Source of the DNA: Lepidodermella squamata
Taxonomy: Eukaryota > Animalia > Gastrotricha
Length of the DNA: 64,000 nucleotides
Assembly (NCBI GenBank): GCA_047495785.1
Contig: JBLDXI010000004.1
Span: 2,480,001 to 2,544,000 of the forward strand
Direction of reading: 5' to 3'
Position 1 is the stretch's first letter. Each line of letters starts with the position of its first letter. The translations under genes were made by a program, and so were the position numbers. The notes beneath the pieces are model-generated. The model was given only the letters and a program-made list of their open reading frames with translations. It was not told the DNA's origin and ran no database searches. Positions 1 through 64,000 of the stretch are shown one piece after another.

Positions 1-339
1 GTTGGTTCATTAGTGTTACCTCCGGGATGTACATATTAGCTCGATTGAAATGATAGGTTAATCCTTCAGGTGTACCTGTATCAGCCGCGACAATCACATA
101 AACCAAAGGCCGATTATAGTTAGGAGTGAGAATGATCCTAAATCGAGACTTCGTGAAAATTCCATGATACGAATTAAAGAAGGGCAAATCTTTCAGATAT
201 AAAGTGACGGTGGCCTCAGTAGATTTAACATAGCTGCTTCGCGTTATCAAACCCTTGTTAGCTGCAGCTTTCGATGCATCGAAAGTGTCAGCCGACACAT
301 CAGCAATTAGCGTTGTGCTTCCTAAAGCCAACGGACAGT
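1..339 (-). pseudogene. Element B major capsid gene, part downstream of the A insertion (continues off-window)
   Basis: Close nucleotide match to A MCP at ~5915-6253; rejoins 23908 onward when A and one TSD copy are removed. Confidence 0.93.
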
Positions 340-911
340 AGTAGAGTACAATAGCCGGTCCTAGACCAAACCCAAGGAAAGTGAAATAATCAAAGAAATT
401 ATGATTTATAGGGCTATATGGTGTGAGTGTATTTCCAAGGGGGGAGTATTGGGTTTTGAAAAAACTGGGGGTTATCGAAAAAGGGTGTATGGCTGTGAAT
501 ATGATGTATTTACCGAGTGATTCGGCATACACCCTTTTTGAAAAATTGAGGGTGGGGCGGGGGAAATTGGCAATTAGGGGAAAAATAAATGGTGAATTTA
601 TAAAAAGCGAAGAGATAATGAGGGTGCAAAGGAGAGAAAGGGAGTAAATAAATTTGGGGGAAAATTTGGGGAACAAATTGCTGGGGAAATTATTTCGAAA
701 GGGAGCGTACAAGAGGTATAACAGAGGGTAGGGGGTAGGGGTAGGGGTAGGGAAAGGTGTATGGGTAAGGGTAAGGGTGAGAGGTGAGAGGTGGGCGAGG
801 GCTGGTGAATTTGGGGGAAATTCTGAAAAACTCTGGGGAAACTGTGGGGAAATTGTGGAAAAATTCTGGGGAAAGTATTTTGATAAGGAGGGTACAAGAG
901 GTATAACGGAG
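340..911 (+). repeat. Left terminal inverted repeat of A (572 bp)
   Basis: Reverse complement of 23330-23901; one mismatch noticed (G484 vs A); purine- and G-run-rich. Confidence 0.95.
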
Positions 912-941
912 AGTGAGATACTGTAAGCTTGGTTCAACTAG

Positions 942-1330
942 GGAATGGGGAATCTGGAACCTGGAATCTGGAATCTGGAACAATATATAAGTGGGGCCTA
1001 ATGCATAATCTGGCGAATTCCCGGGGTCCAGAATCTGGAATCTGGAATCCGGAACCTGGAATCTGGAACAATATATAAGTGGGGGCTATTGCATAATCTG
1101 ACAAATTCCCGGGGTCCAGAATCTGGAATCTGGAATCAGGAACCTGGAACCTGGAATCTGTAACCTGGAATCTGTAACCTGGAACCTGGAACCTGGAATC
1201 TGGAACAATATATAAGTGGGGGCTATTGCATAATCTGACAAATTCCCGGGGTCCAGAATCTGTAACCTGGAATCTGTAACCTGTAACCTGGAACCTGGAA
1301 CCTGGAACCTGGAGCCTGGAACCTGGAATA
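942..1330 (+). repeat. Subterminal minisatellite: TGGAA(T/C)C / TGTAACC heptamers interleaved with three ~55-bp units
   Basis: Directly visible; unit AACAATATATAAGTGGGG..TGCATAATCTG..AATTCCC(C)GGGGTCCAG at ~979, ~1067, ~1204. Confidence 0.92.
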
Positions 1331-1367
1331 TTTTCTTTATCAAATATATATCAAAAAATAATTTATA

Positions 1368-1763
1368 ATGGTAGTGCGAAATTTGCGTAGAGATTCAGAA
1401 TATCGTAGACGAGTTAGATCGGCAATCAAGGAATATGAGACAACGCGAAAGAGTGTTAAAGAAATAGTAGAGGAATTTGACATTTCATCAAGTAGTCTAT
1501 TTTACTATAGAAATAAATCGAAAGGGCAGGGCACCCAAATTGGGGGTTTTATTGCAAGTAGGGAACCTCGTGATAAGAGCGTAAAAGCACAAACTGGTCG
1601 ATCCACTGTAGTTCAGCAAAATGAACCAATAGTACTCATCCCTAGAGGAACGTATGACCGAGAGAAAAGGGTACGAAATGATAGAGCAGACGAATCATCG
1701 ATGAAATCTAACTCGAGTCTATATGATATCCACCATGGGTATTATGATAAAGATGATGAGTAG
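1368..1763 (+). CDS. Small helix-turn-helix DNA-binding protein
   Basis: SAIKEYETTRKSVKEIVEEFDISSSSLFYYRNK fits an HTH pattern; AT-rich TATA-like upstream sequence. Confidence 0.6.
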   Translation: MVVRNLRRDSEYRRRVRSAIKEYETTRKSVKEIVEEFDISSSSLFYYRNKSKGQGTQIGGFIASREPRDKSVKAQTGRSTVVQQNEPIVLIPRGTYDREKRVRNDRADESSMKSNSSLYDIHHGYYDKDDE

Positions 1764-1828
1764 ACCAAACAGCGAGGGAGGGATAATCGAAAATAATTAA
1801 TTTCTTGGTACTATTAAATAGTATAAAA

Positions 1829-2182
1829 ATGCCGACCTGCATAACGTTAACTGAGTGTGATGACATTGTTATAGAAAAAAACGAAACCATTGACTTCTTA
1901 AAAGATAAGTGTAAGGAGTATAGAGAAGATTATAAGCTGCTTAAAAAGCAAGCTGAAGAGGCTATGAAAGCAAATCAATCTAACAACTTGAAAGAAATAC
2001 AAGAAAAGTTAATAGTTGAGCGCAAGGAAAAAGCTAAAATTGAAAATATGTATAACGAGATCATTAAAAAACAGAAGGAAGAACAAGAAAGGTCAGAAAT
2101 TAGAAAGGCTGAAATGCGAGCAAGGAGGCAGAAAACAAAAGCTGAAATTTTAGCTTTTATTGCGGATCTCGAAAGAGAATAA
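1829..2182 (+). CDS. Coiled-coil hypothetical protein
   Basis: E/K-rich ORF; first ATG at 1829. Confidence 0.6.
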   Translation: MPTCITLTECDDIVIEKNETIDFLKDKCKEYREDYKLLKKQAEEAMKANQSNNLKEIQEKLIVERKEKAKIENMYNEIIKKQKEEQERSEIRKAEMRARRQKTKAEILAFIADLERE

Positions 2183-2187
2183 GAAAA

Positions 2188-2694
2188 ATGAGGACATATA
2201 ATATACTAATACAAATGAAAGCAGATGAACTGTCATACATAGAAGAAATGATGAAACTTAATAAAATATTGATGGAGAAGGTAGTAAATAAAGTAAGAGA
2301 AATGAATGCAAGAAACAAGAAATTAGCAATTTTCACAATCTCAATTACTATATTATTATCAGTAATTTTCACTTGTTGGCCAAGGTTGTGCGAGCTACTG
2401 AAAATGATATATAATACCATGATTAATGAAAATGACGAAGAAACTGATGAAGAAAATGACGAAGAGGTGGAACCAAGGGAAGAAGAGAAAAGAAAACAGA
2501 CCAAGGCTAATCTGAGTAAAATTAAACTTGCACGTGAAAATTATAGTGATAAATCAAAATTAGTTATATCTACTAAAGAACTATCTAAAAATCTTTCCGC
2601 CTCCCGTGATAAAATTATGAACGAGCATCAAAAAGTATCAGCATTACAATTTCCATGGATGCCTATTGAGCACGGTTCATATTTTCTGTTGTAA
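2188..2694 (+). CDS. Hypothetical protein with one transmembrane helix and an acidic tract
   Basis: LAIFTISITILLSVIFTCW; NDEETDEENDEEVE. Confidence 0.55.
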   Translation: MRTYNILIQMKADELSYIEEMMKLNKILMEKVVNKVREMNARNKKLAIFTISITILLSVIFTCWPRLCELLKMIYNTMINENDEETDEENDEEVEPREEEKRKQTKANLSKIKLARENYSDKSKLVISTKELSKNLSASRDKIMNEHQKVSALQFPWMPIEHGSYFLL

Positions 2695-2846
2695 TCAATT
2701 CATTTCCTCTAACAGTTTCCCCCGAAAATTGTCAGGGATTGCTGACTGGAGCGAATTTTTCAGGTTTAATTTCATGTCAGTGTGCTTTTCCCGTTCTTTT
2801 ATTGTCATATTATATTCTGTTTCAGTGAAGTGAACTTCATCGTTTA

Positions 2847-3560
2847 TCAAACGTTAGATATTTTCATACAAAATTCAACAGTTATAGGTTTGCTGGACGA
2901 CATCATGATGCTGAAAGTGTCACCATTTTCAAACTGTTCTACGAAAGTACAGTATTCGGCTATATTTCGGATCGCGTCGTAGTCGAATGAAAAATATTTA
3001 GAAATTAAGACACTGCCGTTTTTCATGAAATCACAAGTGCAACCTGGCGAGACATTTCCCCAAATTCTAAACCAAAATTGCACATTAGCCAAAATGTTTT
3101 CGAGAAAAGACAACTCATCATTAATTTGAACCAGCAAAGTGTGGGTTATAACTCTTGTTACCGGCATTTTCGTTTGGTCATTCACATGACTCTCACCAAA
3201 GCATAAAAATGTTTGGCCATCAACGTATTGCTTGTTGACTACGTCAAAAAGACCTACGGGATACGCCACGTTTGTTATCCGACCACCATTCATGTCGATG
3301 GTTCTGTCATCAGCGTACTGCAGCGGCTTATACGATTCGATAAGTTGCCTGGATTCTTTTTCATTCAACGTGTTTTCTTCCACCCAAGATTTCGATGCTG
3401 CGTCATTTTCGAAAACGGGGCGGCCAAGATTTTCAATTTTGAAATTATTTGCGTTCATATTACCCATGAGCCCCTTCTTCCCATCGGCGCGTAGAAATAA
3501 ATCTGACCCATGCAAGCTTTCCGACCATTCGCTAGGAATAAAAATTGAACTAGATTTCAT
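2847..3560 (-). CDS. Putative virion fiber/spike protein
   Basis: Two copies of a tail-fiber/YadA-neck-like motif (MNANNFKIENLGRPVFENDAASKSWVE; IDMNGGRITNVAYPVGLFDVVNKQYVD); beta-rich C-terminus with MKNG...FENGDTFSI. Confidence 0.65.
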   Translation of the reverse strand: MKSSSIFIPSEWSESLHGSDLFLRADGKKGLMGNMNANNFKIENLGRPVFENDAASKSWVEENTLNEKESRQLIESYKPLQYADDRTIDMNGGRITNVAYPVGLFDVVNKQYVDGQTFLCFGESHVNDQTKMPVTRVITHTLLVQINDELSFLENILANVQFWFRIWGNVSPGCTCDFMKNGSVLISKYFSFDYDAIRNIAEYCTFVEQFENGDTFSIMMSSSKPITVEFCMKISNV

Positions 3561-3565
3561 TTCAA

Positions 3566-4039
3566 CTAAGTAATGATTAGATTTAATTTTTCATGCCAGC
3601 GTAAAATCGTATCCTTAGAACGGCCCAGAGGGATTTTATTAGCGATGTCTTCATAGCCCAATTTCATTGACAAGTACTTCAGCACAAATTCTACATTGAT
3701 CATATTTTTACCGGGAAATTCGGTGGAATAGAGCTTATCTATTTTCTGGAAGTTTGACATTATGTCATCGAGCTCATACCATTTGAGAATTAGTCCTAGT
3801 TTTCTGATTTTTGTCATGAGATGCCACTTCCGCTTGTAAGGTGGGGAACGGCTAACCCTTTGATAGTAATCTATGAAAGGGTATGCGATGGCACATTTTG
3901 GACAAAAGTTGATGTGGAGACTATGATCAATTTGCAACTGTGATGAGCACGTTTCACATTCTGTTTTAGAATGGCATTTCACACTCTTGTTTTTTATTTC
4001 GGCTAAAAGAGAGAGGCAATATTCGAATTCTTCGTCCAT
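3566..4039 (-). CDS. VLTF3-like (poxvirus A2-type) late transcription factor
   Basis: CxxC...CxxC zinc ribbon, YKRKWH, and KNMINVEFVLKYLSMKLG...IPL, matching the VLTF3 C-terminal pattern. Confidence 0.75.
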   Translation of the reverse strand: MDEEFEYCLSLLAEIKNKSVKCHSKTECETCSSQLQIDHSLHINFCPKCAIAYPFIDYYQRVSRSPPYKRKWHLMTKIRKLGLILKWYELDDIMSNFQKIDKLYSTEFPGKNMINVEFVLKYLSMKLGYEDIANKIPLGRSKDTILRWHEKLNLIIT

Positions 4040-4084
4040 AACCAGGAAAGCACTTACTACCTTTTACAAACAAAATATTTTGTC

Positions 4085-4208
4085 CTGATTCGACAAATTT
4101 GCTCTTTTTGGAGCCGACAATTTGAGAATTGCTCACTTACTTGTTTTCCGAAACCTTTCATTGTTCGTTAAAGGTTTCGGTATGCTCCTTACACTTCAAA
4201 TAATGCAT
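4085..4208 (-). pseudogene. Degenerate small zinc-ribbon gene (DUF5679-like)
   Basis: Reads MHYLKCKEHTETFNEQ*KVSENK*...GSKKSKFV, resembling MYCxKCKxxTxT...CGxKKSxFV but with stops. Confidence 0.45.
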
Positions 4209-4214
4209 TCTTTG

Positions 4215-4664
4215 CTAAGACATCAGATCTTTAAGCTTGATATCATTCATAATGGACCCGTCATTTGTGAAATCGAGGAGAATTTCAAGCTTATTGCGAT
4301 TTTTTGCCAGCTCAGACAGGAAGTAAACAACATAAAAACCGCACGCCACACTTTTAGTGTGCTGAATTTCATGAGTGGAATACCAAATGTCGCGATTACT
4401 TCGCCTCTCAATGACTTCATTGGGACAAATGAACCCAAAGCTGTCGAAATAGATTATTTCCCTATCAGTTACCTGCATTCCTACCCAGTGCGTTCCTCCT
4501 CCAAAATCATCCAAGTTGATTACATAGTATCCATTTTTCAAATGTATAGGCAAGAGATGCCTGGGGTAACATCCATTGTACTTCTTCCCAACTCTCGAGT
4601 ACATCATTTTGTCAATATCCGAATTCGAAAGTGGGAAGAAGCGCCCTAGTTTTTTGACTCCCAT
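4215..4664 (-). CDS. Adenain-like (C5) maturation cysteine protease
   Basis: VINLD..GTHWV, YFDSFG, IQ....ACGFY (His-Asp-Gln-Cys catalytic residues). Confidence 0.93.
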   Translation of the reverse strand: MGVKKLGRFFPLSNSDIDKMMYSRVGKKYNGCYPRHLLPIHLKNGYYVINLDDFGGGTHWVGMQVTDREIIYFDSFGFICPNEVIERRSNRDIWYSTHEIQHTKSVACGFYVVYFLSELAKNRNKLEILLDFTNDGSIMNDIKLKDLMS

Positions 4665-5275
4665 GGTAAATACACTCCATTTCCCTTATTCGCCTTGAAC
4701 AATGTAGGTAAAAATGTCCCTAGCAGGCTAGCAACTAGTGGAACAACGAATGAGCCACCCTTTTGCTCAATATCGCGATCAATCGAAAGTTTACTGCCCA
4801 GTGGCAATAAATTCTTATTTTCTAACATATCGACCATTTTGACTAGTTCATTCAAATCCTCTTTTGGAACTGATAGTTGTACGTTGGTCTCGTTTACGCC
4901 CTTCCCCGCTAATTTGTTACCGATCGCGTTGGTTGCGCCATTTATCAGCCCTGATACTGCACTCAGGGCCAAAGGTGCAGCAATCGTTGCGGCTTTTGCA
5001 AGTATGGGCAGGATGGGAAGTAGGCCGCCTGATTGGTTTTTCTTCAGTTGTGATAAACTAAGCTTCAATTGAACACCGGTATCGTTGGCTTTGTGCTTCT
5101 CTACTTTGTTTATTTGAGTTTGGGTAAGCATCAACTTGCGTAAATTTTCGTTTTGGTGAATAACCTGTTTGCTAAATTTAAGTGTTATTGACTTTTTGTT
5201 CTTCACCGCACCCTGGAGTTTCTCAAGCTGACTATCCGTCAGGGGCAATTCGTATTCGAAATACTTATGGCTCAT
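4646..5275 (-). CDS. Virion core protein precursor (adenovirus pX/pVII-like)
   Basis: SGGLLPILPILA and KGGSFVVPLVASLLG motifs; GxG/GG protease-type sites; basic N-terminus. Confidence 0.7.
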   Translation of the reverse strand: MSHKYFEYELPLTDSQLEKLQGAVKNKKSITLKFSKQVIHQNENLRKLMLTQTQINKVEKHKANDTGVQLKLSLSQLKKNQSGGLLPILPILAKAATIAAPLALSAVSGLINGATNAIGNKLAGKGVNETNVQLSVPKEDLNELVKMVDMLENKNLLPLGSKLSIDRDIEQKGGSFVVPLVASLLGTFLPTLFKANKGNGVYLPWESKN

Positions 5276-5300
5276 TTACCGCTAGATTAGAAATTTTGCA

Positions 5301-6680
5301 TTAGACGCTGGTAAGACTAATGTCAACAGAGTCATGCTTGTAGTTGAAGCATATCTCCTTTTCCCTTTCAATGAACGAATAAATTACAAGAGGCTTATTC
5401 ACCGCACCGACCGTCGCTTTGAATACTACAGAAACAGTGTTATCTGCTCGAGAGTTGTAAATGGAAGTAGCATCTACGTCGTCCAAGCAAAAGCAAAGAA
5501 TTCTGTACAAGTTGCAGAATTCCATGTACGAAATCTGACATCCCGTATTCAGACTTTCCCTATCGCTGTTCTGGTGCATATTCTGTTTTATGTAATTGTA
5601 TAACCGGTGAGCTTTCAGCTTAGCAAAAGAAACATTGGATTCATTAAAGGCTTCTTTGTTATTAATCAAAAGGGAATATGAAGTAACGTTCCACGTGTTA
5701 TATATCTGCGTGAGTTTCTTCGGATATTCCTCGTCTGAGTAATCGGGGCAAAGAACAATATAAACCCAATTGGGTTTCCTTATTTCAGTGCTGATTGTGT
5801 ACTGAATATTCGTGGTATTAGCAGCAAATTGACAGGACTGATATGGATCAATCGATATCCATTTATGAATTTTAGTGAATCCCTCGTTGAACTTTTTCAT
5901 TATTGAAAGTTTCTGTTGGTTCATGAGCGTTACTTCCGGGATGTACATATTAGCCCGATTGAAATAATAAGTTAATCCTTCAGCTGTATCTTTATCAGCC
6001 GCGGCAATCACATAAACCAAAGGTCGATTATAGCTTGGGGTGAGAATAATCCTAAATCGAGACTTCGTGAAAATTCCGTGATATGAATTGAAAAAGGGCA
6101 AATCTTTCAGATATAAAGTGACGGTGGCCTCAGCAGATTTAACATAACTGCTTCGCGTTATCAAACCCTTGTTAGCTGCAGCTTTCGAAGCATCGAAAGT
6201 GTCAGCCGTCACATCAGCAATTAGCGTTGTGCTTCCCAAAGCCAACGGGCAGTCTTTCGAAAACAACACTTCTTCCCCTAAACTATTGGCGTACTCAGGA
6301 CTCCATTTCAAAAGGAAATTGATGTTGGCCCAATGTTCGAGGAACCGCAGCTCTTCGATTTTGTGATCCGAATCCGATATTTGAACTTCAATATTGTCAA
6401 ACAGGCTCAACACGTGATTCCGAATGGCATACTTGTCAGTATTCACGAACGCGGCTCCATTCTTCCTTTTAATTTGCAATTGAAACTCCAAGTACCCCTC
6501 TCTGACTAGTAAATAATTGTCTTTTAGGTTGTAGCTGGACAATATTAATTTCGAGGGTTGTGAATTTTGATCTTGAGTGAAATTCTGTGCTGGCGTTTCC
6601 GTCCATGTCTTTTTCTCAAAGACCCGATCTTGAATTTCAGTAGTCTCGAAAATGTTATTGACGATCTCTTGTTGAAGCAT
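5301..6680 (-). CDS. Major capsid protein (double jelly roll), intact
   Basis: 459 aa, beta-rich; SLFDNIEVQI, YIPEV, RKPNWVYIV; position in the morphogenesis block. Confidence 0.85.
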   Translation of the reverse strand: MLQQEIVNNIFETTEIQDRVFEKKTWTETPAQNFTQDQNSQPSKLILSSYNLKDNYLLVREGYLEFQLQIKRKNGAAFVNTDKYAIRNHVLSLFDNIEVQISDSDHKIEELRFLEHWANINFLLKWSPEYANSLGEEVLFSKDCPLALGSTTLIADVTADTFDASKAAANKGLITRSSYVKSAEATVTLYLKDLPFFNSYHGIFTKSRFRIILTPSYNRPLVYVIAAADKDTAEGLTYYFNRANMYIPEVTLMNQQKLSIMKKFNEGFTKIHKWISIDPYQSCQFAANTTNIQYTISTEIRKPNWVYIVLCPDYSDEEYPKKLTQIYNTWNVTSYSLLINNKEAFNESNVSFAKLKAHRLYNYIKQNMHQNSDRESLNTGCQISYMEFCNLYRILCFCLDDVDATSIYNSRADNTVSVVFKATVGAVNKPLVIYSFIEREKEICFNYKHDSVDISLTSV

Positions 6681-7011
6681 AATTTACCAAAGGATTAGAT
6701 TTTTTAAATTCAACTTTTTTGAAACCAGAGCCCGAATATGAACTTATATTATTTTTAATTTTGCGTTCGAGCTCCTCTATGGCTTTAAGATTAGTTGTTT
6801 CATGACTAGGCAGAACTTTTTCAGCCAACTTCGTTGCTACAAAACTTCCCACTTTATCTCCAGCAGCTTCTGAACCAGATTTCAGCGCTGCTTTGACAAA
6901 ATTTTGGGCTGGTTCAGCTGATACTGCTATTATTTTCGATAAAATGTGTTTACCAACGTCGACGAAACCTCGGCCAGAAATGTAAACGCGCTTTCTTTTT
7001 CGATTATTCAT
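6655..7011 (-). CDS. pVI/cupiennin-like membrane-lytic peptide precursor
   Basis: NLS-like RKRKR, then ISGRG followed by amphipathic FVDVGKHILSKII; later GSG site. Confidence 0.7.
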   Translation of the reverse strand: MNNRKRKRVYISGRGFVDVGKHILSKIIAVSAEPAQNFVKAALKSGSEAAGDKVGSFVATKLAEKVLPSHETTNLKAIEELERKIKNNISSYSGSGFKKVEFKKSNPLVNYASTRDRQ

Positions 7012-7035
7012 AATTCAGCAATAACTAGATAAGCA

Positions 7036-7782
7036 CTAGATTATATCTATACCTATCCCCCACCTACTTTCGACGAAGTAAATCTCGTTTCCCTCTTGAT
7101 TGGTGAGCCAGACTCGAATATTCTGCGTGTTCGCGTTTGTGCACATTAGGAACCTTTTCTCGTTCGGGATGTAGTTGACGTGTTCCCCAAATTTTTTGTT
7201 GATAGGGCAAGTAAAAATAACTGTGTTATATTCGGGGATGACGCTATTATTAACCACGGAACAATGAACAAACATTGTATCCAGCCCCATAGTCACATCA
7301 GGGACGTTTTGAGAATTGAAATCGTGGTCGTAGGAGCCTACGTTGACCCCGAGAAACCGGGCCATAGCGTCAGTTTCTACCATCAAACGATAATTCTCCG
7401 CAATCCTAACGCTAATGCAACTGAATACGGGGTTGACACTAATATTGATGCCGAAAATTTCTGCTCCTTTCGCGCTGTCAACGGCAAAATGTCCGTTTAA
7501 CTTCATCTGGAAATGCAAATAATTGTTAAAATCTTGGAAGGTGTACGTTCCATCAGGAAAAACTGTTTCGAATATTTCTTCGTTCAGCGAGTATTTCAAT
7601 GTATTGTTTCCGTAACGAGCAGAAACGTTGTGAAACGTATCGCTGAAATGAATATAACTAACTGCAATTCGCCTTCCAGTGAAGTCTATTTTATCATTGA
7701 GGTATCGGTCGATGGTGTTATTTCGAGAACTTCGATTATTTGAAAGATACTCTAGTGGTAAGAAAATCGGGCTCAGACTCAT
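7036..7782 (-). CDS. Minor capsid (penton) protein
   Basis: FHNVS, FPDGTYTFQDFNNYL, MFVHCSVV, IRVWLTNQEG: Maverick penton motifs. Confidence 0.85.
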   Translation of the reverse strand: MSLSPIFLPLEYLSNNRSSRNNTIDRYLNDKIDFTGRRIAVSYIHFSDTFHNVSARYGNNTLKYSLNEEIFETVFPDGTYTFQDFNNYLHFQMKLNGHFAVDSAKGAEIFGINISVNPVFSCISVRIAENYRLMVETDAMARFLGVNVGSYDHDFNSQNVPDVTMGLDTMFVHCSVVNNSVIPEYNTVIFTCPINKKFGEHVNYIPNEKRFLMCTNANTQNIRVWLTNQEGNEIYFVESRWGIGIDII

Positions 7783-7806
7783 TTTATTTGGAAGCTAGAT
7801 AATTCT

Positions 7807-8961
7807 CTATATACTACAAACTGTTGTGTATTCTTCCTTCGTTATTTTTCCATGCTTCAGCAACAAGTCCGCTATAGACACTAATTCGTTCCTAATTGCT
7901 TCATTGTTATTACCTGCTTTAATTTCTCCTAAACAATGCAGCATACGCTTTTGTGCATCCTGTAAGGTCACAAAAAGCGCAGAACCGGACTGCCTAGAAA
8001 TTGCGAGTTCAGATCTTACGTTGGAGTGAGGTTTCGGTTGGTATCCGGTCCTACGACAAATTTCTTGGAAGTGTGAAAAATCTTCTTGGGTGTATTTGTA
8101 CTTTTTCGGTTCATATCGCTTCAAAATGAGATTTCTCACACCATCGGAAATTTGCTCATCAAACACTCTGCTTTGGTTCTTTTTTCTGACGCGGAGCCAC
8201 CCGTCGAGTAAGTCTTCCTTGCGTACATAAAATCGCCCAAACCTTTGGAGATTTTTTGGGATTGGTTTAGTGAAACCGTCGCCTAGTTGTTTGCTTTTTA
8301 ATGCTTCGCGATAGTTCCTCAAAACTGCGATGTCGCGCTTAATTCTATTATAGTCTTCTGAATCTCTTTTCCCCGCTCGTGTGAGACTAGAGAGCCTGGC
8401 CCCCAATACCTGTCTGTTGTATGTGGCCAAACTCACTACGGCTTCTTCTATGTCCTCTTGTTTAATTTGCTCAATTGTTGGGAAATTATGCTGACGGATG
8501 ATAGTGTTCATTTCGTCTGTGGTAAATGTCCCATCTTGAGCATCAGGTTCCTTCGACGAGTCAGAGTCTTGATCACTCTCATCATCTTGCGAATTTCGCG
8601 ACGAGGCTAACCTATTTTTCACAGGACTCTCATACTCAAGTTTAGGAATTTTCAGAGCCACAGGGGATGCAGAGGCAGAAATAGTTGGAATGCCATGTTT
8701 AGCTATTAGTGGTTTCTTTTTTACAACTAATTCCTTAATAGAATTTTGCAAACTACGTATGGCTTCAGTGGTCGGTCGTTGGTTGATTGCTGTTTGCATG
8801 GTCGCCAGTGGGCTGGGTTCCGTTTCCATCCCAAATTTGTGCTTGAGCGCATAAGAATCGTGACTTGCAAGCGCGAGGTTTTTATCATACAGTTTTTCTT
8901 CTCTATCTAATTGCTCCAAAATTTTTATCTGCTCGGGGATCGTGAGTTCTTTGATCGGCAT
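7807..8961 (-). CDS. Conserved Maverick hypothetical (probably virion) protein
   Basis: C-terminal RMLHCLGEIKAGNNN...ELVSIADLLLKHGKI motif; ATG at 8961 matches the B start. Confidence 0.75.
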   Translation of the reverse strand: MPIKELTIPEQIKILEQLDREEKLYDKNLALASHDSYALKHKFGMETEPSPLATMQTAINQRPTTEAIRSLQNSIKELVVKKKPLIAKHGIPTISASASPVALKIPKLEYESPVKNRLASSRNSQDDESDQDSDSSKEPDAQDGTFTTDEMNTIIRQHNFPTIEQIKQEDIEEAVVSLATYNRQVLGARLSSLTRAGKRDSEDYNRIKRDIAVLRNYREALKSKQLGDGFTKPIPKNLQRFGRFYVRKEDLLDGWLRVRKKNQSRVFDEQISDGVRNLILKRYEPKKYKYTQEDFSHFQEICRRTGYQPKPHSNVRSELAISRQSGSALFVTLQDAQKRMLHCLGEIKAGNNNEAIRNELVSIADLLLKHGKITKEEYTTVCSI

Positions 8962-8993
8962 TTGGTTTACCACTAGATTTTCTCGATCAGATT

Positions 8994-9639
8994 TTACCGA
9001 ATTAACCGAATGAGTTCAGTGTTGAAGAATTCAAGATAGAGTATCAGGTCATGGGAAAAATTCCGTTCCGACTCATTTAAACGGAAAACATTCTAGTTTA
9101 ACCCAGCTTAAACCAGCAAATATTGCGATTTCCGGTGTAAATTACGAAATCCGGCCATCGGAATATTACCGAATGAGTTTAGAGTTGCTGGAAGGATTCA
9201 AGACACGAGGCTGAAGGATTTTTTGAGAACGGAGGGCCGGTATTACGCCTCTTGGCTCGCTGCTAACTGGCCGGAGGGCCGGTATTACGCGAGCCTTTAG
9301 CTCGCTACTAGCGGTCCTACGGACCGGTACTCGGGCGGTGTTCGACCACCGGCTAGCTCCAGTCCCAGTCTCCCCGCTACTTCGCGCACTGGGCTAGCGG
9401 CCCTTAGGGCCGGTATGCTCCTTCGGAGCTAACGGGTCTTTTGACCCGGTACGCAGAACACAGAGTATCAGGCCATGGAAAATAATGCGTTTAGACTCAT
9501 TTTAACGGTAAACTTTCTAGTTTAACCCAGCTAAAAACAGCAAATATTGCTATTTCCGGCGAAAGCGGACGTAAATCCGGCCTCAGAAGTATTGAGCGAG
9601 TTTGGGAATTTACCAGGGGCGTGCTCAGGCCCCAGCTGA
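8994..9639. other. A-specific 646-bp non-coding insert: two ~140-bp direct repeats flanking a GC-rich hairpin cluster
   Basis: Absent from B (22-bp gap there); repeats at ~9038-9180 and ~9463-9603; flanked by ATCAGATT at 8986-8993 and 9640-9647. Confidence 0.75.
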
Positions 9640-10340
9640 ATCAGATTCGCCGACAAAAATTCCCGTATAATTTGCTCTAAGCTTCAGCGATTTATGCTTT
9701 ATCACGCTGTCTATTATAAAAGAACCGTGATTATTATTGGACGAAACGCTCAATTCGTACTTTTTCAGGAACCCAGGCTTTTCTATTTCTGCTGCATAAA
9801 TTCTGTGAATTGTTTGCAGTTCGCGTCCATCATTCAGCTTTTTCAAAACAATAAACTGCGCATTGTCGCGAATTATTTTCGGAATTTTGAAATATGACTG
9901 ACTCAAATAAACCACGGAGCAATTGTACTTTCGCGACCTGATGTAGAGATCGCCGATGTATTTCTCTTGGTTTTTAGCATTTTCCAAACAAATGTCATCA
10001 AAGACATACAAGTGCTGATACTTCTTGTCAAGCTTATCAAGGGGCACGACATCCGCAATATCAGTGGAAAAGTGGATAAGTGACTCGTTTACCCCTTTCA
10101 TTTTCAACTCGGCTTCTTTAGCTTTCTGCAAATTTATCAAAAACTGGTATTTGTCTTCATCCAAGGTTTTAGAGTAAATGTGCAGCTTATGAAAAACAGA
10201 ATGATATTGAGCAAATCATTAGTTTTCCCGCTATTACTTGGACCGATAATAATTGTTCGGAAACAATGCTGCGGGTAAAAAGGGGAAATATTGAGTGGCG
10301 TAGACTCGCTTTTTGGAATTATTTCATCAAAATTGATCAT
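9625..10340 (-). pseudogene. A32-like packaging ATPase, frameshifted
   Basis: Walker A GPSNSGKT, Walker B YVFDD, SRKYNCS, LSQSYF; 7-bp deletion near 10200 relative to B. Confidence 0.92.
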
Positions 10341-10351
10341 TTTAATTCAGG

Positions 10352-10365
10352 TTAGAAATTTCTAA
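10352..10365. promoter_or_regulatory. Palindromic candidate bidirectional late promoter TTAGAAATTTCTAA
   Basis: Perfect palindrome between the divergent ATPase and PLA2-integrase genes; conserved in B at 29773-29788. Confidence 0.6.
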
Positions 10366-10386
10366 TGCTGTGATAAGCATTGTGAA

Positions 10387-12160
10387 ATGTTCGACGGAAT
10401 TATCAATAACTTGCCGGTAGAATTGCATCTTCCCTCTTACCCGGCCAAAGGCGAGCATCGTCCCAACGGATCATTCAACAACACGCAGAAATACAGTTAC
10501 GCTGGGCCAGGTACAAATTTCGTCCAGCGCATGAAGGAAGGATATAAGGGAATCAATGATTTGGACGAAGCAGCTAAAACTCATGACTACTACTATTGGA
10601 AATTCAAAGATCGTGAAATGCGGACAAGAGCAGACAGACTTCTAGCCGAAGAAGCTTTCAAGATAGCCAACGACGATTCTAAAAACGGATACGAGAGAGC
10701 CATGGCTGCCTTCGTTTTCAAAACCTTTCACGAAGGAGGCTTAGCCGATAGATTCCATGGAGGCCGAGTGCCTACAGGATACGAGCTTTCCATTCGGGAA
10801 GGCGACTTCCATGACGGTCAAGGGCTGACGGGCCATGAGCTTCCGCCTCAAGAACGCGAGTGCTGCGGAGAAGGATACGAATTGCGGCAAAGGAAACCTG
10901 TGGATTATACTGGAACAAAATATATCGGCGAGGTTCCGCAACCAAAACGATCAAGGAAAAAAGCAGAAAGCAGTGCCAAAACAACGCAAGCAGTCCCAGC
11001 GTCGAAAAAAGAGACGGATGCAGATCAAAGCTTAAGCAAAGTAAAATTCCACGTTCTGTCCGAGGAACTTCACAAACCGGCCCGGAAGCATTTTCCCCGC
11101 AGGCGAGTGTATATTCACGACATCGACGAAACCTGGGGCATGGATATCGTGTTTCTGAGCGATTTATCCGAAGAAAATAATCAGCATAAGTATTTACTCA
11201 CGATTATAGATTGCTTTTCCAAATATGCGTGGGCTGTCGCACTTAAGAGCAAGGATGCGAAAAATGTTTTTGATGCATTTTTGTCTGTGGTCCGAGAAAG
11301 CAACAGGAAGCCCAAAAATATGTGGGTAGATCAAGGCAGTGAATTTTACAATGCTGTGTTCACGAAATGGCTAAAAGCTAATAATGTTAACAGGCAGGGT
11401 GCGAATTACAGGGGTGCTGGGGTGTCGCGACACCCCAGCTCGGGGACCTTAATCAGAGGAAGGTTGAAAAAACCCACAGGGGGGACCCTTTGGTTTCTTC
11501 GGCTGGGTCTTAGAAAACAAGTAGAAAACACCTCAGCTCCCAGATCCTACTTCGCACACTGTTAACAGGTATTCGACTTATGAGAATTTTCACAATCCCA
11601 TAATAGAAAGGTTCAACCGAACTTTGAAAACCAAGATGTGGAAAAGGTTCACACTGGACAACACCCGTAACTGGGTTGGCATGCTCGATAGCTTGGTCAG
11701 TGATTATAATAATTCTCTGCATCGGTCGATAGGAATGACTCCCATCGAGGCCAGCGATCCCAAAAACCACAACAAAGTCCATTCTAGGCTGAATCCCCCG
11801 GAACGAAAAGAAAAATTGGAAAAGCCGAAATTTGCGCTGGGTGACGTGATTAGGATAAGCCGCGTAAAAGGCGCATTCGAAAAAGGGTATCACCCTTCAT
11901 GGAGCGAAGAACTATTGCGAGTTGTAAAAATAAATGACACATATCCGAGAACATACCAGATAGAAGCAATGGACGGCGAGCCTGTTTTCGGTAGTTTTTA
12001 CGAGCAAGAAATGCAAAAATCGAAACAGCAGGTAGATGACGTGTATAGAGTTGAGAAAATTTTGGATAGGAAGAAAGTCAAAGGAAAAGAGTTGGTTTTA
12101 ATAAAATGGTCGGGTTATGACAAACCCACATGGGAAAATGCAGAAAATGTTATTGATTAA
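10387..12160 (+). pseudogene. PLA2-retroviral-like integrase-chromodomain fusion, interrupted by a MITE
   Basis: YAGPGT...DEAAKTHDYYY (parvovirus-type PLA2); WGMD, IDCFSKYAW, VDQGSEF, IERFNRTLK (DDE core); YRVEKIL...LIKWSGYD..TWE (chromodomain); frame restored by removing 11395-11569. Confidence 0.92.
11395..11561. mobile_element. 167-bp hAT-like MITE
   Basis: 8-bp TSD TTAACAGG; TIR CAGGGTGCGAA / TTCGCACACTG; related copies at ~49175 and ~58100. Confidence 0.9.
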
Positions 12161-12320
12161 TGATTCAAATTATCATGCAAGGCATATGGAACCGTCACAT
12201 TTCATATGCCCTGATGGTAAGGCTAAAATCCCTCGTAAATTCCTACTTTATATGTAGAAAATTTTTCACCAGACTTTGTGGAGAGCATTTCACGAAAAAT
12301 ATTCTGAAGAATCAAAGCTG

Positions 12321-12566
12321 CTAAACCTTGTTGTTAGAAATAATTGCTTTGATTTGTTTATACTCCTCTACCATTGCTTTTCGCTTCTCATAATACTTCT
12401 TTTGCGCAGTTTTCAAAGCTGACTTATAGCCTTCTTTTCTTTCTTCATCTGTTCTATATTTTATCCATCTTGGATAACTGGCACATCCACTTGTGATGAG
12501 TTGGGTCTTCTGACTCTGTTCTGCTGGCTGAGGCATGTCATTAACTTTATGAATTCCGACAGACAT
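12321..12566 (-). CDS. Small basic putative DNA-binding protein
   Basis: KYRTDEERKE...KKYYEKRK; syntenic with and similar to B 31351-31644. Confidence 0.65.
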   Translation of the reverse strand: MSVGIHKVNDMPQPAEQSQKTQLITSGCASYPRWIKYRTDEERKEGYKSALKTAQKKYYEKRKAMVEEYKQIKAIISNNKV

Positions 12567-12827
12567 AGGATTTATATTATTATTTATATAAATATATAAG
12601 AAAATATTTTTTTAAGTATTGTTTCATCATTCTCGACTGACTGTGGGGTCTGTTGAAAATTGCCACCTGCCGAGCTTTAATTCTCCTGGGAAAAATGAAA
12701 ATTTAACTCACTGATCCATAACAGCTATCCATAATCTTAACTGGCGCGTTGAAAAGGCTTAAAAAAATAATCTCCTCACAATATATATAGATATATAAAT
12801 CCTCGATTTTCCCTCGTAAATTCCACA

Positions 12828-15800
12828 ATGCTTAGAAAAGAACAGAAAATCCCTCATCCCGTGGCTCCCCACAGGCAAATCATAGTTAATGGAACAGCGT
12901 TCACCAAGTTTTTGAGTCAAAACTATTACTATGACAAAAGACGAAAAGTCTTGAAAGAAGGAGTAAAGCTTCCCGATGGATCCGTAATTCCTGTCGATTC
13001 ACCCAAGTTACGCCGTATGCTGAAAACTGGTAGTTATTTTCATGATAGACAAAATAGGAAACTGATGGAGTACGCCAATAATAATACGATAGGTACCGTT
13101 TTCGACCCAGAAAATGGTGCAGAAATCCTAACCGGTAGTCAAAGATACGAAGAAATAAAGAAAAATAACTATGTTTTAAAAGGGCGAGGATTCGTCCAAA
13201 TCCCCGTTCGGAGGGCCGAATCAGTCATTAACCCCACAACAAATCGCCCAATAAAGATTGGAGGCGCGGCATTTAACCGGCTGATCCGCGCGGGTTACAT
13301 TTACATTGCTTCAATGAATAGTTTCGAAAAATCAGATTACGTCCGCCAACTGCGACCAGATGACTTCGGCACTTTCGTAGAAGTCACGTCAATGCTCAAG
13401 CTGTTACCAATAGTGCAAGGCTTCGATTATTTGAAATACACCTCTGTGATACGCCCGAAAGTGATTGATGAATATCGACGACAATTGAATTCTCTCGGCC
13501 CAGTTAAAGTCGTGCTTCATGCTGAGGTGGAATTCATTCACAAAATAACGAGGAAGTGCATCACAATTTTTAAATGGAGCTCTTCAAGCAACGCGGCACC
13601 TTTAGTCACAAATGCGGCGGACATTCCCGACGTTGTCGACGGCCTCTTTTCCATGCTTGCAGACGGCATTCGAGACTTTGAAGAGAGAGGTAGTCAGTTC
13701 GTATTTAATAAAATGGTTGACACAGATGTCAACACCTTCCGGTATCATCCGACTGCCGGAGGGAGCTACATTCCCACGCCGGATTACATCAAACGGAAAC
13801 ATGCTGTAGTCAACGTTAAAAACTCTGACGATAAATGCATTATTTGGAGTATTTTAGCCTGTAGGTACCCGCCAAAAGATCACGTGGACCGAGTCAGCAA
13901 TTACAGGTGGTGTTTGAATAGTGTGCAATACGATGGTATAGATTTTCCCATAAAATATGAAGATATCGATAAATTAGAGGATTCAAATGTTTTAAATTTG
14001 AATATAATTGAATATGATGATGAAAAACGAACATTCTCCCCCTTTTACATATCCAAACGGAGTTATCACGAGGAAATTAACCTGTTGCGTACAACTGATA
14101 ACGAAAAGGCCCACTATAGCTGGATCAAAAACCCTAGTGCGTTGTTTGCATCCACTAACAAGAACGAACACGCGCGTTTTTGGTGTTTCAAGTGTTTTAC
14201 CAGCTTCACTTCAGAAGAAGTGAGACAAAACCACATTCTGGATAACAAATGCGTAGGTTTCGAAAAAAATATACGAGTGCATTTTCCAAAAAGCAATACA
14301 ATTAAATTTAATAACGTATACAAACAGCTTCGCTTGCCTTTTGCTTTTTATTGCGACATCGAGTGCTTTCTTGTTGACATTAACAAAAACCACGGGACTA
14401 ACTCGATTGCGTATCAACACCACCGGGCAAATTCGTTCGGGTGCTATTTCAAAAGTGACATCGCGTCACTTCCCTCGAGATACCAATCATTTGAAAACTG
14501 CGCCAGCTTCCTTGAGTATCTTTTGTCTAAGACAACGCACCTAATCAAGTTTCTCACTTCAACAAATGTTCCAATGAATCTGAGCGAAACCGAGGAAAGG
14601 TCCTTCAGGTCGGCGTCAATTTGCCATATTTGCAGCTGCCCGGTTTCCGAAGACGAAAAAGTTCGAGACCATGATCATCTAACAGGCAGATTCCGTGGTG
14701 CAGCTCATAATTCGTGTAATTTAGAGTACAGCTACAAAAAAACGGCAATACCCGTGATTTTCCATAATTTGAAAGGGTATGACAGTCACTTGATTCTGAA
14801 ATCTCTGGGGGAAGTGCTTGTAGAGTTCAACAAGGGTAGGTTGAAGAAAAATCTCAAGCCGCTGAAAATCAACATTATTGCGCAGAGTTCCGAAAAATTC
14901 ATCGGTTTCTCGGTTGGCCGGTTGCGATTCATCGACAGTTTTAATTTCATGTCCACTGGCCTGGACCAAATGGTTGAGAATCTGAAGAAGTCCGGGGGGA
15001 AATTTGAACATTTGAATTCGAACTTTTCTGAATTCACAGATGAACAGCGATGTCTGCTGTTGAAAAAAGGGGTTTATCCTTACGATTATATGAATTCCCC
15101 CAGGAGGTTCCAAGAAACTATGTTGCCAGCTAAGGAACATTTCTCGAGCAAGTTAAAATCGAACAGCTTGGTGACCGATGACATCGGCAGAATAGAAGAT
15201 GCGCCTGTTCCGATCTCCGACGAGGAATACAATCACGCTAAAAACGTGTGGGATAAATTAAAATGCAAAACCATGAAGGATTATCACGATGCATATTTGA
15301 AAACTGATGTCCTTCTCCTAGCAGATTGCTTCGAAAATTTCAGAAGTATTTCGATGAAGAGTTACTCGCTGGATCCTGCTCATTTTTTCACCACTCCAGG
15401 GCTAACATGGGACGCCGGAAAAAAGTACACCAAAGCCTCTATCGGTATTTTGAATAACAATGAAATGTTGGAATTTGTCGAAAAAAGTGTGCGTGGGGGC
15501 ATAAGTGGCGTAGTTCTTAGGCACGCGAAAGCTAACAATCCTTACATGAAAAATTATGACAAGTCAATGCCACACTCTTATATCACATGCTTAGACGCAA
15601 ATAACCTGTATGGCTGGGCAGCTTCTCAAATGCTTCCGATCGGAGACTTCGTGTTTGTCGATGCCTCTGTTTTCACCCAAGACTACATTTTGCGCCTGAG
15701 CGATGAAGCTGAATTTGGATACATGCTCTCAATCGACGCAATGTATCCGCGTAGACTTCACGACGCTCATGACGCGTTTCCATTTTTCCCAGAACATACG

Positions 15801-17405
15801 GAATGCGCTCCAAGCCCCTACATGGAATCAATGATGGCCAAATTGAAGATGCCTAATCCAGATAATGGACCTAAGCTAACTCAGAATTTATGCCACAAGA
15901 CGAACTACGTGGTTCATTATAGAAATCTGAAGCAAGCTCTGGAGGCAGGCCTGATTTTGACGAAAGTCCACAAAGTTCTCCGCTTTAGACAGTCCAAATG
16001 GTTGGAGCCCTATATCGACTTGAACACATCGATGAGGAAGAACGCGAAAACGGACTTTGACAAGGACTTTTACAAGCTGATGAACAATTCGATCTTTGGA
16101 AAGACATGTGAAAATGTCAAAAAGCGGATTGACATCAAGCTGGCGACAACCCCATGCGAGCTGCAAAAGCTGATTAACAGACCGAATTTTAAAAATGCGA
16201 CTAGGGTTAGTGAGAGCTTATACTCAGTAGACATGGCTAGAACCTCCATACTTTACGATAAGCCCATAATTGTCGGAGCGTGTATTTTAGAATTGAGTAA
16301 GCTTTTGATGTATGATTTTCACTATAAAGTAATTAAAGCCCAATACGGAGACAAGGCCAAATTATTATTCTTTGACACAGATTCGCTTTGTTACCACATC
16401 GAAACCGACGATATATACGCGGACATGGAAAATTGGAAAGAACATCTCGATTGCTCGGCGTACCCGTTGAACCATAGGCTGCATTCCATGGAAAACAACA
16501 AGGTAATTGGGAAATTCAAGGACGTGTCGACCGGAGTGATTGAAGTAACGGGTGCAGATGGCGCGAAAAGGCCAGAAAATATTCTGGAACAAATAACTGA
16601 ATTCGTCGGCCATCGTTCAAAATCGCTAGCGTTTACTACGGAGGTTGTCAGCGCTGTTACTGTTGAAAGGAACTCACCCAACCAAGTAGTAAAAGCCAAA
16701 GGAGTTGTTAAGCATTGTATCGGAAATATAATTAATTTTCAAAACTATAAGAGTTCCTTATTAAACAGTGAAATTGAAAGGGTTCGATTTCGGCAAATTC
16801 GATCCGTGAATCACGAGTTATACAGCATTCAAAGTACCAAAGTTGCCCTTTGTCCTTATGACGATAAAAGGTGGGTTAAAGCTGACGGGTTCACGTCATT
16901 CGCCCACGGCCATTTCCGGATAGCCAAGGAGCATGAACAATTTAGGGTGGATCAGCTTGGTAAGAAATTGGACACGTTGAAGTCCTTATCGAGTGCATGC
17001 CAATATTCACGCATCAAATTGAAAAATATTTTATACGATAATTTGAGTAAAGAAAAATGTACGGACATCGCTTCATTTTGCCGAAATTTTGATGCAACTT
17101 TCAAAAAAATTGGGCACGAACTCGAAGAATTAGACAACTTGTGGTTTCAATCGGGGCAACGCCCAGCCGACTATCTACCTCAGGCGCATGTTATAGCCGA
17201 CATAGAAGACAGAGAGGTACTTGAAACTTGGCTGAAAAATAACTCCACACACGATTCTTCTTTAGAATGCTTGCTTCGCGAAGGATTGTTTCCCAAAAAG
17301 ATTCCAAAAATAGCGGTAAATGAATCATCTTTGAAAGAACCACTCTCGGTTATTGCGAAACGTGCACAAACGCGGGCCAAAGAGAAGGAGGGCTCGGGTC
17401 TTTAA
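12828..17405 (+). CDS. polB: Protein-primed family B DNA polymerase (pPolB), intact, with EndoVII-like insert
   Basis: Exo YCDIEC, FHNLKGYD; motif A LDANNLYG, motif B KLMNNSIFGK, motif C DTDS; CHIC...RDHDHLTGRFRGAAHNSCN; DDKR. Confidence 0.97.
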   Translation: MLRKEQKIPHPVAPHRQIIVNGTAFTKFLSQNYYYDKRRKVLKEGVKLPDGSVIPVDSPKLRRMLKTGSYFHDRQNRKLMEYANNNTIGTVFDPENGAEILTGSQRYEEIKKNNYVLKGRGFVQIPVRRAESVINPTTNRPIKIGGAAFNRLIRAGYIYIASMNSFEKSDYVRQLRPDDFGTFVEVTSMLKLLPIVQGFDYLKYTSVIRPKVIDEYRRQLNSLGPVKVVLHAEVEFIHKITRKCITIFKWSSSSNAAPLVTNAADIPDVVDGLFSMLADGIRDFEERGSQFVFNKMVDTDVNTFRYHPTAGGSYIPTPDYIKRKHAVVNVKNSDDKCIIWSILACRYPPKDHVDRVSNYRWCLNSVQYDGIDFPIKYEDIDKLEDSNVLNLNIIEYDDEKRTFSPFYISKRSYHEEINLLRTTDNEKAHYSWIKNPSALFASTNKNEHARFWCFKCFTSFTSEEVRQNHILDNKCVGFEKNIRVHFPKSNTIKFNNVYKQLRLPFAFYCDIECFLVDINKNHGTNSIAYQHHRANSFGCYFKSDIASLPSRYQSFENCASFLEYLLSKTTHLIKFLTSTNVPMNLSETEERSFRSASICHICSCPVSEDEKVRDHDHLTGRFRGAAHNSCNLEYSYKKTAIPVIFHNLKGYDSHLILKSLGEVLVEFNKGRLKKNLKPLKINIIAQSSEKFIGFSVGRLRFIDSFNFMSTGLDQMVENLKKSGGKFEHLNSNFSEFTDEQRCLLLKKGVYPYDYMNSPRRFQETMLPAKEHFSSKLKSNSLVTDDIGRIEDAPVPISDEEYNHAKNVWDKLKCKTMKDYHDAYLKTDVLLLADCFENFRSISMKSYSLDPAHFFTTPGLTWDAGKKYTKASIGILNNNEMLEFVEKSVRGGISGVVLRHAKANNPYMKNYDKSMPHSYITCLDANNLYGWAASQMLPIGDFVFVDASVFTQDYILRLSDEAEFGYMLSIDAMYPRRLHDAHDAFPFFPEHTECAPSPYMESMMAKLKMPNPDNGPKLTQNLCHKTNYVVHYRNLKQALEAGLILTKVHKVLRFRQSKWLEPYIDLNTSMRKNAKTDFDKDFYKLMNNSIFGKTCENVKKRIDIKLATTPCELQKLINRPNFKNATRVSESLYSVDMARTSILYDKPIIVGACILELSKLLMYDFHYKVIKAQYGDKAKLLFFDTDSLCYHIETDDIYADMENWKEHLDCSAYPLNHRLHSMENNKVIGKFKDVSTGVIEVTGADGAKRPENILEQITEFVGHRSKSLAFTTEVVSAVTVERNSPNQVVKAKGVVKHCIGNIINFQNYKSSLLNSEIERVRFRQIRSVNHELYSIQSTKVALCPYDDKRWVKADGFTSFAHGHFRIAKEHEQFRVDQLGKKLDTLKSLSSACQYSRIKLKNILYDNLSKEKCTDIASFCRNFDATFKKIGHELEELDNLWFQSGQRPADYLPQAHVIADIEDREVLETWLKNNSTHDSSLECLLREGLFPKKIPKIAVNESSLKEPLSVIAKRAQTRAKEKEGSGL

Positions 17406-17961
17406 CTAGCTGGAGTAGCGATGGGTGTGTGCCGGCGGTGTAACTATAACTACGCTTGCTCAGGATCATTATATGACGACTCGATCGAAGCTCTCATTGC
17501 TTTTATTACTTTGCAAAAGCACTTTCATTGTATTCACTTTTATTCTCCGTATTATTCCCGACAGAAGCTTTTCACCTTCTCAACTTCAGATTTCTCATTC
17601 CATATTTCGCCAACCATAAATGCATGACGAATGCTTCATTTTTCAAACGCCGGCAGTTTGAACTATGAAACCCCGTTACATGCTTATGTCTGTCGAAATA
17701 TGGAATGAGAAAACGCTGAAGCAAGACAATTTTGAGGAGAAATAAACGATATTTACGTCATTTCAAGCATGTAACGAAAGAGAGGAATTCCGAAAAGGCT
17801 GAAAGTTAACAAATATTTCCACTCATTACGTCACAGAGATTATCCGAAGACTAAGCTGAAATTCAAATGCCGGCAATTTGAATATCAGATTAGTACAGCG
17901 AATTCTCCCTTCTTGACAATAATGAAATAGGAATATGAGTCATAATACAACAATCACACGA

Positions 17962-18444
17962 TCACATTTCAGAAGCAAAACGAGACAGCGACTGGTACCA
18001 TTGTCTGGCATCATCATTTGACTTGAGCAATGTAAATATATCAATTGACAACCTCAACATTTTTTCGACACCGACATTCAAATACATTAGATGCGAAAAA
18101 TCTTTGAAAAGTTTATACAAGCGGAGGCATTTGTTTATCCAGGACTTACTAGAGACATTACGCTGATGGAGAACTGTTTTGGCCAGAATAGTTGCAAAGC
18201 CTTTTCTACCGGTTTTTTTAAAGTATTTAGTTTTATACACGAACAAAGAGAAACCAAGCTCGTAAGCAGAATACAATGTTTTAGAGCGAAAATTCAAGAA
18301 ATTGACGAATTTAATTTTCAAATCAGATATCAAAGCATCTTCCGTGAGGACATCGGGCAGAAATGTGTCGGCGGAATCTGTCGGCGGGATCGATTGTTGC
18401 GGTTCGCAGCATTGAAGAAATCGTAGCAAATCGATTTGTGCCAC
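17962..18444 (-). CDS. DUF3102-like helical protein (probably last exon of a spliced gene)
   Basis: AYELGFSLFVYK...SKSWINKCLRLYK; homolog at B 37689-38108; acceptor-like sequence upstream. Confidence 0.55.
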   Translation of the reverse strand: MAQIDLLRFLQCCEPQQSIPPTDSADTFLPDVLTEDALISDLKIKFVNFLNFRSKTLYSAYELGFSLFVYKTKYFKKTGRKGFATILAKTVLHQRNVSSKSWINKCLRLYKLFKDFSHLMYLNVGVEKMLRLSIDIFTLLKSNDDARQWYQSLSRFASEM

Positions 18445-18469
18445 ATCCTTTGAAAAAATGAAAAATTAA

Positions 18470-18751
18470 TTACATATCGTGATGGCAGGAAACAGTAGTA
18501 ATACTTACTTTTTTATTTGTTGCTGTTGCTGGGGAATTCGCTTCATTGCCAATTTCATTCGTAACAATGCACAAAATGTCGGTTATTTCCTTCTTTTCTC
18601 CAGGTGATAACTCTGATTTCAAGCTGAATAAGAGACATTCACAAATTATAAATCTAGTGGTGTTTTTTAAAACGTACCGTATGGTTAGATAAGATGTTGC
18701 TTTTCGAACGAAGCAAGCCAACGTGTTTGAATCGAGCATTTCTTCACTCAT
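18470..18751 (-). CDS. Hypothetical protein or exon
   Basis: 93-aa ORF directly upstream of 17962-18444. Confidence 0.3.
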   Translation of the reverse strand: MSEEMLDSNTLACFVRKATSYLTIRYVLKNTTRFIICECLLFSLKSELSPGEKKEITDILCIVTNEIGNEANSPATATNKKVSITTVSCHHDM

Positions 18752-19604
18752 TTCAACAATTATCTAAGGGAAAAAAACCAAATAGATGAGAGGGGTAAGT
18801 CATAAAATATATTCCAAAACAGAAATATATAAAAATGTGGCTCGTTGCGCGCCAACGCGACGATTGCAATTAAACAAAAAGACGATGCCTTTCAAAACGC
18901 AAAATGAACGACTGAGGCTGTCGATGAGATATGCTTGCCCTCGGCATGTCGACCACGCTGTCGATGGGCTATGCATGTAGACCACGTGCGTCTTGTCCTG
19001 GATTACGCCATTTCTAGAGGCTTCCACGCCACGTGCTCCGAGAATTGACCTGGAAAACATTATTTATCTGCATGTAGACGATACTGTCGATGAGCTATTC
19101 CTGTCCCCGACATGTCTACCACGTGCGCCTTTTTCTCGGATTGCCATTTCTAGTGGCTTCTACGCAGCGCGCTATGAGTGTAGACCTGAAATAATATGTA
19201 TCTGTATTTAGTAATGATGAGCACTAGGCCTACAGCGTGTTTACTTGGTATATTTCATTTCTTGCGCCACGTGTTGTGCTATCGTCCTATTACCCAGTGC
19301 GACAACAAATCATTTATTATATGTGCTTACAGATTAACGCTCAAAAGAGGAAATGATCACTACATATTATGAAGGGAATAATACCGCAATACATCAATTG
19401 CTTGTATTGAATATTTAGTTATGTGCATAATACCGAAGTTATATTGCCCAAACCTTTATTCCTAACTTCATGGTTACCTGGTATGGTCATATTATAATCA
19501 TGAATATAACCAGAAATTTTCCAGTGTTTCAAGCGTAGAATTATCAGTTTTTATCGATTGCATTTTCCCCATAGCATTTAAAGACCTTTTCATAGTATTT
19601 CAGT

Positions 19605-20504
19605 ATGCTGCTGAAGGTTATCGCGGGAGACATCAGAATTGCACTATTTACCATCTACGACTCGGATGACGACAGAAATTTAAATCGTCTCGAAACAAAA
19701 ATAAGTAAGTTCTTCGGCAAGGCTTTGCGAAGAGATGCGTTACTAGAGTGGAATGACCGTGACCATGTTGCCCTCATTCTTGACGAGGAAGACCTCGCAG
19801 CTGCTGTGGCAGCCTTCAAAGCTGAAGATCGTCTAGTTCTTCGCCTGGTTTCAGTTCTATCGTTTCCATTGGTGACAAAGCTTGATGATGCAATGGGAAG
19901 TTTGACTTTGAGCGATTCATCTGAGATGGAATGCGTGATAAACAGATCGATATTTGCTGCAGCACATCCTTCTCCTGCATCACCTAAGACATCGTCTTCA
20001 CTACCTAATGCCGCTCAAGCAAGTTCAGCGAAATCAATAACATACTGCAAGGTAATTTTCCGTATTAAATGCTACAAAAGTTATTTATAATCGTTTTCAT
20101 GTTGTTAAGATTGACACTCCATTACCATTGGCACTCCGTTCATCACTTCCCCACGACATTGGGAGTACTCGCTTGACGACTCCTGTTACAGAGCCAGAAT
20201 CAGACCCTTCCGAGGTGACTTTCTGCTTGGATACTTCTTTCTCACTGTTTAATTTCCATTTTAGATTGATGACATTCTGCTGAATGAACAGCAACGACGA
20301 CGAGATGAAATCCTTCTTCAAATCAGAAAGCACTATCCTAAGAAGAGCGACACTCAAATAATTGACATAGCAGTGGCCGTTTTCAACAAGATGGGAGTGG
20401 GCATTGGTAAAGAAACCGTATCAAATTTCATCAAACGCAAGACAAAGCCACAAAAGGAAACTGTGGAAAAATTTGAAAAATTTGTCACTTTACTAAAGCA
20501 GTGA
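19605..20504 (+). CDS. Spliced PB1-domain plus XRE-type HTH protein (exons 19605-20051, 20110-20214, 20265-20504)
   Basis: N-terminal LKV and OPCA-like WNDRDHVALILDEEDLAAA; two phase-0 GT-AG introns; C-terminal GVGIGKETVSNFIKRKTKPQKETVEKF. Confidence 0.7.
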
Positions 20505-20726
20505 ATGAGTGAGTGAGTGAGTGAGTGCGAAACTGCTGCGAAAGATGTGAAAGATTGGAAATGTTTTGCTTTAACCTTCATGGCATTCTAGTTTTATTGA
20601 AACTCCAGATTACGCTGGGTTGCAATCTTTCAACATTACCTAGTGTCGATGAATAAATCTAACAAAACTCAAAATACAATATTTTCGTCAAGTGATATTT
20701 CATTCTCAGTTACCAAATCGAAAGAT

Positions 20727-20997
20727 CGGTTCGACTCAACATGATATACACATTGCAGGCTATCGATTGATATATGGCTCTTTGGATTCTTGCTATCCTT
20801 TCATCTCACCCCATGTCGTTGAAAAATGAGAAAAACGCAAAATATATCAATTTCTTGATTACGTAATATCTTATTTCCAGTTGCAAAATCAGAAAATCGG
20901 TTCGACTCAACATGATATACACATTGCAGGCTATCGAATGATATATGGCTCTTTGGATTCTTGCTATCCTTTCATCTCACCCCATGTCGTTGAAAAT
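20727..20997. repeat. ~100-bp direct duplication
   Basis: TCGGTTCGACTCAACATGATATACAC...GTCGTTGAAAA at ~20727 and ~20897. Confidence 0.85.
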
Positions 20998-21044
20998 TAG
21001 GAAAAAGGGTATTCAAAATCTAGGTTTTTATGGCAAAATGAAGT

Positions 21045-21934
21045 TTAGGTTTTTGGCATTTCATGACGCAAAAATAGTCCCGTTTGAAAGCTATAAATGC
21101 AATTTGTTGACGAGCGCAACTTTTTGCTATGATCTTTCAGATGACCATTATCAATCTTCACCTCAGTTTGCCACAAATCTTCATAGTTTTCAACCAGATG
21201 ATACTCCCAAAACTCGGGCAAATAATATGTTAGCTCTCGATTGGAATCCGCCTTGAGCTGCACGGTTTCCGTTGTCAGTTTGGTATTTTCCTAAAAATAT
21301 TTGACATAATTTGAGAGTTTGATTTGCCCATCTAAAAAAAATTACGTCAAATCGCGACTCCAGCCAAAACTCTGCGAATGGCCACTCCAAAATCTTCGTT
21401 TGCCATTCATAGATGGAAATGTGACTAATTTTGCTGGTCTTTGGATTTCTTTCGAGTCCGATCACCCACGTATTTTGCTGGCCATTGGCACCTTTGACCT
21501 TGACTCGCCTCTGGTCGGGTTGGTTTGCTATAGCTTCTCCTCGCTCAAATAGTTCTTGCATTTTAGCAAATTGTGCTGCTTTGGACATCAAGTCAATGTC
21601 GTCGTCGAACGGGATGATGTCCTTCTCCCGCTTAAATCCTGTGCAAAAACGTGTGCAAAAACACCTTTAATATAACTGTGTAGTGTGTCTTACCCAATAA
21701 TGTCCCAAATGCTGGAACTAGTTTGAATTCATTATCGAAACTTCCCAAGAAGTTTTGCTGCAACCGTTTAAGGAATTGAGCTTGTGATCTTCGCTGTCCA
21801 TAGTCAAGGTAGAGGCAGCATAAATGCGGTGCGGGGTTATGCTTACCCAGCTTTTCCCATTCATCATCGTAACGACGTTTTATTTTTCCAGCATCCGCGG
21901 AATAATAATTGCCTGAGCAGTTGAACTCAGCCAT
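21045..21934 (-). CDS. Spliced LicD/fukutin-family phosphotransferase (5' and 3' limits uncertain)
   Basis: Removing GT-AG intron 21639-21693 gives PAFGTLLGFKREKDIIPFDDDIDLM (LicD signature); a second ~55-bp intron leads to LPEFWEYHLVENYEDLWQT. Confidence 0.8.
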
Positions 21935-23329
21935 CGTAATACTAACGATTCTGTGATTCTGAAGAAAGTAACCGAGCTACAAATGTAGCGCTAGTTAAAT
22001 CAAAATATTTAAACGAGATTAAAACTGATTGACCCACCTGCCTCTGCATTCAATGGAGAAGTGCGATGAATTCATACCAGCATTGAGCATTCTGAAATGT
22101 TGTCATTGAGGAATGAAAAATATGCACCTTAGCAACTGATTAGCTACTCAATGGCTGCTTAGACACATTCTTCTGATACTGAGAATGTAACTAAGCTATT
22201 GATCCAGCGGCAGTGATATAAAAATATGTTTACGAGACCAAAAAATGCTCGATTCCCCAACCATCTGCTTTCAATGGAGAAGTGCGATGAATTCATGCCT
22301 GCATTGAGCATTGACATTAGGGCGTCTGCACTGTTGCCATTGAGAAATATAGAATATGTATCATAGCAACCGTTTCGTTGCTGGGACGCATGTAACAAAC
22401 TTGAAAGCTCGCTCAAAAGAATTTTCTCAATTCATTATTTCATGCCTGCAAAACTTTGTGCGCTGTTCGGTCTCAAAGTCGCGAAAATCATTTCGATGCC
22501 GCCCACAACATTCTGCAGCCAGTGTAACAGCGAAGTGCATGATGATCCTTATTTCCTCGGATGCTTTGTGTGCACCAAATGCGGGAAGCCAGTCTCCTCC
22601 ACCGGCGTTGATATATAATTTTTGCAATGTTAAATTATTCCTCGCAGTAGACCGGTTAAAAAAGCTCAGAATATTTAATCATTTTGGCAATGCCGCGAAA
22701 GCCAAAGGAACAAACCGAATCAGATGAAGAGGCTGGTGATTACGATGCAAGAAGATACCGAAATGGACATCGCATCGACGACCCTCATAACCCTGGTGAT
22801 GATTGCTCGGAAGAAGAAGAATGCTGAACTATACTGGAAAATTCTAGAAAATAATTGTTAAGACACTTGTTAAGAGACCATTAAAAATATTTATTCGGCT
22901 TACTTCTTCACTATTATGTGATCTTTAGGTATCATTTTGAACACCTGATAATATCGAACAATTTACTAGTAATCAGCGATGGACCCCAAGTACTGCCCTC
23001 ACAATCATGTCGAGCAAATTGAAGATTCCGTGCCGAGAAGATGGGTGTGCCTTGATTGCGGGAGTTTCTCAACCCACTGATAACACGGGAACCAATCAAT
23101 TTGGAAATTCTGAGAACAGCATGGTCTGCCTATTATGAATGTTGACTTGAAGCAAAAATGTCTGACCGAATTTTTTCAATAATTTTTCCCTCGCCATATT
23201 TATTCCAGAAATAAAATGTTTTCGTTCGAAAAAAAGTGATAAAAGCATTTTGTATAAACGAATATCCATATAAAAACATTCACACCTGAGAGTACAAAAC
23301 ACACTATTGAATATCCAGCAGTCAATCAC

Positions 23330-23901
23330 CTCCGTTATACCTCTTGTACCCTCCTTATCAAAATACTTTCCCCAGAATTTTTCCACAATTTCCCCACAGT
23401 TTCCCCAGAGTTTTTCAGAATTTCCCCCAAATTCACCAGCCCTCGCCCACCTCTCACCTCTCACCCTTACCCTTACCCATACACCTTTCCCTACCCCTAC
23501 CCCTACCCCCTACCCTCTGTTATACCTCTTGTACGCTCCCTTTCGAAATAATTTCCCCAGCAATTTGTTCCCCAAATTTTCCCCCAAATTTATTTACTCC
23601 CTTTCTCTCCTTTGCACCCTCATTATCTCTTCGCTTTTTATAAATTCACCATTTATTTTTCCCCTAATTGCCAATTTCCCCCGCCCCACCCTCAATTTTT
23701 CAAAAAGGGTGTATGCCGAATCACTCGGTAAATACATCATATTCACAGCCATACACTCTTTTTCGATAACCCCCAGTTTTTTCAAAACCCAATACTCCCC
23801 CCTTGGAAATACACTCACACCATATAGCCCTATAAATCATAATTTCTTTGATTATTTCACTTTCCTTGGGTTTGGTCTAGGACCGGCTATTGTACTCTAC
23901 T
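23330..23901 (-). repeat. Right terminal inverted repeat of A (572 bp)
   Basis: Reverse complement of 340-911; the ORF track shows mirror-image ORFs at both ends. Confidence 0.95.
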
Positions 23902-24334
23902 GACAGTCTTTCGAAAACAACACTTCTCCCCCTAAACTATTGGCGTAATCAGGACTCCATTTCAAAAGAAAATTGATGTTCGCCCAATGTTCGAGGAACC
24001 GCAGCTCCTCGATTTTGTGATCTGAATCCGATATTTGAACTTCAATATTGTCAAACAGGCTCAACACGTGATTCCGAATGGCATACTTGTCAGTATTCAC
24101 GAACGCGGCTCCATTCTTCCTTTTAATTTGCAAATTAAACTCCAAGTACCCCTCTCTGACTAGTAAATAATTGTCTTTTAGGTTGTAGCTGGAAAATATT
24201 AATTTCGAGGGTTGTGAATTTTGATCTTGAGTGAAATTCTGTGCTGGCGTTTCCGTCCATGTCTTTTTCTCAAAGACCCGATCTTGAATTTCAGTAGTCT
24301 CGAAGAGGTTATTGACAATCTCTTGTTGAAGCAT
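23902..24334 (-). pseudogene. Element B major capsid gene, 5' part, disrupted by A
   Basis: Near-identical to the A MCP N-terminus up to FSKDC. Confidence 0.95.
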
Positions 24335-24348
24335 AATTTACCAAAGGA

Positions 24349-24651
24349 TTAGATTTTTTTGAATCCAGAGCCTGAGTATGAATTTATATTATTTTTAATT
24401 TTGCGTTCGAGCTCCTCTATGGCTTTAAGATTAGCTGTGTCAGAGCTAGGCAGCGCTTTTTCAGTCAATTTTGTTGCTACGAAACTTCCAACTTTATCTC
24501 CTGCAGCTTCTGAACCAGATTTCAGCGCTGCTTTGACAAAATTTTGGGCTGGTTCAGTTGATACTGCTATTATTTTGGATAAAATGTTTCTACCAACATC
24601 AACGAATCCTCGACCAGAAATGTAAACGCGCTTTCTTTTTCGATTATTCAT
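24349..24651 (-). CDS. B pVI/cupiennin-like peptide (C-terminus shorter than in A)
   Basis: Ortholog of 6655-7011; short indel between T-runs. Confidence 0.75.
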   Translation of the reverse strand: MNNRKRKRVYISGRGFVDVGRNILSKIIAVSTEPAQNFVKAALKSGSEAAGDKVGSFVATKLTEKALPSSDTANLKAIEELERKIKNNINSYSGSGFKKI

Positions 24652-24675
24652 AATTCACCAATAACTAGATAAGCA

Positions 24676-25422
24676 CTAGATTATATCTATACCTATCCCC
24701 CACCTATTTTCCACAAAGTAAATCTCGTTTCCTTCTTGATTGGTGAGCCAGACCCGAATATTCTGCGTGTTCGCGTTTGTGCACATTAGGAATCTTTTCT
24801 CGTTCGGGATGTAGTTGACGTGTTCCCCAAATTTTTTGTTGATAGGGCATGTAAAAATTACCGTGTTGTATTCGGGGATTACGCTATTATTAACTACGGA
24901 ACAATGAACAAACATTGTATCCAACCCCATAGTCACATCAGGGACGTTTTGGGAATTGAAATCGCGCTCATATGAGCCTATGTTGACCCCGAGAAACCGG
25001 GCCATAGCGTCAGTTTCTACTATCAAAGAATAATTTTCTAAAATCCTCACGCTCACGCAACTGAAAACGGTGTTGACACTTATATTTATGCCAAAAATGT
25101 CTATTCCTTTCACGCTGTCAACAGTGAAATGGCCGTTCAACTTCATCTGAAAATGCAGGTAATTGTTAAAATCTTGAAAGGTGTAAGTCCCATCGGGGAA
25201 AACTACTTCATAAATGTCGTCATTTAGTGAGTATTCCAATATATTATTACCATAACGAGCAGAAACGTTGTGAAACGTATCGCTGAAATGAATATAACTA
25301 ACTGCAATTCGCCTTGCAGTGAAGTCTATTTTATCATTGAGGTATCGGTCGATGGTGTTATTTCGAGAACTTCGATTATTTGAAAGATACTCTAGTGGTA
25401 AGAAAATCGGGCTCAGACTCAT
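24676..25422 (-). CDS. B minor capsid (penton) protein, intact
   Basis: 248 aa, colinear with the A penton. Confidence 0.88.
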   Translation of the reverse strand: MSLSPIFLPLEYLSNNRSSRNNTIDRYLNDKIDFTARRIAVSYIHFSDTFHNVSARYGNNILEYSLNDDIYEVVFPDGTYTFQDFNNYLHFQMKLNGHFTVDSVKGIDIFGINISVNTVFSCVSVRILENYSLIVETDAMARFLGVNIGSYERDFNSQNVPDVTMGLDTMFVHCSVVNNSVIPEYNTVIFTCPINKKFGEHVNYIPNEKRFLMCTNANTQNIRVWLTNQEGNEIYFVENRWGIGIDII

Positions 25423-25446
25423 TTTTATTTGAAACTAGATAATTCC

Positions 25447-28400
25447 CTATATGCTACACACAGTTTTATATTCTTCCTTCGTTATTTTACCATGCTTCAG
25501 CAACAAGTCCGCAATAGAAACCAATTCGTTCCTAATTGCTTCATTGTTATTACCTGCTCTAATTTCTCCCAAACAGTGCAGCATTCGCCTTTGCGCATCC
25601 TGCAATGTCACAAAAAGCGCAGAACCAGACTGCTTAGAAATGACGAGTTCAGATTTTACGCCGGAGTGAGGTTTCGGTTTGTATCCGGTCCTGCGACAAA
25701 TGTCTTGAAAATGAGACAAATCTTCCTGGGTGTATTTGTACTTTTTGGGTTCATATCGCTTCAAAATGAGATTTCTCACGCCATCAGAAATTTGCTCATC
25801 AAACACTCTGCCTTGATTCTTTTTTCTGACCCGGAGCCACCCATCATGTAAATCTTCCTTGCGTACGTAAAATCGTCCAAACTTCCGGAGATTTTTTGGG
25901 GTTGGTTTGGTGAAACCCTCACCTAGCTGCTTGCTTTTTAATTTTTCGCGATAGTCCCTCAGAACTGCAATGTCGCGCTTAATTCTACAGGGAGTCCGTA
26001 AAGTCAAGGCAATATGAATATGTATAGCATAGTACATTACATAGCAAGGGAAAAATCGATAATCTTGTTTTTTTTCATCGATCGTGATATAATAATAATA
26101 TGACTGTGAGAAAGACAGAGGCACTGAGCACTGCATGGCCGATCAGAGAATCCACTGTCACAGAGGAACGTACTGCTCTGAATACAACAGAAGCAAAAAA
26201 TGAAGGGACCAAAAAGACGTTTTTTCTTGCGTTTTCTTCAATACTGAAGATTATACTCTCCCCATTCCGTATGAATTTGCGGAATGAAAGATGCGCGCAT
26301 AAGAATTTCTAAGCGTATGTAATCGTAGTGCGCACGCGAGAAAAAATATATGAATTATCCTCGAGAAACGACCATATACACATACTTTTATCAAAAACGC
26401 ATTGCCGCGATTTTCTTCTTGTCTATAAAAGATGACAGAGAGGTAGCTTCTAGAGCTTCCAGGCTTGATTGTTCCGGTCAGTCTTTGTTGGACCACAATC
26501 GTGGATAAATAAGGATTGTGGTCACATGGATAAATAAAGTTCTTCTGCTGTCGTTCGTGGATCGCTTCCTATTCGAAAACTTGCAGCTTGCTCTGACTCC
26601 GCTAAAAGTATCAAGTTCAAGGACGCAAGGACAGTGAGTGTTAGGACGCATCTCCGGCAGGTTGGGTGCTGGATAATCGAGTCGTACCTGCTAAGGCTGT
26701 AGTACTCAAAGTCTGCCCCGCGGGGAGGGATTCAGGGTCATGGCGCGAGAATGAGCATATTTTAGGATATTTTCAGCCAAAATTACGGTAAAATACCGTT
26801 AGCTAAAGCTCGCTTCGCTCACAGGTGTAGCTAAACTCACGCTTTCTGGAGTCTAATGTGAAATGCTTGAGCGATTTTTTCTAATTATTGGCTAATGAGA
26901 AAATAAGAAGAGCAACATTTGTACGTGAATCCAAGTTGTGACCCGTGGGGAATAGGAATAGGGCGGAAATAGGACTTCAGCAGTTTTAGCAGAGAGCGAA
27001 GTACCACCAGGGATGGTAGAAGTCATTCCTACCAGTTCAATCGGTTCGCAAAGTCGAAAACCAATGATTTTCAACATCTTAGCCACTTCTTCTGTCCTAC
27101 TTCGCTCTCAGGTTGAAGGAAGCAACCTTTTTACCTCAGTAAATCCGCTTTGGAAGATAAATTCCAAAGCTCGTCACGCGTATCGCGTACGATTATTCCT
27201 GCTGCAAGAGTAATTGGACGAGTCTAACACATTAAGCGAAGTCTAAGCGAACGAACAATTCATACAAACTGGTGGTTTCAAGGTCGAATACGCTTAATAA
27301 ATGAAAACCCACCGGCGGGATTTTGAAATCCTACGGTGCTCGGTCAGATTACTCCGCGAGTAATCTTTCTGACAATTTTCAACCCGTTTCACCGTGCATT
27401 TAATTATTATTTCAATGAAAACCAGTCCTGGGTGAACAATTGCCCGCAGGACACACAATTTTCCGATGCCATTTGTTCAGCGAATGAAATATCAAGAATT
27501 CCCACGGTAAATAGCCGCATCCTTCATTGCAGAGGAAAACAAGCCAATAAACGCCGGTATTTGCCGCATTGAATTTCGGGAAAATGCGTTAAGTTGTTGC
27601 AAAAGCTACGTATTCCAGTTCAAAAAGAATAAGTTCACATTTTACCCAGCATACTCCTTATTATTATATCCTAATCCATACAAAAGACGCCTTATCGATT
27701 TTTTCAGCGCGCTTGTTTTTTTAGCAAAATATGCAGATATGTTCTAAAGCGCTGCACAAAATTTCGAGGTAAAAATCTGGCCCCTTTGCGAACCGCACGG
27801 TAGAATTCCCGTTACAACGAGATTAATGTTCTTTGTAGTAATTCTTATACTTTCACCGAAGGAAATCTGAAAATACACGGTGAAAGTAACGGACGAAACC
27901 AATTTTCATGACTTCACCAGCTATTTCCATTAGGTTTGAAAGTATTTCTGTGATCATCAGATGTGTTCACGGTAAAAATCGTTTAAACTTGGCCATCCAC
28001 GAAGATGAGATGCAACAAATGAGTTGACCGTGTACAAATAATTAATTCAAAGTGGAACGCTTGGAACCAAGTGGTATTTGGGACAAAAACTCATTCCATC
28101 CGACATTAGATGCCTTATTTAATCGAATTTTAAAATTTCCTTCGGTGAAAATGTTAAGCTTATTAACAAAATCACTTTGGCTACAAAAAAGAATGAATCT
28201 ACCGTCATGACTAGAATGATATCGCTGTTTTCCGGTGAGAATTCGGTAAAAGCAACCTGGTTTTTCATGGTGTTCGCCTGGTTCGTACTTACATTATTAT
28301 TATTATACGATCCAGAAAAAATGCTAGATTATCGATTTTTCCCTTGCTATATAATGTACTATGCTATATATTTATATTGCCTCTATGACTTTACGGACTC

Positions 28401-29029
28401 CCTGTATTATAGTCATCTGAATCTCTTTTCCCTGCTCGAGTCAGATTAGAGAGCTTAACTCCTAAAACCTGCCTGTTATAAGTGGCCAAACTTACCACGG
28501 CTTCTTCTATGTCTTCTTGTTTAATTTGTTCAATTGTAGGGAAATTATGCTGACGGATGATAGCGTTCATTTCTTCTGTGTCATATGTCCCTTCTTGAGC
28601 ATCCTCATTCTCCTTCGATGAGTCAGAATCAGAATCTTGTTCACTTTCATCAGTTTCTGAATTTCGCGAAGAGGCTAACCTACTTTTTTCAGGGCTCTCA
28701 TACTCAAGCTTAGGGATTTTTAAAGCTACAGGAGATGCGGAGGCAGAGATAGATGGAGTGCTGTGCTTAACTATTGGTGGTTTCTTTTTAACTACTAATT
28801 CCTTGATCGAATTTTGCAAATTACGTATTGCATCGGTGGTTGGTCGTTGGTTGATAGCTGTTTGAATGGCTGTTAGTGGGCTCGGTTCGGTTTCCACCCC
28901 AAATTTGTGCTTGAGCGCATAAGAATCGCGACTTGCAAGCGCGAGGTTTTTATCATACAACTTCTCTTCTCTGTCTAATTGCTCCAAAATTTTTATTTGT
29001 TCGGTGATTGAGAGTTCTTTGATCGGCAT
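25447..29029 (-). pseudogene. B conserved Maverick gene split by a Tc1/mariner-like insertion
   Basis: 28405-29029 and 25447-25987 together match A 7807-8961. Confidence 0.9.
25988..28404. mobile_element. Non-autonomous Tc1/mariner-like element (2,417 bp)
   Basis: TA TSD; imperfect TIRs of ~80-100 bp starting CAGGGAGTCCGTAAAGTCA; A shows the empty site; no transposase recognised. Confidence 0.88.
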
Positions 29030-29051
29030 TTGAATTACGACTAGATTTTAC

Positions 29052-29762
29052 TTACCGAGGTTCACCGTAAAATATTCCTGTATAATTTGCCCTTAGTTTC
29101 AGCGACTTGTGTTTTATTACGCTGTCAATTATAAAAGACCCGTGATTTTTATACGACGAAACGCATAGTTCATACTTTTTCATGAATTCATCCCTTCCGA
29201 TTTCTCCAGCGTGAATTCTGTGAATTGTCTTAAGTTCCCGCCCGTCAGTCAGCTTTTTCAAAACGATAAACTGCGCATTGTCACGGATTATTTTGGGAAT
29301 TTTAAAATATGACTGGCTCAAATAAGCCGCGGAGCAATTGTACTTTCGCGACCTAATAAACAAATCGCCAATGTATTTCTCTTGGCTCTTAGCATTTTCC
29401 AGGCAAATATCATCAAAGACATACAAGTGCTGATACTTCTTGTCGAGCTTATCAAGGGGCATGACATCCGCTATATCTGTGGAAAATTGGATGAGTGACT
29501 CGTTTATTCCTTTCATTTTCAACTCGGCTTCTTTAGCTTTCTGCAAATTTATCAAGAACTGGTATTTGTCTTCATCCAAAGTTTTAGAGTAAATGAACAG
29601 CTTATGAAAAACAGAATTATGAATGATATTGAGCAGATCATTAGTTTTACCGGTATTGCTTGGACCGATAATAATTGTTCGGAAACAATGCTGCGGGTAA
29701 AAAGGAGAGATATTTAGCGGTGAAGACTCGCTTTTAGGGATTATTAAATCAAAATTGATCAT
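29052..29762 (-). CDS. B A32-like packaging ATPase, intact
   Basis: GPSNTGKT, YVFDD, SRKYNCS, LSQSYF. Confidence 0.93.
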   Translation of the reverse strand: MINFDLIIPKSESSPLNISPFYPQHCFRTIIIGPSNTGKTNDLLNIIHNSVFHKLFIYSKTLDEDKYQFLINLQKAKEAELKMKGINESLIQFSTDIADVMPLDKLDKKYQHLYVFDDICLENAKSQEKYIGDLFIRSRKYNCSAAYLSQSYFKIPKIIRDNAQFIVLKKLTDGRELKTIHRIHAGEIGRDEFMKKYELCVSSYKNHGSFIIDSVIKHKSLKLRANYTGIFYGEPR

Positions 29763-29808
29763 TTACATTCCAATTAGAAATTTCTAATGCTGGTATAAAC
29801 ATCGTGAA

Positions 29809-31342
29809 ATGTTCGACGGAATTATCAACAACTTGCCAATAGAATTGCATCTCCCCTCTTACCCGTTGAAAGGCGAGTATCGTCCCAACGGATCATTCAA
29901 CAACACGCAGAAGTATAGTTACGCTGGACCAGGTACAAAGTTTATACAGCGAATGAAGGAAGGATATGAAGGCATCAATGATCTGGACAAGGCAGCTAAA
30001 ATTCATGACTATTACTACTGGAAATACAAAGATCGAGAAATGCGGACGAGAGCAGACAGAATTCTAGCCGATGAAGCGTTTAAGATAGCCAACGACAATT
30101 CGAAAAGCGGATACGAGAGAGCCATGGCGGCGTTTGTATACAAAACCTTTCACGAGGGAGGCCTAGCCGATAAATTCCATGGAGGCCGAATGCCTACGGG
30201 ATACGAGTGCCATGGTGAAGGATACGAATTGCGGCAACGAAAGCCTGTGGATTATACCGCAACAAAATACATCGGTGAAGTTTCAAAACCGAAGAGACAG
30301 CGGAAGAAGTCAGCAGGAAACGCTGAAAAACTCAAGCTTCAATCAGATAAGGACAGCACGATAGAGAAGATGAATAGTGGAACGAGTAAAGTGAATTTTC
30401 CCATTTTAGCTGATGAGTTACACAAACCGGCTAGAAAGAGATTCCCGCGGCGCAGAGTAATTCTTCACGATGTGGACGAAACATGGGGTATGGATCTGTG
30501 CTTCATGAATAGCCGACGATAACGAGGGCTATAAATACTTGTTAACTGTTATTGATTGCTTTTCCAAATATGCGTGGGCTGTTCCGTTGAAAACTAAAGA
30601 CGCTAAAACTGTATTTGATGCTTTCACAACTATTGTCGACAGGAGTAAAAGAAAACCGAAGAATATTTGGGTTGATGAAGGTAGTGAATTCTATAACTCA
30701 ACTTTCACCAAATGGCTAAAAGCAAACAAAGTCACCAGGTATTCAACGTATGAAAACTTCCATAACCCAATCATAGAGCGATTTAATAGAACACTAAAAA
30801 CAATGATGTGGAAGAGGTTTACTCTTGAAAATACTCGAAAGTGGATCGATATGATAGATTCCTTAGTGGATGAATATAACAATAAGAAACATAGATCCAT
30901 TAATATGACCCCATCCGAAGCAGTGAATCCGATCAATAAAGATAGAGTATTACGAAATCTCTACCCTAACCCCCCGCCAAAATTGAAAAGGCCAAAATTT
31001 AAGCTAAACGACATTGTCAGGATTAGTAGAATTAAAGAAATTTTCGAAAAGGGTTTTCATCCTAATTGGTCTGAAGAATTGTTAAGAATAGTGAAGATCA
31101 ACGATACATACCCTAGAACGTATAAATTGAGAGCATTAGATGGTGAGGAAGTAGTCGGAAGTTTCTATGAGCAAGAGTTACTGAAATCTAAAATCAGCGA
31201 AAATGATTTATACGACAGCAGCATTCATCGCGTTGAGAAGATATTACAAAAGAAAACAGTCAAAGGTAAGGAAATGGTGTTAATTAAATGGGCGGGCTAT
31301 GATCATCCCACGTGGGAGAAAGCCGAAAACCTTATAGATTGA
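29809..31342 (+). pseudogene. B PLA2-integrase-chromodomain fusion, frameshifted near 30510
   Basis: PLA2 in frame with LHKPARKRFPRRRV...WGMD; ADDNEGYKYLLTVIDCFSK continues in another frame (small deletion). Confidence 0.88.
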
Positions 31343-31350
31343 TGAGTAAT

Positions 31351-31644
31351 TCATTCATCTTTTGCGTTATTTATTATGTGTACATTACGTATTTTGAAGT
31401 GAGAACAATTTCTCAATTTGTTCGCAATAATGTTACCGACAATTTCCTCCAATTGTTTCTCGGAAATAACCAACAATTTCTCTGTCGTGTTAAGCAGCAT
31501 ATCACTCAATTTCGCCATGTTTGATATTTCTCGCCAATACTTTTTACAACTGTTTTTATGAACCTCCTTATATGCTGATATCCTTTCTTCCTCCGTCAAA
31601 TATTTTTTAGGTCTACCTCTCGGCTTCTTATTGTTTGAATCCAT
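31351..31644 (-). CDS. AT-hook small DNA-binding protein
   Basis: KKPRGRPKKYLTEEER. Confidence 0.75.
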   Translation of the reverse strand: MDSNNKKPRGRPKKYLTEEERISAYKEVHKNSCKKYWREISNMAKLSDMLLNTTEKLLVISEKQLEEIVGNIIANKLRNCSHFKIRNVHIINNAKDE

Positions 31645-31749
31645 TCTGAATTTTCTTATATATATACATTATAAAGAGAAAATAATTTTAAGCTTTACCA
31701 GGGAGAATTTTACTTAAAGAAATATTTTCTTAATATAATATATATAACA

Positions 31750-34700
31750 ATGAGTAACGAAAATTTGAGCATACTTGGTCCGAAGGGTTTCCCCATTAAC
31801 AAAGGTGGAAAAGCCTATAAACAGTATATTAAAGAGGGTTTTTCATACGATGAAACGGGTAGTAAATGGTATAAGAATGGACATCCATATATTCAACATG
31901 TTGTTAATCCTGAAAATAGAAAGTTAATCCCTGTTAATGGTGACATATTCAACCAGTTGGTAAATGGTAATTACATATATGAGTATAGAAACCAGCTAAA
32001 GAAAGTCACCATTTTAAACAATAGAAAGATAGAAGTTGGATCAAGAGAGTTTATCAAGCTAGTTCGAAATACACACGCTTACGATTCCAAAAATAACATA
32101 TTAACCAAATACAAGAGTAGAATCAGAGATGGTTACGTATTCGATCCGATTACAGGGAAGCCTATCGTGATTGGAGGAGATAGATATGAAAGCTTGAGAA
32201 GGCAGGGATATGCAATAAAAGATGATTCAAATAGGATGTGCAAAAGACAGGAAAAGGATGGTTTCGTTATCAACCCCAAAACAATGAATAAAATCAAAAT
32301 TAATGGGGATAAATTCAATCAACTGATTGCTGATGGATATAAATACGTTCAAAGCACCAATAGCATGGAAAAAGATGATTACTTTCATATAGTTAAAATA
32401 GATGACTTTGGGCATTTCAAAAATATTCTCACTCGCACTGACATAGAGCCAACAAATAATTGTGAAATAGACTTTTACGAATACGCAAGGAAAATAAAGC
32501 CCAAGGTTATTAACGAGTATCGGAAACTAATTAACCAGCGCGGTCCAGTAAGAGCAGTGCTGTATACATCACTTTACTACCAAGAGAATAACGGCGTTCC
32601 AACATACCAATGGAGCTCATCGAATGAGAAAGCTCCAACAATTATAAATCATGACGATATTCCTGGTATTGTAGATAATATGTTCACACAAATGGGATCA
32701 AGCATTCAAGAGTATCATCAACGAGAGACAGGTGGGACGCTGATAGGAATTGGAAATACAAGTGTATGCACGTTTACATACAAGCCGTTGGCAGCAGGTT
32801 CTTACATAGAGACGCCGAAATGGATTGCGAATAAAAAAGCAGTCATTAACGTTCAAAACAAATCAGATAATAAATGTATCGTATGGAGCATTCTCGCTTC
32901 GCGGCATCAATTTGAAGATCATGCATATCGGGTTTCTAAATATATGAACTTTGAAAACACAATTAATACCGACGGAATAGCTTTCCCGATTAGCATAAAA
33001 GACATATCGAAATTGGAAGACTTGAATGAAATACGCATCAATATCATTGAATGCGGGAAAATCGATAAGGAGGTCCTCTTCCCGTTTTACGTATCAGATA
33101 AGAAATTTCTAGAAGAAGTAAATCTTCTGAGAATTGTTGAGAACAAGCAAGCACATTACTGCTGGATTAAGAATCCTAGTGCACTGTTGGCAGGAGTTAA
33201 CAAGCATGAGCATAAGCGATTCTGGTGTTTCAGATGCTTTCAGGGTTTTAATAGCGATGAATCCAGGCAGCATCATGTCAATGAAAAGAAGTGTAATGAG
33301 AAAGATGGAAAAGTGAAAGTTGAAATGCCTAAGGGTGAATCGGTTACGTTCAAAAATTACGCCAAGCAGCTGAAAATCCCTTTTGTATTTTATTGTGACG
33401 CAGAGAGTTTTCTCGTGAAGACCAATCAGAAAAAGGGTGCCAGCTCCACTATTTATCAAAAACATGAAGCGAACTCTTTCGGTGTTTACCTTTCAAGTGA
33501 TGTCGAGGGCATTAACTCGAGGTATAAAACATTCGAGGGTGAGAAATGCACCGAAGAATTTCTTAAATATCTGATGAAACAAGAATCATTCTTGACTTCA
33601 TATCTGAGGAATACTAATAAAGCAATGACGCTGACAGGGCAGCAAAAAACAGAATATAACAAAGCTTCACAATGCCATATTTGTAAAGGAGCTTTTGCAG
33701 ATGAGTCAGAAAAATGGAAAAAAGTGAGAGATCATGATCATTTGACAGGCTATTACAGAGGCGCAGCTCATAGTTTCTGCAATTTGAAATACAGCTATAG
33801 AAATATCAATATTCCAGTAGTATTTCATAATTTGAAAGGTTATGATGCACATTTGATTTTACAAGCAGCAGGAAAGGTAATAGAAGAAATTAATAATAAA
33901 AGAATGTCAGAATGGGAGCAATTGCCGAAGGAGCAGAAATCTCATGTGAAGAAACGTTTGTTACAGATAGGAGCCATCGCAAATAGTTCTGAGAAATACA
34001 TCTCTTTCAGCATTGGCAGATTGAGGTTCATAGACAGCCTCAACTTCATGCCGGTAAGTTTAGCTGATTTGGTACAGAATTTGAAAAAATCGAACGGTGG
34101 GTTCCCTCATCTGAAAAGCCAATTTCCACGGCTAACAGATCTGCAACTTGACCTGATAAAACAAAAGGGATTCTATCCGTATGAATATATAGATAGTCCC
34201 GAAAAACCGGAGGAGCCCTCACTGCCTGATATTGAACATTTTTCTACCAGCCTCCACTCGAGTTCGATTGATGGGAAATCAGGGCGAGTACCAATATCAC
34301 AGGAAGATTATGAACATGCTAAACGCGTGTATAAAGAATTTCAATGTCGAAAATTCAAAGACTATCATAGCCTTTATTTGAAAACCGATGTTTTACTCTT
34401 AGCCGACTGTTTCGAGAGTTTCAGAGATACATGTATGAAGTATTACACATTGGATCCTGCTCATTATTTAACAGCGCCAAGTTTGTCATGGGATGCTATG
34501 TTGAAGAAAACCGGTGTTCGAATTGAACTATTGGAGAATGAAGATATGTTAACATTTGTAGAGGAGGGAATTCGTGGCGGGGTCAGCATAATCACTCATA
34601 GATACGCTGGAGCGAATAACAAATACATGGTTGAATATGACCCATCGAAGCCGGACTCGTATATATTATACTTGGATGCAAATAACCTGTATGGCTATGC

Positions 34701-36006
34701 CATGTCGCAAGCCTTGCCATTAGGTCGTTACAAATGGGAAAAGAACTTGGATAAATATACCACAGATTTTATATTGAATTTAGGTGATGACGATGATATG
34801 GGATATATATTAATGGTAGATTTAGAATATCCTAATACCTTACACGATATTCATAATGATTATCCATTTTGTCCCGAACAAACATTTTGCGAACCCAGTC
34901 CGTATATGCAAACTGTCATGCAGAATTTGAATTTATCGAAACCGCCATCTATAACAAAACTGACTCAAAATCTCAATGATAAGACCAACTACGTCATTCA
35001 TTATAGAAATCTGAAGCAGGCTCTGGAGAATGGCTTGATTTTGAAGAAGGTTCATAAGGTTCTAAGCTTCAGCCAATCGAAATGGTTGGCACCTTATATT
35101 GATTTCAATACGAAAAAGAGAAGTGAAGCTAGGAATGATTTTGAGAAAGATTTCTTCAAGCTGTTGAATAATGCAGTTTTTGGAAAGACCATGGAGAACC
35201 TTAGAAAACGAGTAGACATCAGACTCGTTACTCAACCCAATAAGTTGCAAAAATTGATAAACAAGCCAAATTTCAAAGATGCCAAAGTTATTGCTGAAGA
35301 TTTGTGCAGCGTAAATATGGCTAAGACATCTATTAAATTCGATCGCCCGATTATCGTAGGTTTCAGCGTTTTAGAATTATCGAAGACGTTGATGTATGAT
35401 TTTCATTACAATGTGATCAAGAACAAATATGGTGACAAGGCAAAGCTGTTATTCACAGACACAGATTCGTTGTGTTATCACGTACAAGCCGAGGATATAT
35501 ATAAGGATATAGAAAGTTATAAAGAGGTGATGGACTTTAGCGACTACCCTAAGGACCATGCATTACATTCAAACGTTAACAAGAAAGTTATTGGTAAGTT
35601 CAAAGACGAATGTGCCGGAGGTATAGCACTTTCAACTATTACTGAATTCGTTGGCTTGAGATCGAAGTCCTATAGCTTCAAATCTGAAGTAATTTCAACG
35701 ACTGGAGAAAATACAGAACTCCATCAGGAGACATCGGTAAAGAAAGCTAAAGGTGTCGTTAAACATTGCGTAAAAAAGCAAATACAATTTGAAAATTATA
35801 AAAATTGTGTATTAAAACATGTCTTAACAAAAGCTACATTCAATCAAATCCGATCCTTCAATCATAAGCTAGTAACTATGCAAAGTACAAAACTCGCTCT
35901 GTGCCCATACGATGACAAACGATGGGTGTGTGATGATGGTGTAACAACGCTTGCTCATGGTCACTATAGTATGAAAAATGTACATGCACTGGTAGGTACT
36001 GCCTAA
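31750..36006 (+). CDS. polB: B protein-primed DNA polymerase, intact
   Basis: FHNLKGYD, LDANNLYG, KLLNNAVFGK, TDTDS, RDHDHLTG. Confidence 0.97.
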   Translation: MSNENLSILGPKGFPINKGGKAYKQYIKEGFSYDETGSKWYKNGHPYIQHVVNPENRKLIPVNGDIFNQLVNGNYIYEYRNQLKKVTILNNRKIEVGSREFIKLVRNTHAYDSKNNILTKYKSRIRDGYVFDPITGKPIVIGGDRYESLRRQGYAIKDDSNRMCKRQEKDGFVINPKTMNKIKINGDKFNQLIADGYKYVQSTNSMEKDDYFHIVKIDDFGHFKNILTRTDIEPTNNCEIDFYEYARKIKPKVINEYRKLINQRGPVRAVLYTSLYYQENNGVPTYQWSSSNEKAPTIINHDDIPGIVDNMFTQMGSSIQEYHQRETGGTLIGIGNTSVCTFTYKPLAAGSYIETPKWIANKKAVINVQNKSDNKCIVWSILASRHQFEDHAYRVSKYMNFENTINTDGIAFPISIKDISKLEDLNEIRINIIECGKIDKEVLFPFYVSDKKFLEEVNLLRIVENKQAHYCWIKNPSALLAGVNKHEHKRFWCFRCFQGFNSDESRQHHVNEKKCNEKDGKVKVEMPKGESVTFKNYAKQLKIPFVFYCDAESFLVKTNQKKGASSTIYQKHEANSFGVYLSSDVEGINSRYKTFEGEKCTEEFLKYLMKQESFLTSYLRNTNKAMTLTGQQKTEYNKASQCHICKGAFADESEKWKKVRDHDHLTGYYRGAAHSFCNLKYSYRNINIPVVFHNLKGYDAHLILQAAGKVIEEINNKRMSEWEQLPKEQKSHVKKRLLQIGAIANSSEKYISFSIGRLRFIDSLNFMPVSLADLVQNLKKSNGGFPHLKSQFPRLTDLQLDLIKQKGFYPYEYIDSPEKPEEPSLPDIEHFSTSLHSSSIDGKSGRVPISQEDYEHAKRVYKEFQCRKFKDYHSLYLKTDVLLLADCFESFRDTCMKYYTLDPAHYLTAPSLSWDAMLKKTGVRIELLENEDMLTFVEEGIRGGVSIITHRYAGANNKYMVEYDPSKPDSYILYLDANNLYGYAMSQALPLGRYKWEKNLDKYTTDFILNLGDDDDMGYILMVDLEYPNTLHDIHNDYPFCPEQTFCEPSPYMQTVMQNLNLSKPPSITKLTQNLNDKTNYVIHYRNLKQALENGLILKKVHKVLSFSQSKWLAPYIDFNTKKRSEARNDFEKDFFKLLNNAVFGKTMENLRKRVDIRLVTQPNKLQKLINKPNFKDAKVIAEDLCSVNMAKTSIKFDRPIIVGFSVLELSKTLMYDFHYNVIKNKYGDKAKLLFTDTDSLCYHVQAEDIYKDIESYKEVMDFSDYPKDHALHSNVNKKVIGKFKDECAGGIALSTITEFVGLRSKSYSFKSEVISTTGENTELHQETSVKKAKGVVKHCVKKQIQFENYKNCVLKHVLTKATFNQIRSFNHKLVTMQSTKLALCPYDDKRWVCDDGVTTLAHGHYSMKNVHALVGTA

Positions 36007-37605
36007 TCGACCGGTGGAGCGGCCGATAGACGGTTGCGTAATATTCAAGTATGAGAATCGGCCGGTGTAGCGGTCGATAGACTGTAATACTATTAGTACC
36101 GAGCTGGTAGACGCTGACAGCTATGACCTAAGTATTAAGCAATTATTACATAATTAATGCGTAGCGAATGCGTGGCTAATGCGTAGTTCACAGTCAGTAA
36201 TGTTCAACGCGCCAATTACTATCGGCCGGTGGAACGGCCGATAGACTGCTATGTAATGTAGTCAAGTAAGCAAATATGTGTATGAGCTGGGGTGAACTCA
36301 AAGATATGTCGAAATCCAAGAAGTCTGATATCATACCGCTATTTCATTGATTTTTATGGATTTTTCAACGACCTACGTTGTGGTTGAAAAATTGTCCAAA
36401 TCTTACGAGCCATATGCCATTCGAAAGCCGGTAAAGTACTGATTAAAAATTTGGGAGTGGAATTTCAAGTTTCGTGGGCGTGAACAAAATTTTGGGCACT
36501 CAAAACCTGCCAAAATGGGCTTTCAGACGACGTTTTGCGAATTTTTAACGAGCTATGTTGAAGACGAAAGTTTTTGCAAATCCTATGAATCATATATCAT
36601 TGGAAAGCCTGTAGTTTGTATATTGGTTTGAGTCGAGTGGATTTTTGAATTTCGTATTTTTTAAAAAAATTTACGTGATGAAAAAAACACTATTCTTATG
36701 ATTTTTTCGATTTTTTAACGACTTGAAAGAAAGACGAAAATGGTAACGAATCCGTTGAGTCATATATCATTAGAAAGCAAGTAATTAGAGCTGTTATACC
36801 TAATCGGCTGTTGGAGCGGTCGATAGACTGTGACGTAGTATTCATATATGAGAATCGGCCGGTGGAACGGTCGATAGAGAATTAGTACTGGGTTTGTGGC
36901 GCTGACAGTATATCCAACATATAAAGCCCTTAATACATAATTAATGATTATTAATGCGTAACGAATGCGTGGCTAATGCGTAGTTCACAGACAGTAATGT
37001 TCAACGCGTCAATTACTATCGGCCGGTGGAACGGTCGATAGACTGTAATGTTATGTGCGCAACTAAGCAAATATGTGTAAATTTCAATGACCTGGGGTGA
37101 GTTCAAGAATATGTCGAAATCTAATGAATCATATATCATTCGATAGCCTGAGACATGCAGATTGTATTCAGTCGAGGGGATTTTTAGATTTCGAAACGTG
37201 AATTGATAGATTGTGTAATAAAACAAGCTATTATCATTGATTTTTATGGATTTTTCAACGACCTACGTTGTGGTTGAAAAATTGTCCAAATCTTACGAGT
37301 CATATGTCATTCGAAAGCCAGTAAAGTACTGATTAAAAAATTGGGAGTGGAATTTCAAGTTTCGCGGGCGTGAACAAAATTTTGGGCACTCAAAGCCTGC
37401 CAAAATGGGCTTTCTGACGACGTTTTGCGAATATTTAACGACCTGTGTTGAAGACGAAAGTTTTTGCAAATCCCATGAATCATATATCATTGGAAAGCCT
37501 GTAGTTTGTATATTGGTTTGAGTCGAGTGGATTTTTGATTTTTGTATTTTTAAAAAAATTTTACATGATGAAAAAAAAACACAATTTTTATGATTTTTCG
37601 ATTTT
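36003..37605. repeat. Two ~800-bp tandem units containing hairpin repeats and CATATATCATTnGAAAGCC subrepeats
   Basis: 36151 matches 36950 and ~36340-36715 matches ~37230-37605; ATCGGCCGGTGGAACGG(C/T)CGATAG recurs. Confidence 0.88.
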
Positions 37606-37688
37606 TTTCGCTAATCATCATTTCAGAGTAAATGTGTTTTATTAGTTGACATCTGTCATATTAATACATGGCGACATGATCGCAACAG

Positions 37689-38160
37689 TTAAAAATCCAG
37701 CTCTTCATACCATTTTTGTCCTTCTGGCGTTGTCATTGCAGCTTTGATAACGGTGTGTAGTCGCAGCATTTCACGGACTGGAACGCAAACATTCATCAGC
37801 TTCGCATAGTCTTGGTAAGTTGTATACAGTTTGATCATCTCATTTGTCCAACTTTTATGGAATCCGAACTTCTGCAGCACCATAGGGTGAAATTCGTTTC
37901 TGCTTCTTATTTTACGTAAGTAATGTAGCGCTTCACCAAGGGAGAAACTCGCAGCCAATTGTCGTCCTTTGCATTCGCGCAGCTTTATGTGTGATTGCAA
38001 AACAAATTCCTCTAGCTTATCAATCAATTCGTACACTTTCACAGCACCATTGAACCTGAATCGAGTGACGTCGTCTGTCGCAGAGCCTAAGATGTTTGCT
38101 TTCAACATTTCCAGAACGGTTTTATGTGACGATATATCAAACCGAATGCGATTTATCTGA
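37689..38160 (-). CDS. B DUF3102-like protein (probably spliced)
   Basis: SFSLGEALHYLRK...HKSWTNEMIKLY, homologous to A 17962-18444. Confidence 0.55.
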
Positions 38161-38206
38161 AATGATTGAAAATATATTTATTTGAAGTGTAAGAAGATTT
38201 GATATA

Positions 38207-38599
38207 CTATACCATTACGGAGTCTCTTATACACTTCTTTTTTGTCAGTGGTTCAACAACTCCAGCTTCTCCTTCATTATAATCGTCTGTGATTTCAGTG
38301 TCATCCTCACCTTGATCGCATCTGAGATTGGTGAGCGCCTCGTCTCTTCCATCTCCTCTATATCCCTCTTCCTTTGACGATGATGTATCAGAATGAAGGT
38401 CGATTTCAGGTTCTTCGAGTAGAAGCAATTTCAGTTGCGGAATTCTTTCTCCAAAAGGATGCTTGTGTTCGTCATAAAACTTTTCCAGAGTTGTCACGTA
38501 GCGACGGAAAGCATAGTAACGTTTACGCTCCTGCAGACTCAACTTCCGTCGTAACCCAAGTTTCAGGACGAGAAATTGTTTCCGTTTTCGATGAACCAT
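38207..38599 (-). CDS. Hypothetical protein or exon with basic N-terminus and acidic C-terminus
   Basis: 130-aa ORF in the B accessory region. Confidence 0.4.
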   Translation of the reverse strand: MVHRKRKQFLVLKLGLRRKLSLQERKRYYAFRRYVTTLEKFYDEHKHPFGERIPQLKLLLLEEPEIDLHSDTSSSKEEGYRGDGRDEALTNLRCDQGEDDTEITDDYNEGEAGVVEPLTKKKCIRDSVMV

Positions 38600-38802
38600 A
38601 ATAACTGCTCAATAGTATGAATCTAAACAAAAAAGACATGGCATTTTGAATAATATTTAATTATGTTTTTGCGCAAAAAGGATGTTCCCGAGATGATAGA
38701 AATGATATTAACGAAATAAATTATAATTATTGTTAAACGTTAACGATTTGAATTTGTAGAAATCGGATCATGGAAAGTTTCGTTCGAATGCAAATTTGCT
38801 GT

Positions 38803-39558
38803 TCAATGGATAATAGAAGTCAATAGACTGACGATATCCGCTAGTTGTCGTTGCCAAAATCTCCAAAGAAAAACTGGAAGGTCATCTTGATAGGAATATA
38901 TCAGTTGACTGACTATCCGGCATTGCAAGCTGCCCCAAGTGGCGACCGTTCCTCGCTTCCCACATCTTTTAATGTAATAGAGCAACAGTTCATTATGACT
39001 AGCGTGAAGTAGAGCAACCATCGCTGATCCGTAAACGATACCACAAACAATATATCGGAGAAGTTTCGCCAGTTTCGAGACTAACGAATTGCCTGTTTCC
39101 ATTTGTATGAACATAAACGACATAAAATAATAGCAGAATTTCGCAAATTCCAAATGGAAAAAGAGCATGTTGAGCGAAATGAGCAATGATCGTTTGCGGA
39201 AACTGTAGCGCGTGAATCGACTTCCATAGTTAGCGAGCATGGTTGGTTTTATTGATTTCCATGTCTGCAGAAATCCGAAAGAAATGACAGCAAGTAGAGC
39301 GATGCAAGTAGGAAAATTGCCCGCAACGAATAACAACAACTCCAGGAATGCCGATGTTCCCATTTTTTGAAAAAGGCTTGCCAAATACACATACACGAGA
39401 AGTGACATGTATTGAATGACTATTGCAATCCAGTGCAACAGCGAGGTGATGAAACGCATCGTGATCATTTTTTCAATTTTCAACTGAAAGAAATGCACTT
39501 CGAAAAAATTGCACTTGAAGACCGATAACCACTTCGAGTTGGGAGTTCGTCCAAACAT
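38803..39558 (-). CDS. Multi-pass membrane hypothetical protein
   Basis: About four hydrophobic segments. Confidence 0.5.
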   Translation of the reverse strand: MFGRTPNSKWLSVFKCNFFEVHFFQLKIEKMITMRFITSLLHWIAIVIQYMSLLVYVYLASLFQKMGTSAFLELLLFVAGNFPTCIALLAVISFGFLQTWKSIKPTMLANYGSRFTRYSFRKRSLLISLNMLFFHLEFAKFCYYFMSFMFIQMETGNSLVSKLAKLLRYIVCGIVYGSAMVALLHASHNELLLYYIKRCGKRGTVATWGSLQCRIVSQLIYSYQDDLPVFLWRFWQRQLADIVSLLTSIIH

Positions 39559-40374
39559 CTCTTGAAATGTGCGGACCTGACATGGGTAATGGGCATTAAA
39601 TCCCCCATTAGCTCACTATGGCACACTATTTATTTCAGGTAGTTGATGTAATAACTTTAATACGCATACTGTGCGTGTGTAGTAACTTATTGCGCGTATG
39701 ACGTGTGGAATTGCGCGCATATCACGCGAATGGTTAACGCCTTCTGTCAAAGTGAGCATTAGTTTGCACATTAGTGAACCCGGAGAGTAAAAAATAAATA
39801 AGGATAAAAAAACAGAACAAAACATTAATGCAATCCATCCAGTTGATGTAACCAGTTATATTGAAGTAATTTACAGTTACATTTTTCCGGTTCATACCTC
39901 CTTCCCCCGAGTAAGACCGATTGAGTTTATTTCGTGTAGTCGAATCGAGCATCGATCAAATGTTCAGCAAATTCCTCAAAGCCGGTCAAGTATTCTTCCA
40001 AATTTTAGTCATTGTAATGCAGCTCCTGCAATTTGGTTCTGTTCTCCTTGTGTTCATTCTCCTTCCTGCTGTCTGGGAGTCGTACTGCAAGTGGCAAAAC
40101 ATCGAGTTCTCCTGGTGGTTGGTCTACAAAATATTCAGGTCTATCTGGCGCACTGACATCTGCTGGGGTGAATACCCTTGGGAGTAGGAGCAGTGTAACT
40201 GACTGAATAACTATGAAACTACGAGACAATCCTGATGCAATGAACGTTATTGTACAATTCCAAACTATTCTGCTAATTCTAGGAACATGCCATGTGTATA
40301 ACTACTGCATGCATTAAATTAGTGTTTGAATCATCACCCTTCATATTTTTAGGTTTATTGTAACTAAATTAATA

Positions 40375-40602
40375 ATGGAGAATCAGTCTGCTACTGATGC
40401 CGGCACGCAACGACCGTCAACACGGTGTTTTTCATGTAAATGGCTGCTACTATTACTTATTGTAGCCACTATGACAACTATCACCATGATTTATTATTTT
40501 GGGGGAAAATCGGAAATATTCATCGTCCAGTCAACTGCATCACCCATGGAAAAGGTGAACAATGTGTCCACTATGCAGGTCTACCCCGCACACGCCAACT
40601 GA
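40375..40602 (+). CDS. Small single-pass membrane protein
   Basis: WLLLLLIVATMTTITMIYYF. Confidence 0.35.
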   Translation: MENQSATDAGTQRPSTRCFSCKWLLLLLIVATMTTITMIYYFGGKSEIFIVQSTASPMEKVNNVSTMQVYPAHAN

Positions 40603-41797
40603 AACTGATCTGCATCAAGTGCTGCACTGCTCCTTGCCGTTACAAGTCAAAAGGAAAAAAGAAATACGTGGATAATCATGACGGATTGATTTAAGCTTGT
40701 TTCGTAATATTTACTCTCATAAATTATAAAGCATGCTGCATAATGCAATGAGGAATTTCGTATTGATATTTAATAAAAATGACACTCGTCGAATATCACA
40801 TTATATATTATCATATATGAAGATGCATGTCCACAATTCATGAAACTCTGCATGAATGCAATGAAATATAAATAAATGCGTATACCTTCCATACATATCG
40901 ACCGGTGAAACGGCCGATAGCCGAGTGCTTTCGAGGGTAATGTAGTGCTCATTACAGGAAATGTTCCAGAAATGACTTTAACAGTGCAGTTTATTACATC
41001 TTCCCATTTTTTCACATCAAATACTCCCCCGTAACCGTAAAAATGTTTCTCATTCGCGGACGCGCAATTATCATAACTTATCGTCCCAGCAATTTCAAAG
41101 TCACTAATTATTTATTCAAAACGTCCTTGAAATATTTTACCAATTTCCATGAGCAGATAGGAAATGCTAAAAAGGGCGTAAGCCGTCGAGTGGCCCAGGA
41201 CCGGCAATTCCTATCTGCTAATCCATTCGTCGATCATTGGTCACAATTTAATTTAAATTTAATTTAAAATTGAAAATCAAAGTTGAAAGTCCCCTGTAAG
41301 TCGCCAAATGTTGCTGATTAACAAATTGATCACTGATATGCTACATTACTGATGAGGGCTGAGAAGCTTGGGAGGGTGAGGGGGGGGGGGGCACCTCGAT
41401 TTTTGTTTTGAAATCATCTATTTCCACACAGTTCCTTTCCATCCCTGCGAACTCCAGGATGCGAGATTGCTCCCTGCTTTCGATTCCTTGGGTGCTTGGG
41501 GGCAAAAGGCCATTGAACCGTCACATTATGACTACAGCTCAGCGCGACTTTGACTGAATTTGCGGTTGCGCACCACGAGCTGATTGAGAGAAGTTTTACG
41601 TGCGATTGGGAGGGAAAAACAATCACTAGGGCACGGTTTTGAGACTAATTAAACGTGATAATCGATAAAAGCTTCCTGATCAATTAACTCGCGCGGAAAT
41701 AGGGTGCGCCGTCTCATCTAAAACGCTCACAACAGTAAATGCGAAGAAATGTTCGATCAGTAAAGATTAGTTACAAACTTTTCTTTATTTTTATACG

Positions 41798-44050
41798 ATG
41801 TTACTGAGTTATTTGAAATTTGCCTACGACTTGGTTGTTTCTGCTGCGTCAATACTTCTTAATGGCCTCGTGGTTGCAAGTGTTTGGAACTCAAACTTTC
41901 AGCCGAAAGGATACCGAAAATTCCTGATCTGCCTCGCTTTCTCGGATCTATACATTGCTCTTGTGAACCTTTGCTACCTGGCACGTAACATCTACTCACA
42001 AGAAATGTACGATTCCGGCGAAATTCAAACATGGGATTTGAAGTACACTTTCCGAAATTTCCAGCTCGCTGGATTCATGGTTTGAATCTTAAAAAATTTG
42101 CGAGATCATCTAAAACCATTTTATTCTGTTATTTTAATCAGGCCAATCTTTTGTCGCTTGTGGCAATGTCGACAGATCACTTCATTGGAATAGTAAGAAA
42201 TTCTGGGTACAGTTTCTTTTAACTCTGGTGTCGTTTTTTCAGATGTATCCCCTTCACTACAACACGGTAAAATTTGAGAAAATCCCTGTGGGTGTATCAT
42301 CTTCGGTTTTTTAGTACCTGAGAGGGCGGAATTGCAGAATTATTATCACTCTAATCTGGGTATCGGCGTTCGTAATTGGTTTGTTTGCTAGCGAGAAGCG
42401 ATTTCATTTAATGTTTTATTTCTTCAGGTTTCTGTGACGTTTTCATTCGTGCCGCATCGCGTGGCTTGCACCTTGATTACTCCTCTAATATATCCTCTGA
42501 ATACGAAGCAGAAATCGAAGACGAAGATTGGGGAGAGTTGTTTGTCGAATCTGAAGCAGAATTTGCTCTAAATGCTTCAAGAATAGAGAATTTTAGCTTG
42601 ATTGATCCGCTCTATGATTCAAATAACGAGAGCATTACGCCAGCGGAGTTGAAATACCGCGTCAACAAGCTTTTGCAGATTTTCAAGCCGAAAGCTGATG
42701 AGAAAGAATACACCCTCGAGTTCGCTGTGATTGCTATGACAGCTATTTGTCTAGCTTTTCTCATCGTTTGCTACGGCCGTGTGTTTCAAGAGGTGATTTA
42801 TTCAATCCCCAAATTTACAGCATTTCAAGTTTTTTTTTTCATTTTAGGGATTTCGAAATCATTCCGTGAATTTGAGAAAGCTAGTCGTAACAACTTGCAT
42901 CCTACTCGGTGCTTTCAGCATATGGTTTGTTTAAGCCTAGTTCTAAGCATATAGACAAATAAACTAATAATAGACCAGAGCAATTCGATACTGCCAAATT
43001 TATTCAAAAATTTCCATTTCAAAATGTTGAATTATCCTTCACTTCGTGTTGCCGTTGAAATGACGGCTTTCACCATGCAATGTTGAAGCTGCATCACAAA
43101 TGTCCCCGAAAATGACATTTTTGACACTTTGAAATTGCGATTGCTAAACCTGCGGGCTCAAAATTATATCAATATAATCACTCATAGAGAATTTTGCGAG
43201 CTTCTGTGGTAAAATTTGAATCCATTTAGCGCGAAAATGGAATCTGAGGTTGGGCAAATTGCGATGCGAGAATTCAGAGTTTCTTGAGGCGAAACCTTTT
43301 GCGATATTCATATGACAGTGGATATGAAGCAGAAAATTTGATTTCATCAGTATTCAAATGCGCTAGTGTCCAATCTGTTTTAATTTGTTTTGACTTAAAG
43401 ATAAATTGATCACTTTAATCTGATTTAGTTGGCTGCCCTTCATGAGCTTTGAGTTCTTCATGTATCTAAGCCTGATGGTGGGCTCTCAAAGCAAACCGTC
43501 CACATCTCAGTATGTTCAAGCATGAAATTACATGTTTAATAATATAGTGATTCATTTTGGCAGCTCCCTCTCTGTCCATGAAATTTTCCACAGCTTATTG
43601 ATGTCGGCACCATTAATTGACCCGCTGATATATTCTGCGAGGTTGTGCGCTATGCGGAGGTGAGACTATTTCATGAATTCAGTAAATTTGAAAAATTCGA
43701 AGATTTTTAGACTTATACTGCTTCGATTGGCGGGTATACTGCCCTGCTGGAGAAAGATGATCCGGTTCGGAGCAATGACCCGTATTTCCCTTCAAACGGC
43801 TTTCTCAGTCTCGTCAGTCAAACACCCAGTAGCTCACGACACCCTTGTGAATTCCAAGTCATTTGACGTTGACATCGCCCTCGGCTTAATGGATGATGGA
43901 GATGGGATGGAAATCAGTGCAGCCGATGCTCATTCAACTGGCGTCCGGGGCTTCTACGAAGCTGTTGCCGAGCTTCACATGCCGGACGACAAATTGCTCA
44001 GCCACCGAGATGCAGTTGACAAGCCTCTTCCTACAAGACAGGGATATTGA
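41798..44050 (+). CDS. Rhodopsin-family GPCR, multi-exon, copy 1
   Basis: LNGLVV (TM1), LAFSDL (TM2), STDHF..MYPLHY (TM3), WLPF (TM6), DPLIYSARL (TM7); short GT-AG introns. Confidence 0.85.
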
Positions 44051-44349
44051 TCGCAGAAGACGAGCATGATTACTTTACCATTACCCCTAATCAACTCATA
44101 ATCAGTTCTCCCGCAGTTCTTGTTTGTGCGGATGGGCGGGAAGACATTCATCCGAGCGTGACTTTGAGACTAATTAAACGTGATAATCGATAAGAGACTC
44201 AGTAGAAACAGAAAGCGCCGGCTATAATAAAAAAACTCATATTCACACATATTAGAGTATCTTTTTTAATAAAGCTGTCGGTCGCATGTTGACTCTACAG
44301 TAAGTTCGACGAAACAATCGATTATTATTAGTTCGATTTAATTTTTCAT

Positions 44350-44790
44350 TGTGAGTGATTTGTAATTTGCCTACGGTGAGGCTGTTTCTGCTGCCTCGAT
44401 ACTTCTGAATGGTCTCGTGGTTTCAAATGTTTTGAGCTCAAATCTATAGGAGCTCAGCAAAAACAATACCGAAAATTCCCGATCTGCCTCGCTCGGAATA
44501 GTAAGAAATATTCAAACTTCTGATTATATTCTCCTTCACTTCCGCTCTTGTTATTCAGGTGTTTCCGCTTCACTACAACATGGTACAATTTTTAAAATCC
44601 CAGCGGACGCAAGATGCTCGCTTGATTTGTTTTCCAGCGGCATAACAATTTTTCAGGCTATGATCCAGGTCTCAAGCATTCGTGATCAGTTTGTTTATAA
44701 GGGATAAGCGATTTCAAATAAGAATATTTTTTTACAGGTTTCTGCTGCGTTTTCATTCGCGCTGCATCGCGTGCCTTGCAGCCCGTAATA
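44350..44790 (+). pseudogene. Degenerate GPCR fragment, copy 2
   Basis: Similar to the first exons of copies 1 and 3, with indels and deletions. Confidence 0.7.
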
Positions 44791-45293
44791 AACTCCCGTA
44801 ATATACCGTATTTTTCGGTCTTTAATCGGTCTTTAATCGGGTGCTGCCCGTATCCCTTTAAGCACGAGATTCACTCATCAGGATGTTTTAGGTGCTTGTG
44901 ACGGAAGGTCCCTGAATTCGTAGCAGAAATTTTGTGGTCACAGGGTGCGACTATCAGCGTCCCTTGCGTTCCTTGCATTGCAATCAACGTCGCCTCGACT
45001 GTAGCGCATCGCTAATTGAATGATGTCTGATGTTGAAGTTGTTTGTGCGAACAGGCGGGAAAAATGTTCGTCCGGGGGATGTTATTGAGACTAATTAAAC
45101 GTGATAATCGATTAAAGCTTCCTTGTAGATCAAGCGAGTTTCGCGCTTAAACAGACAGCGCCGTCTCTTCTAAAACAGCGCACTTTCGTACACATTAGAT
45201 TCTTTTTTTTTTGTTAATAGAGCTGAGTCATTTGATATTAACTCGGTAAGTGCTCGATAAGCAACGATTTAATTTGTTCATGCCCGGCATACG

Positions 45294-48200
45294 ATGCTAT
45301 TGAGTGAGGCCACAGTCGGTGTGGCTGTTTCTGCTGCCTCGATACTTCTGAATGGCCTCGTTGTTGCAAGTGTTTGGAACTCAAACTTTCAGCCGAAAGG
45401 ATACCGAAAATTTCTCATTAGCCTCGCTTTCTCTGATCTTTACCTTGCTCTTGTGAACCTTTGCTACTTGGTACCAAAAGCAGTGTACGATGCCGGCGAA
45501 AATCAAGGATGGGATTTGCAGTACTTCCGAAGTTTCCACTATGCTGCATGCTTGGTTTGAATCAAGATTCAGAAGATTAATTGTAAACATTTGTTACTTT
45601 TACCAGGCCAACCTTTTCTCCCTTGTGGCCATGTCGGCAAATCACTATATTGGAATAGTAAGAAATTCCGGGTGTAGTCTGTTTTAACTACGCTCTCGCT
45701 TTTTCAGATGTATCCTCTTCACTACAACATGGTACAGTTTAAGAAAATCCCAGCGGGTGGAATATATTCACGATTTTGTTAGTACCTTAGTGGGAGGAAT
45801 TGCAGAATTGTCATTGCTACGATCTGGGTCTTGGCATTCGTAATCGGTTTGTTTGCCAGGATCTTGTGAGGAATAGTGTTATGGAGACCACACTCATGGA
45901 TAAAGCTGTGAACGCAAAATGGAAAATCAATAATTTGTGGATGAAGCGAAAAATCAGCAAAAATAGTTATTTACAATTGATCACGCACCTTGTTTCAGCC
46001 ACTCGCCATTACGCTCATAAAAAATGCCAGTGCCAGGTAGTAGGCGCCAGTTTTCTCCGGTTTGGATGCCGATTTTACCAATTTTAAACACATTTTCAGA
46101 ATCCTCAGCTCATTTCCAACCGAACCCATGTAAAAAAGTGTCTAATTTCCATTTTCGGGTCCCTTTTTCTTGTCGATTTTTCAAGGCTTAGAATTCAGCC
46201 TTACTATCCACCTAACCATTTACGTTTGATGACGCGATATTTACTGAAAGCTGTAACTTCAAACGATTAATAGTAGCACCATTGCAGAGTCTGCCGTTGT
46301 AGCCAACAACTTCTTGGCTACACTGGGCTTAGCACGATTTTCACGTAAGTTATTAGGTTACATCTAACGAATTAGAACTTTGATCCTTATAGTCGGAATC
46401 ATTCTCGCGAAATCTCAGCTGGAAAACTATCAAAATCCACGGGTGATGGTTCAGAGTCGCTATGCAGGAAGATAAGCAGCGTTGCAAAGTTTAATTACCC
46501 GATAAGAATTCTTACTAAAAATTAGCTTCTCCTTGCATGATGAGCGAGGAATGTTATCAAAGGAAGAATTAATAATCAAATAATTTAAAAGAATACAACA
46601 GTTTTGTCGAATGGCCTTCGATTACCACACTCTCACTATAAAAACATTATATACCTATTCCTCCAATATTTATAGACCGTTGTGCGAATTCCAATTGCTC
46701 ACACACCGCAAGAAATTATACTCGAGCAATTATGCCGTACTGTCCGAAATGTTGGGCCTGTCCTTTATATTTTTTGAAACAAGTCGAAACCCCGTCTTAT
46801 ATTTGAGACCGCCCTTTATTTAAGGCCTGACCTTTATTAATTTAAATAAATTTAAATAAATATAAATAGGATCATTCAAGAAATAAGAAACTAAATTAAA
46901 CAATTATTACCGCGATGTAGCTTGTGAATTTTCACTTTAGTAAATCGGCCACCATTAATATCGACGAGAAAAAGGGACCCGAAAATGGAAATTAGACACT
47001 TTTTTACATGGGTTCGGTTGGAAATGAGCTGAGGATTCTGAAAATGTGTTTAAAATTGGTAAAATCGGCATCCAAACCGGAGAAAACTGGCGCCTACTAC
47101 CTGGCACTCGCATTTTTTATGAGCGTAATGGCGAGTGGCTGAAACAAGGTGCGAGATCAATTGTAAATAACCATTTTTTGCTGATTTTTTGCCTCATCCA
47201 CAAATTATTGATTTTCCATTTTGCGTTCACAGCTTTATCCATGAGTGTGGTCACCATAACACTATTCCTCACAAGGCCAGGATAAGCGATTTCATACAAT
47301 TTTCTGATTTCTTGAGGTTTCTGCGACGTTTCCATTCCCGTTAAATCGCGTGGCTTGCAACTTAATTACTCCGCTAATATATCCTCTGAATACGAAGCAG
47401 AAATCGAAGGCGAAGATTGGGAAAAGTTGTTTGTCGGAACTGAAGCAGAATTTTCTTTAAATGCTTCAAGAATAGAGAATTTTAGCCTGATTGATCTGCT
47501 CTATGATTCATATAACGAGAGCATTACGCCTGCGGAGTTGGAAGACCTCGTTAACAAATTTCTGCAGATTTACAAGCCGAAAGCAGAAGAGATAAAATTT
47601 ACCGTCGAGTTCGCTGTGTTTGCTATGACTTTTATTTGTCTATTCTTTCTGATCGTTTGCTACACCCGACTGTTAATAGAGGTGATGAAATATCCGAATT
47701 GCGAAATTCCATACTATGTAAAGTTTCATCTGATTGTAGGTATATCGAAATGATCGAAATCCTTCGCGAAGGCTAGTCGTGACCACTTTCTTTCTAATTG
47801 GCGCTTTCATCACATGGTCTGTTTTAGCGTCAGGTCTAATTTGAATCGATTGCCTTATCTGATTTTTAGTTGGCTGCCTTTCATGATTTTTGAGTTGTAC
47901 ATGGTTCTTAGCCCTCCGACTGTTGCGTCAAAGACTCCGTTTGTTTAGGCATGAAATTACTTGTTTATAATTTGTGAGTGATATTGGCAGGAATTACGTC
48001 GAAGATATGTCCCGTATTTTATTCATATCGGCACCACTAATTGACTCCATAATATACTCGGCGAGGTTGCGCGCCATACGAAAGTGAGACTATTTCATGA
48101 ATTCAGAATTTAAGACTTATTCGAAAACTTTTAGACTGATGCTGCTGCGATTGGCGCGTATTCTACTCTGCTGCGAAAAAATGATCCGGTTTGGAGCAAT

Positions 48201-48354
48201 GACGCTTACTTCTCTTCGGAGGGCTTTCTCAGTCGAACACCCAGTCGCTCACGACACCTTTGTGAATTTAAGTTCATTTGACGTTGACATGGATCTTATG
48301 TTCATCGATGATGGAGATGAGCTGGAAGTCGGTGCGGCCGATGTTCAGGACTAG
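45294..48354 (+). CDS. Rhodopsin-family GPCR, multi-exon, copy 3
   Basis: Exon-by-exon paralog of copy 1; transposon in an intron. Confidence 0.8.
45863..47275. mobile_element. Non-autonomous DNA transposon with ~315-bp TIRs
   Basis: 8-bp TSD GCCAGGAT (45855-45862, 47276-47283); TIR starts CTTGTGAGGAATAGTG. Confidence 0.9.
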
Positions 48355-49174
48355 ACGCCACTCAAGCTTAGCAAGAGGCGCCCGGGGTTTCTACGAAATA
48401 GCTGTTGTCGAGCCTCCACCGGTGAGCACGTTTAGCCACAGAGATGCAGTTTAAAACATCCCCCCTACAAGACGGGGATACAATCCCGGTGATAATAACA
48501 GAAGACTTTAATTATTTTGCTATTTAATAGCCATTGCATAGGGAATATGCATTTTGAATACTTTGAACTTTTCTATTGATACAGTTGATTTTTCAGGTTT
48601 TGACTGAATAACTGGTTCAGATTAATTTGTAGTAAATTATTTCCTCAAATTTACAGATTCCTATTCGAAATAGAAAATATGGCTGCGCGAAGTTCATGCT
48701 TGAACTTGTTAGCCATCTCTCTAGAAAGACAATTTCCGCTGAGTGTCGTTCCATTATTGATTGCTGCCTGTCCCCAAATAAGCAACTAACGCAAAGTCAA
48801 TTCATTCCATGAGCGCGAGGGAGGGAAGGGTAAAGCGTTTCGATTCGCTCCCCGCATCGGATCAATATATAAGACTGCTAGCTTGGGAGAACGTGTTTAC
48901 GCTGACATCATCAACATTATAACTGAATCACAGAACGGAAGGGTAATTTAAAGGACATTCTGCGAATACCGGGAATACAGTATACAGATAAGACGGACTA
49001 GCAAAAAGATGCAGGATTAAGAGTCTTGTATTTTTTATATGAGGATTTTGCCAAGAAATGGCCTGGGATATGAGCTGTGAATCACATGACTCCAAATCCC
49101 CTTGGAATCATGAATCAATACCTCTTCAAGAAAGCGATTCTGATGTGCCTCAAGCCTTATCAAACCCGTGTTTC

Positions 49175-49320
49175 CAGTGTGCGAAGTAGGATCCGGGAGC
49201 CGAGGTGTTTTCTATTTGTTTTCTAGGACTCAGGAGCCTAAGAAACGAAAGGGTGCCCATGTGGTTTTTTCAGCCTTCCTCTGGTTGGAGTCTCAGAGCT
49301 GGGGTATCACAACGCCTCGG
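49175..49320 (-). mobile_element. Degenerate copy of the hAT-like MITE
   Basis: CAGTGTGCGAAGTAGGATC..GAGGTGTTTTCTA.TTGTTTTCTA matches the reverse complement of 11395-11561. Confidence 0.75.
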
Positions 49321-49595
49321 TGTGAATGTGTGCACGTGTCTATGGACATTTCTATGGATATTTCAATGGTTACCCATTCTCTTCGCCCGCCTTGCCTTCC
49401 TAGAATAGAGAACGATTTTACTGAATGATTGCACATGCGAATTCTTCCTCTACTTCATTGAGGATGCCATCGAGACTATGCCGAAACCTGAAGTCTCAAT
49501 CCCGAAATCGCCCTCAAAGAACGAAGTAGCATTTTGAAACTGGTATGGATGATTTTTCCGCCCTATTCATCCTTAAATTTTATTCCATGAAAATA

Positions 49596-50399
49596 TCACA
49601 GATACCAAGAAGAATTCTTGTAATCATCCATAATAGTGCGCTGGGTAGTTTTCTGCATGCTCTTCTTCGAGTAAACCGCATTTCTCCGCTTTTTGTACCG
49701 CAAAGTTTCCTCCGGAAATTCTTCCTCCTCGTAGTTATCGCACAGATCTTCCAGTTCCAGCTGCTCGCCCTCAGTGGTCTCACTATCGCTGTCGAGTAGC
49801 AAATCATGGTAGGCTAAAACGCCGTCTTTCGCAGAGTCTTGCACAGATTGTTGAATCTGCAACTTATGAGCGAGTAAACTCGTAAAGTAATGCTTATCGT
49901 CCGCATCTAGAGGCACCAAGAACCGTTTTCGCTCCTCCTCAAACAACTTCTTACGTTCTTCCCGCATTTTACGCTTCAATTCCGCTGCTTCCTGCCGTTT
50001 TCGTTCCAATTCAGCCTTTCTCTCTTCTTCCTTCTTGTAATCTCGGTAGAAATGGGCGCAAGTGCCGTATGGAAGGTTGTCTAAGCCAAGCTTTTTGACC
50101 AAAGTCGGATTTTTGAGGGTGTAGATGCCTACGTAGCGCCAATGCACTTTTACCGGCTTATGCGGATCCTCGGCCACCCGGAGTGATAGCATGGTCGAAG
50201 ATCGAGTGAACATGCTTGAGTTGGCTACAAAAGTGTTCTCCTTGCTTTCGAGGCCTCCGCTGAGACGGCTGAGGTGTTGGTACAATTGCTGTAGATCCTT
50301 GCGCTTGTTGTACAGAGCTTCGTCCTTATCTTCCTCGTCTGATTCGACGTAGCCGAAGATGGTCGTGTAGAAGTTTTGTGATTGCATTGGGTACACCAT
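49596..50399 (-). CDS. Intronless hypothetical protein with coiled coil and acidic tail
   Basis: 267-aa ORF; decayed paralog at ~53090-53700. Confidence 0.55.
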   Translation of the reverse strand: MVYPMQSQNFYTTIFGYVESDEEDKDEALYNKRKDLQQLYQHLSRLSGGLESKENTFVANSSMFTRSSTMLSLRVAEDPHKPVKVHWRYVGIYTLKNPTLVKKLGLDNLPYGTCAHFYRDYKKEEERKAELERKRQEAAELKRKMREERKKLFEEERKRFLVPLDADDKHYFTSLLAHKLQIQQSVQDSAKDGVLAYHDLLLDSDSETTEGEQLELEDLCDNYEEEEFPEETLRYKKRRNAVYSKKSMQKTTQRTIMDDYKNSSWYL

Positions 50400-52269
50400 G
50401 TTTCACCGGTATGAAAAGTCTAGTTAACACGAATGGATGGACAAGAAATAGTTCAGCAACTGAGGTAGAGCTTGTCAAATGTTGGGCTCCGGCCCTAAAT
50501 TTGATGTTCCAGAGTTAGATCTCCTTAGAATATATTATTCTTCAAGTTATATGAGAGTTACAAACGCACATTACAGGTGGAAATGGAGGTATCCTACAAC
50601 CAGTTCGCAAGGCCCAGACCGTAAACCCCCAAAACCACAGCGGGAACCCACAGCCCGAAAATAGCCCCTAGTTCGAGGATCCTTACTGACTTCCAGCTTA
50701 GCTGTCACTATCACGAGCAAGATCATGTCAAAAAAAGAAAAAAGCTTAATTCGTGAAGAGCGAAGAATATAGAATGACCAATATTACAAGCCAAGATTCG
50801 TACATGTAACTTTAGGATCTCATTTTCAAGTCAAAATTAGGAATATAGCAATCGAAATTTCCGAAGAGTGTTAGCTGAGCTATTTTGAGGGTTTTGGTCA
50901 TTCTTGTATCACAGCAATAACGGTTTAAAAATTCGGCTTTATATTGCTGGCAATGCATGCAATTAGATCAATACAATACCTGGGAAACTAAGCTCACGCT
51001 ACTCAAGTAGCTCTTAAGGTATTTTTTCGCGTGAGTGTTGCGCGGGCGGAAATAGAAAAAACACATGTCGCCAACTCAATTCCACACATTTTCCCCATCG
51101 ATCCTACCACTTAATATATTTTCTGAGGAAGTGTAGGCATGATTAGCAGCGCTGTATCGCGTGATTTCCCAGACATTATATGGCTTGGAAACAACGAGGC
51201 AACATCTAGGTTTTATACGCAATTCGCTGTAAAAAGATCAGTTGAGACCATTTTCTGACTTCACGTCTTCGCCAGTTTGGCTCTTCTTTTGCTAGAAAAT
51301 GGCTACGTGCGAAGTTTTTCGCAAAAAGCCCAGTCATGCTTTCAACTGAATTTTCCTTACTCGGTTCCAGAAACGGATCGTTAAAATAACGGGCCGAATT
51401 TTAATTTCAACTTAAATTTGTTCCAGGCCTCCCTGATATGGGACCTTCAGACCCCAACAGTGTAAACGAACACAGAGAACGCTCTCTATGGGAAGTTCGA
51501 ATTCGAAGTATTTCAGCTTACTCAGGGCGATGAAGATAATTTTAGCAGGATTAGAAGCTTGACTTTTTATCTTATCGCAAATTCCGGTTCCTTATTCTTA
51601 GCAGCGCACCTTGAGTTCCGCATGAGTTTCAAGAATCTTGAGCAATTCAATCTGAGGAAGAAAATTGCTGACGAGCCTGTCAGCGTAACTCAGACCATCT
51701 AAAAGATGCAAGCGGATGATATCGTGGAACAATGAAGTAACATATTTCACTGCAACGGATCTTGGTGCCCTTTGCCCTTTCCACCAACCGGAGGATTCAG
51801 CGAAAGCTTTCGGAGAGTTTCGATTAAAATGTCTGATTCCACAGCTTTTCTACCTTCCAGGACCGCAAAATGTTTATCTGAATCCGATAGATAGCGAATA
51901 GCGATTGGAAGCAGGAGCAGCTTTCAATGCGCCAGGGTATGATGGTAGAGTGAAGGTAGAGCCTTATCCTTTGAAGTTATTCGAAGGCTAATGTGTTTCG
52001 TTTTAATAAATTCGACAATTATAACCTGCCGCCGCCTTCTCGAACTGATCAAACTGATTGTCCTGCAAAACGAATAGTCCTGAATCTCCCAAACGAGTCA
52101 AAAAACTAATAAAGAACCATACAAATAATATCGAAAAATCCTTTCCACAGTTTTTGGTTTTGATTTTGATGAACTTGAGTATTCACATCAAAATTTCATT
52201 GAAAGAGCATGTGCCAAGTTGTCTGCTTTCGTATCTACTGATACTAGCTATTGAGCTGCAAATCACCCC

Positions 52270-52735
52270 CGGATTCGAGCAAGAACATAGGACAGTAACG
52301 AGACCCACAGAATGCTATGTACTGTTATTATCCCTCTCCTTCAATCTGGCTTGAGGTTAACCCGAAATAACAATCATAATTGGTTAGTCGAATTATTCAA
52401 GACAACGAAACTAGCTTGCGACGAATTTTTCACTAGCATTCTCCTAGAGGCTCTGGTCAGAGCTGTTACATATGCAGCTCGTGATATGATGAGCAAAATC
52501 AAACTCCAAGGCCTTGCTAGATCCGCAGTTTTGAGCGAATTGCCTATTGTGCGAAAACAAAGGATGACAGCAATAGCCAAATAAGCATATAAGCTTACGA
52601 TTACCTAGTTGCCTTGCTAATTATCTTTCTTTTCAATGAAGTGGTGAAAGCTCAGAATTGACTTATTCGTACGTAAAATTCAAAAATATCTAGAATACTT
52701 TTTTTTGCACTGAGCTAATATAACGTTGAAGTCGC
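52270..52735 (+). repeat. Dispersed repeat, also at ~62580-63010
   Basis: Colinear nucleotide similarity; ORFs 52312-52584 and 62609-62908 are homologous. Confidence 0.7.
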
Positions 52736-53089
52736 GTGTACCCCAATTTTAGGAGCCTTGCCAAATGACGTAATGTCTGAGAGCTTACAGTGTCCAGGTG
52801 CTAATGGCGTCGCTAAAGCCGAACGTTCTAGGACTGGTAAAGCATTTTCTATGGTCACGGATCTTTAATTTATTAATATGTCGGTTGATGTCTGCGAGTA
52901 GTCAGACATTACTTGAGCGTGCGTGGCTCTTTCGCTCAACAATAGGGGAAAATGTTCGAGTAAATTAGCCCAAATTTTAAATACTCCAGTAACATATGGT
53001 TTCGAATGTGGATTGCATATATAAGGGACCATCTAGAATACTTGTAATAATCCATAATAAATCCCTGTATTTCCGTCCTCGAGAAAACA

Positions 53090-53700
53090 GTTTCTCCGCT
53101 TTTTACATGGCAAGATTTCCTCCGTAAATTATTCCTCCTCGTAAATCTTCCACTAAATCTTCCAGCTGCTCGCCCTCAGTTGTCTCACTATCGCTGTCCA
53201 GCAACGAATCACGGACAGCTAAAACACTGTCTTTAGCAGATTCGCGCAGAGATTGTTGAATCTGCAAGCATTGCGCGAAGTATTGAGAGACGCGCCGAGG
53301 TAATCGCACCCTCCAGTTCGCAAGGCCAAGGTGGGAAATCCGAAAATTACCAGAGGGGGGAACCTTTGGTCACAAATTTGAGCCTGAAAATACCCCCAGT
53401 TCGATGATCCTACTTCGCGCACTTTCTGCGAGCACTTTAAGCGAGCAAACTAATAATGGTTATCATCCGCATCTAGAGGTACCAAGAAGCGTTTTGCTCC
53501 TCCCAAAACGATTTCTTTCGTTCTTCCCGCAATTCTAGTTCAAGCTGTCGTTATTCTTCTTGCTCGTAGTTCCGTTAGAAATGGACACAAAAGCCGTAAG
53601 GAAGGTTGTCGAAGCCAAGCTTTTTCGGACTCTTGAGAGTGTAGATCCCTCTATAGCCAATGCCCTTTTCTCGGCTTATGCTCGTCTCTGAGTGATAGCA
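53090..53700 (-). pseudogene. Decayed paralog of 49596-50399
   Basis: LQIQQS..SAKD.VLA..D.LLDSDSETTEGEQLE shared; interrupted. Confidence 0.7.
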
Positions 53701-55065
53701 TAGTTTTTTCTGCAAAAACTACAAAATTGAAGACATTTGGGCTCTTCTAGCTAAGTCATCACAAATAGCGTCTGTTAAAGCTCGCTTCGTTCACGTGGCA
53801 CGTTGCACGGTACAGTAAAACCTGTTACCTCGAACTCTGTGAAAATCTGTCATGTCGAACACGTTTCGTAGAACCGTCAATAGTTCACCTAAGCTAAATT
53901 TCTCTCTATGTCGAATGCATTTTTCGGAAGCGTAGCCCTTCGGGGTTTCACTGTACTCGACTGAAACGCGGCTCAGATCATGTAGATGTTGCACATTTTT
54001 GTAGCCCCACGATTAATATTTTTTGGGAGAGAATTCAGGCAATGCAGATGGATCGATATTGTGTCGCGCTGTTCAGAGGGCGTAATTGACTACCCTAGAC
54101 GCCCTGCCTGAAGCTTCATCTCGTTATAGGATTTTAAAATAGACTAAAATTCCCTAGAACGTAAAGTAGGACGATTGGTATGGAGGCGTGATTGAATTCT
54201 ACTTCAGTCATCCTTATTCATCATAGTGGAAGTTATGATGGCTAATGTAGAATAAAGTAAGAATATTAACAGCTTCGAGTTGGCTTTACGAGTAATCCAA
54301 ATCTGGCTTACATTTTACATTTTTCAGGAACTTGGGTGATTGTTGTTATAATTAGGTCAGAGAGTTAGTTTGGACAGCACAACTGGTTAGGTTTAAGGAA
54401 AATCGGCATAATGGTCCCCCTTTTTTAATTGAGTGAGCTCACCTAGATTGAACTGGCGGGGATGATCCCTAACGGTACTTCGCTCTTTGAATTAGGTATT
54501 AGGTAATATTTTGATAAATTGGACGCGGAATTTCGGAATTTTGGGCATCTGTTTCTGCGCTTAACCAAGAATAATAGTAAAAAATACTGCTGAGGCACAG
54601 AGCGATGTAGGACAGCAGAACTGAGGTAAAGGAAAATCGCGATTAGAGCCCTCTTCACCCTTCAGTTAGGCTCCTGCACGTGCGCGAATTGGGGGCAAAT
54701 TTTATGACCAAAGGGTCCCTTGTGGTTTTTTGGGGGATTTTCCACCTTTGCCTCCGTACACCGCGCACTGCTCCTGCATTCGTACCTTGAAATGGTAGAC
54801 TGGTGGAAATTATTTGACATATTCAGGTTTGTCATCAGGCGACGCTGCGACTCTAAGCTACCTCGGTGAATCCCCGTTTGAGAATCTCCTCTAAGCGTGC
54901 TAGTTTCAAACAGCTTACGACATTGTTCTAGAATTTGCACAGCACTTCGATTTCTACTCAGACATATTATGCATTTTTTAGTTCATTTATGCACCAAGCG
55001 TCATCACAAGCGAGTAAAGCCTCTCGAATCAACGGAGTCACAAAAGCAAAACAGAACTTTTTACA

Positions 55066-58000
55066 ATGATGATTTTCCTACTTACTTTTGTGACCTCTCT
55101 CATAACACCAGCGGAATTAGCCTGCCCAGCATCTTCTTGCACCATAACGCGTAAGAGTAAACAATTTACTAATTTGAATTCGGTTTTACCTTTCGTCATT
55201 TACAGCGACTTGCCCTCCCGGCTACACTTACAGTGCATGTTACGACAGTTGCTACCTGTGGAGCTCGTAAGTTTCGCTCAAAAAATGAAAATTATCTGTA
55301 CCTTTGTTACCAAGATTTTAGCTCGAACTTTTGTTATTGAATATTTTTGAATTAGTAGAACCCTGATTAATCAGGGAACCATCAAAGTGTTAACCGATAC
55401 CGTCTTTCTCTCAAATGAACCTAAATCCTAAATTCAATCACAGGGATACTATGTTTTATATGGCGGCTCTGCAACAATGCATGGCAAACGGGGCTCATTT
55501 CTTCGTTCCAAACACCGAAGAAGAGTTCAAGTACGTGATGGGTCTGGCGAATCAAAGTGCCTTCTACTGGTTCGGCCTGCAAGACTGGGCGTCACGTGGG
55601 GCTGGCAATAACGCTGGGCAATGGGTCTACGGCAACAATTATACAAACGACCCAGATGGGAAGTGGTACTTCATGGACGAGACACCCACTTACATCACAG
55701 CTGCGAATTTAGTACCCCAACCCAATTCGACTTTGATCGATCCTGGGCCTTACAGCTGGCTACCTTGGCTCGGCAATCCTGGAAGTGGCACTTTTGCCGC
55801 CGTGCTGGCTTACTCGCCTTTTTGGGGAGCTCTTGCACTCAACACCTATCAACTCAAACCTAACTACATCTGCGAGGTATCCAAGGTCTGCTCAACCTGC
55901 AGAGCTGGTTTTACCCGATACCTATCAAATTGTTACTTGTATCGAAACGACTCGGCAGACTACAACAGTGCGGCTGGGATATGTAGTTCGACCAATTACG
56001 GAGCTGGTACAACCCTTTGGACGCCACGGCGTTGGCATTCGATCATCTACGCGAGATTTCTAGCCGCGGCTGTTGGTTCGCCTCTAATGATTGGGCTAAC
56101 GTCGTTGAATCCGCCTTATTCTTGGCAATGGGCTGATAACGTAACTGTTTCGCTGTCTGATAATTTCGATATGCCGCCGTTTACGATTCGATATGGCCCG
56201 TATTACGATTCTGTCATTCGAATCGTGCCTGATACGAATTTAGCGAGCTTATCGACTGTGTATGAAGACTTTTCAAATTCGACCTCAGGCTGGCACGGGA
56301 TTTACGTAGCTGAGTTCCAGAATTGGTTGAATCGATATGTTTGCCAACAACCTGCTACATCGAGATTAGCGTCAACCACTCTTGCGCCGTCAACTACTGC
56401 AAGCTCCTTAACAACAGTGACTACTTCACTTACAGTAATCACGGAAGCTTCGTCAGCCAAATTATCGACCACAACGACAGCTGGGAGTGGTGGCTGTAAG
56501 TTTGTTTACCTCACATGAGCTCACGTGTTCAGGACAAATGACCGTAAACTTTGAAATTGCAGCACCGGTTTATAAATGACCAGCTCTAAAATTGAACATT
56601 TGACATCCTCAGAAGTTCGCATGGCAAGGTGCAAAACTCCCAAATAAACCACAGGGGGATCCTTTGGTCTTAAAAATCGGGTCAATTCCAAGTTCGAGAA
56701 TTCTACTTCTACTTACTCGAGAAAAGCCGAGTATGAATATCTAGAATATTTCTTCTTCAAGTAAGAGAGAATACAGACATTTCGCCGAACCCCACTTTCA
56801 CTTGTAAGGGTTGAATCCCTGAATATAAAAAATTTCATAGATGTTGAGATAACACTTTGTAGGCTATTAAACGTGATGGGGGATAGAGGATAGGGCTACT
56901 ATTTCAGTGCCATCACTCTAATTTACTGATATTTTATTTGTGTCGAACAGTTTCTTGCGCCAACTGCACTAGTCCACACCAGCAATGCCTGCCCAACAAC
57001 ACATGTACGTGCCTAGCTCCTCCGCAACAAACGTGTCAGCCGCCTAGCAATTGCAGCATTCTGGTGATTCGGCCTGTTTTTCAGATCGCAGGCTGCAACG
57101 CTCTTTGCCAGCAAAATGGCTTGGCATATAGCTATCCTGAGCCAGATCCTGAACTGAACCAAGACTTCCAGTGGAGGAAGATAAGCGGCCTCACAGGAAG
57201 CTGCACTTCATTTGAATCAGTCAGCATGCCGAACTACGTTCTACGTCACTCCAACTTCAGGCTCCAGATTACTTGGAACAATGGCGATCCGTGGCTCGCT
57301 CAGGATGCGACGTTCTGTGAGAGGCAACTAGGTTCCGGGGTTGGCTATGAGGCTGTTAACTTTCAGGGGTGTTTCATCTATGTCGATTCAAACAATGAAA
57401 TCCATCTTCGCCAAAATGACTCTTCAGCGGATTTCGAGTTGCGGATCGCATTTTATGAAACAGCTTTGGGTAGGTTACTTGAGATTTACTTTCTCAGATT
57501 GACTGTGCTTTTCCACTACAGGCACGCCTTCAACTACTGCGAGCACCTCAACAACTTTGACTCCTTCAACAGCGGTAACTACGGGATCTTCGTCACAACC
57601 CTCGTCTGTATCAACAGGAAGGCCTACATCCACTTCAAGCTTCTCCTCAACTTCTTCAACGATGGTAACTGCAAGAGCTACGTCAGGTCCCTCGTCTTCT
57701 TCAACTCCAAATGCGACGATGAGCACTTCGGCTACATTGAATTCGCAGAATACAACAGGGCTATTGAGCACAACGATTGCTTCCACGGGAACTTCGTCAG
57801 ATTCTCTGTCGATCTCTACAACCACAAGTACTTCAACGATACTGGCTTCAATACAGAATACAACAGAGTCATCAACCACAACTAAGGCTGTGAGCTACTG
57901 TGGAGATGGCATAGTGCAAGAAAATCTCAACGAGGAGTGTGATGATGGGAATACGCTTTCGAATGATGGCTGCGATTCGGCTTGCAAATTTGAAGGTAGG

Positions 58001-59143
58001 GGCAGGTTTTCGAGATTATATTAACGCTCAGTAAAGAACGGCCCACTTAAATGTGTCGCTCGATTTCTAACTTTTAACTTATCAAATCCACTTGAAGCCC
58101 AGGGAGCGAAGTACAGGGATGCTGGGTGTCGCGACACCCCAACTCGAGGAAGGCTGAAAAAACCACAGGGGGCGGGGGGCTTTTGGTTTCTTTAGCTGGG
58201 TCCTAGAAAACAAGTAGAAAACACCTCAGCTCCCAGATTCAACTTCGCACAAGTGGTGGCACACTATTTTAAGCCCTGTTCATGATCTCCCCCATGGCGA
58301 TTCATCTTTTTTTAGCATTTTCGCTGAATATCTAATTTTTCGTATTACCGATGTATAACTCCTCAGATAACTTCGAAGCACTGTAGGTTTTGTGTTTGAA
58401 AATTATATTATTTTCGCTTTCTATTGTTTACAGCGCTGAATAACAAGGTAGATGTATATTTTGCGATCGATTGCTCTCGTTCGATTCCTATGGCGCACCT
58501 TCCAACGCTTAATGGTCTTTTAAAAGTTCTTACGAAACAAATTGCTCTCGTATCCACTTCGATGCAGGTATGCCCCGCATAGTAATAAAATCACAGACAA
58601 AAAACATATGATTTATTCAGCAGCTTGGAGTGCTCGTGTTTGGTGGTCGAGTAGCTGGAATGCGTGTCCCGACTCTAGCAAAAGGCGCATCTCAATTGAC
58701 AGACTCGATTTCGATTGATTCTTTCTATAACAAACTCACATACTTCGAAGGTCCAGGGAATGTCTCAAATGCGCTCAGCAGACTGATGGATCCTACGATT
58801 TTCAGCTCAAAAGGTCGGGCAATTTCTGTGTTAAATTTGAAAAATCTTAACTTGATTTTCAGATGGATCGCGTATTGATGCATTATCCGTTGGTGTAATT
58901 TTCACGGGATCCCTGAGCGCTGACGTTTCAGCTCTGGAAGAACAATTAAGCTACCTTGCGTTGTCACGCCGTCCTGTAATTTTGGTTCAATTGCCATCTA
59001 GCCACAAAAATCAGATTTCGGGGCTCAATAAACAATCAGCAAGATTTACTGCGCGTGGCTTCTCTGTAATTAAAATTGAAAACTGGAAGACTTTGATTGC
59101 ATATGCTCCAGCCATATTGCACGAACTTCAAACAATTACGTGA
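55066..59143 (+). CDS. Secreted multidomain protein: two C-type lectin domains, S/T tract, Cys-rich region, AbfB, mucin tract, Myxococcus-type Cys-rich repeat, VWA (multi-exon)
   Basis: Signal peptide MMIFLLTFV; YWFGL..YICE and CYLY..MIGL..YVCQ; [22 protein letters not shown]; [21 protein letters not shown]; [12 protein letters not shown] (MIDAS motif) at ~58451. Confidence 0.8.
58100..58254 (+). mobile_element. Intronic copy of the hAT-like MITE
   Basis: Colinear with 11395-11561. Confidence 0.85.
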
Positions 59144-59697
59144 ACGTTATCATCCCGTTTGTGACGTTCAGGTGAATAAATAAGAATCAGATGATAATTC
59201 TGAGCTCTTGTACAAACTGATTTTTCCTCTCGGCGAACTGATACTGATGATCAGTACAATCCCTTGCTGTACTTGCTCTAGAAAACAGACAAATGCTGAG
59301 CCGAATTTCAACTTCAAATACAATTTCAAATGATCCTGATCCTGTGATCCTAGAGCTGCCGGGGATAGAAAAGATTTTGGTGAGTCATTTCAGGGCTGCG
59401 ATTATCAATCCAACTGGTCTAGTACCAACTCAAATCTATTAGCTGGGTCCCCACCTCTTTCTCTCTTCGCCACGTTGCGTTGTTTCAGAAGCTTGATTTC
59501 TTTATCCTATCGCAAATTTCGGTTCCTTTCCCCTTTTTCTCGAAGTTCGTATTTTTAGCAGCATCTTGAGTTTCGCATGAGTTTCAAAAATCTTGCGCAG
59601 TTAATTCTGAGAAAAATGGTTAACGAGCTTTTAAGTGTAACTCCAGTACCCCATGTCGTCTGATATGACCTGCCTTTCACCTCTTGTGAAGGCCCTA

Positions 59698-60661
59698 CAG
59701 TGCGCCCTCGTTAAAGGCACCCTTTTTATAAGACCGTTTCTTTATCGAGGGCTGTTTACGATCGGATGAGGATTAGTGACCCGCATGGTGAACATTTTTT
59801 GCTTTTTCGTAATACCGTAACGAGTGGTAACTTTGGACAAAACGTGTTTTTCGAACATTAAAAATCAGCCTTTGCTCCTAAATTTCTGAAATTTTTACCA
59901 AAGGTGGGGACGGTGATTCTTGAATTTACTACAAATTCTAGAAATTCTAGATTTTTACCTGACCTTTGGCTAATTAATATGTGTTCCGGTAACTTTGGAC
60001 AATTAGAGGGTAGTTTTGGACACTCATTTGCATATGCAATTTCATTGCAATTTCATTGTGAATTATCTGTTTTTCATGGTTTTCATTTAATCTTGGGTCA
60101 GATTTCGAAAAAAATTATGAACAGATGGCGCATCATCTGTTTCTCGGAAGTTCAATAAAAATACGTTTCTGCGCAGCAGCATACTTAACCCGTCCAAAGG
60201 TGTCCAAAATTACCCCAATTTTCACCTGTTTTTCAGGTAAATGACCTGCTTAAACGTGTCGACGGATTGTCATTTTTTCTTCGATTATAGGGAGAGTAAA
60301 TATAGGAGAATGCTCATACCAATTTTTGTTGGAAACAGTTCGATTTTTAGAAAGATAGAAGGGGGTCCCAAAACGGCACCCAAAGTCTAACTGCTTGCAA
60401 CTTTTTCTGAAATCCGATTTCAGCTCCAATCGTCTTGATTTTTATTTCAAACGAAAGCTGAGGAGACGGAGAATTTTATGCAAAAAACCCCATGATTTAA
60501 ATGTTCAAGCCTGAAGAGCTAAACACCTGCAAAGCCGAAAGTGTCCAAAGTTACCGTGTCCACAATCACCACACGTTACGGTAAATCTACTTGTTAAAAG
60601 CACCCCTTGTTCAAAGAACGGGTATGGCTCTCGACCCAGTGCTTTTATCGAGGGAGCACTG
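59698..60661. mobile_element. TA-TSD MITE containing a second TA-TSD MITE at 59815-60581
   Basis: Outer TIR CAGTGCGCCCTCG / CGAGGGAGCACTG; inner TIR CCGTAACG / CGTTACGG; paralogous empty site GAAGGCCCTATCAAAATTC at ~60872. Confidence 0.82.
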
Positions 60662-63600
60662 TATCAAAATTCACAGTTCGCAATGAGAGTTCGAGTTCGC
60701 GATGAATTGTCATTGAAAGAGATGTTATTGAAACATTCTCTTGTGCATAGTTGTCTGCTTTCGTATCTGCTGGTACTAGCTATTGAGCTGCAATTCACAT
60801 CCGGAGTTGAGTTACTACTATCTTCTGGGGCCTCCGCTGTTGTCTGATATTACCTGCATTTCACCTCTCGCGAAGGCCCTATCAAAATTCGCCCAGTCTA
60901 CTTCTGAGGTTCATCTAAGCAATAACGTGATTATTAAGCTGATTCTCGACACAGCTGATCCTGTGAAGCTTAGTGAAAGCAAAACAAGTGGTTACCTGCT
61001 ATGCCGAGATTCGAGCCAAATTCCACTTATCAACGAGTGCAGCGAAGAAGTGGCAGGATCTCTAATCGGAGCTATTGCTCACGATAGCGAAGAAGCAAAT
61101 ATTGATGGCTCTTTGTTTTTACAGGATATATGCTTCTCTTCACATTGAACCGCTTTTCGCCAGGAGCCAGTGTGCGACTTTCAGGGGGGATGGGGGGGAT
61201 CATCCCCCCCAGCTCGGCCGGGCCAGACGACAACATGAGAATTTATCCCCCTATATCGTCAATTTCGAGAGGTTCTGGAGCGTGTTTTATCAGTGTGTCC
61301 GTCAAATAATATGAGCCTAAATATAGCATTTTAATTGCGCCTGTTCACGAGTCGTGCACGAGGCAAAAAAAAACGCAGCACTGAATGATAGTACAGCTAT
61401 TGTTGTTCATTGCTGGAATAATATCAATTATTGCTCCGCCAAAATTTGCATTATTTAATCAAGATAAAGAACATTCTTCGGAACGAAAGCATTAGCTTCG
61501 GGATTTTCACCTGCAAGCTTTGTACGTGACTAAAGTTTTGGGGACAACGAGTTGCCCTGAATATTCATGCAATAAGATCAAACGCGCAACAATGTCAACC
61601 TAATATCTGGAAAAAATATAACAATTTAACTGCGATTTAATAGCAAATTTTCTGATCCAATTCAGTTAAAACTGTTTGTACTAGCCATTGGACGTATTCT
61701 TGCGGGTATGTGAAATTCACGTATATAACGGTTAGCCGATAGCGCCCCGGATGCTACACAAATTGGCGAAAGCGACATTACCCCTTTATTTCAAAACGCG
61801 GAACTTATTTCAAACAGATTACCAGGTCGTAATGGAAACTGCTTTAGTTGCTTTCATTACATTTGTTGCATTTTTTGCATTTTATGCTTCAACGGCAGTT
61901 ATTAAATTAGACATGCAAGTGGTATCCGTACCGTGCCGGATATTACACAAGATTACGAAACAAAATTTAGAAAATGTCCCGCGGCTGTTGAAGACCCAAG
62001 TCGATGGGCAAGTCGATGTACGCGAAAAAGGGGAAACCCGATTCCAAAAAAGCGGTTTGTAAAACTGGCCATGGCCGAATTCAAAATGGCCCTTGCAAAA
62101 CAAAAAACTGAAACGGCTGAGGGAGAAGATGATGATGACGTAGATGAACCTGATAATTAAGATAATTTTTTAAAGGCGCGGCTCGTTAAGAGGAAAATAT
62201 GAGCATTCCTGATGGTCGGAACATCACCTTCTCTATCACCTGAAAGAATTAAGACGAAGAAAGTTTAATCATCAACACTAGCTGATACATACGAATTTTA
62301 ACTAGCAGTAGTAAATAAAGCTTTAGATTTCATTGACGTATTATTTTTTGCATCTCATGAAAAAAATGAGACGCCAGATCTGGCACGCGCCACGCTTGCT
62401 GTTGCTTTTGGACTATAAATAGCCTCATATTATTTGACGGACACACTGTAGTGAAACATCTGCAAAATTTTCTCGCTTCGCTCGGTTATCCGCCAAAATA
62501 ACTAGTAATTTTGGCAAATACAGCAAAAAAATTGTTTCCATCCCTGGCAGCTCGAGGATCCAAGATCGCACCCTGCCAGGAGCAGAGGACAGTAACGAGG
62601 TCTACAGATTGATACGCACTATTATAATTCCTCTTATTCAATCCGGCTTGAGATTAACACGAATTAACAATCATAATTATTTAGTCGGATTTTTCAGGAA
62701 GAAGAAACTAGCTTGCAACGACTTGTTATCTAGCATTCTCTCAGAGGCTCTGGCCGGAGCTGAAACAATTGAAACTCGTACTCTCAAACGTGATATGATA
62801 AGCCGAGTCAAACTCCAAGGCCTTGCTAGATCCGACATTTTGGGCAACGGAGCGAAAACAAAGGATGGCGGCTATAGCCAGCTTGTGATTACCTACCTGC
62901 CTTGCTAATTATCTTTCTTTTAAATTTTAAATGAAGTAATGAAAGCTTGAACTTCAAACATAAACTTTTGGATAATCTCTCTTGCGCCGAGCTAATGTAA
63001 CGTTGAAGTAAAAACGTTGGAGGATGTTTTGGTTTTGTCGACTAAATAGTTAAGATAGTGAATTCGTTCAATTTATACATTTTATTTAGTCGATGTGTCT
63101 GGTCACCATATGTCTGGTGCATTAACTAGAAGTGGAATTGGGATGGGCTGGGTTGGTTTCAGTGTGCCAAGTGAGATTCTATATAGCTGAGGCATTTTCT
63201 AGAGCCCATCCGATGAAACCAAAAGCTTGAAAAGCTTAACCCACATTTAAATAGTTAATAGCTGAATAATTTAAATAGTACGGTACAAATAGTTAAGAAC
63301 CCTTTTATCAAAGCGTCAAAAAATCCTTACAAAATTAGCGATAGTTCTCCCATATTCAGTTGTTATTCTGAAAATTTATTCTTTTAGGAAGAATTATTCA
63401 CAAATTTTTAAATAATGTTTTCGATTTTTGGCATCGCTGCATGTGGCTTGAGTTGATTCTTTGAATCTTCAAGAATCATTTTCATATCAGTAATACCTTT
63501 TAGAAATTATCACCCCATTGCCCAAGATTGGCAAATTTCGCCGCATAATGGAGAAAAGCTGTGTGTTTTAATAAAACAGATTGTTTTCATTCATCGTTTT

Positions 63601-64000
63601 CGCATGAAAAAAGTAGTCTCGATTCAGCCATTTTTTGCTCCCGTTCGATATCGAGGAGTGTCGGGTCCATCTACTATTTTCATCAATCGATAACCGACAT
63701 TGTAGGTGGTGCTTTGCATAGCGAACTCAATGATGGATTACAGCCGCCATTTCAGGGATTTTTGCTACCCCGGCTATATGTGGTGAGGTCGGTTATTTGA
63801 GGAGTTAATGTTTCATAATTTTCACCATACATTAGTCCAAACGTCGAGTGATTTAATAGAAAAAAAAATCTCCATAAATTGTCGGTGCATTCCGCAGAGT
63901 ACGATAGCTGCGAAGGTTCGTAAGATGGGTGTTTTTTTTTTATAGTTTTTGCAGTGTTTCTCTGCTGATTTTTCAAGCACATCCCGTTATTGTCCTGTAC

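What the first reader, a model, noticed from the sequence alone, without database searches (positions are those of the whole stretch)
3566..10365. Animal Maverick with a VLTF3-like factor and a TCTA motif before its morphogenesis genes: a possible self-encoded late transcription programme
Seen: TCTA lies 12-17 nt upstream of the ATG of A's fiber (17), core (12), MCP (15), pVI-like (14), penton (13), conserved gene (12) and ATPase (12). All five B orthologs keep the same spacing (15, 14, 13, 12, 12). It is absent at that position before pPolB, the protease and VLTF3; pPolB has an AT-rich TATA-like leader instead. Known: TCTA at about this distance is the late promoter of Cafeteria roenbergensis virus and mavirus, and VLTF3 is an NCLDV late transcription factor. 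Inference: late genes are switched on by the element's own VLTF3-like protein, or by a helper giant virus in virophage fashion.
Basis: partly seen in the sequence, partly recalled or inferred. Interest (0 to 1): 0.88.

Follow-up and report, generated by a model that had tools for sequence, protein, structure and literature searches.

The report
Giant-virus-style promoters in an animal Maverick
A virus-like Maverick element in what is probably an animal genome carries, before nearly all its core genes, short signals that match giant-virus late promoters, and it encodes a tiny protein predicted to resemble the transcription factor TFIIB, which likely reads these signals and so may run the element's own gene programme.

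Summary
The TCTA observation is confirmed: 7 of 8 morphogenesis genes of element A carry it 12-17 nt before the ATG (0 of 2000 shuffles reach 7 of 7). Element B is too similar to count as independent. ORF 3566-4039 is a short VLTF3-like protein, predicted as a zinc ribbon plus one TFIIB-type cyclin fold. VLTF3 in polintoviruses is already published.

The only three perfect matches in 64 kb to the published mimivirus late-promoter consensus lie before B's pPolB and the small basic genes of A and B. A's pPolB has one mismatch, and weaker copies precede the HTH gene and VLTF3. Both classes share a TCT core and an A-rich box 9-10 nt downstream, too close to the ATG for a normal TATA box.

Best reading (0.4): the element's own mini-TFIIB directs host RNA polymerase II to these promoters. 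Main rival (0.3): a helper giant virus reads them; two distant relatives carry the motif with no VLTF3 seen. No RNA data were found, so start sites, timing and polymerase are untested.

The parts
340..23901 (.). Element A: Maverick/Polinton with both ends, inserted into the MCP gene of element B
   Evidence: 572-nt perfect inverted repeats; 6-bp target duplication at 334-339 and 23902-23907; B MCP split at residue 144
340..911 (+). Left terminal inverted repeat of A, starting with AG
23330..23901 (-). Right terminal inverted repeat of A
1326..1350 (+). Class I promoter-like site before the HTH-like ORF (2 mismatches to the mimivirus late consensus)
   Evidence: held-out site, rank 5 of 127,952 positions, directly after the four training sites
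1368..1763 (+). Small HTH-like ORF, 131 aa, possible regulator
   Evidence: only sub-threshold Pfam HTH hits
2847..3560 (-). Fiber-like protein, 237 aa
   Evidence: PHROG tail fiber E=6.9e-12
3578..3581 (-). Class II TCTA site of the fiber-like gene (gap 17), inside the last codons of VLTF3
3566..4039 (-). VLTF3-like factor, 157 aa: zinc ribbon plus one predicted cyclin (TFIIB-type) fold; open frame
   Evidence: PF04947 E=0.011, below cut-off; Atlas 0.96 to VLTF3 clusters; model pLDDT 86; fold matches to VLTF3 and TFIIB
4056..4080 (-). Degenerate class I site before VLTF3 (3 mismatches)
   Evidence: rank 14 of 127,952; 0.6% of 2250 ATGs score as high
4215..4664 (-). Adenain-like cysteine protease; no TCTA; start overlaps the end of the core gene
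   Evidence: PF00770 E=0.0039
4646..5275 (-). Putative core protein; TCTA at 5288-5291 (gap 12)
5301..6680 (-). Double jelly-roll major capsid protein; TCTA at 6696-6699 (gap 15)
   Evidence: low-confidence model (pLDDT 53) matches DJR capsids, best E=5.7e-9; PF21738 in 2 of 14 aligned proteins
6655..7011 (-). pVI-like small protein; TCTA at 7026-7029 (gap 14)
   Evidence: label not tested
7036..7782 (-). Penton-like minor capsid protein; TCTA at 7796-7799 (gap 13)
   Evidence: homologues in L001, L006, L012, L014; fold not tested
7807..8961 (-). Conserved Maverick gene (PZ-like; name recalled); TCTA at 8974-8977 (gap 12)
9625..10340 (-). A32-like packaging ATPase, frame broken near 10200; TCTA at 10353-10356 (gap 12)
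   Evidence: PF04665 in both pieces
10352..10365 (.). 14-bp perfect palindrome giving TCTA on both strands between the divergent ATPase and PLA2-integrase genes; identical in B at 29774-29787
10387..12160 (+). PLA2-like domain fused to an rve integrase with chromodomain; interrupted by a host-repeat-like insert near 11400-11580
   Evidence: PF08398, PF00665, PF00385; insert matches 49160-49306 and 58058-58252
12321..12566 (-). Small basic ORF, divergent from pPolB
12585..12609 (-). Class I site, perfect match to the mimivirus late consensus
12763..12787 (+). Class I site before A pPolB, one mismatch
12828..17405 (+). [quoted passage not shown]
   Evidence: polymerase motifs (motif patterns recalled); 35-38% identity to polymerases in L003 and L012
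23902..36006 (.). Core of element B (MCP 5' part, pVI-like, penton, interrupted PZ-like gene, intact ATPase, broken integrase, pPolB); TCTA at 24350, 24666, 25436, 29042, 29775; the rest of its MCP is at 1-339 and its left arm is outside the window
31663..31687 (-). Class I site before B's AT-hook ORF 31351-31644, perfect match
31720..31744 (+). Class I site before B pPolB, perfect match, ending 5 nt before the ATG

Best explanation
This Maverick has two classes of compact promoter-like motifs that share a TCT core and an A-rich box 9-10 nt downstream, and its 157-aa VLTF3-like protein likely acts as a cut-down TFIIB that brings the host's RNA polymerase II to them. Shown in sequence: class I (AT-rich, TCT, nine bases, ATATA) precedes pPolB, the small basic genes, the HTH-like gene and, weakly, VLTF3 itself; class II (WWWTCTAR, then a TAAA-like box) precedes seven virion and packaging genes. 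Predicted: the protein is a zinc ribbon plus one cyclin fold. Inferred: the second box is the initiator, as in ASFV and poxvirus late promoters. Leaky expression of the provirus would make a little factor, the factor would amplify the class I genes, and after replication it would drive the class II genes. Also inferred: the lineage took the factor from the giant-virus gene pool and thereby stopped needing a helper's factor.
For: Motif enrichment: 7 of 7 tested leaders, 0 of 2000 shuffles. Class I: 3 perfect matches in 64 kb against 0 in each of 100 shuffles; local dinucleotide shuffles of the whole intergenic regions give p=0.0035 (A) and 0.001 (B); A and B polymerases are only about 50% identical; held-out sites rank 5 and 14 of 127,952. 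A palindrome carries TCTA on both strands and is identical in A and B, as expected of a double-stranded DNA element. A versus B: 20 of 20 motif bases kept, 13 of 66 leader bases changed (p about 0.012). Factor: open frame; 12 homologues with invariant CxxC/CxxC, YKRKWH and NM in the seven closest; 3 of 14 VLTF3-like proteins have the same longest-contig length as an MCP homologue (linkage inferred from length only). Fold matches are led by VLTF3 in BFVD and by TFIIB chains of Pol II initiation complexes in PDB (chain identity partly recalled). Poxvirus A2/VLTF3 is reported as TFIIB-derived (10.1101/2022.11.22.517515). Ariadnaviruses lack RNA polymerase yet keep VLTF3 (10.64898/2026.08.29.747986). 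Nuclear life: target duplication, cargo with GT-AG intron-like segments, no AAAATTGA early motif before 13 of 13 tested genes.
Against: No transcript, start-site or binding data. L012 (10 of 18 ORFs) and L001 (4 of 6) carry the bipartite motif, yet no VLTF3 is found in the DNA held; both are incomplete. No VLTF2-, TBP- or polymerase-like partner was identified in A, whereas ariadna- and mriyaviruses keep VLTF2 as well. VLTF3's own promoter is class I, so something must start the cycle. One contig in run X3 changes the first base of the pVI TCTA. In one search (40 of 49 differences shown), 1 of 8 motif positions varied against 3 of 29 leader positions, which shows no extra conservation. The protease lacks both motifs. 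The class I consensus is AT-rich: for the 54-nt AT core of A alone, p is only 0.07 (0.011 with TCT fixed). PDB fold matches are weak (Foldseek E at least 0.03; VIA Z at most 7.6, top hit an MCM-ORC complex chain; cyclins score like TFIIB).
Confidence: 0.4

Rival explanations
1. Virophage-like life: a helper nucleocytovirus's RNA polymerase and late factors read the class I promoters (pPolB, regulators, VLTF3), and the element's VLTF3 then retargets, or competes for, that polymerase at the TCTA virion promoters.
For: Class I equals the Megamimivirinae late consensus given in PMC11464507, and TCTA is the CroV/mavirus late motif. Virophages use helper late promoters. The geometry resembles the ASFV late promoter, TATTT core plus TATATA at the start site (PMC5294985). 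L012 and L001 have the motif with no VLTF3 seen; L008-L011 carry the AAAATTGA early motif before 4 of 9, 7 of 11, 4 of 7 and 4 of 11 ORFs. PLVs associated with entomopoxviruses of insects are reported (PMC11296320, search listing only).
Against: No helper is known for this host, and none can be seen here. A helper brings its own VLTF3, so retention of a copy across the clade needs an extra reason. In the Tetraselmis paper, VLTF3 appears only in a figure legend and is not named among the genes shared by the four helper-triggered genomes, so it is no clear precedent. Intron-like cargo and nested germline insertion point to nuclear activity.
Confidence: 0.3
2. The motifs are compact core promoters read by host factors alone (AT-rich nucleosome-free DNA plus a TA initiator, or TATA boxes serving the opposite gene); VLTF3 has another job or only tunes output.
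For: Most animal Mavericks are not described with VLTF3 yet make capsid-gene RNA (partly recalled; 10.64898/2026.06.19.733378 notes expression in corals). L002-L006 lack the bipartite motif (0 of 21 ORFs). B's 105-nt intergenic region has TATA-like words on both strands. A pPolB fits TATA geometry.
Against: I know no host element with TCT at a fixed distance from an initiator (recall). The exact spacing is kept in A, B and distant relatives from other settings. TATA geometry fails for 5 of 6 class I genes.
Confidence: 0.17
3. TCTA is an RNA signal: a branch point (CTAAY) or splice acceptor (TAG) of an adenovirus-like spliced late unit, or a stop codon of the gene upstream.
For: All seven genes lie on one strand; four sites read TCTAA(T/C) and three read TCTAG; few AATAAA signals lie between the genes.
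Against: No AG lies between motif and ATG for MCP or ATPase. There are no pyrimidine tracts, whereas flank introns end in T-rich CAG/TAG. The motif is palindromic between divergent genes. It is a stop codon at only 1 of 12 sites (B pVI; read). Relatives have TCT followed by any base.
Confidence: 0.05

Closest known systems
Polintoviruses with VLTF3 (stony corals, PMC11131425, citing Krupovic and Koonin 2016; Tetraselmis PLVs, PMC9356565)
   Same: Integrated Maverick-type element carrying a VLTF3 homologue
   Different: No promoter analysis in the coral paper (0 hits for 'promoter' or 'motif'); here two promoter classes and a one-repeat factor are described
Mavirus / type 4 EMALEs and the CroV, ChlorV late promoter (PMC8547959, PMC13196603, PMC5294985)
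   Same: TCTA with an AT-rich 5' flank just before the genes; rve integrase, pPolB, DJR capsid
   Different: Protist host and proven helper there; here TCTA is limited to virion genes (and the integrase), the host is probably an animal, and the element has its own VLTF3-like gene
Megamimivirinae late promoter shared with Sputnik/Zamilon (PMC11464507, PMC11998528)
   Same: Perfect or near-perfect consensus before pPolB and small regulatory genes
   Different: Virion genes here use a TCTA variant with 3-9 mismatches to that consensus; no helper identified
Nucleus-dependent nucleocytoviricots (ariadnaviruses, mriyaviruses; 10.64898/2026.08.29.747986, PMC11253617)
   Same: VLTF3 kept without a viral RNA polymerase (stated for ariadnaviruses; mriyaviruses lack most of the machinery)
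   Different: They also keep VLTF2 (ariadnaviruses TFIIB too) and are larger, free viruses; this is a 23.6-kb integrated element with a shorter factor
Alpha (Mayetiola-class) adintoviruses / group 2 Mavericks (PMC8502044; 10.64898/2026.06.19.733378)
   Same: PLA2-like domain, pPolB, integrase, protease, ATPase, MCP, penton-like gene
   Different: PLA2 domain is fused to the integrase here; the adintovirus paper has no mention of promoters

Membership tests
Maverick/Polinton | Terminal inverted repeats and 6-bp target duplication | tested here: met
Maverick/Polinton | Protein-primed family B polymerase | tested here: met
   motifs present, 35-38% identity to L003/L012 polymerases; Pfam, PHROGs and PDB sequence searches gave no polymerase hit
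Maverick/Polinton | rve integrase | tested here: met
   PF00665 E=8e-14 and chromodomain; interrupted in both copies
Maverick/Polinton | A32-like ATPase and cysteine protease | tested here: met
   PF04665 over cut-off in B, split in A; PF00770 E=0.0039, below cut-off
Maverick/Polinton | Double jelly-roll major capsid protein | tested here: met
   (low-confidence model)
Maverick/Polinton | Single jelly-roll penton | tested here: inconclusive
   no family hit; homologous to syntenic genes in relatives; fold not predicted
VLTF3 (PF04947) | Pfam score over the curated cut-off | tested here: not met
   15.9 bits against 25; 1 of 12 homologues passes, 5 more hit below it. Filed as VLTF3-like, not as a canonical member
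VLTF3 (PF04947) | N-terminal zinc ribbon | tested here: met
   four invariant cysteines; homologue P0019 passes the A2L zinc ribbon cut-off
VLTF3 (PF04947) | TFIIB-like cyclin fold | tested here: met
   five-helix domain; at least 4 of the 7 BFVD hits with E<0.001 are named VLTF3; cyclin/TFIIB chains at Z 6-7, which alone is a middling score
VLTF3 (PF04947) | Full-length helical region (two repeats; expectation recalled) | tested here: not met
   157 aa, one helical domain, long gaps against 300-500 aa targets
VLTF3 (PF04947) | Activates late transcription | not testable with these tools
   no RNA or binding data
CroV/mavirus late promoter | TCTA flanked by AT-rich sequence on both sides, shortly before the ATG | tested here: inconclusive
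   core, position and 5' flank fit (three bases upstream are A/T in 7 of 7); 3' flank is mixed
Megamimivirinae late promoter | Consensus W8-T[AC]T-N4-W5-RTAKA with at most one mismatch | tested here: met
   4 class I sites; not met by the 12 virion-gene sites
Virophage (helper-dependent) | Replication only with a giant virus | not testable with these tools
   no infection or RNA data
Virophage (helper-dependent) | Helper early motif AAAATTGA before genes, as in PgVV | tested here: not met
   0 of 13 leaders of A and B; not required of all virophages

The most novel reading that the evidence does not exclude
A lineage of Mavericks that once relied on giant-virus late transcription captured the helper's key, a one-repeat, 157-aa TFIIB mimic, and now uses it to make an animal's RNA polymerase II read giant-virus late promoters. 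This would be a single-protein viral transcription switch and a living step from virophage-like dependence to autonomy.
Probability: 0.3. Interest if true: 0.85.

Novelty: new variant of a known kind. Interest (0 to 1): 0.62.

Why it matters
How animal Mavericks express their capsid genes, and whether they need a helper virus, is open; no virion has been seen (10.64898/2026.06.19.733378). This element gives a precise handle: two defined promoter classes and one small candidate reader in a young multi-copy family. Either outcome is informative. A self-sufficient switch would show how VLTF3, a core giant-virus factor whose polymerase partner in polymerase-less viruses is only inferred, works with host Pol II. 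A helper-read programme would mean a virophage-like element in an animal germline, and would predict the promoter code of an unseen large DNA virus. Both bear on the virophage-first versus nuclear-escape debate.

Tried and rejected
No whole genome is held, so family-wide motif counts and B's left arm (its VLTF3 position) could not be examined. Scans for close relatives found none: MCP in viral contigs and metagenomes, ATPase, VLTF3-like, pPolB, genome contigs. Only distant ATPase loci were obtained. No RNA holder was listed; the runs laid were contigs and show neither starts nor expression. The PF04947 search by handle reached 1 of 5 records, with no match. The PDB sequence search with the VLTF3-like profile gave only weak zinc-ribbon hits. 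The ATPase tree (37 rows: B, 27 of 95 homologues, 9 loci; A's broken copy left out) groups B in a starred clade of 11 but leaves its relation to L001/L012 and other clades open, so the 'captured from a helper' order of events is not shown. HHalign of the MCP alignment against the L012 capsid-position ORF was not significant (probability 0.7). L015's 6 of 6 matches are mostly TAT in very AT-rich DNA and were given little weight. The Atlas look-up of the fiber-like ORF did not complete. No complex prediction was run: no host partner was available. Rejected: stop-codon origin, splice origin, canonical TATA reading. Earlier-finding look-ups were empty; 62 gave only giant-virus VLTF3 notes that do not bear on this.

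Full report
Anatomy. The window holds two related Mavericks. Element A spans 340-23901, with 572-nt perfect inverted repeats and a 6-bp target duplication, and sits inside the MCP gene of element B at residue 144. B's core runs from 23902 to 36006; its left arm, where a VLTF3 gene would lie, is outside the window. A's minus-strand block reads ATPase, conserved gene, penton-like, pVI-like, MCP, core, protease, VLTF3-like, fiber-like. Its plus strand has a PLA2-integrase fusion and pPolB. A's ATPase frame is broken near 10200 and its integrase is interrupted; B's MCP, conserved gene and integrase are broken. The flank has rhodopsin-family-like exons, a C-type lectin and short introns, so an animal host is probable, not proven. 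In run X1 a flank-side contig has depth 73 while single contigs over the structural genes have 307-653, consistent with a multi-copy family; the tool warns that this is no copy number.

The observation. All twelve spacings are as stated. Background is 2.0-2.8%, and 0 of 2000 shuffles gave any tetramer in 7 of 7 leaders. The extended motif is WWWTCTAR. Counting the protease, 7 of 8 morphogenesis genes have it. B is 85-91% identical over this block. Between A and B, 20 of 20 motif bases are kept while 13 of 66 leader bases differ. Against this, among family variants laid on 6660-7060 one contig changes the first base of the pVI motif, and motif positions were not better kept than leader positions (1 of 8 against 3 of 29; 40 of 49 differences shown); that gene has a second TCTA 11 nt upstream. 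Between the divergent ATPase and PLA2-integrase starts, 46 nt apart, a 14-bp palindrome supplies TCTA on both strands and is identical in A and B. This fits a DNA element better than an RNA signal. A splice reading fails because the MCP and ATPase leaders have no AG.

The factor. ORF 3566-4039 hits PF04947 below cut-off. It has 12 homologues, 22-46% identical; one passes the VLTF3 cut-off and one the A2L zinc-ribbon cut-off. The Atlas ranks two VLTF3-bearing clusters first (0.96, 0.95; family on 29% and 18% of members; recognition score just under the tool's threshold) and an unnamed 154-aa cluster third. The model (pLDDT 86, pTM 0.57) has a zinc ribbon and one five-helix domain. BFVD hits are led by VLTF3 proteins and include viral TFIIBs. 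PDB hits are weak but led by chains of Pol II and Pol III initiation complexes, and cyclins, TFIIB and an MCM-ORC chain score Z 6-7.6. Mutz et al. report poxvirus A2 as TFIIB-derived. So it is a VLTF3-like half-TFIIB. Three of 14 VLTF3-like proteins share their longest-contig length (9393, 10040, 25098) with MCP homologues, which suggests a regular gene of the clade; this is inference from lengths only.

The methods of PMC11464507 give the Megamimivirinae late consensus W8-T[AC]T-N4-W5-RTAKA. The window has three perfect matches, against 0 in each of 100 shuffles: before A's ORF 12321-12566, B's ORF 31351-31644 and B's pPolB. With one mismatch there are 7 (0.69 expected), adding A's pPolB and three sites not placed before a start. 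Local dinucleotide shuffles give p=0.0035 and 0.001 for the whole intergenic regions, but 0.07 for A's 54-nt AT core alone. A matrix built from the four sites ranks the held-out site before ORF 1368 fifth of 127,952 positions and the site before VLTF3 fourteenth; three of these small genes and VLTF3 have the core at -33 to -35. Read as a TATA box, the second half would put the start inside the ORF for 5 of 6 genes (the 28-31 nt rule is textbook). It fits an initiator, as in the ASFV late promoter (TATTT at -15 to -11, TATATA at the start) and the vaccinia TAAAT (PMC5294985). Aligned on TCT, the virion leaders have A at the matching position +12 in 7 of 7 and TAAA-like boxes in most; this is suggestive only, since A-rich ATG context contributes.

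Relatives. Fifteen distant loci (ATPase 29-47% identical) were obtained. ORFs with at most one mismatch: L012 10 of 18 (1.09 expected), L001 4 of 6 (0.40), L015 6 of 6, L008 3 of 9, L007 2 of 12, L013 2 of 7, L014 2 of 10, L009 1 of 11; none in L002-L006, L010 or L011. L012 has A's gene set with a collagen gene directly after the protease, and no VLTF3 profile hit in any of the 15 loci, but it is cut at one end. L008-L011 carry the AAAATTGA early motif. So the bipartite motif is older and wider than this clade and does not require VLTF3 in cis. In L012 and L001 it covers virion genes too, whereas in A and B those genes use the TCTA variant. Unchecked notes from this scan report TCTA or TCT boxes in four other small elements; they are leads only.

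Mechanism. Exact spacing kept in two polymerase modules only about 50% identical implies a sequence-specific reader of giant-virus type. The element encodes one candidate and no polymerase. I commit, at 0.4, to the element's factor working with host Pol II: one reader explains both the kept promoters and the kept gene, and nucleocytoviricots without polymerase keep VLTF3. A helper virus (0.3) explains class I and the VLTF3-less relatives at least as well but needs an unseen virus and a reason for the extra factor. Host factors alone (0.17) and splicing (0.05) fit less. Start sites, timing, binding and polymerase are all inferred.

Literature. VLTF3 in polintoviruses is known (PMC11131425, passages and section 8, citing Krupovic and Koonin 2016, which I did not read; PMC9356565, passages). 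I saw passages found by term search of PMC8502044, PMC8547959, PMC11253617, PMC13196603, PMC5294985, PMC11464507, PMC11998528, 10.64898/2026.06.19.733378, 10.64898/2026.08.29.747986, 10.64898/2026.10.09.758095, 10.1101/2022.11.22.517515 and 10.1101/2022.07.28.501842, and passages plus section 6 of 10.1101/2025.10.09.676808. PMC11296320 and PMC10328495 I saw only in a search listing. Ten searches listed no paper on giant-virus-type promoters in animal Mavericks. The library lacks most subscription papers, PMC11296320 could contain such an analysis, and I saw no supplements or figures (gene maps showing which PLVs carry VLTF3 bear on the helper question).

Verdict. A real and richer pattern than reported: a known kind of element and factor, with a two-class giant-virus-type promoter code that I did not find described for animal Mavericks. 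New variant of a known kind; interest 0.62.

Noticed in passing
window 929-1330: Array of 7-nt GGAA(T/C)CT repeats with three copies of a unit holding TATATAAG and, in front, ATTGCATAAT- or ATGCATAAT-like words, just inside A's left repeat; looks like a host-type enhancer/TATA array before the first genes (factor identity recalled, untested).
   Followed up: no
window 9081-9607: About 525 nt of non-coding, partly GC-rich sequence with internal direct repeats between A's ATPase and conserved gene; absent in B, and a contig in run X2 skips it.
   Followed up: partly
window 19605-20504: Cargo gene in A with two GT-AG intron-like segments; first exon has a weak PB1 hit (E=0.013), last exon looks helix-turn-helix-like by eye.
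   Followed up: partly
window 17965-18751 and 37689-38177: By eye, A's cargo ORF resembles B's ORF 37689-38177, suggesting B extends past 38 kb; no Pfam hit, and not among the top 20 tblastx rows shown.
   Followed up: partly
window 22367-22615: Second zinc-ribbon-like stretch in A's cargo, weak hit to the VLTF3-like profile (E=0.001), with no helical domain behind it.
   Followed up: partly
window 10387-10800 and 29809-30200: Parvovirus-type PLA2 domain fused in frame to the integrase in both elements; its plus-strand TCTA is followed at once by a 2-3 codon upstream ORF.
   Followed up: no
window 31750-32400: B pPolB begins with several short repeats of an NP-x-T-x-R/K-x-I type; A has fewer; both polymerases hold an endonuclease VII-like stretch.
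   Followed up: no
window 26000-28400: About 2.4-kb insertion with short inverted ends (26020-26076 / 28315-28371) splits B's conserved gene.
   Followed up: no
L008-L011: Polinton-like contigs with primase/helicase-type ORFs (Pfam run on L008 and L009) carry the giant-virus early motif AAAATTGA before many non-structural genes: probable virophage-like elements.
   Followed up: partly
L004:723-758 and L005:1220-1253: Divergent conserved-gene and ATPase starts only about 33 nt apart, sharing TCTATATA and CACGCTGG words: compact promoters may be general in this Maverick group.
   Followed up: no
window 56887-58024: Flank gene with an AbfB domain (E=1e-15), a Ser/Thr-rich stalk and DUF4215, next to a C-type lectin exon; possibly a laterally acquired domain.
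   Followed up: no

Follow-up and report, generated by a model that had tools for sequence, protein, structure and literature searches.

In-frame fusion of a parvovirus-type phospholipase A2 domain and an integrase in two gastrotrich Polinton elements, and its probable recoding counterparts in relatives

The PLA2–integrase gene in two Polinton elements

The window analysed here, a 64-kb stretch of Lepidodermella squamata DNA, contains two related Polinton/Maverick elements, A and B. Element A (340–23901) lies within B, whose capsid gene it interrupts; part of B occupies 1–339, and B resumes after 23902. Polinton/Maverick elements are recognized by terminal inverted repeats and a target duplication in the accessible text of PMC8097293, and element A carries both: perfect repeats of 572 nt (340–911 and 23330–23901) and a 6-bp duplication (334–339 and 23902–23907), with AG...CT ends. 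Because the repeats are perfect and the duplication is intact, the insertion of A into B's capsid gene appears to have been recent. The rve (DDE) integrase of such elements was detected above the Pfam cut-off, and both window copies of its gene are broken.

Element A encodes a major capsid protein (5301–6680, minus strand) with 56% identity to a protein (P0227; P and L numbers are our labels for related proteins and loci) that passes the cut-off of the double jelly roll family PF21738. Two of the four capsid homologues scanned passed this cut-off, and the window capsid protein itself had no Pfam match. The divergent family-B DNA polymerase (12828–17405, plus strand; 1525 aa) carries the K...NS.FG and DTDS motifs and an endonuclease-VII-like insert, and was not matched by the Pfam DNA_pol_B_2 profile. 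The packaging ATPase gene (10340–9625, minus strand, with its ATG at 10340) is broken near 10200 relative to B; Pox_A32 scored above the cut-off in B (30.7 bits vs 22.8) and below it in the broken A copy. The capsid, 8961-homologue and integrase genes of element B are also broken. Two flanking ORFs with domains above the Pfam cut-off, a C-type lectin domain (55394–56518) and an arabinofuranosidase B (AbfB) domain (56887–57885), are perhaps host genes.

From the ATG at 10387, element A encodes PLA2 and an rve integrase in a single frame with no stop between them (PF08398, aa 35–98, 32.4 bits, cut-off 23.9; rve, aa 248–335, 52.1 bits, cut-off 32.6). The PLA2 part (10387–10728, plus strand) has its YAGPG loop at 10498 and the HD motif at 10582. 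It is followed by a linker (10729–11040, plus strand) containing HEGG and FHGG (10753–10764), a 75-nt stretch with DGQG that is present only in A, CGEG-YEL and a basic stretch; this linker is predicted to be disordered and to hold one or more protease sites. The N-terminal part of the integrase (11041–11394, plus strand) includes Pfam rve and the first two catalytic Asp residues (WGMD and WVD), and the C-terminal part (11562–12160, plus strand) contains the catalytic Glu in IERFNRT and a chromodomain at about 12044–12154. Since there is no Met between aa 106 and 252, an internal ATG cannot yield a complete integrase N-terminus.

The two integrase parts of A are separated by a 167-bp high-copy insertion (11395–11561) with short CAG...CTG inverted ends and an 8-bp duplication. 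We take it to be a hAT-type MITE-like element, and its sequence occurred at very high depth in public run X1. Sequences of this high-copy family also lie at about 49160–49233 and at 58196–58251 in the window, and other public contigs lack the insertion at 11395–11561.

In element B, the corresponding gene (29809–31342, plus strand, with its ATG at 29809) keeps one frame from PLA2 (36 bits) through the integrase N-terminus (ELHKP...WGMD) as far as the first catalytic Asp, and is broken near 30510 by a frameshift resulting from a small deletion. Both genes encode the parvovirus-type PLA2 motifs (a YxGPG calcium loop and an HD catalytic motif with a downstream Asp) and end in a chromodomain above the Pfam cut-off. 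These results confirmed the proposal of the first-pass annotation that PLA2 continues in frame into the integrase N-terminus in both elements. As to the complete PLA2–integrase–chromodomain fusion that it described, all domains are present in A and B, but each copy is broken downstream, by the insertion in A and the frameshift in B, and neither contains the unbroken ORF. Public contigs from three of four runs (X1, X2 and X5, from two studies, with X1 possibly from the source sample) cross both break sites without the breaks and have a third linker length, again in frame.

Comparison of A and B over 114 codons of PLA2 gave a dN/dS of 0.14, indicating purifying selection; synonymous sites in the integrase were saturated. 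Identity between the two elements is 83–92% from the ATPase start through PLA2 and 51–75% from the linker onward. A recombination boundary, with the frame preserved, likely lies inside the linker at about 10880 and 30230 of the window.

Coupling of PLA2 to integrase in relatives

A protein search with aa 1–335 from element A, an unbroken stretch, returned 61 matches, 12 of which were unbroken and had both PLA2 and integrase domains; the best seven PLA2–integrase proteins shared 47–70% identity with the query. When PLA2 alone was searched among longer proteins, seven of the eight homologues found carried rve. On an integrase tree, the window pieces and nine database fusions formed one clade (SH-aLRT 99), which also included a protein called as a stand-alone integrase (P0015). 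Among the best 149 integrase representatives at 50% identity, Pfam identified seven PLA2–integrase fusions, two protease–integrase fusions and one reversed arrangement. The N-terminal extension was shorter than 80 aa in 133 of these 149, which suggests that PLA2 coupling is confined to a subgroup of Polintons. Most of the short forms had their own Met, and as most Polinton-type integrases are separate genes of this kind, the fusion appears dispensable for integration in general.

Other arrangements were also seen. Three proteins (P0019, P0072 and P0074) are in-frame protease–integrase fusions with Gly-rich joints, and one (P0212) has the order integrase–chromo–PLA2. A tblastn search of the phage collection gave no match.

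DNA searches supplied 84 loci for analysis: four were viral, and 80 were the best of 134 from metagenomes. Because PLA2 patterns were used to choose them and a fused protein to rank them, the set is biased towards loci where an integrase lies next to PLA2. Many of them encode a window-type polymerase (25–39% identity), ATPase, protease or penton. The three parvovirus PLA2 motifs considered were present in 87, 87 and 85 of the 89 coupled domains. PLA2 and integrase formed one ORF at seven loci and lay in separate frames at 64, and 13 loci had PLA2 only. In the survey for uninterrupted fusions that the first-pass annotation had recommended, the fusion was unbroken in 12 of 61 proteins and 7 of 84 loci, and 64 of 84 loci were split. 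The 13 PLA2-only loci included the four viral ones (L001–L004), where no integrase match was found, two that stop inside PLA2, and seven with a −1 or readthrough signal, recognized by eye, at the contig end.

The split followed a strict pattern. The integrase was in the −1 frame at 53 of the 64 loci, behind a single in-frame stop at ten, and in a separate gene with its own ATG at one (L084); no +1 arrangement was found. At all 53 −1 loci, the integrase ORF overlapped the end of PLA2, lacked a Met ahead of its domain and was accompanied by an in-register slippery heptamer, namely A AAA AAC (50 loci), T TTA AAC (two) or A AAA AAA (one). Not even a near-cognate start was present at 43 of them. 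By chance, any such heptamer would be expected at 6.1 loci, compared with 53 observed, and one of the two strict heptamers at 0.8 loci, compared with 52. A stem began 5–7 nt 3' of the heptamer at most −1 loci, and the 90 nt after the heptamer gave z < −2 at 43 of the 53, compared with none of 48 control segments. In two stem families picked by eye (16 and 23 of the 53 loci), compensatory changes occurred at 3 of 9 and 2 of 17 pairs, respectively; part of the stem conservation may be protein-driven, as the stems lie in coding sequence. At 90%, the −1 loci formed 30 clusters and the readthrough loci six.

At the ten readthrough loci, the stop and following codon were TGA-CTA (five), TAG-CAA (three), TGA-CTG (one) or TGA-CAA (one), all of which are contexts that favour readthrough. 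A Met was present in the head at three of these loci, and as a group they gave no signal for a stimulatory stem within 90 nt of the stop (one of the ten). The frames, the signals and their conservation are direct observations, and at the −1 loci they agree with those expected of programmed frameshifting, with heptamer, spacer, 3' stem (43 of 53) and a downstream ORF lacking a start. Read in this way, the sequences make it very probable that −1 frameshifting or readthrough joins PLA2 to integrase in these relatives.

The window linkers differ from this pattern. Neither A nor B has an in-register heptamer in the linker, and stem z scores there were −0.26, 0.54 and −0.65. A hidden frameshift in the window linker was thereby ruled out, and the window lineage appears to produce a constitutive 1:1 fusion. 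At the other end of the gene, the PLA2 ORF of most recoding relatives (among L005–L084) begins with a Cys-rich stretch resembling the DUF5679 zinc ribbon, for which P0014 and P0040 have Pfam matches; this N-terminus is absent from the window clade.

On the integrase tree (quick maximum-likelihood, unrooted), the fused, −1 and readthrough states were interleaved, and the fused state required between two changes, forced by well-supported branches, and seven. One −1 locus (L073) was sister to a readthrough locus (L008), and fused proteins were nested in the −1 clade. When 50 of the 137 other representatives were added, PLA2 coupling needed five to eight changes, and the window clade grouped with the −1 clade on this enlarged unrooted tree (support 92), in which a protein called as stand-alone (P0075) was sister to a frameshift locus (L017). 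The topology indicates that the PLA2–integrase link is retained while the mechanism changes; we make no claim about the order of events.

Linker sites, TCTA motifs and chained genes

Three linker sites, FHGGR, DGQG and CGEG, had been put forward as adenain-type xxGG/xxGxG sites. FHGGR is common to A and B, but DGQG occurs only in A, as the B linker is 75 nt shorter, and CGEG reads HGEG in B. The accessible text of PMC4246237 gives the adenain consensus as (M/I/L)XGG-X or (M/I/L)XGX-G, where the hyphen marks the cut, with Q or N tolerated at P4. The P4 residues of the three window sites are F, H and C, none of which is a strict adenain P4; six of eight close relatives do have a strict match. 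FHGG is the positional counterpart of (L/F)QG(K/G), which directly follows PLA2 in all eight aligned close relatives. In the window copies and these eight relatives, this QG/HG motif is separated from ELH by about 20 to 103 aa, always with the frame kept, and three related proteins (P0006, P0010 and P0012) have no Met in the linker.

Of 86 coupled sequences, 81 have a GxG or GG motif after PLA2 (53/53 −1 loci, 10/10 readthrough loci and 18/23 of the others), compared with 10 of 716 integrase windows, and four of the five misses have such a motif a few residues further on. A structure model of a related fusion (P0005; AlphaFold, mean pLDDT 64.5, 13 rows) contained a helical PLA2, an integrase core and a low-confidence linker (119–203, pLDDT <50). 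Foldseek matched this model to the integrases of MELD virus, mavirus and foamy virus; among the matches listed, foamy virus integrase was closest to the core in the PDB, and mavirus was second among viral structures. All matches listed for the fusion model were integrases or transposases, and none supported PLA2 structurally. A PDB sequence search with the PLA2 part gave no match.

We predict that the element's own protease cuts just after PLA2. Alternatively, the fusion might be packaged and never cut, with GxG serving only to cap the PLA2 fold at its C-terminus and the integrase active while tethered to PLA2 by a flexible linker. Such a role in the PLA2 fold may exist, since GxG also follows stand-alone PLA2 or PLA2X domains (9 of 11 PLA2-only loci, and P0064), and a permanently joined protein would agree with the missing P4 consensus in the window and with a predicted disordered linker that would let both domains act together. 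We nevertheless regard an uncut fusion as unlikely, since core proteins of element A have the same type of motif (four in the pX-like protein and two in the 7011 ORF; the capsid protein and the ATPase lack it), and tandem copies occur at the pX ends. Other fusions carry it N-terminal to PLA2 and at the joints of the protease with PLA2 or with integrase, and the adenain consensus of the close relatives described above likewise favours predicted cleavage.

The first-pass annotation correctly placed the start of the gene beside a TCTA palindrome. This palindrome, TTAGAAATTTCTAA (10352–10365), is made up of two TCTA motifs placed back to back; the ATPase (ATG at 10340, minus strand) and PLA2–integrase (ATG at 10387, plus strand) genes diverge from either side of it. 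The same palindrome occurs in B (29774–29787), between the ATPase (ATG at 29762, minus strand) and PLA2–integrase (ATG at 29809, plus strand) genes, and no further copy was found within the 64-kb window. In element A, TCTA lies about 10–27 nt before the ATG of all eight structural, packaging and PLA2–integrase genes and upstream of none of the six others, including the polymerase (PolB) and protease genes; the background was 83 of 1539 windows. The palindrome is likely a shared late-type promoter element for the ATPase and fusion genes. The mavirus late promoter sequence is reportedly TCTA, and we call the class late by analogy with mavirus and from the type of genes it precedes. TCTA preceded 14 of 70 related PLA2 genes, compared with 125 of 1248 background windows, which ruled it out as a family-wide promoter.

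The protease gene of element A is itself part of an overlapping pair. A pX-like core-protein gene (4646–5275, minus strand), so labelled because it resembles the C-terminal portion of PLA2X as published, overlaps at its 3' end, in the −1 frame, with an unbroken adenain/Ulp1-like cysteine protease gene (4215–4664, minus strand). The match of the protease to Pfam Peptidase_C5 fell below the cut-off (E 0.004), and its His, Asp and Cys motifs read HW, FDS and Q...CG. At the overlap (4580–4655, minus strand), a −1 frameshift signal is predicted: A AAA AAC at 4655–4649 is followed, after 6 nt, by a strong stem (z −4.54) that 1 of 200 shuffled sequences equalled in stability. The protease gene starts with an ATG of its own but lacks an upstream TCTA, and the missing TCTA is consistent with its being read from the pX mRNA via this signal. 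Among 13 relatives with a protease match, eight have a long upstream ORF and an in-register heptamer (T TTT TTA in seven and A AAA AAC in one). At three loci (L050, 2573–3490; L076, 5565–6479; L066, 842–1804), protease and PLA2 form one ORF entered from pX in the −1 frame; L050 and L076 have a second −1 signal from protease–PLA2 into integrase, and L066 ends earlier.

Comparison with known systems and a proposed route for the integrase

Supplementary file 2 of the Buck 2024 preprint (PMC11071296) contains two adintovirus entries named 'PLA2-Integrase' (Adinto15303 and Adinto6405). Both resemble the window in having PLA2 and integrase in frame in a Polinton-type element, and Adinto15303 starts like L038 and L058. 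In the accessible parts of this preprint, the fusion is named in the sequence list only (the main text has no match for PLA2), −1 frameshifts are raised only for penton and hexon–adenain, and we found neither a PLA2-to-integrase frameshift or readthrough nor a mechanism. Its protein list also contains four 'PLA2X-Adenain' entries and one 'Adenain-PLA2', names under which pX–protease and protease–PLA2 products had been annotated before. Adintovirus PLA2X is described as PLA2 plus a pX-like C-terminal domain in one gene (Starrett 2021, PMC8502044), and the accessible text of that paper has no match for 'fused', 'fusion' or 'slippery'. The PLA2 domain of the window is the same, but the window gene falls outside this definition, as PLA2 lacks the pX tail and continues through a linker into the integrase, and the pX-like gene is separate and tied to the protease. 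The earlier remark that PLA2X is usually a separate gene therefore holds, although a fusion had already been named for the two adintoviruses above.

In Geisler 2018, PLA2 and integrase are separate ORFs, and no PLA2–integrase fusion was found in the accessible parts of that paper, Yutin 2013 or Yutin 2015. The main texts of Jeong 2023, Krupovic 2024, Stephens 2024, Barreat 2021 and Bellas 2023, as far as accessible, had no match for PLA2 or phospholipase. A full-text search of the accessible papers and supplements returned no report of frameshifting or readthrough coupling PLA2 to integrase. The in-frame fusion had thus been named elsewhere without comment, and the new part is the three interchangeable coupling devices.

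Gag-Pol is made by one −1 shift in HIV-1, by UAG readthrough in MLV and by two −1 shifts in HTLV and MMTV, and it is in-frame in many Ty1/copia elements. The elements described here resemble retroviral and LTR-retrotransposon Gag-Pol in that the integrase is appended to a predicted virion protein by a −1 shift, readthrough or in-frame fusion. The two-shift Gag-Pro-Pol arrangement is paralleled by L050 and L076, and the closeness of the P0005 integrase fold to foamy virus integrase among the PDB matches listed is a further likeness. Unlike Gag-Pol, these are dsDNA elements with a jelly-roll capsid, an adenain-like cysteine protease and no reverse transcriptase; the carrier is a predicted entry lipase rather than a capsid protein, and cleavage here is predicted from motifs. 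The initial comparison with Gag-Pol draws support from the −1 sites with stems and the readthrough-type stops of relatives, from GxG/GG in 81/86 coupled sequences and from TCTA before 8/8 structural, packaging and PLA2–integrase genes of element A, but the window itself encodes a 1:1 fusion.

The PLA2 resembles the parvovirus VP1-unique domain (PF08398) in its YxGPG loop, and GP[GF]T and DxxxxxHDxxY are each present in 87 of 89 coupled domains. The parvovirus domain is carried on the capsid protein, whereas in the window elements it is joined to the integrase, with activity predicted from motifs. A role as virion lipases for entry has been proposed for Polinton PLA2s (PMC4642659, accessible text). 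Mavirus has an rve integrase that is stated to be packaged, a late promoter before its genes and capsid maturation by a cysteine protease (accessible part of a review, PMC6723459); it differs in encoding its integrase and its lipase separately, the latter belonging to a different family (PMC3671162, accessible part).

In this Polinton subgroup, a parvovirus-type PLA2 carries the integrase behind it as a C-terminal extension, in frame in the window lineage and likely through a programmed −1 frameshift or stop readthrough in most relatives found. The fusion protein would likely be made together with the virion genes and packaged, and it would be cut by the protease of the element. Once released, PLA2 would help the particle cross the membrane during entry, and the integrase–chromodomain would accompany the genome and insert it with no need for newly made protein. 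Recoding relatives would carry many PLA2 and few integrase molecules per particle, and the window lineage a fixed 1:1 ratio. We infer packaging via the N-terminal partner and release by the protease from motifs, promoter class and analogy, and we consider the mechanism as a whole, from production with the virion genes to release, reasonably probable. A broader proposal is that a branch of Polintons runs a whole gag-pro-pol programme on dsDNA, in which one or two −1 shifts, readthrough or fusion link the core protein pX, the protease, PLA2 and the integrase into a chain, the devices interchange, and the polyprotein loads protease and integrase in set amounts; for this proposal, we hold the case for and against to be evenly balanced.

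The coupling might instead set only the timing and dose of integrase in the cell, with PLA2 acting in exit or nuclear access and not in endosomal escape. Recoding would reduce integrase output whatever its destination, and most Polinton integrases are unfused, both of which suit this explanation. However, several lineages, including that of the window, have lost recoding yet kept a 1:1 fusion, which indicates that a low integrase dose is dispensable and that the physical link is what was kept. The coupling partners, PLA2 or protease, are moreover predicted virion proteins, and we consider control of timing and dose alone to be quite improbable, slightly more so than an uncut fusion. That decay or assembly produced the fusion by accident, with a lost stop in dead copies and −1 overlaps arising from homopolymer errors or overlapping genes, is largely refuted by conservation and very improbable: both window copies are broken, the commonest heptamer contains a run of six A and L006 resembles a slip of a −1 element, but PLA2 is under purifying selection (dN/dS 0.14), unbroken fusions exist at 47–59% identity, three linker lengths among host copies are all in frame, −1 exceeds +1 by 53 to 0 with no Met, a conserved spacer and covarying stems, and homopolymer errors cannot explain readthrough stops.

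How Polintons carry their integrase to a new host genome was not established in the literature searched. If packaging and release of the fusion are correct, short recoding signals would operate in eukaryotic dsDNA elements, substrates of their proteases would be predicted, and gene callers would cut such integrases and proteases short or overlook where they really start, as in P0075. A Polinton subgroup would then hitch its integrase to a virion protein, as retroviruses do.

Follow-up and report, generated by a model that had tools for sequence, protein, structure and literature searches.

A 64,000-nt stretch of Lepidodermella squamata DNA (the window) carries, inside a 23.6-kb Maverick, a predicted three-exon gene whose product is likely a very divergent LicD-like enzyme with borderline formal membership of that family. 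Our preferred reading, to which we give a probability of about 0.42, is that the product serves the Maverick as a soluble accessory enzyme, which would transfer a phospho-alcohol (e.g. phosphocholine) from a CDP donor to an intracellular host acceptor.

The 23.6-kb element is a Maverick. Its terminal inverted repeats of 572 nt are 100% complementary and the 6-bp target duplication GACAGT stands on both sides. These repeats, a target duplication within the 5–8 bp that PMC10748475 gives for Mavericks/Polintons, and a retrovirus-like integrase are features of that group.

340..911, plus strand: left terminal inverted repeat of the Maverick, target duplication at 334-339
2850..17405, no strand assigned: Maverick core, with a fibre-like ORF, a VLTF3-like ORF, an adenovirus-type protease and likely capsid genes; further genes are an A32 ATPase, a PLA2-like domain plus an integrase-chromodomain, and a polymerase-like ORF with an endonuclease VII domain
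23330..23901, minus strand: right terminal inverted repeat of the Maverick, target duplication at 23902-23907

In Pfam, the integrase of this Maverick matches rve (E 9e-14) and a chromodomain (E 5e-8), and its gene is interrupted by a repeat of ~170 nt. This dispersed short repeat (11395-11567) has a short flanking duplication and related copies at 49169-49316 and 58100-58251. The polymerase-like ORF of 1544 codons has the endonuclease VII match as well as exonuclease, A and B motif patterns of family B polymerases; the motif C pattern has no match in this ORF, polymerase family searches returned none, and no viral relative of the C-terminal part was found. The packaging ATPase matches Pox_A32 (E 6.5e-4), and the maturation protease candidate matches Peptidase_C5 (E 0.0045). 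Capsid genes are labelled from ORF size and position, and family searches gave no capsid match to the candidate ORFs. At 2850-3590 on the minus strand, a candidate fibre gene shows phage tail-fibre-type repeats (PHROG 2710, E 8e-12), and an array of 7-nt units occupies 929-1329, just inside the left terminal repeat.

The element is inserted in what is likely the major capsid gene of an outer, related Maverick, which comprises 1-339 and 23902 to about 38200 and whose own terminal repeat was not found within the window. The structural blocks of inner and outer Maverick are 85-96% alike at the DNA level, their polymerase-like ORFs are 49% identical, and the outer packaging ATPase matches Pox_A32 with E 2.7e-7. 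Downstream of the polymerase-like gene, both carry an orphan ORF (17965-18465 and 37692-38177, both minus strand; 29% identity) for which Pfam gave no match. No copy of the LicD-like gene is present in the outer Maverick across 23902-64000. One ORF of the outer Maverick is broken up by ~2.4 kb (25986-28406; inverted ends 26020-26076/28315-28371, 91%), likely a nested DNA transposon. At 45863-47275 lies an element of ~1.4 kb whose inverted arms measure 319 nt (97%).

The LicD-like gene is found in the variable arm between the core genes and the right terminal repeat, on the minus strand from 21934 to 21045. Its three predicted exons comprise 780 nt, i.e. 259 codons and a stop.

21694..21934, minus strand: exon 1 (predicted), with the start codon, a ~45-residue N-terminal module, the first helix and G-T-L-L-G
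21639..21693, minus strand: intron 1 (predicted), 55 nt, GT-AG, phase 1
21346..21638, minus strand: exon 2 (predicted), with the P-F-D-D-D-I-D metal-binding motif and, in W-P-F-x-E, a candidate third carboxylate
21291..21345, minus strand: intron 2 (predicted), 55 nt, GT-AG, phase 0
21045..21290, minus strand: exon 3 (predicted), 81 codons and a stop, with a P...L...Y stretch aligned with the LicD C-terminal P...YG motif

Exon 1 runs from the ATG at 21934 through 80 open codons and ends in F-G-T-L-L. Intron 1 starts with GTAAGA and ends with a T-rich tract and CAG, and its removal joins the FGTLL frame to IIPFDDDIDL. Among 97 GT..AG pairs (40-150 nt) tested near this junction, 11 are in frame to DDDIDL and three give the whole motif, while a GTAAG donor occurs only in the pair 21693/21639. 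Hence the claim of the sequence-only reading that an intron at 21639-21693 splits the LicD signature is borne out by the donor, by the restored frame and by relatives that break at the same site, and a second 55-nt intron and three relatives can now be added to it. The stop at 21047-21045 can be reached only with intron 2 spliced out. Exon 3 is supported by its open frame, by a match to a contig of run X1 at 21207-21265 and by motif-level alignment; a search among proteins of 44-142 residues returned no homologue for it. Although the integrase gene of this Maverick is interrupted, the LicD-like gene keeps its three exon frames open and its two predicted splice sites intact. The introns are host-like: a flanking lectin-type gene has two predicted introns that resemble them, one of 55 nt, which also opens with GTAAGA, and one of 52 nt. 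This flanking gene, at 55060-58000 on the plus strand, has C-type lectin domains, AbfB (E 1e-15), Ser/Thr-rich tracts and a Cys-rich repeat. A stop codon lies 14 codons upstream of the ATG of the LicD-like gene, and since AG-ending pyrimidine tracts occur upstream of the ATG at about 21960-21950, there is room for a missed upstream exon.

Two further features lie next to the gene.

19605..20504, plus strand: neighbouring predicted three-exon gene of the same arm, PB1-like at its start and HTH-like at its end, which converges on the LicD-like gene
20620..21006, no strand assigned: two repeat copies, 171 nt apart, between both spliced genes and related to the array 36533-37542

In the neighbouring gene, the matches to PB1 (first exon, E 0.011) and HTH_3 (last exon, E 0.051) are both below the cut-off, a low-complexity linker is present, and the introns of 58 and 50 nt were chosen by eye. 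Its PB1-like start is reminiscent of nematode Maverick cargo, which has ubiquitin-like N-termini. A nested transposon around the LicD-like gene was considered and rejected, as no long inverted pair flanks the gene.

A word-index search with exon 2 returned 21 candidates with a sole match, P0001 (E 5e-11). A family profile of P0001 plus exons 1 and 2, searched against 1.84 billion representative proteins at E <= 0.001, gave five matches: P0001, P0002 (3e-14), P0003 (5e-8), P0004 (E 2.3e-4) and P0005 (E 2.8e-4). P0005, an Ig-like repeat protein matched by chance, was discarded. P0004, the best match outside the family, has three domains and is clearly a LicD protein (Pfam LicD, 162 bits). P0001 aligns with exon 1 at 58% identity and with exon 2 at 41%; precisely at intron 1 it has an unrelated insert of ~18 residues, and it stops 7 residues past the intron 2 site. 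P0002 matches exon 1 only and ends just past the intron 1 site, and P0003 spans only the greater part of exon 2, its similarity breaking off at the intron 2 site; because the first residues of exon 2 are absent from P0003, its intron 1 acceptor may differ. Judged from their protein sequences, P0001-P0003 look like ORF calls on unspliced DNA that share the intron sites. Each is a single record (two from Logan, one from JGI/IMG) on a contig of 1.2-2.0 kb in an unannotated assembly.

The gene is known from one Maverick copy only, and no further loci of the family were found in viral contigs, metagenome contigs or phage records. Run X1 contains the gene stretch almost unchanged and, as it is possibly the source of the window itself, does not count as independent support. 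Two other X1 contigs match the coding stretches at 21596-21640 (5 other letters) and 21207-21265 (8/59), i.e. at 86-89%, so the organism of X1 likely has further members of the gene family. The depth of X1 contigs was not taken as copy number, and their breaks near both introns were not counted, since breaks occur every few hundred bases; a single X2 piece (151 nt, depth 2) was left unused.

How close is the protein to LicD? Exon 2, scanned alone, reaches 19.8-20.3 bits (E 9e-4) against Pfam LicD (PF04991), for which the cut-off is 22.6, and its only NCBIfam match is the LicD-type enzyme Mycoplasma Mf1 (E 0.02). For comparison we assembled our own LicD set, in which 158 loci from plasmids, viral contigs and genomes yielded 142 motif-filtered rows and 104 after clustering; the set includes one P0004 domain and is biased, having been gathered from three bacterial seeds. 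On our own LicD HMM, exon 2 alone scores 16.8 bits, exon 1 plus X plus exon 2 scores 22.5 and all three exons score 22.0, with 11.3 bits as the best of 2000 shuffles (1953 reported); exon 1 thus adds 5.7 bits and exon 3 gives no gain. By hhalign, the four-row family profile matches the LicD profile with 95.9-96.7% probability (E 4e-10 to 6e-9) over a block of 66-70 columns, about residues 45-114, which spans the intron 1 junction and contains the N-terminal helix, the G-T-L-L-G and the P-[WF]-D-D-D-x-D block of LicD/FKTN/FKRP. The P-F-D-D-D-x-D block and its spacing to G-T-L-L-G are as in the collected LicD sequences. Outside residues 45-114, the link to LicD appears at motif level only. Alignment A1 of the family against the single protein P0004 gave only 15% in hhalign, and PDB sequence searches gave no row with P0001 and one chance row with alignment A4.

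At motif level, D-D-D-x-D and W-P-F-x-E are invariant in all three exon 2 sequences, and the [DE]h[DE]h of the second strand reads D-I-D-L or D-L-D-T in each of them. The hG[GS]-type motif, at the G-T/G-S column of LicD, is F-G-T in the window protein and Y-G-T in P0001 and P0002. MAFFT places the Glu of W-P-F-x-E, in a predicted strand, in the third-carboxylate (Asp) column of nine viral LicDs, and aligns exon 3, which alone scores only 0.1-0.3 bits, with the viral LicD P...YG motif. Pairwise scores of W-P-F and exon 3 against single viral LicDs are mostly within the shuffle range; with L075, 55/300 shuffles (W-P-F) and 241/300 (exon 3) were as high. The DxD aspartates are kept, and the alignment makes the Glu of W-P-F-x-E the likely third carboxylate. 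The assignment to the LicD/fukutin family, as made in the sequence-only reading, therefore holds in part: a LicD-like gene, probably of the nucleotidyltransferase fold, stands, while exon 2 stays below the Pfam cut-off and significant similarity is limited to residues ~45-114.

A quick tree of 41 rows comprised the window protein, P0001, 11 viral LicDs, 7 further LicDs from viral contigs, 20 bacterial/archaeal rows of the 104-row set and one P0004 domain; animal LicDs were barely sampled, and P0002 and P0003 were excluded as fragments. The window protein and P0001 are joined with a support of 100, the branch length of the family is 5.99, and the tree resolved neither a gene donor nor a sister LicD lineage. 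As to the earlier view of the gene as captured cargo, the host-like introns fit, and the 41-row tree points to no donor.

Fold models were obtained for P0001, an intron read-through without exon 3, rather than for the window protein. The first was made from family rows only and is LicD-free (mean pLDDT 56); the second, with nine LicD rows added (pLDDT 64), leans to LicD by construction. In VIA searches, the first model matched Cid1 (Z 4.4) and FKRP (Z 4.3, rmsd 4.0, 117 aligned), and its first 28 rows, with Z at most 4.4, presumably all have the nucleotidyltransferase fold. With the second model FKRP came first (Z 6.2, rmsd 3.7, 119 aligned) and Cid1 scored 5.6, and in both searches FKRP was tied within ~1 Z unit with RNA uridylyltransferases. 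Foldseek found no match at E <= 0.001 in either library for the P0001 models; in BFVD, five of the top eight rows of the second model were giant-virus proteins named LicD (best E 4.5e-3). Altogether, the models suggest that P0001 resembles nucleotidyltransferase folds, FKRP among them.

Golgi enzymes of the fukutin/FKRP type have an N-terminal signal anchor. In the window protein, the best 19-residue hydropathy is 0.74, 0.15 and -0.04 for exons 1, 2 and 3, respectively. For 22030-22700, where the sequence-only reading had proposed to look for a signal anchor in upstream exons, the outcome is negative, the best value in any frame being 1.21. Indeed, no signal anchor was detected in the protein, in this upstream region or at the N-termini of P0001 and P0002. 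More hydrophobic stretches occur farther upstream, at 22779 and 23307, and nothing joins them to the gene. P0001 starts with M-A-E like the window protein and P0002 starts at about the same place, these starts being ORF calls, and the three proteins share ~15 invariant residues in the 45-residue N-terminal module. The 259-residue protein, with ~45 residues before the first core helix, contains neither an FKRP-type stem domain nor a C4 zinc-finger loop, and its four Cys are scattered (6, 39, 40 and one in exon 3). The enzyme, thus likely anchorless, would probably reside in the cytosol or nucleus, which makes a part in Golgi glycan building unlikely. A change of cell-surface glycans, for immune masking or superinfection exclusion, had been suggested; it would need a secretory-pathway enzyme and, as no anchor was found, this suggestion is not upheld.

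With this in mind, we propose that two metal ions held by the carboxylates would bind the CDP-alcohol, by analogy with FKRP and Mf1 as described in the accessible parts of PMC6965139 and PMC11982090. An acceptor hydroxyl of a host molecule would then take the phospho-alcohol and CMP would be released. A CDP-alcohol is the putative donor from family resemblance only, and the absent anchor, the lack of a glycan-building gene and the analogy with nematode Maverick cargo suggest an intracellular host acceptor. In animals, CDP-choline and CDP-ethanolamine are made on the cytosolic/nuclear side, so that a soluble enzyme would find its donor without synthesis genes of its own. Among 38 ORFs of the window, a Pfam scan found no glycosyltransferase or donor-synthesis gene. 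A host acceptor is favoured over the element's own particle because no glycan-building gene was seen in the element and because the gene lies outside the structural block, beside another predicted spliced gene. Given the very long branch, it would be a long-standing accessory gene of the Maverick rather than a fresh capture.

The same branch of 5.99 speaks against the alternative that a host-family gene was swept into the variable arm of one Maverick as a passenger of no use to the element. So do the exon frames and predicted splice sites, all intact despite the interrupted integrase, and the fact that 0/3 relatives come from an annotated proteome, which would fit genes hidden in repeats. Since the 55-nt introns are host-like, further family members are likely in X1, only a single Maverick-borne copy is known and the outer Maverick is without a copy in the window, we regard a passenger as no more than somewhat unlikely. 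Rather improbable, in our view, is that the soluble enzyme puts a phosphocholine-like group on the Maverick's own capsid or fibre proteins during assembly. Such a decoration would not require an anchor, and it would draw on the fibre-like ORF of the element (PHROG tail fibre, E 8e-12), on the giant-virus proteins named LicD among the top BFVD rows (5 of 8) and on LicDs in four GVMAG contigs among 75 viral loci, one of them fused to a family 25 glycosyltransferase. However, no glycosyltransferase gene that could build the acceptor is seen in the element, the LicD-like gene lies ~18 kb from the fibre-like gene and outside the structural block, and the close outer relative does without the gene within the window.

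The protein could also be a LicD look-alike that transfers NMP from NTP to RNA, a protein or a small molecule, perhaps as toxin-like selfish cargo. Significant similarity to LicD covers only ~70 residues, RNA uridylyltransferases, ANT(2'') and MenT toxins lie within about 1 Z unit of FKRP, and a toxin arose from a nematode Maverick cargo according to the accessible text of 10.1101/2022.07.12.499685. Yet P-F-D-D-D-x-D and G-T-L-L-G keep the spacing of the collected LicDs, and both the Pfam and the best NCBIfam match of exon 2 are LicD-type, which makes the look-alike clearly improbable. Most improbable of all appears a fukutin/FKRP-like enzyme of the secretory pathway that alters cell-surface glycans and so causes masking or superinfection exclusion. 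FKRP is the top VIA row of the second model, in the Golgi, FKRP and fukutin modify the glycans of dystroglycan (PMC6965139, in its accessible part), and the possible acceptor sites just 5' of the ATG would accommodate a missed exon. Against this, hydropathy peaks at 0.74 in the exons and at 1.21 in 22030-22700, neither of which shows an anchor; P0001 shares the M-A-E start and its position, and both the stem domain and the four-cysteine finger are missing.

The role of enzyme cargo for Mavericks is an open question in the field. Known enzyme cargo makes a short list (nematode proteases and kinases), to which a LicD-like phosphotransferase would add a new chemistry; were the gene a one-off passenger, the addition to this list would be modest. 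The characterised animal members, fukutin and FKRP, act in the Golgi; an anchorless form, kept across three or more diverged sequences, would suggest that phospho-alcohol tagging takes place in the cytosol or nucleus. As the protein is small and predicted to be soluble, donor and acceptor are directly testable. A broader picture, in which this is the first-seen member of a Maverick-borne soluble LicD family that is hidden by introns and repeat masking, tags host or capsid proteins inside animal cells directly with phosphocholine or a similar group, and moves between invertebrate species, seems doubtful to us.

The sequence-only reading knew of no LicD described in Polintons, and full-text searches (supplements outside their scope) for LicD with polinton, Maverick, mimivirus or giant-virus glycosylation agree, in that they found no publication. 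The accessible parts of PMC13137986, PMC8502044, PMC10748475 and 10.64898/2026.10.13.758929 contain nothing on LicD in Maverick-like elements, though for related viruses the last of these notes TET-coupled glycosyltransferases. LicDs of viruses are already known from annotated giant-virus proteins, and intron-bearing Maverick cargo has already been published, whereas LicD-type Maverick cargo was not found in print, as far as the accessible text of these sources goes.

Nematode Mavericks, in the accessible text of 10.1101/2022.07.12.499685, have intron-bearing cargo in a 2-5 kb region by a terminal repeat, such as wasp proteases and krma kinases with ubiquitin-like N-termini. As far as that text allows a comparison, the window shares with them an enzyme gene that has introns and lies, within a few kb of poor conservation, between the terminal repeat and the intronless core, as well as a neighbouring predicted gene with a weak match to PB1, a ubiquitin-like fold. 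It differs in the class of enzyme, in a LicD-like protein without ubiquitin-like domain and in the position of the gene on the polymerase side instead of the integrase side. Moreover, the nematode cargo is repeatedly associated with Mavericks and exchanged between species, whereas here we have one Maverick copy in one genome.

With LicD, fukutin and FKRP, which form Pfam PF04991 and group XXIII of PMC2794190, the protein shares G-T-L-L-G and P-F-D-D-D-I-D with LicD spacing, a likely third carboxylate and, to judge by the P0001 models, probably a nucleotidyltransferase-type fold. Unlike these enzymes, it has an exon 2 below the Pfam cut-off, a very long branch and a 45-residue family-specific N-terminal module in place of signal anchor and stem. 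FKRP requires Asp360, 362, 364 and 416, according to the accessible part of PMC6965139, and the likely third site here is a Glu where FKRP has Asp416. LicDs are annotated among the BFVD rows for Marseillevirus, Megaviridae, Dasosvirus, Terrestrivirus and Fadolivirus, and viral LicD loci in IMG/VR are L058, L066, L074 and L075. At L075 (5872-7242), a GVMAG protein begins with a hydrophobic N-terminus, after which a LicD domain and a family 25 glycosyltransferase are fused. These viral LicDs differ from the gene described here in that they read as single ORFs of large genomes, and several of them start with a hydrophobic stretch or carry a fused glycosyltransferase. What they have in common with it is a LicD-type gene in the genome of a DNA virus and, for L075, the W-P-F-x-acid motif.
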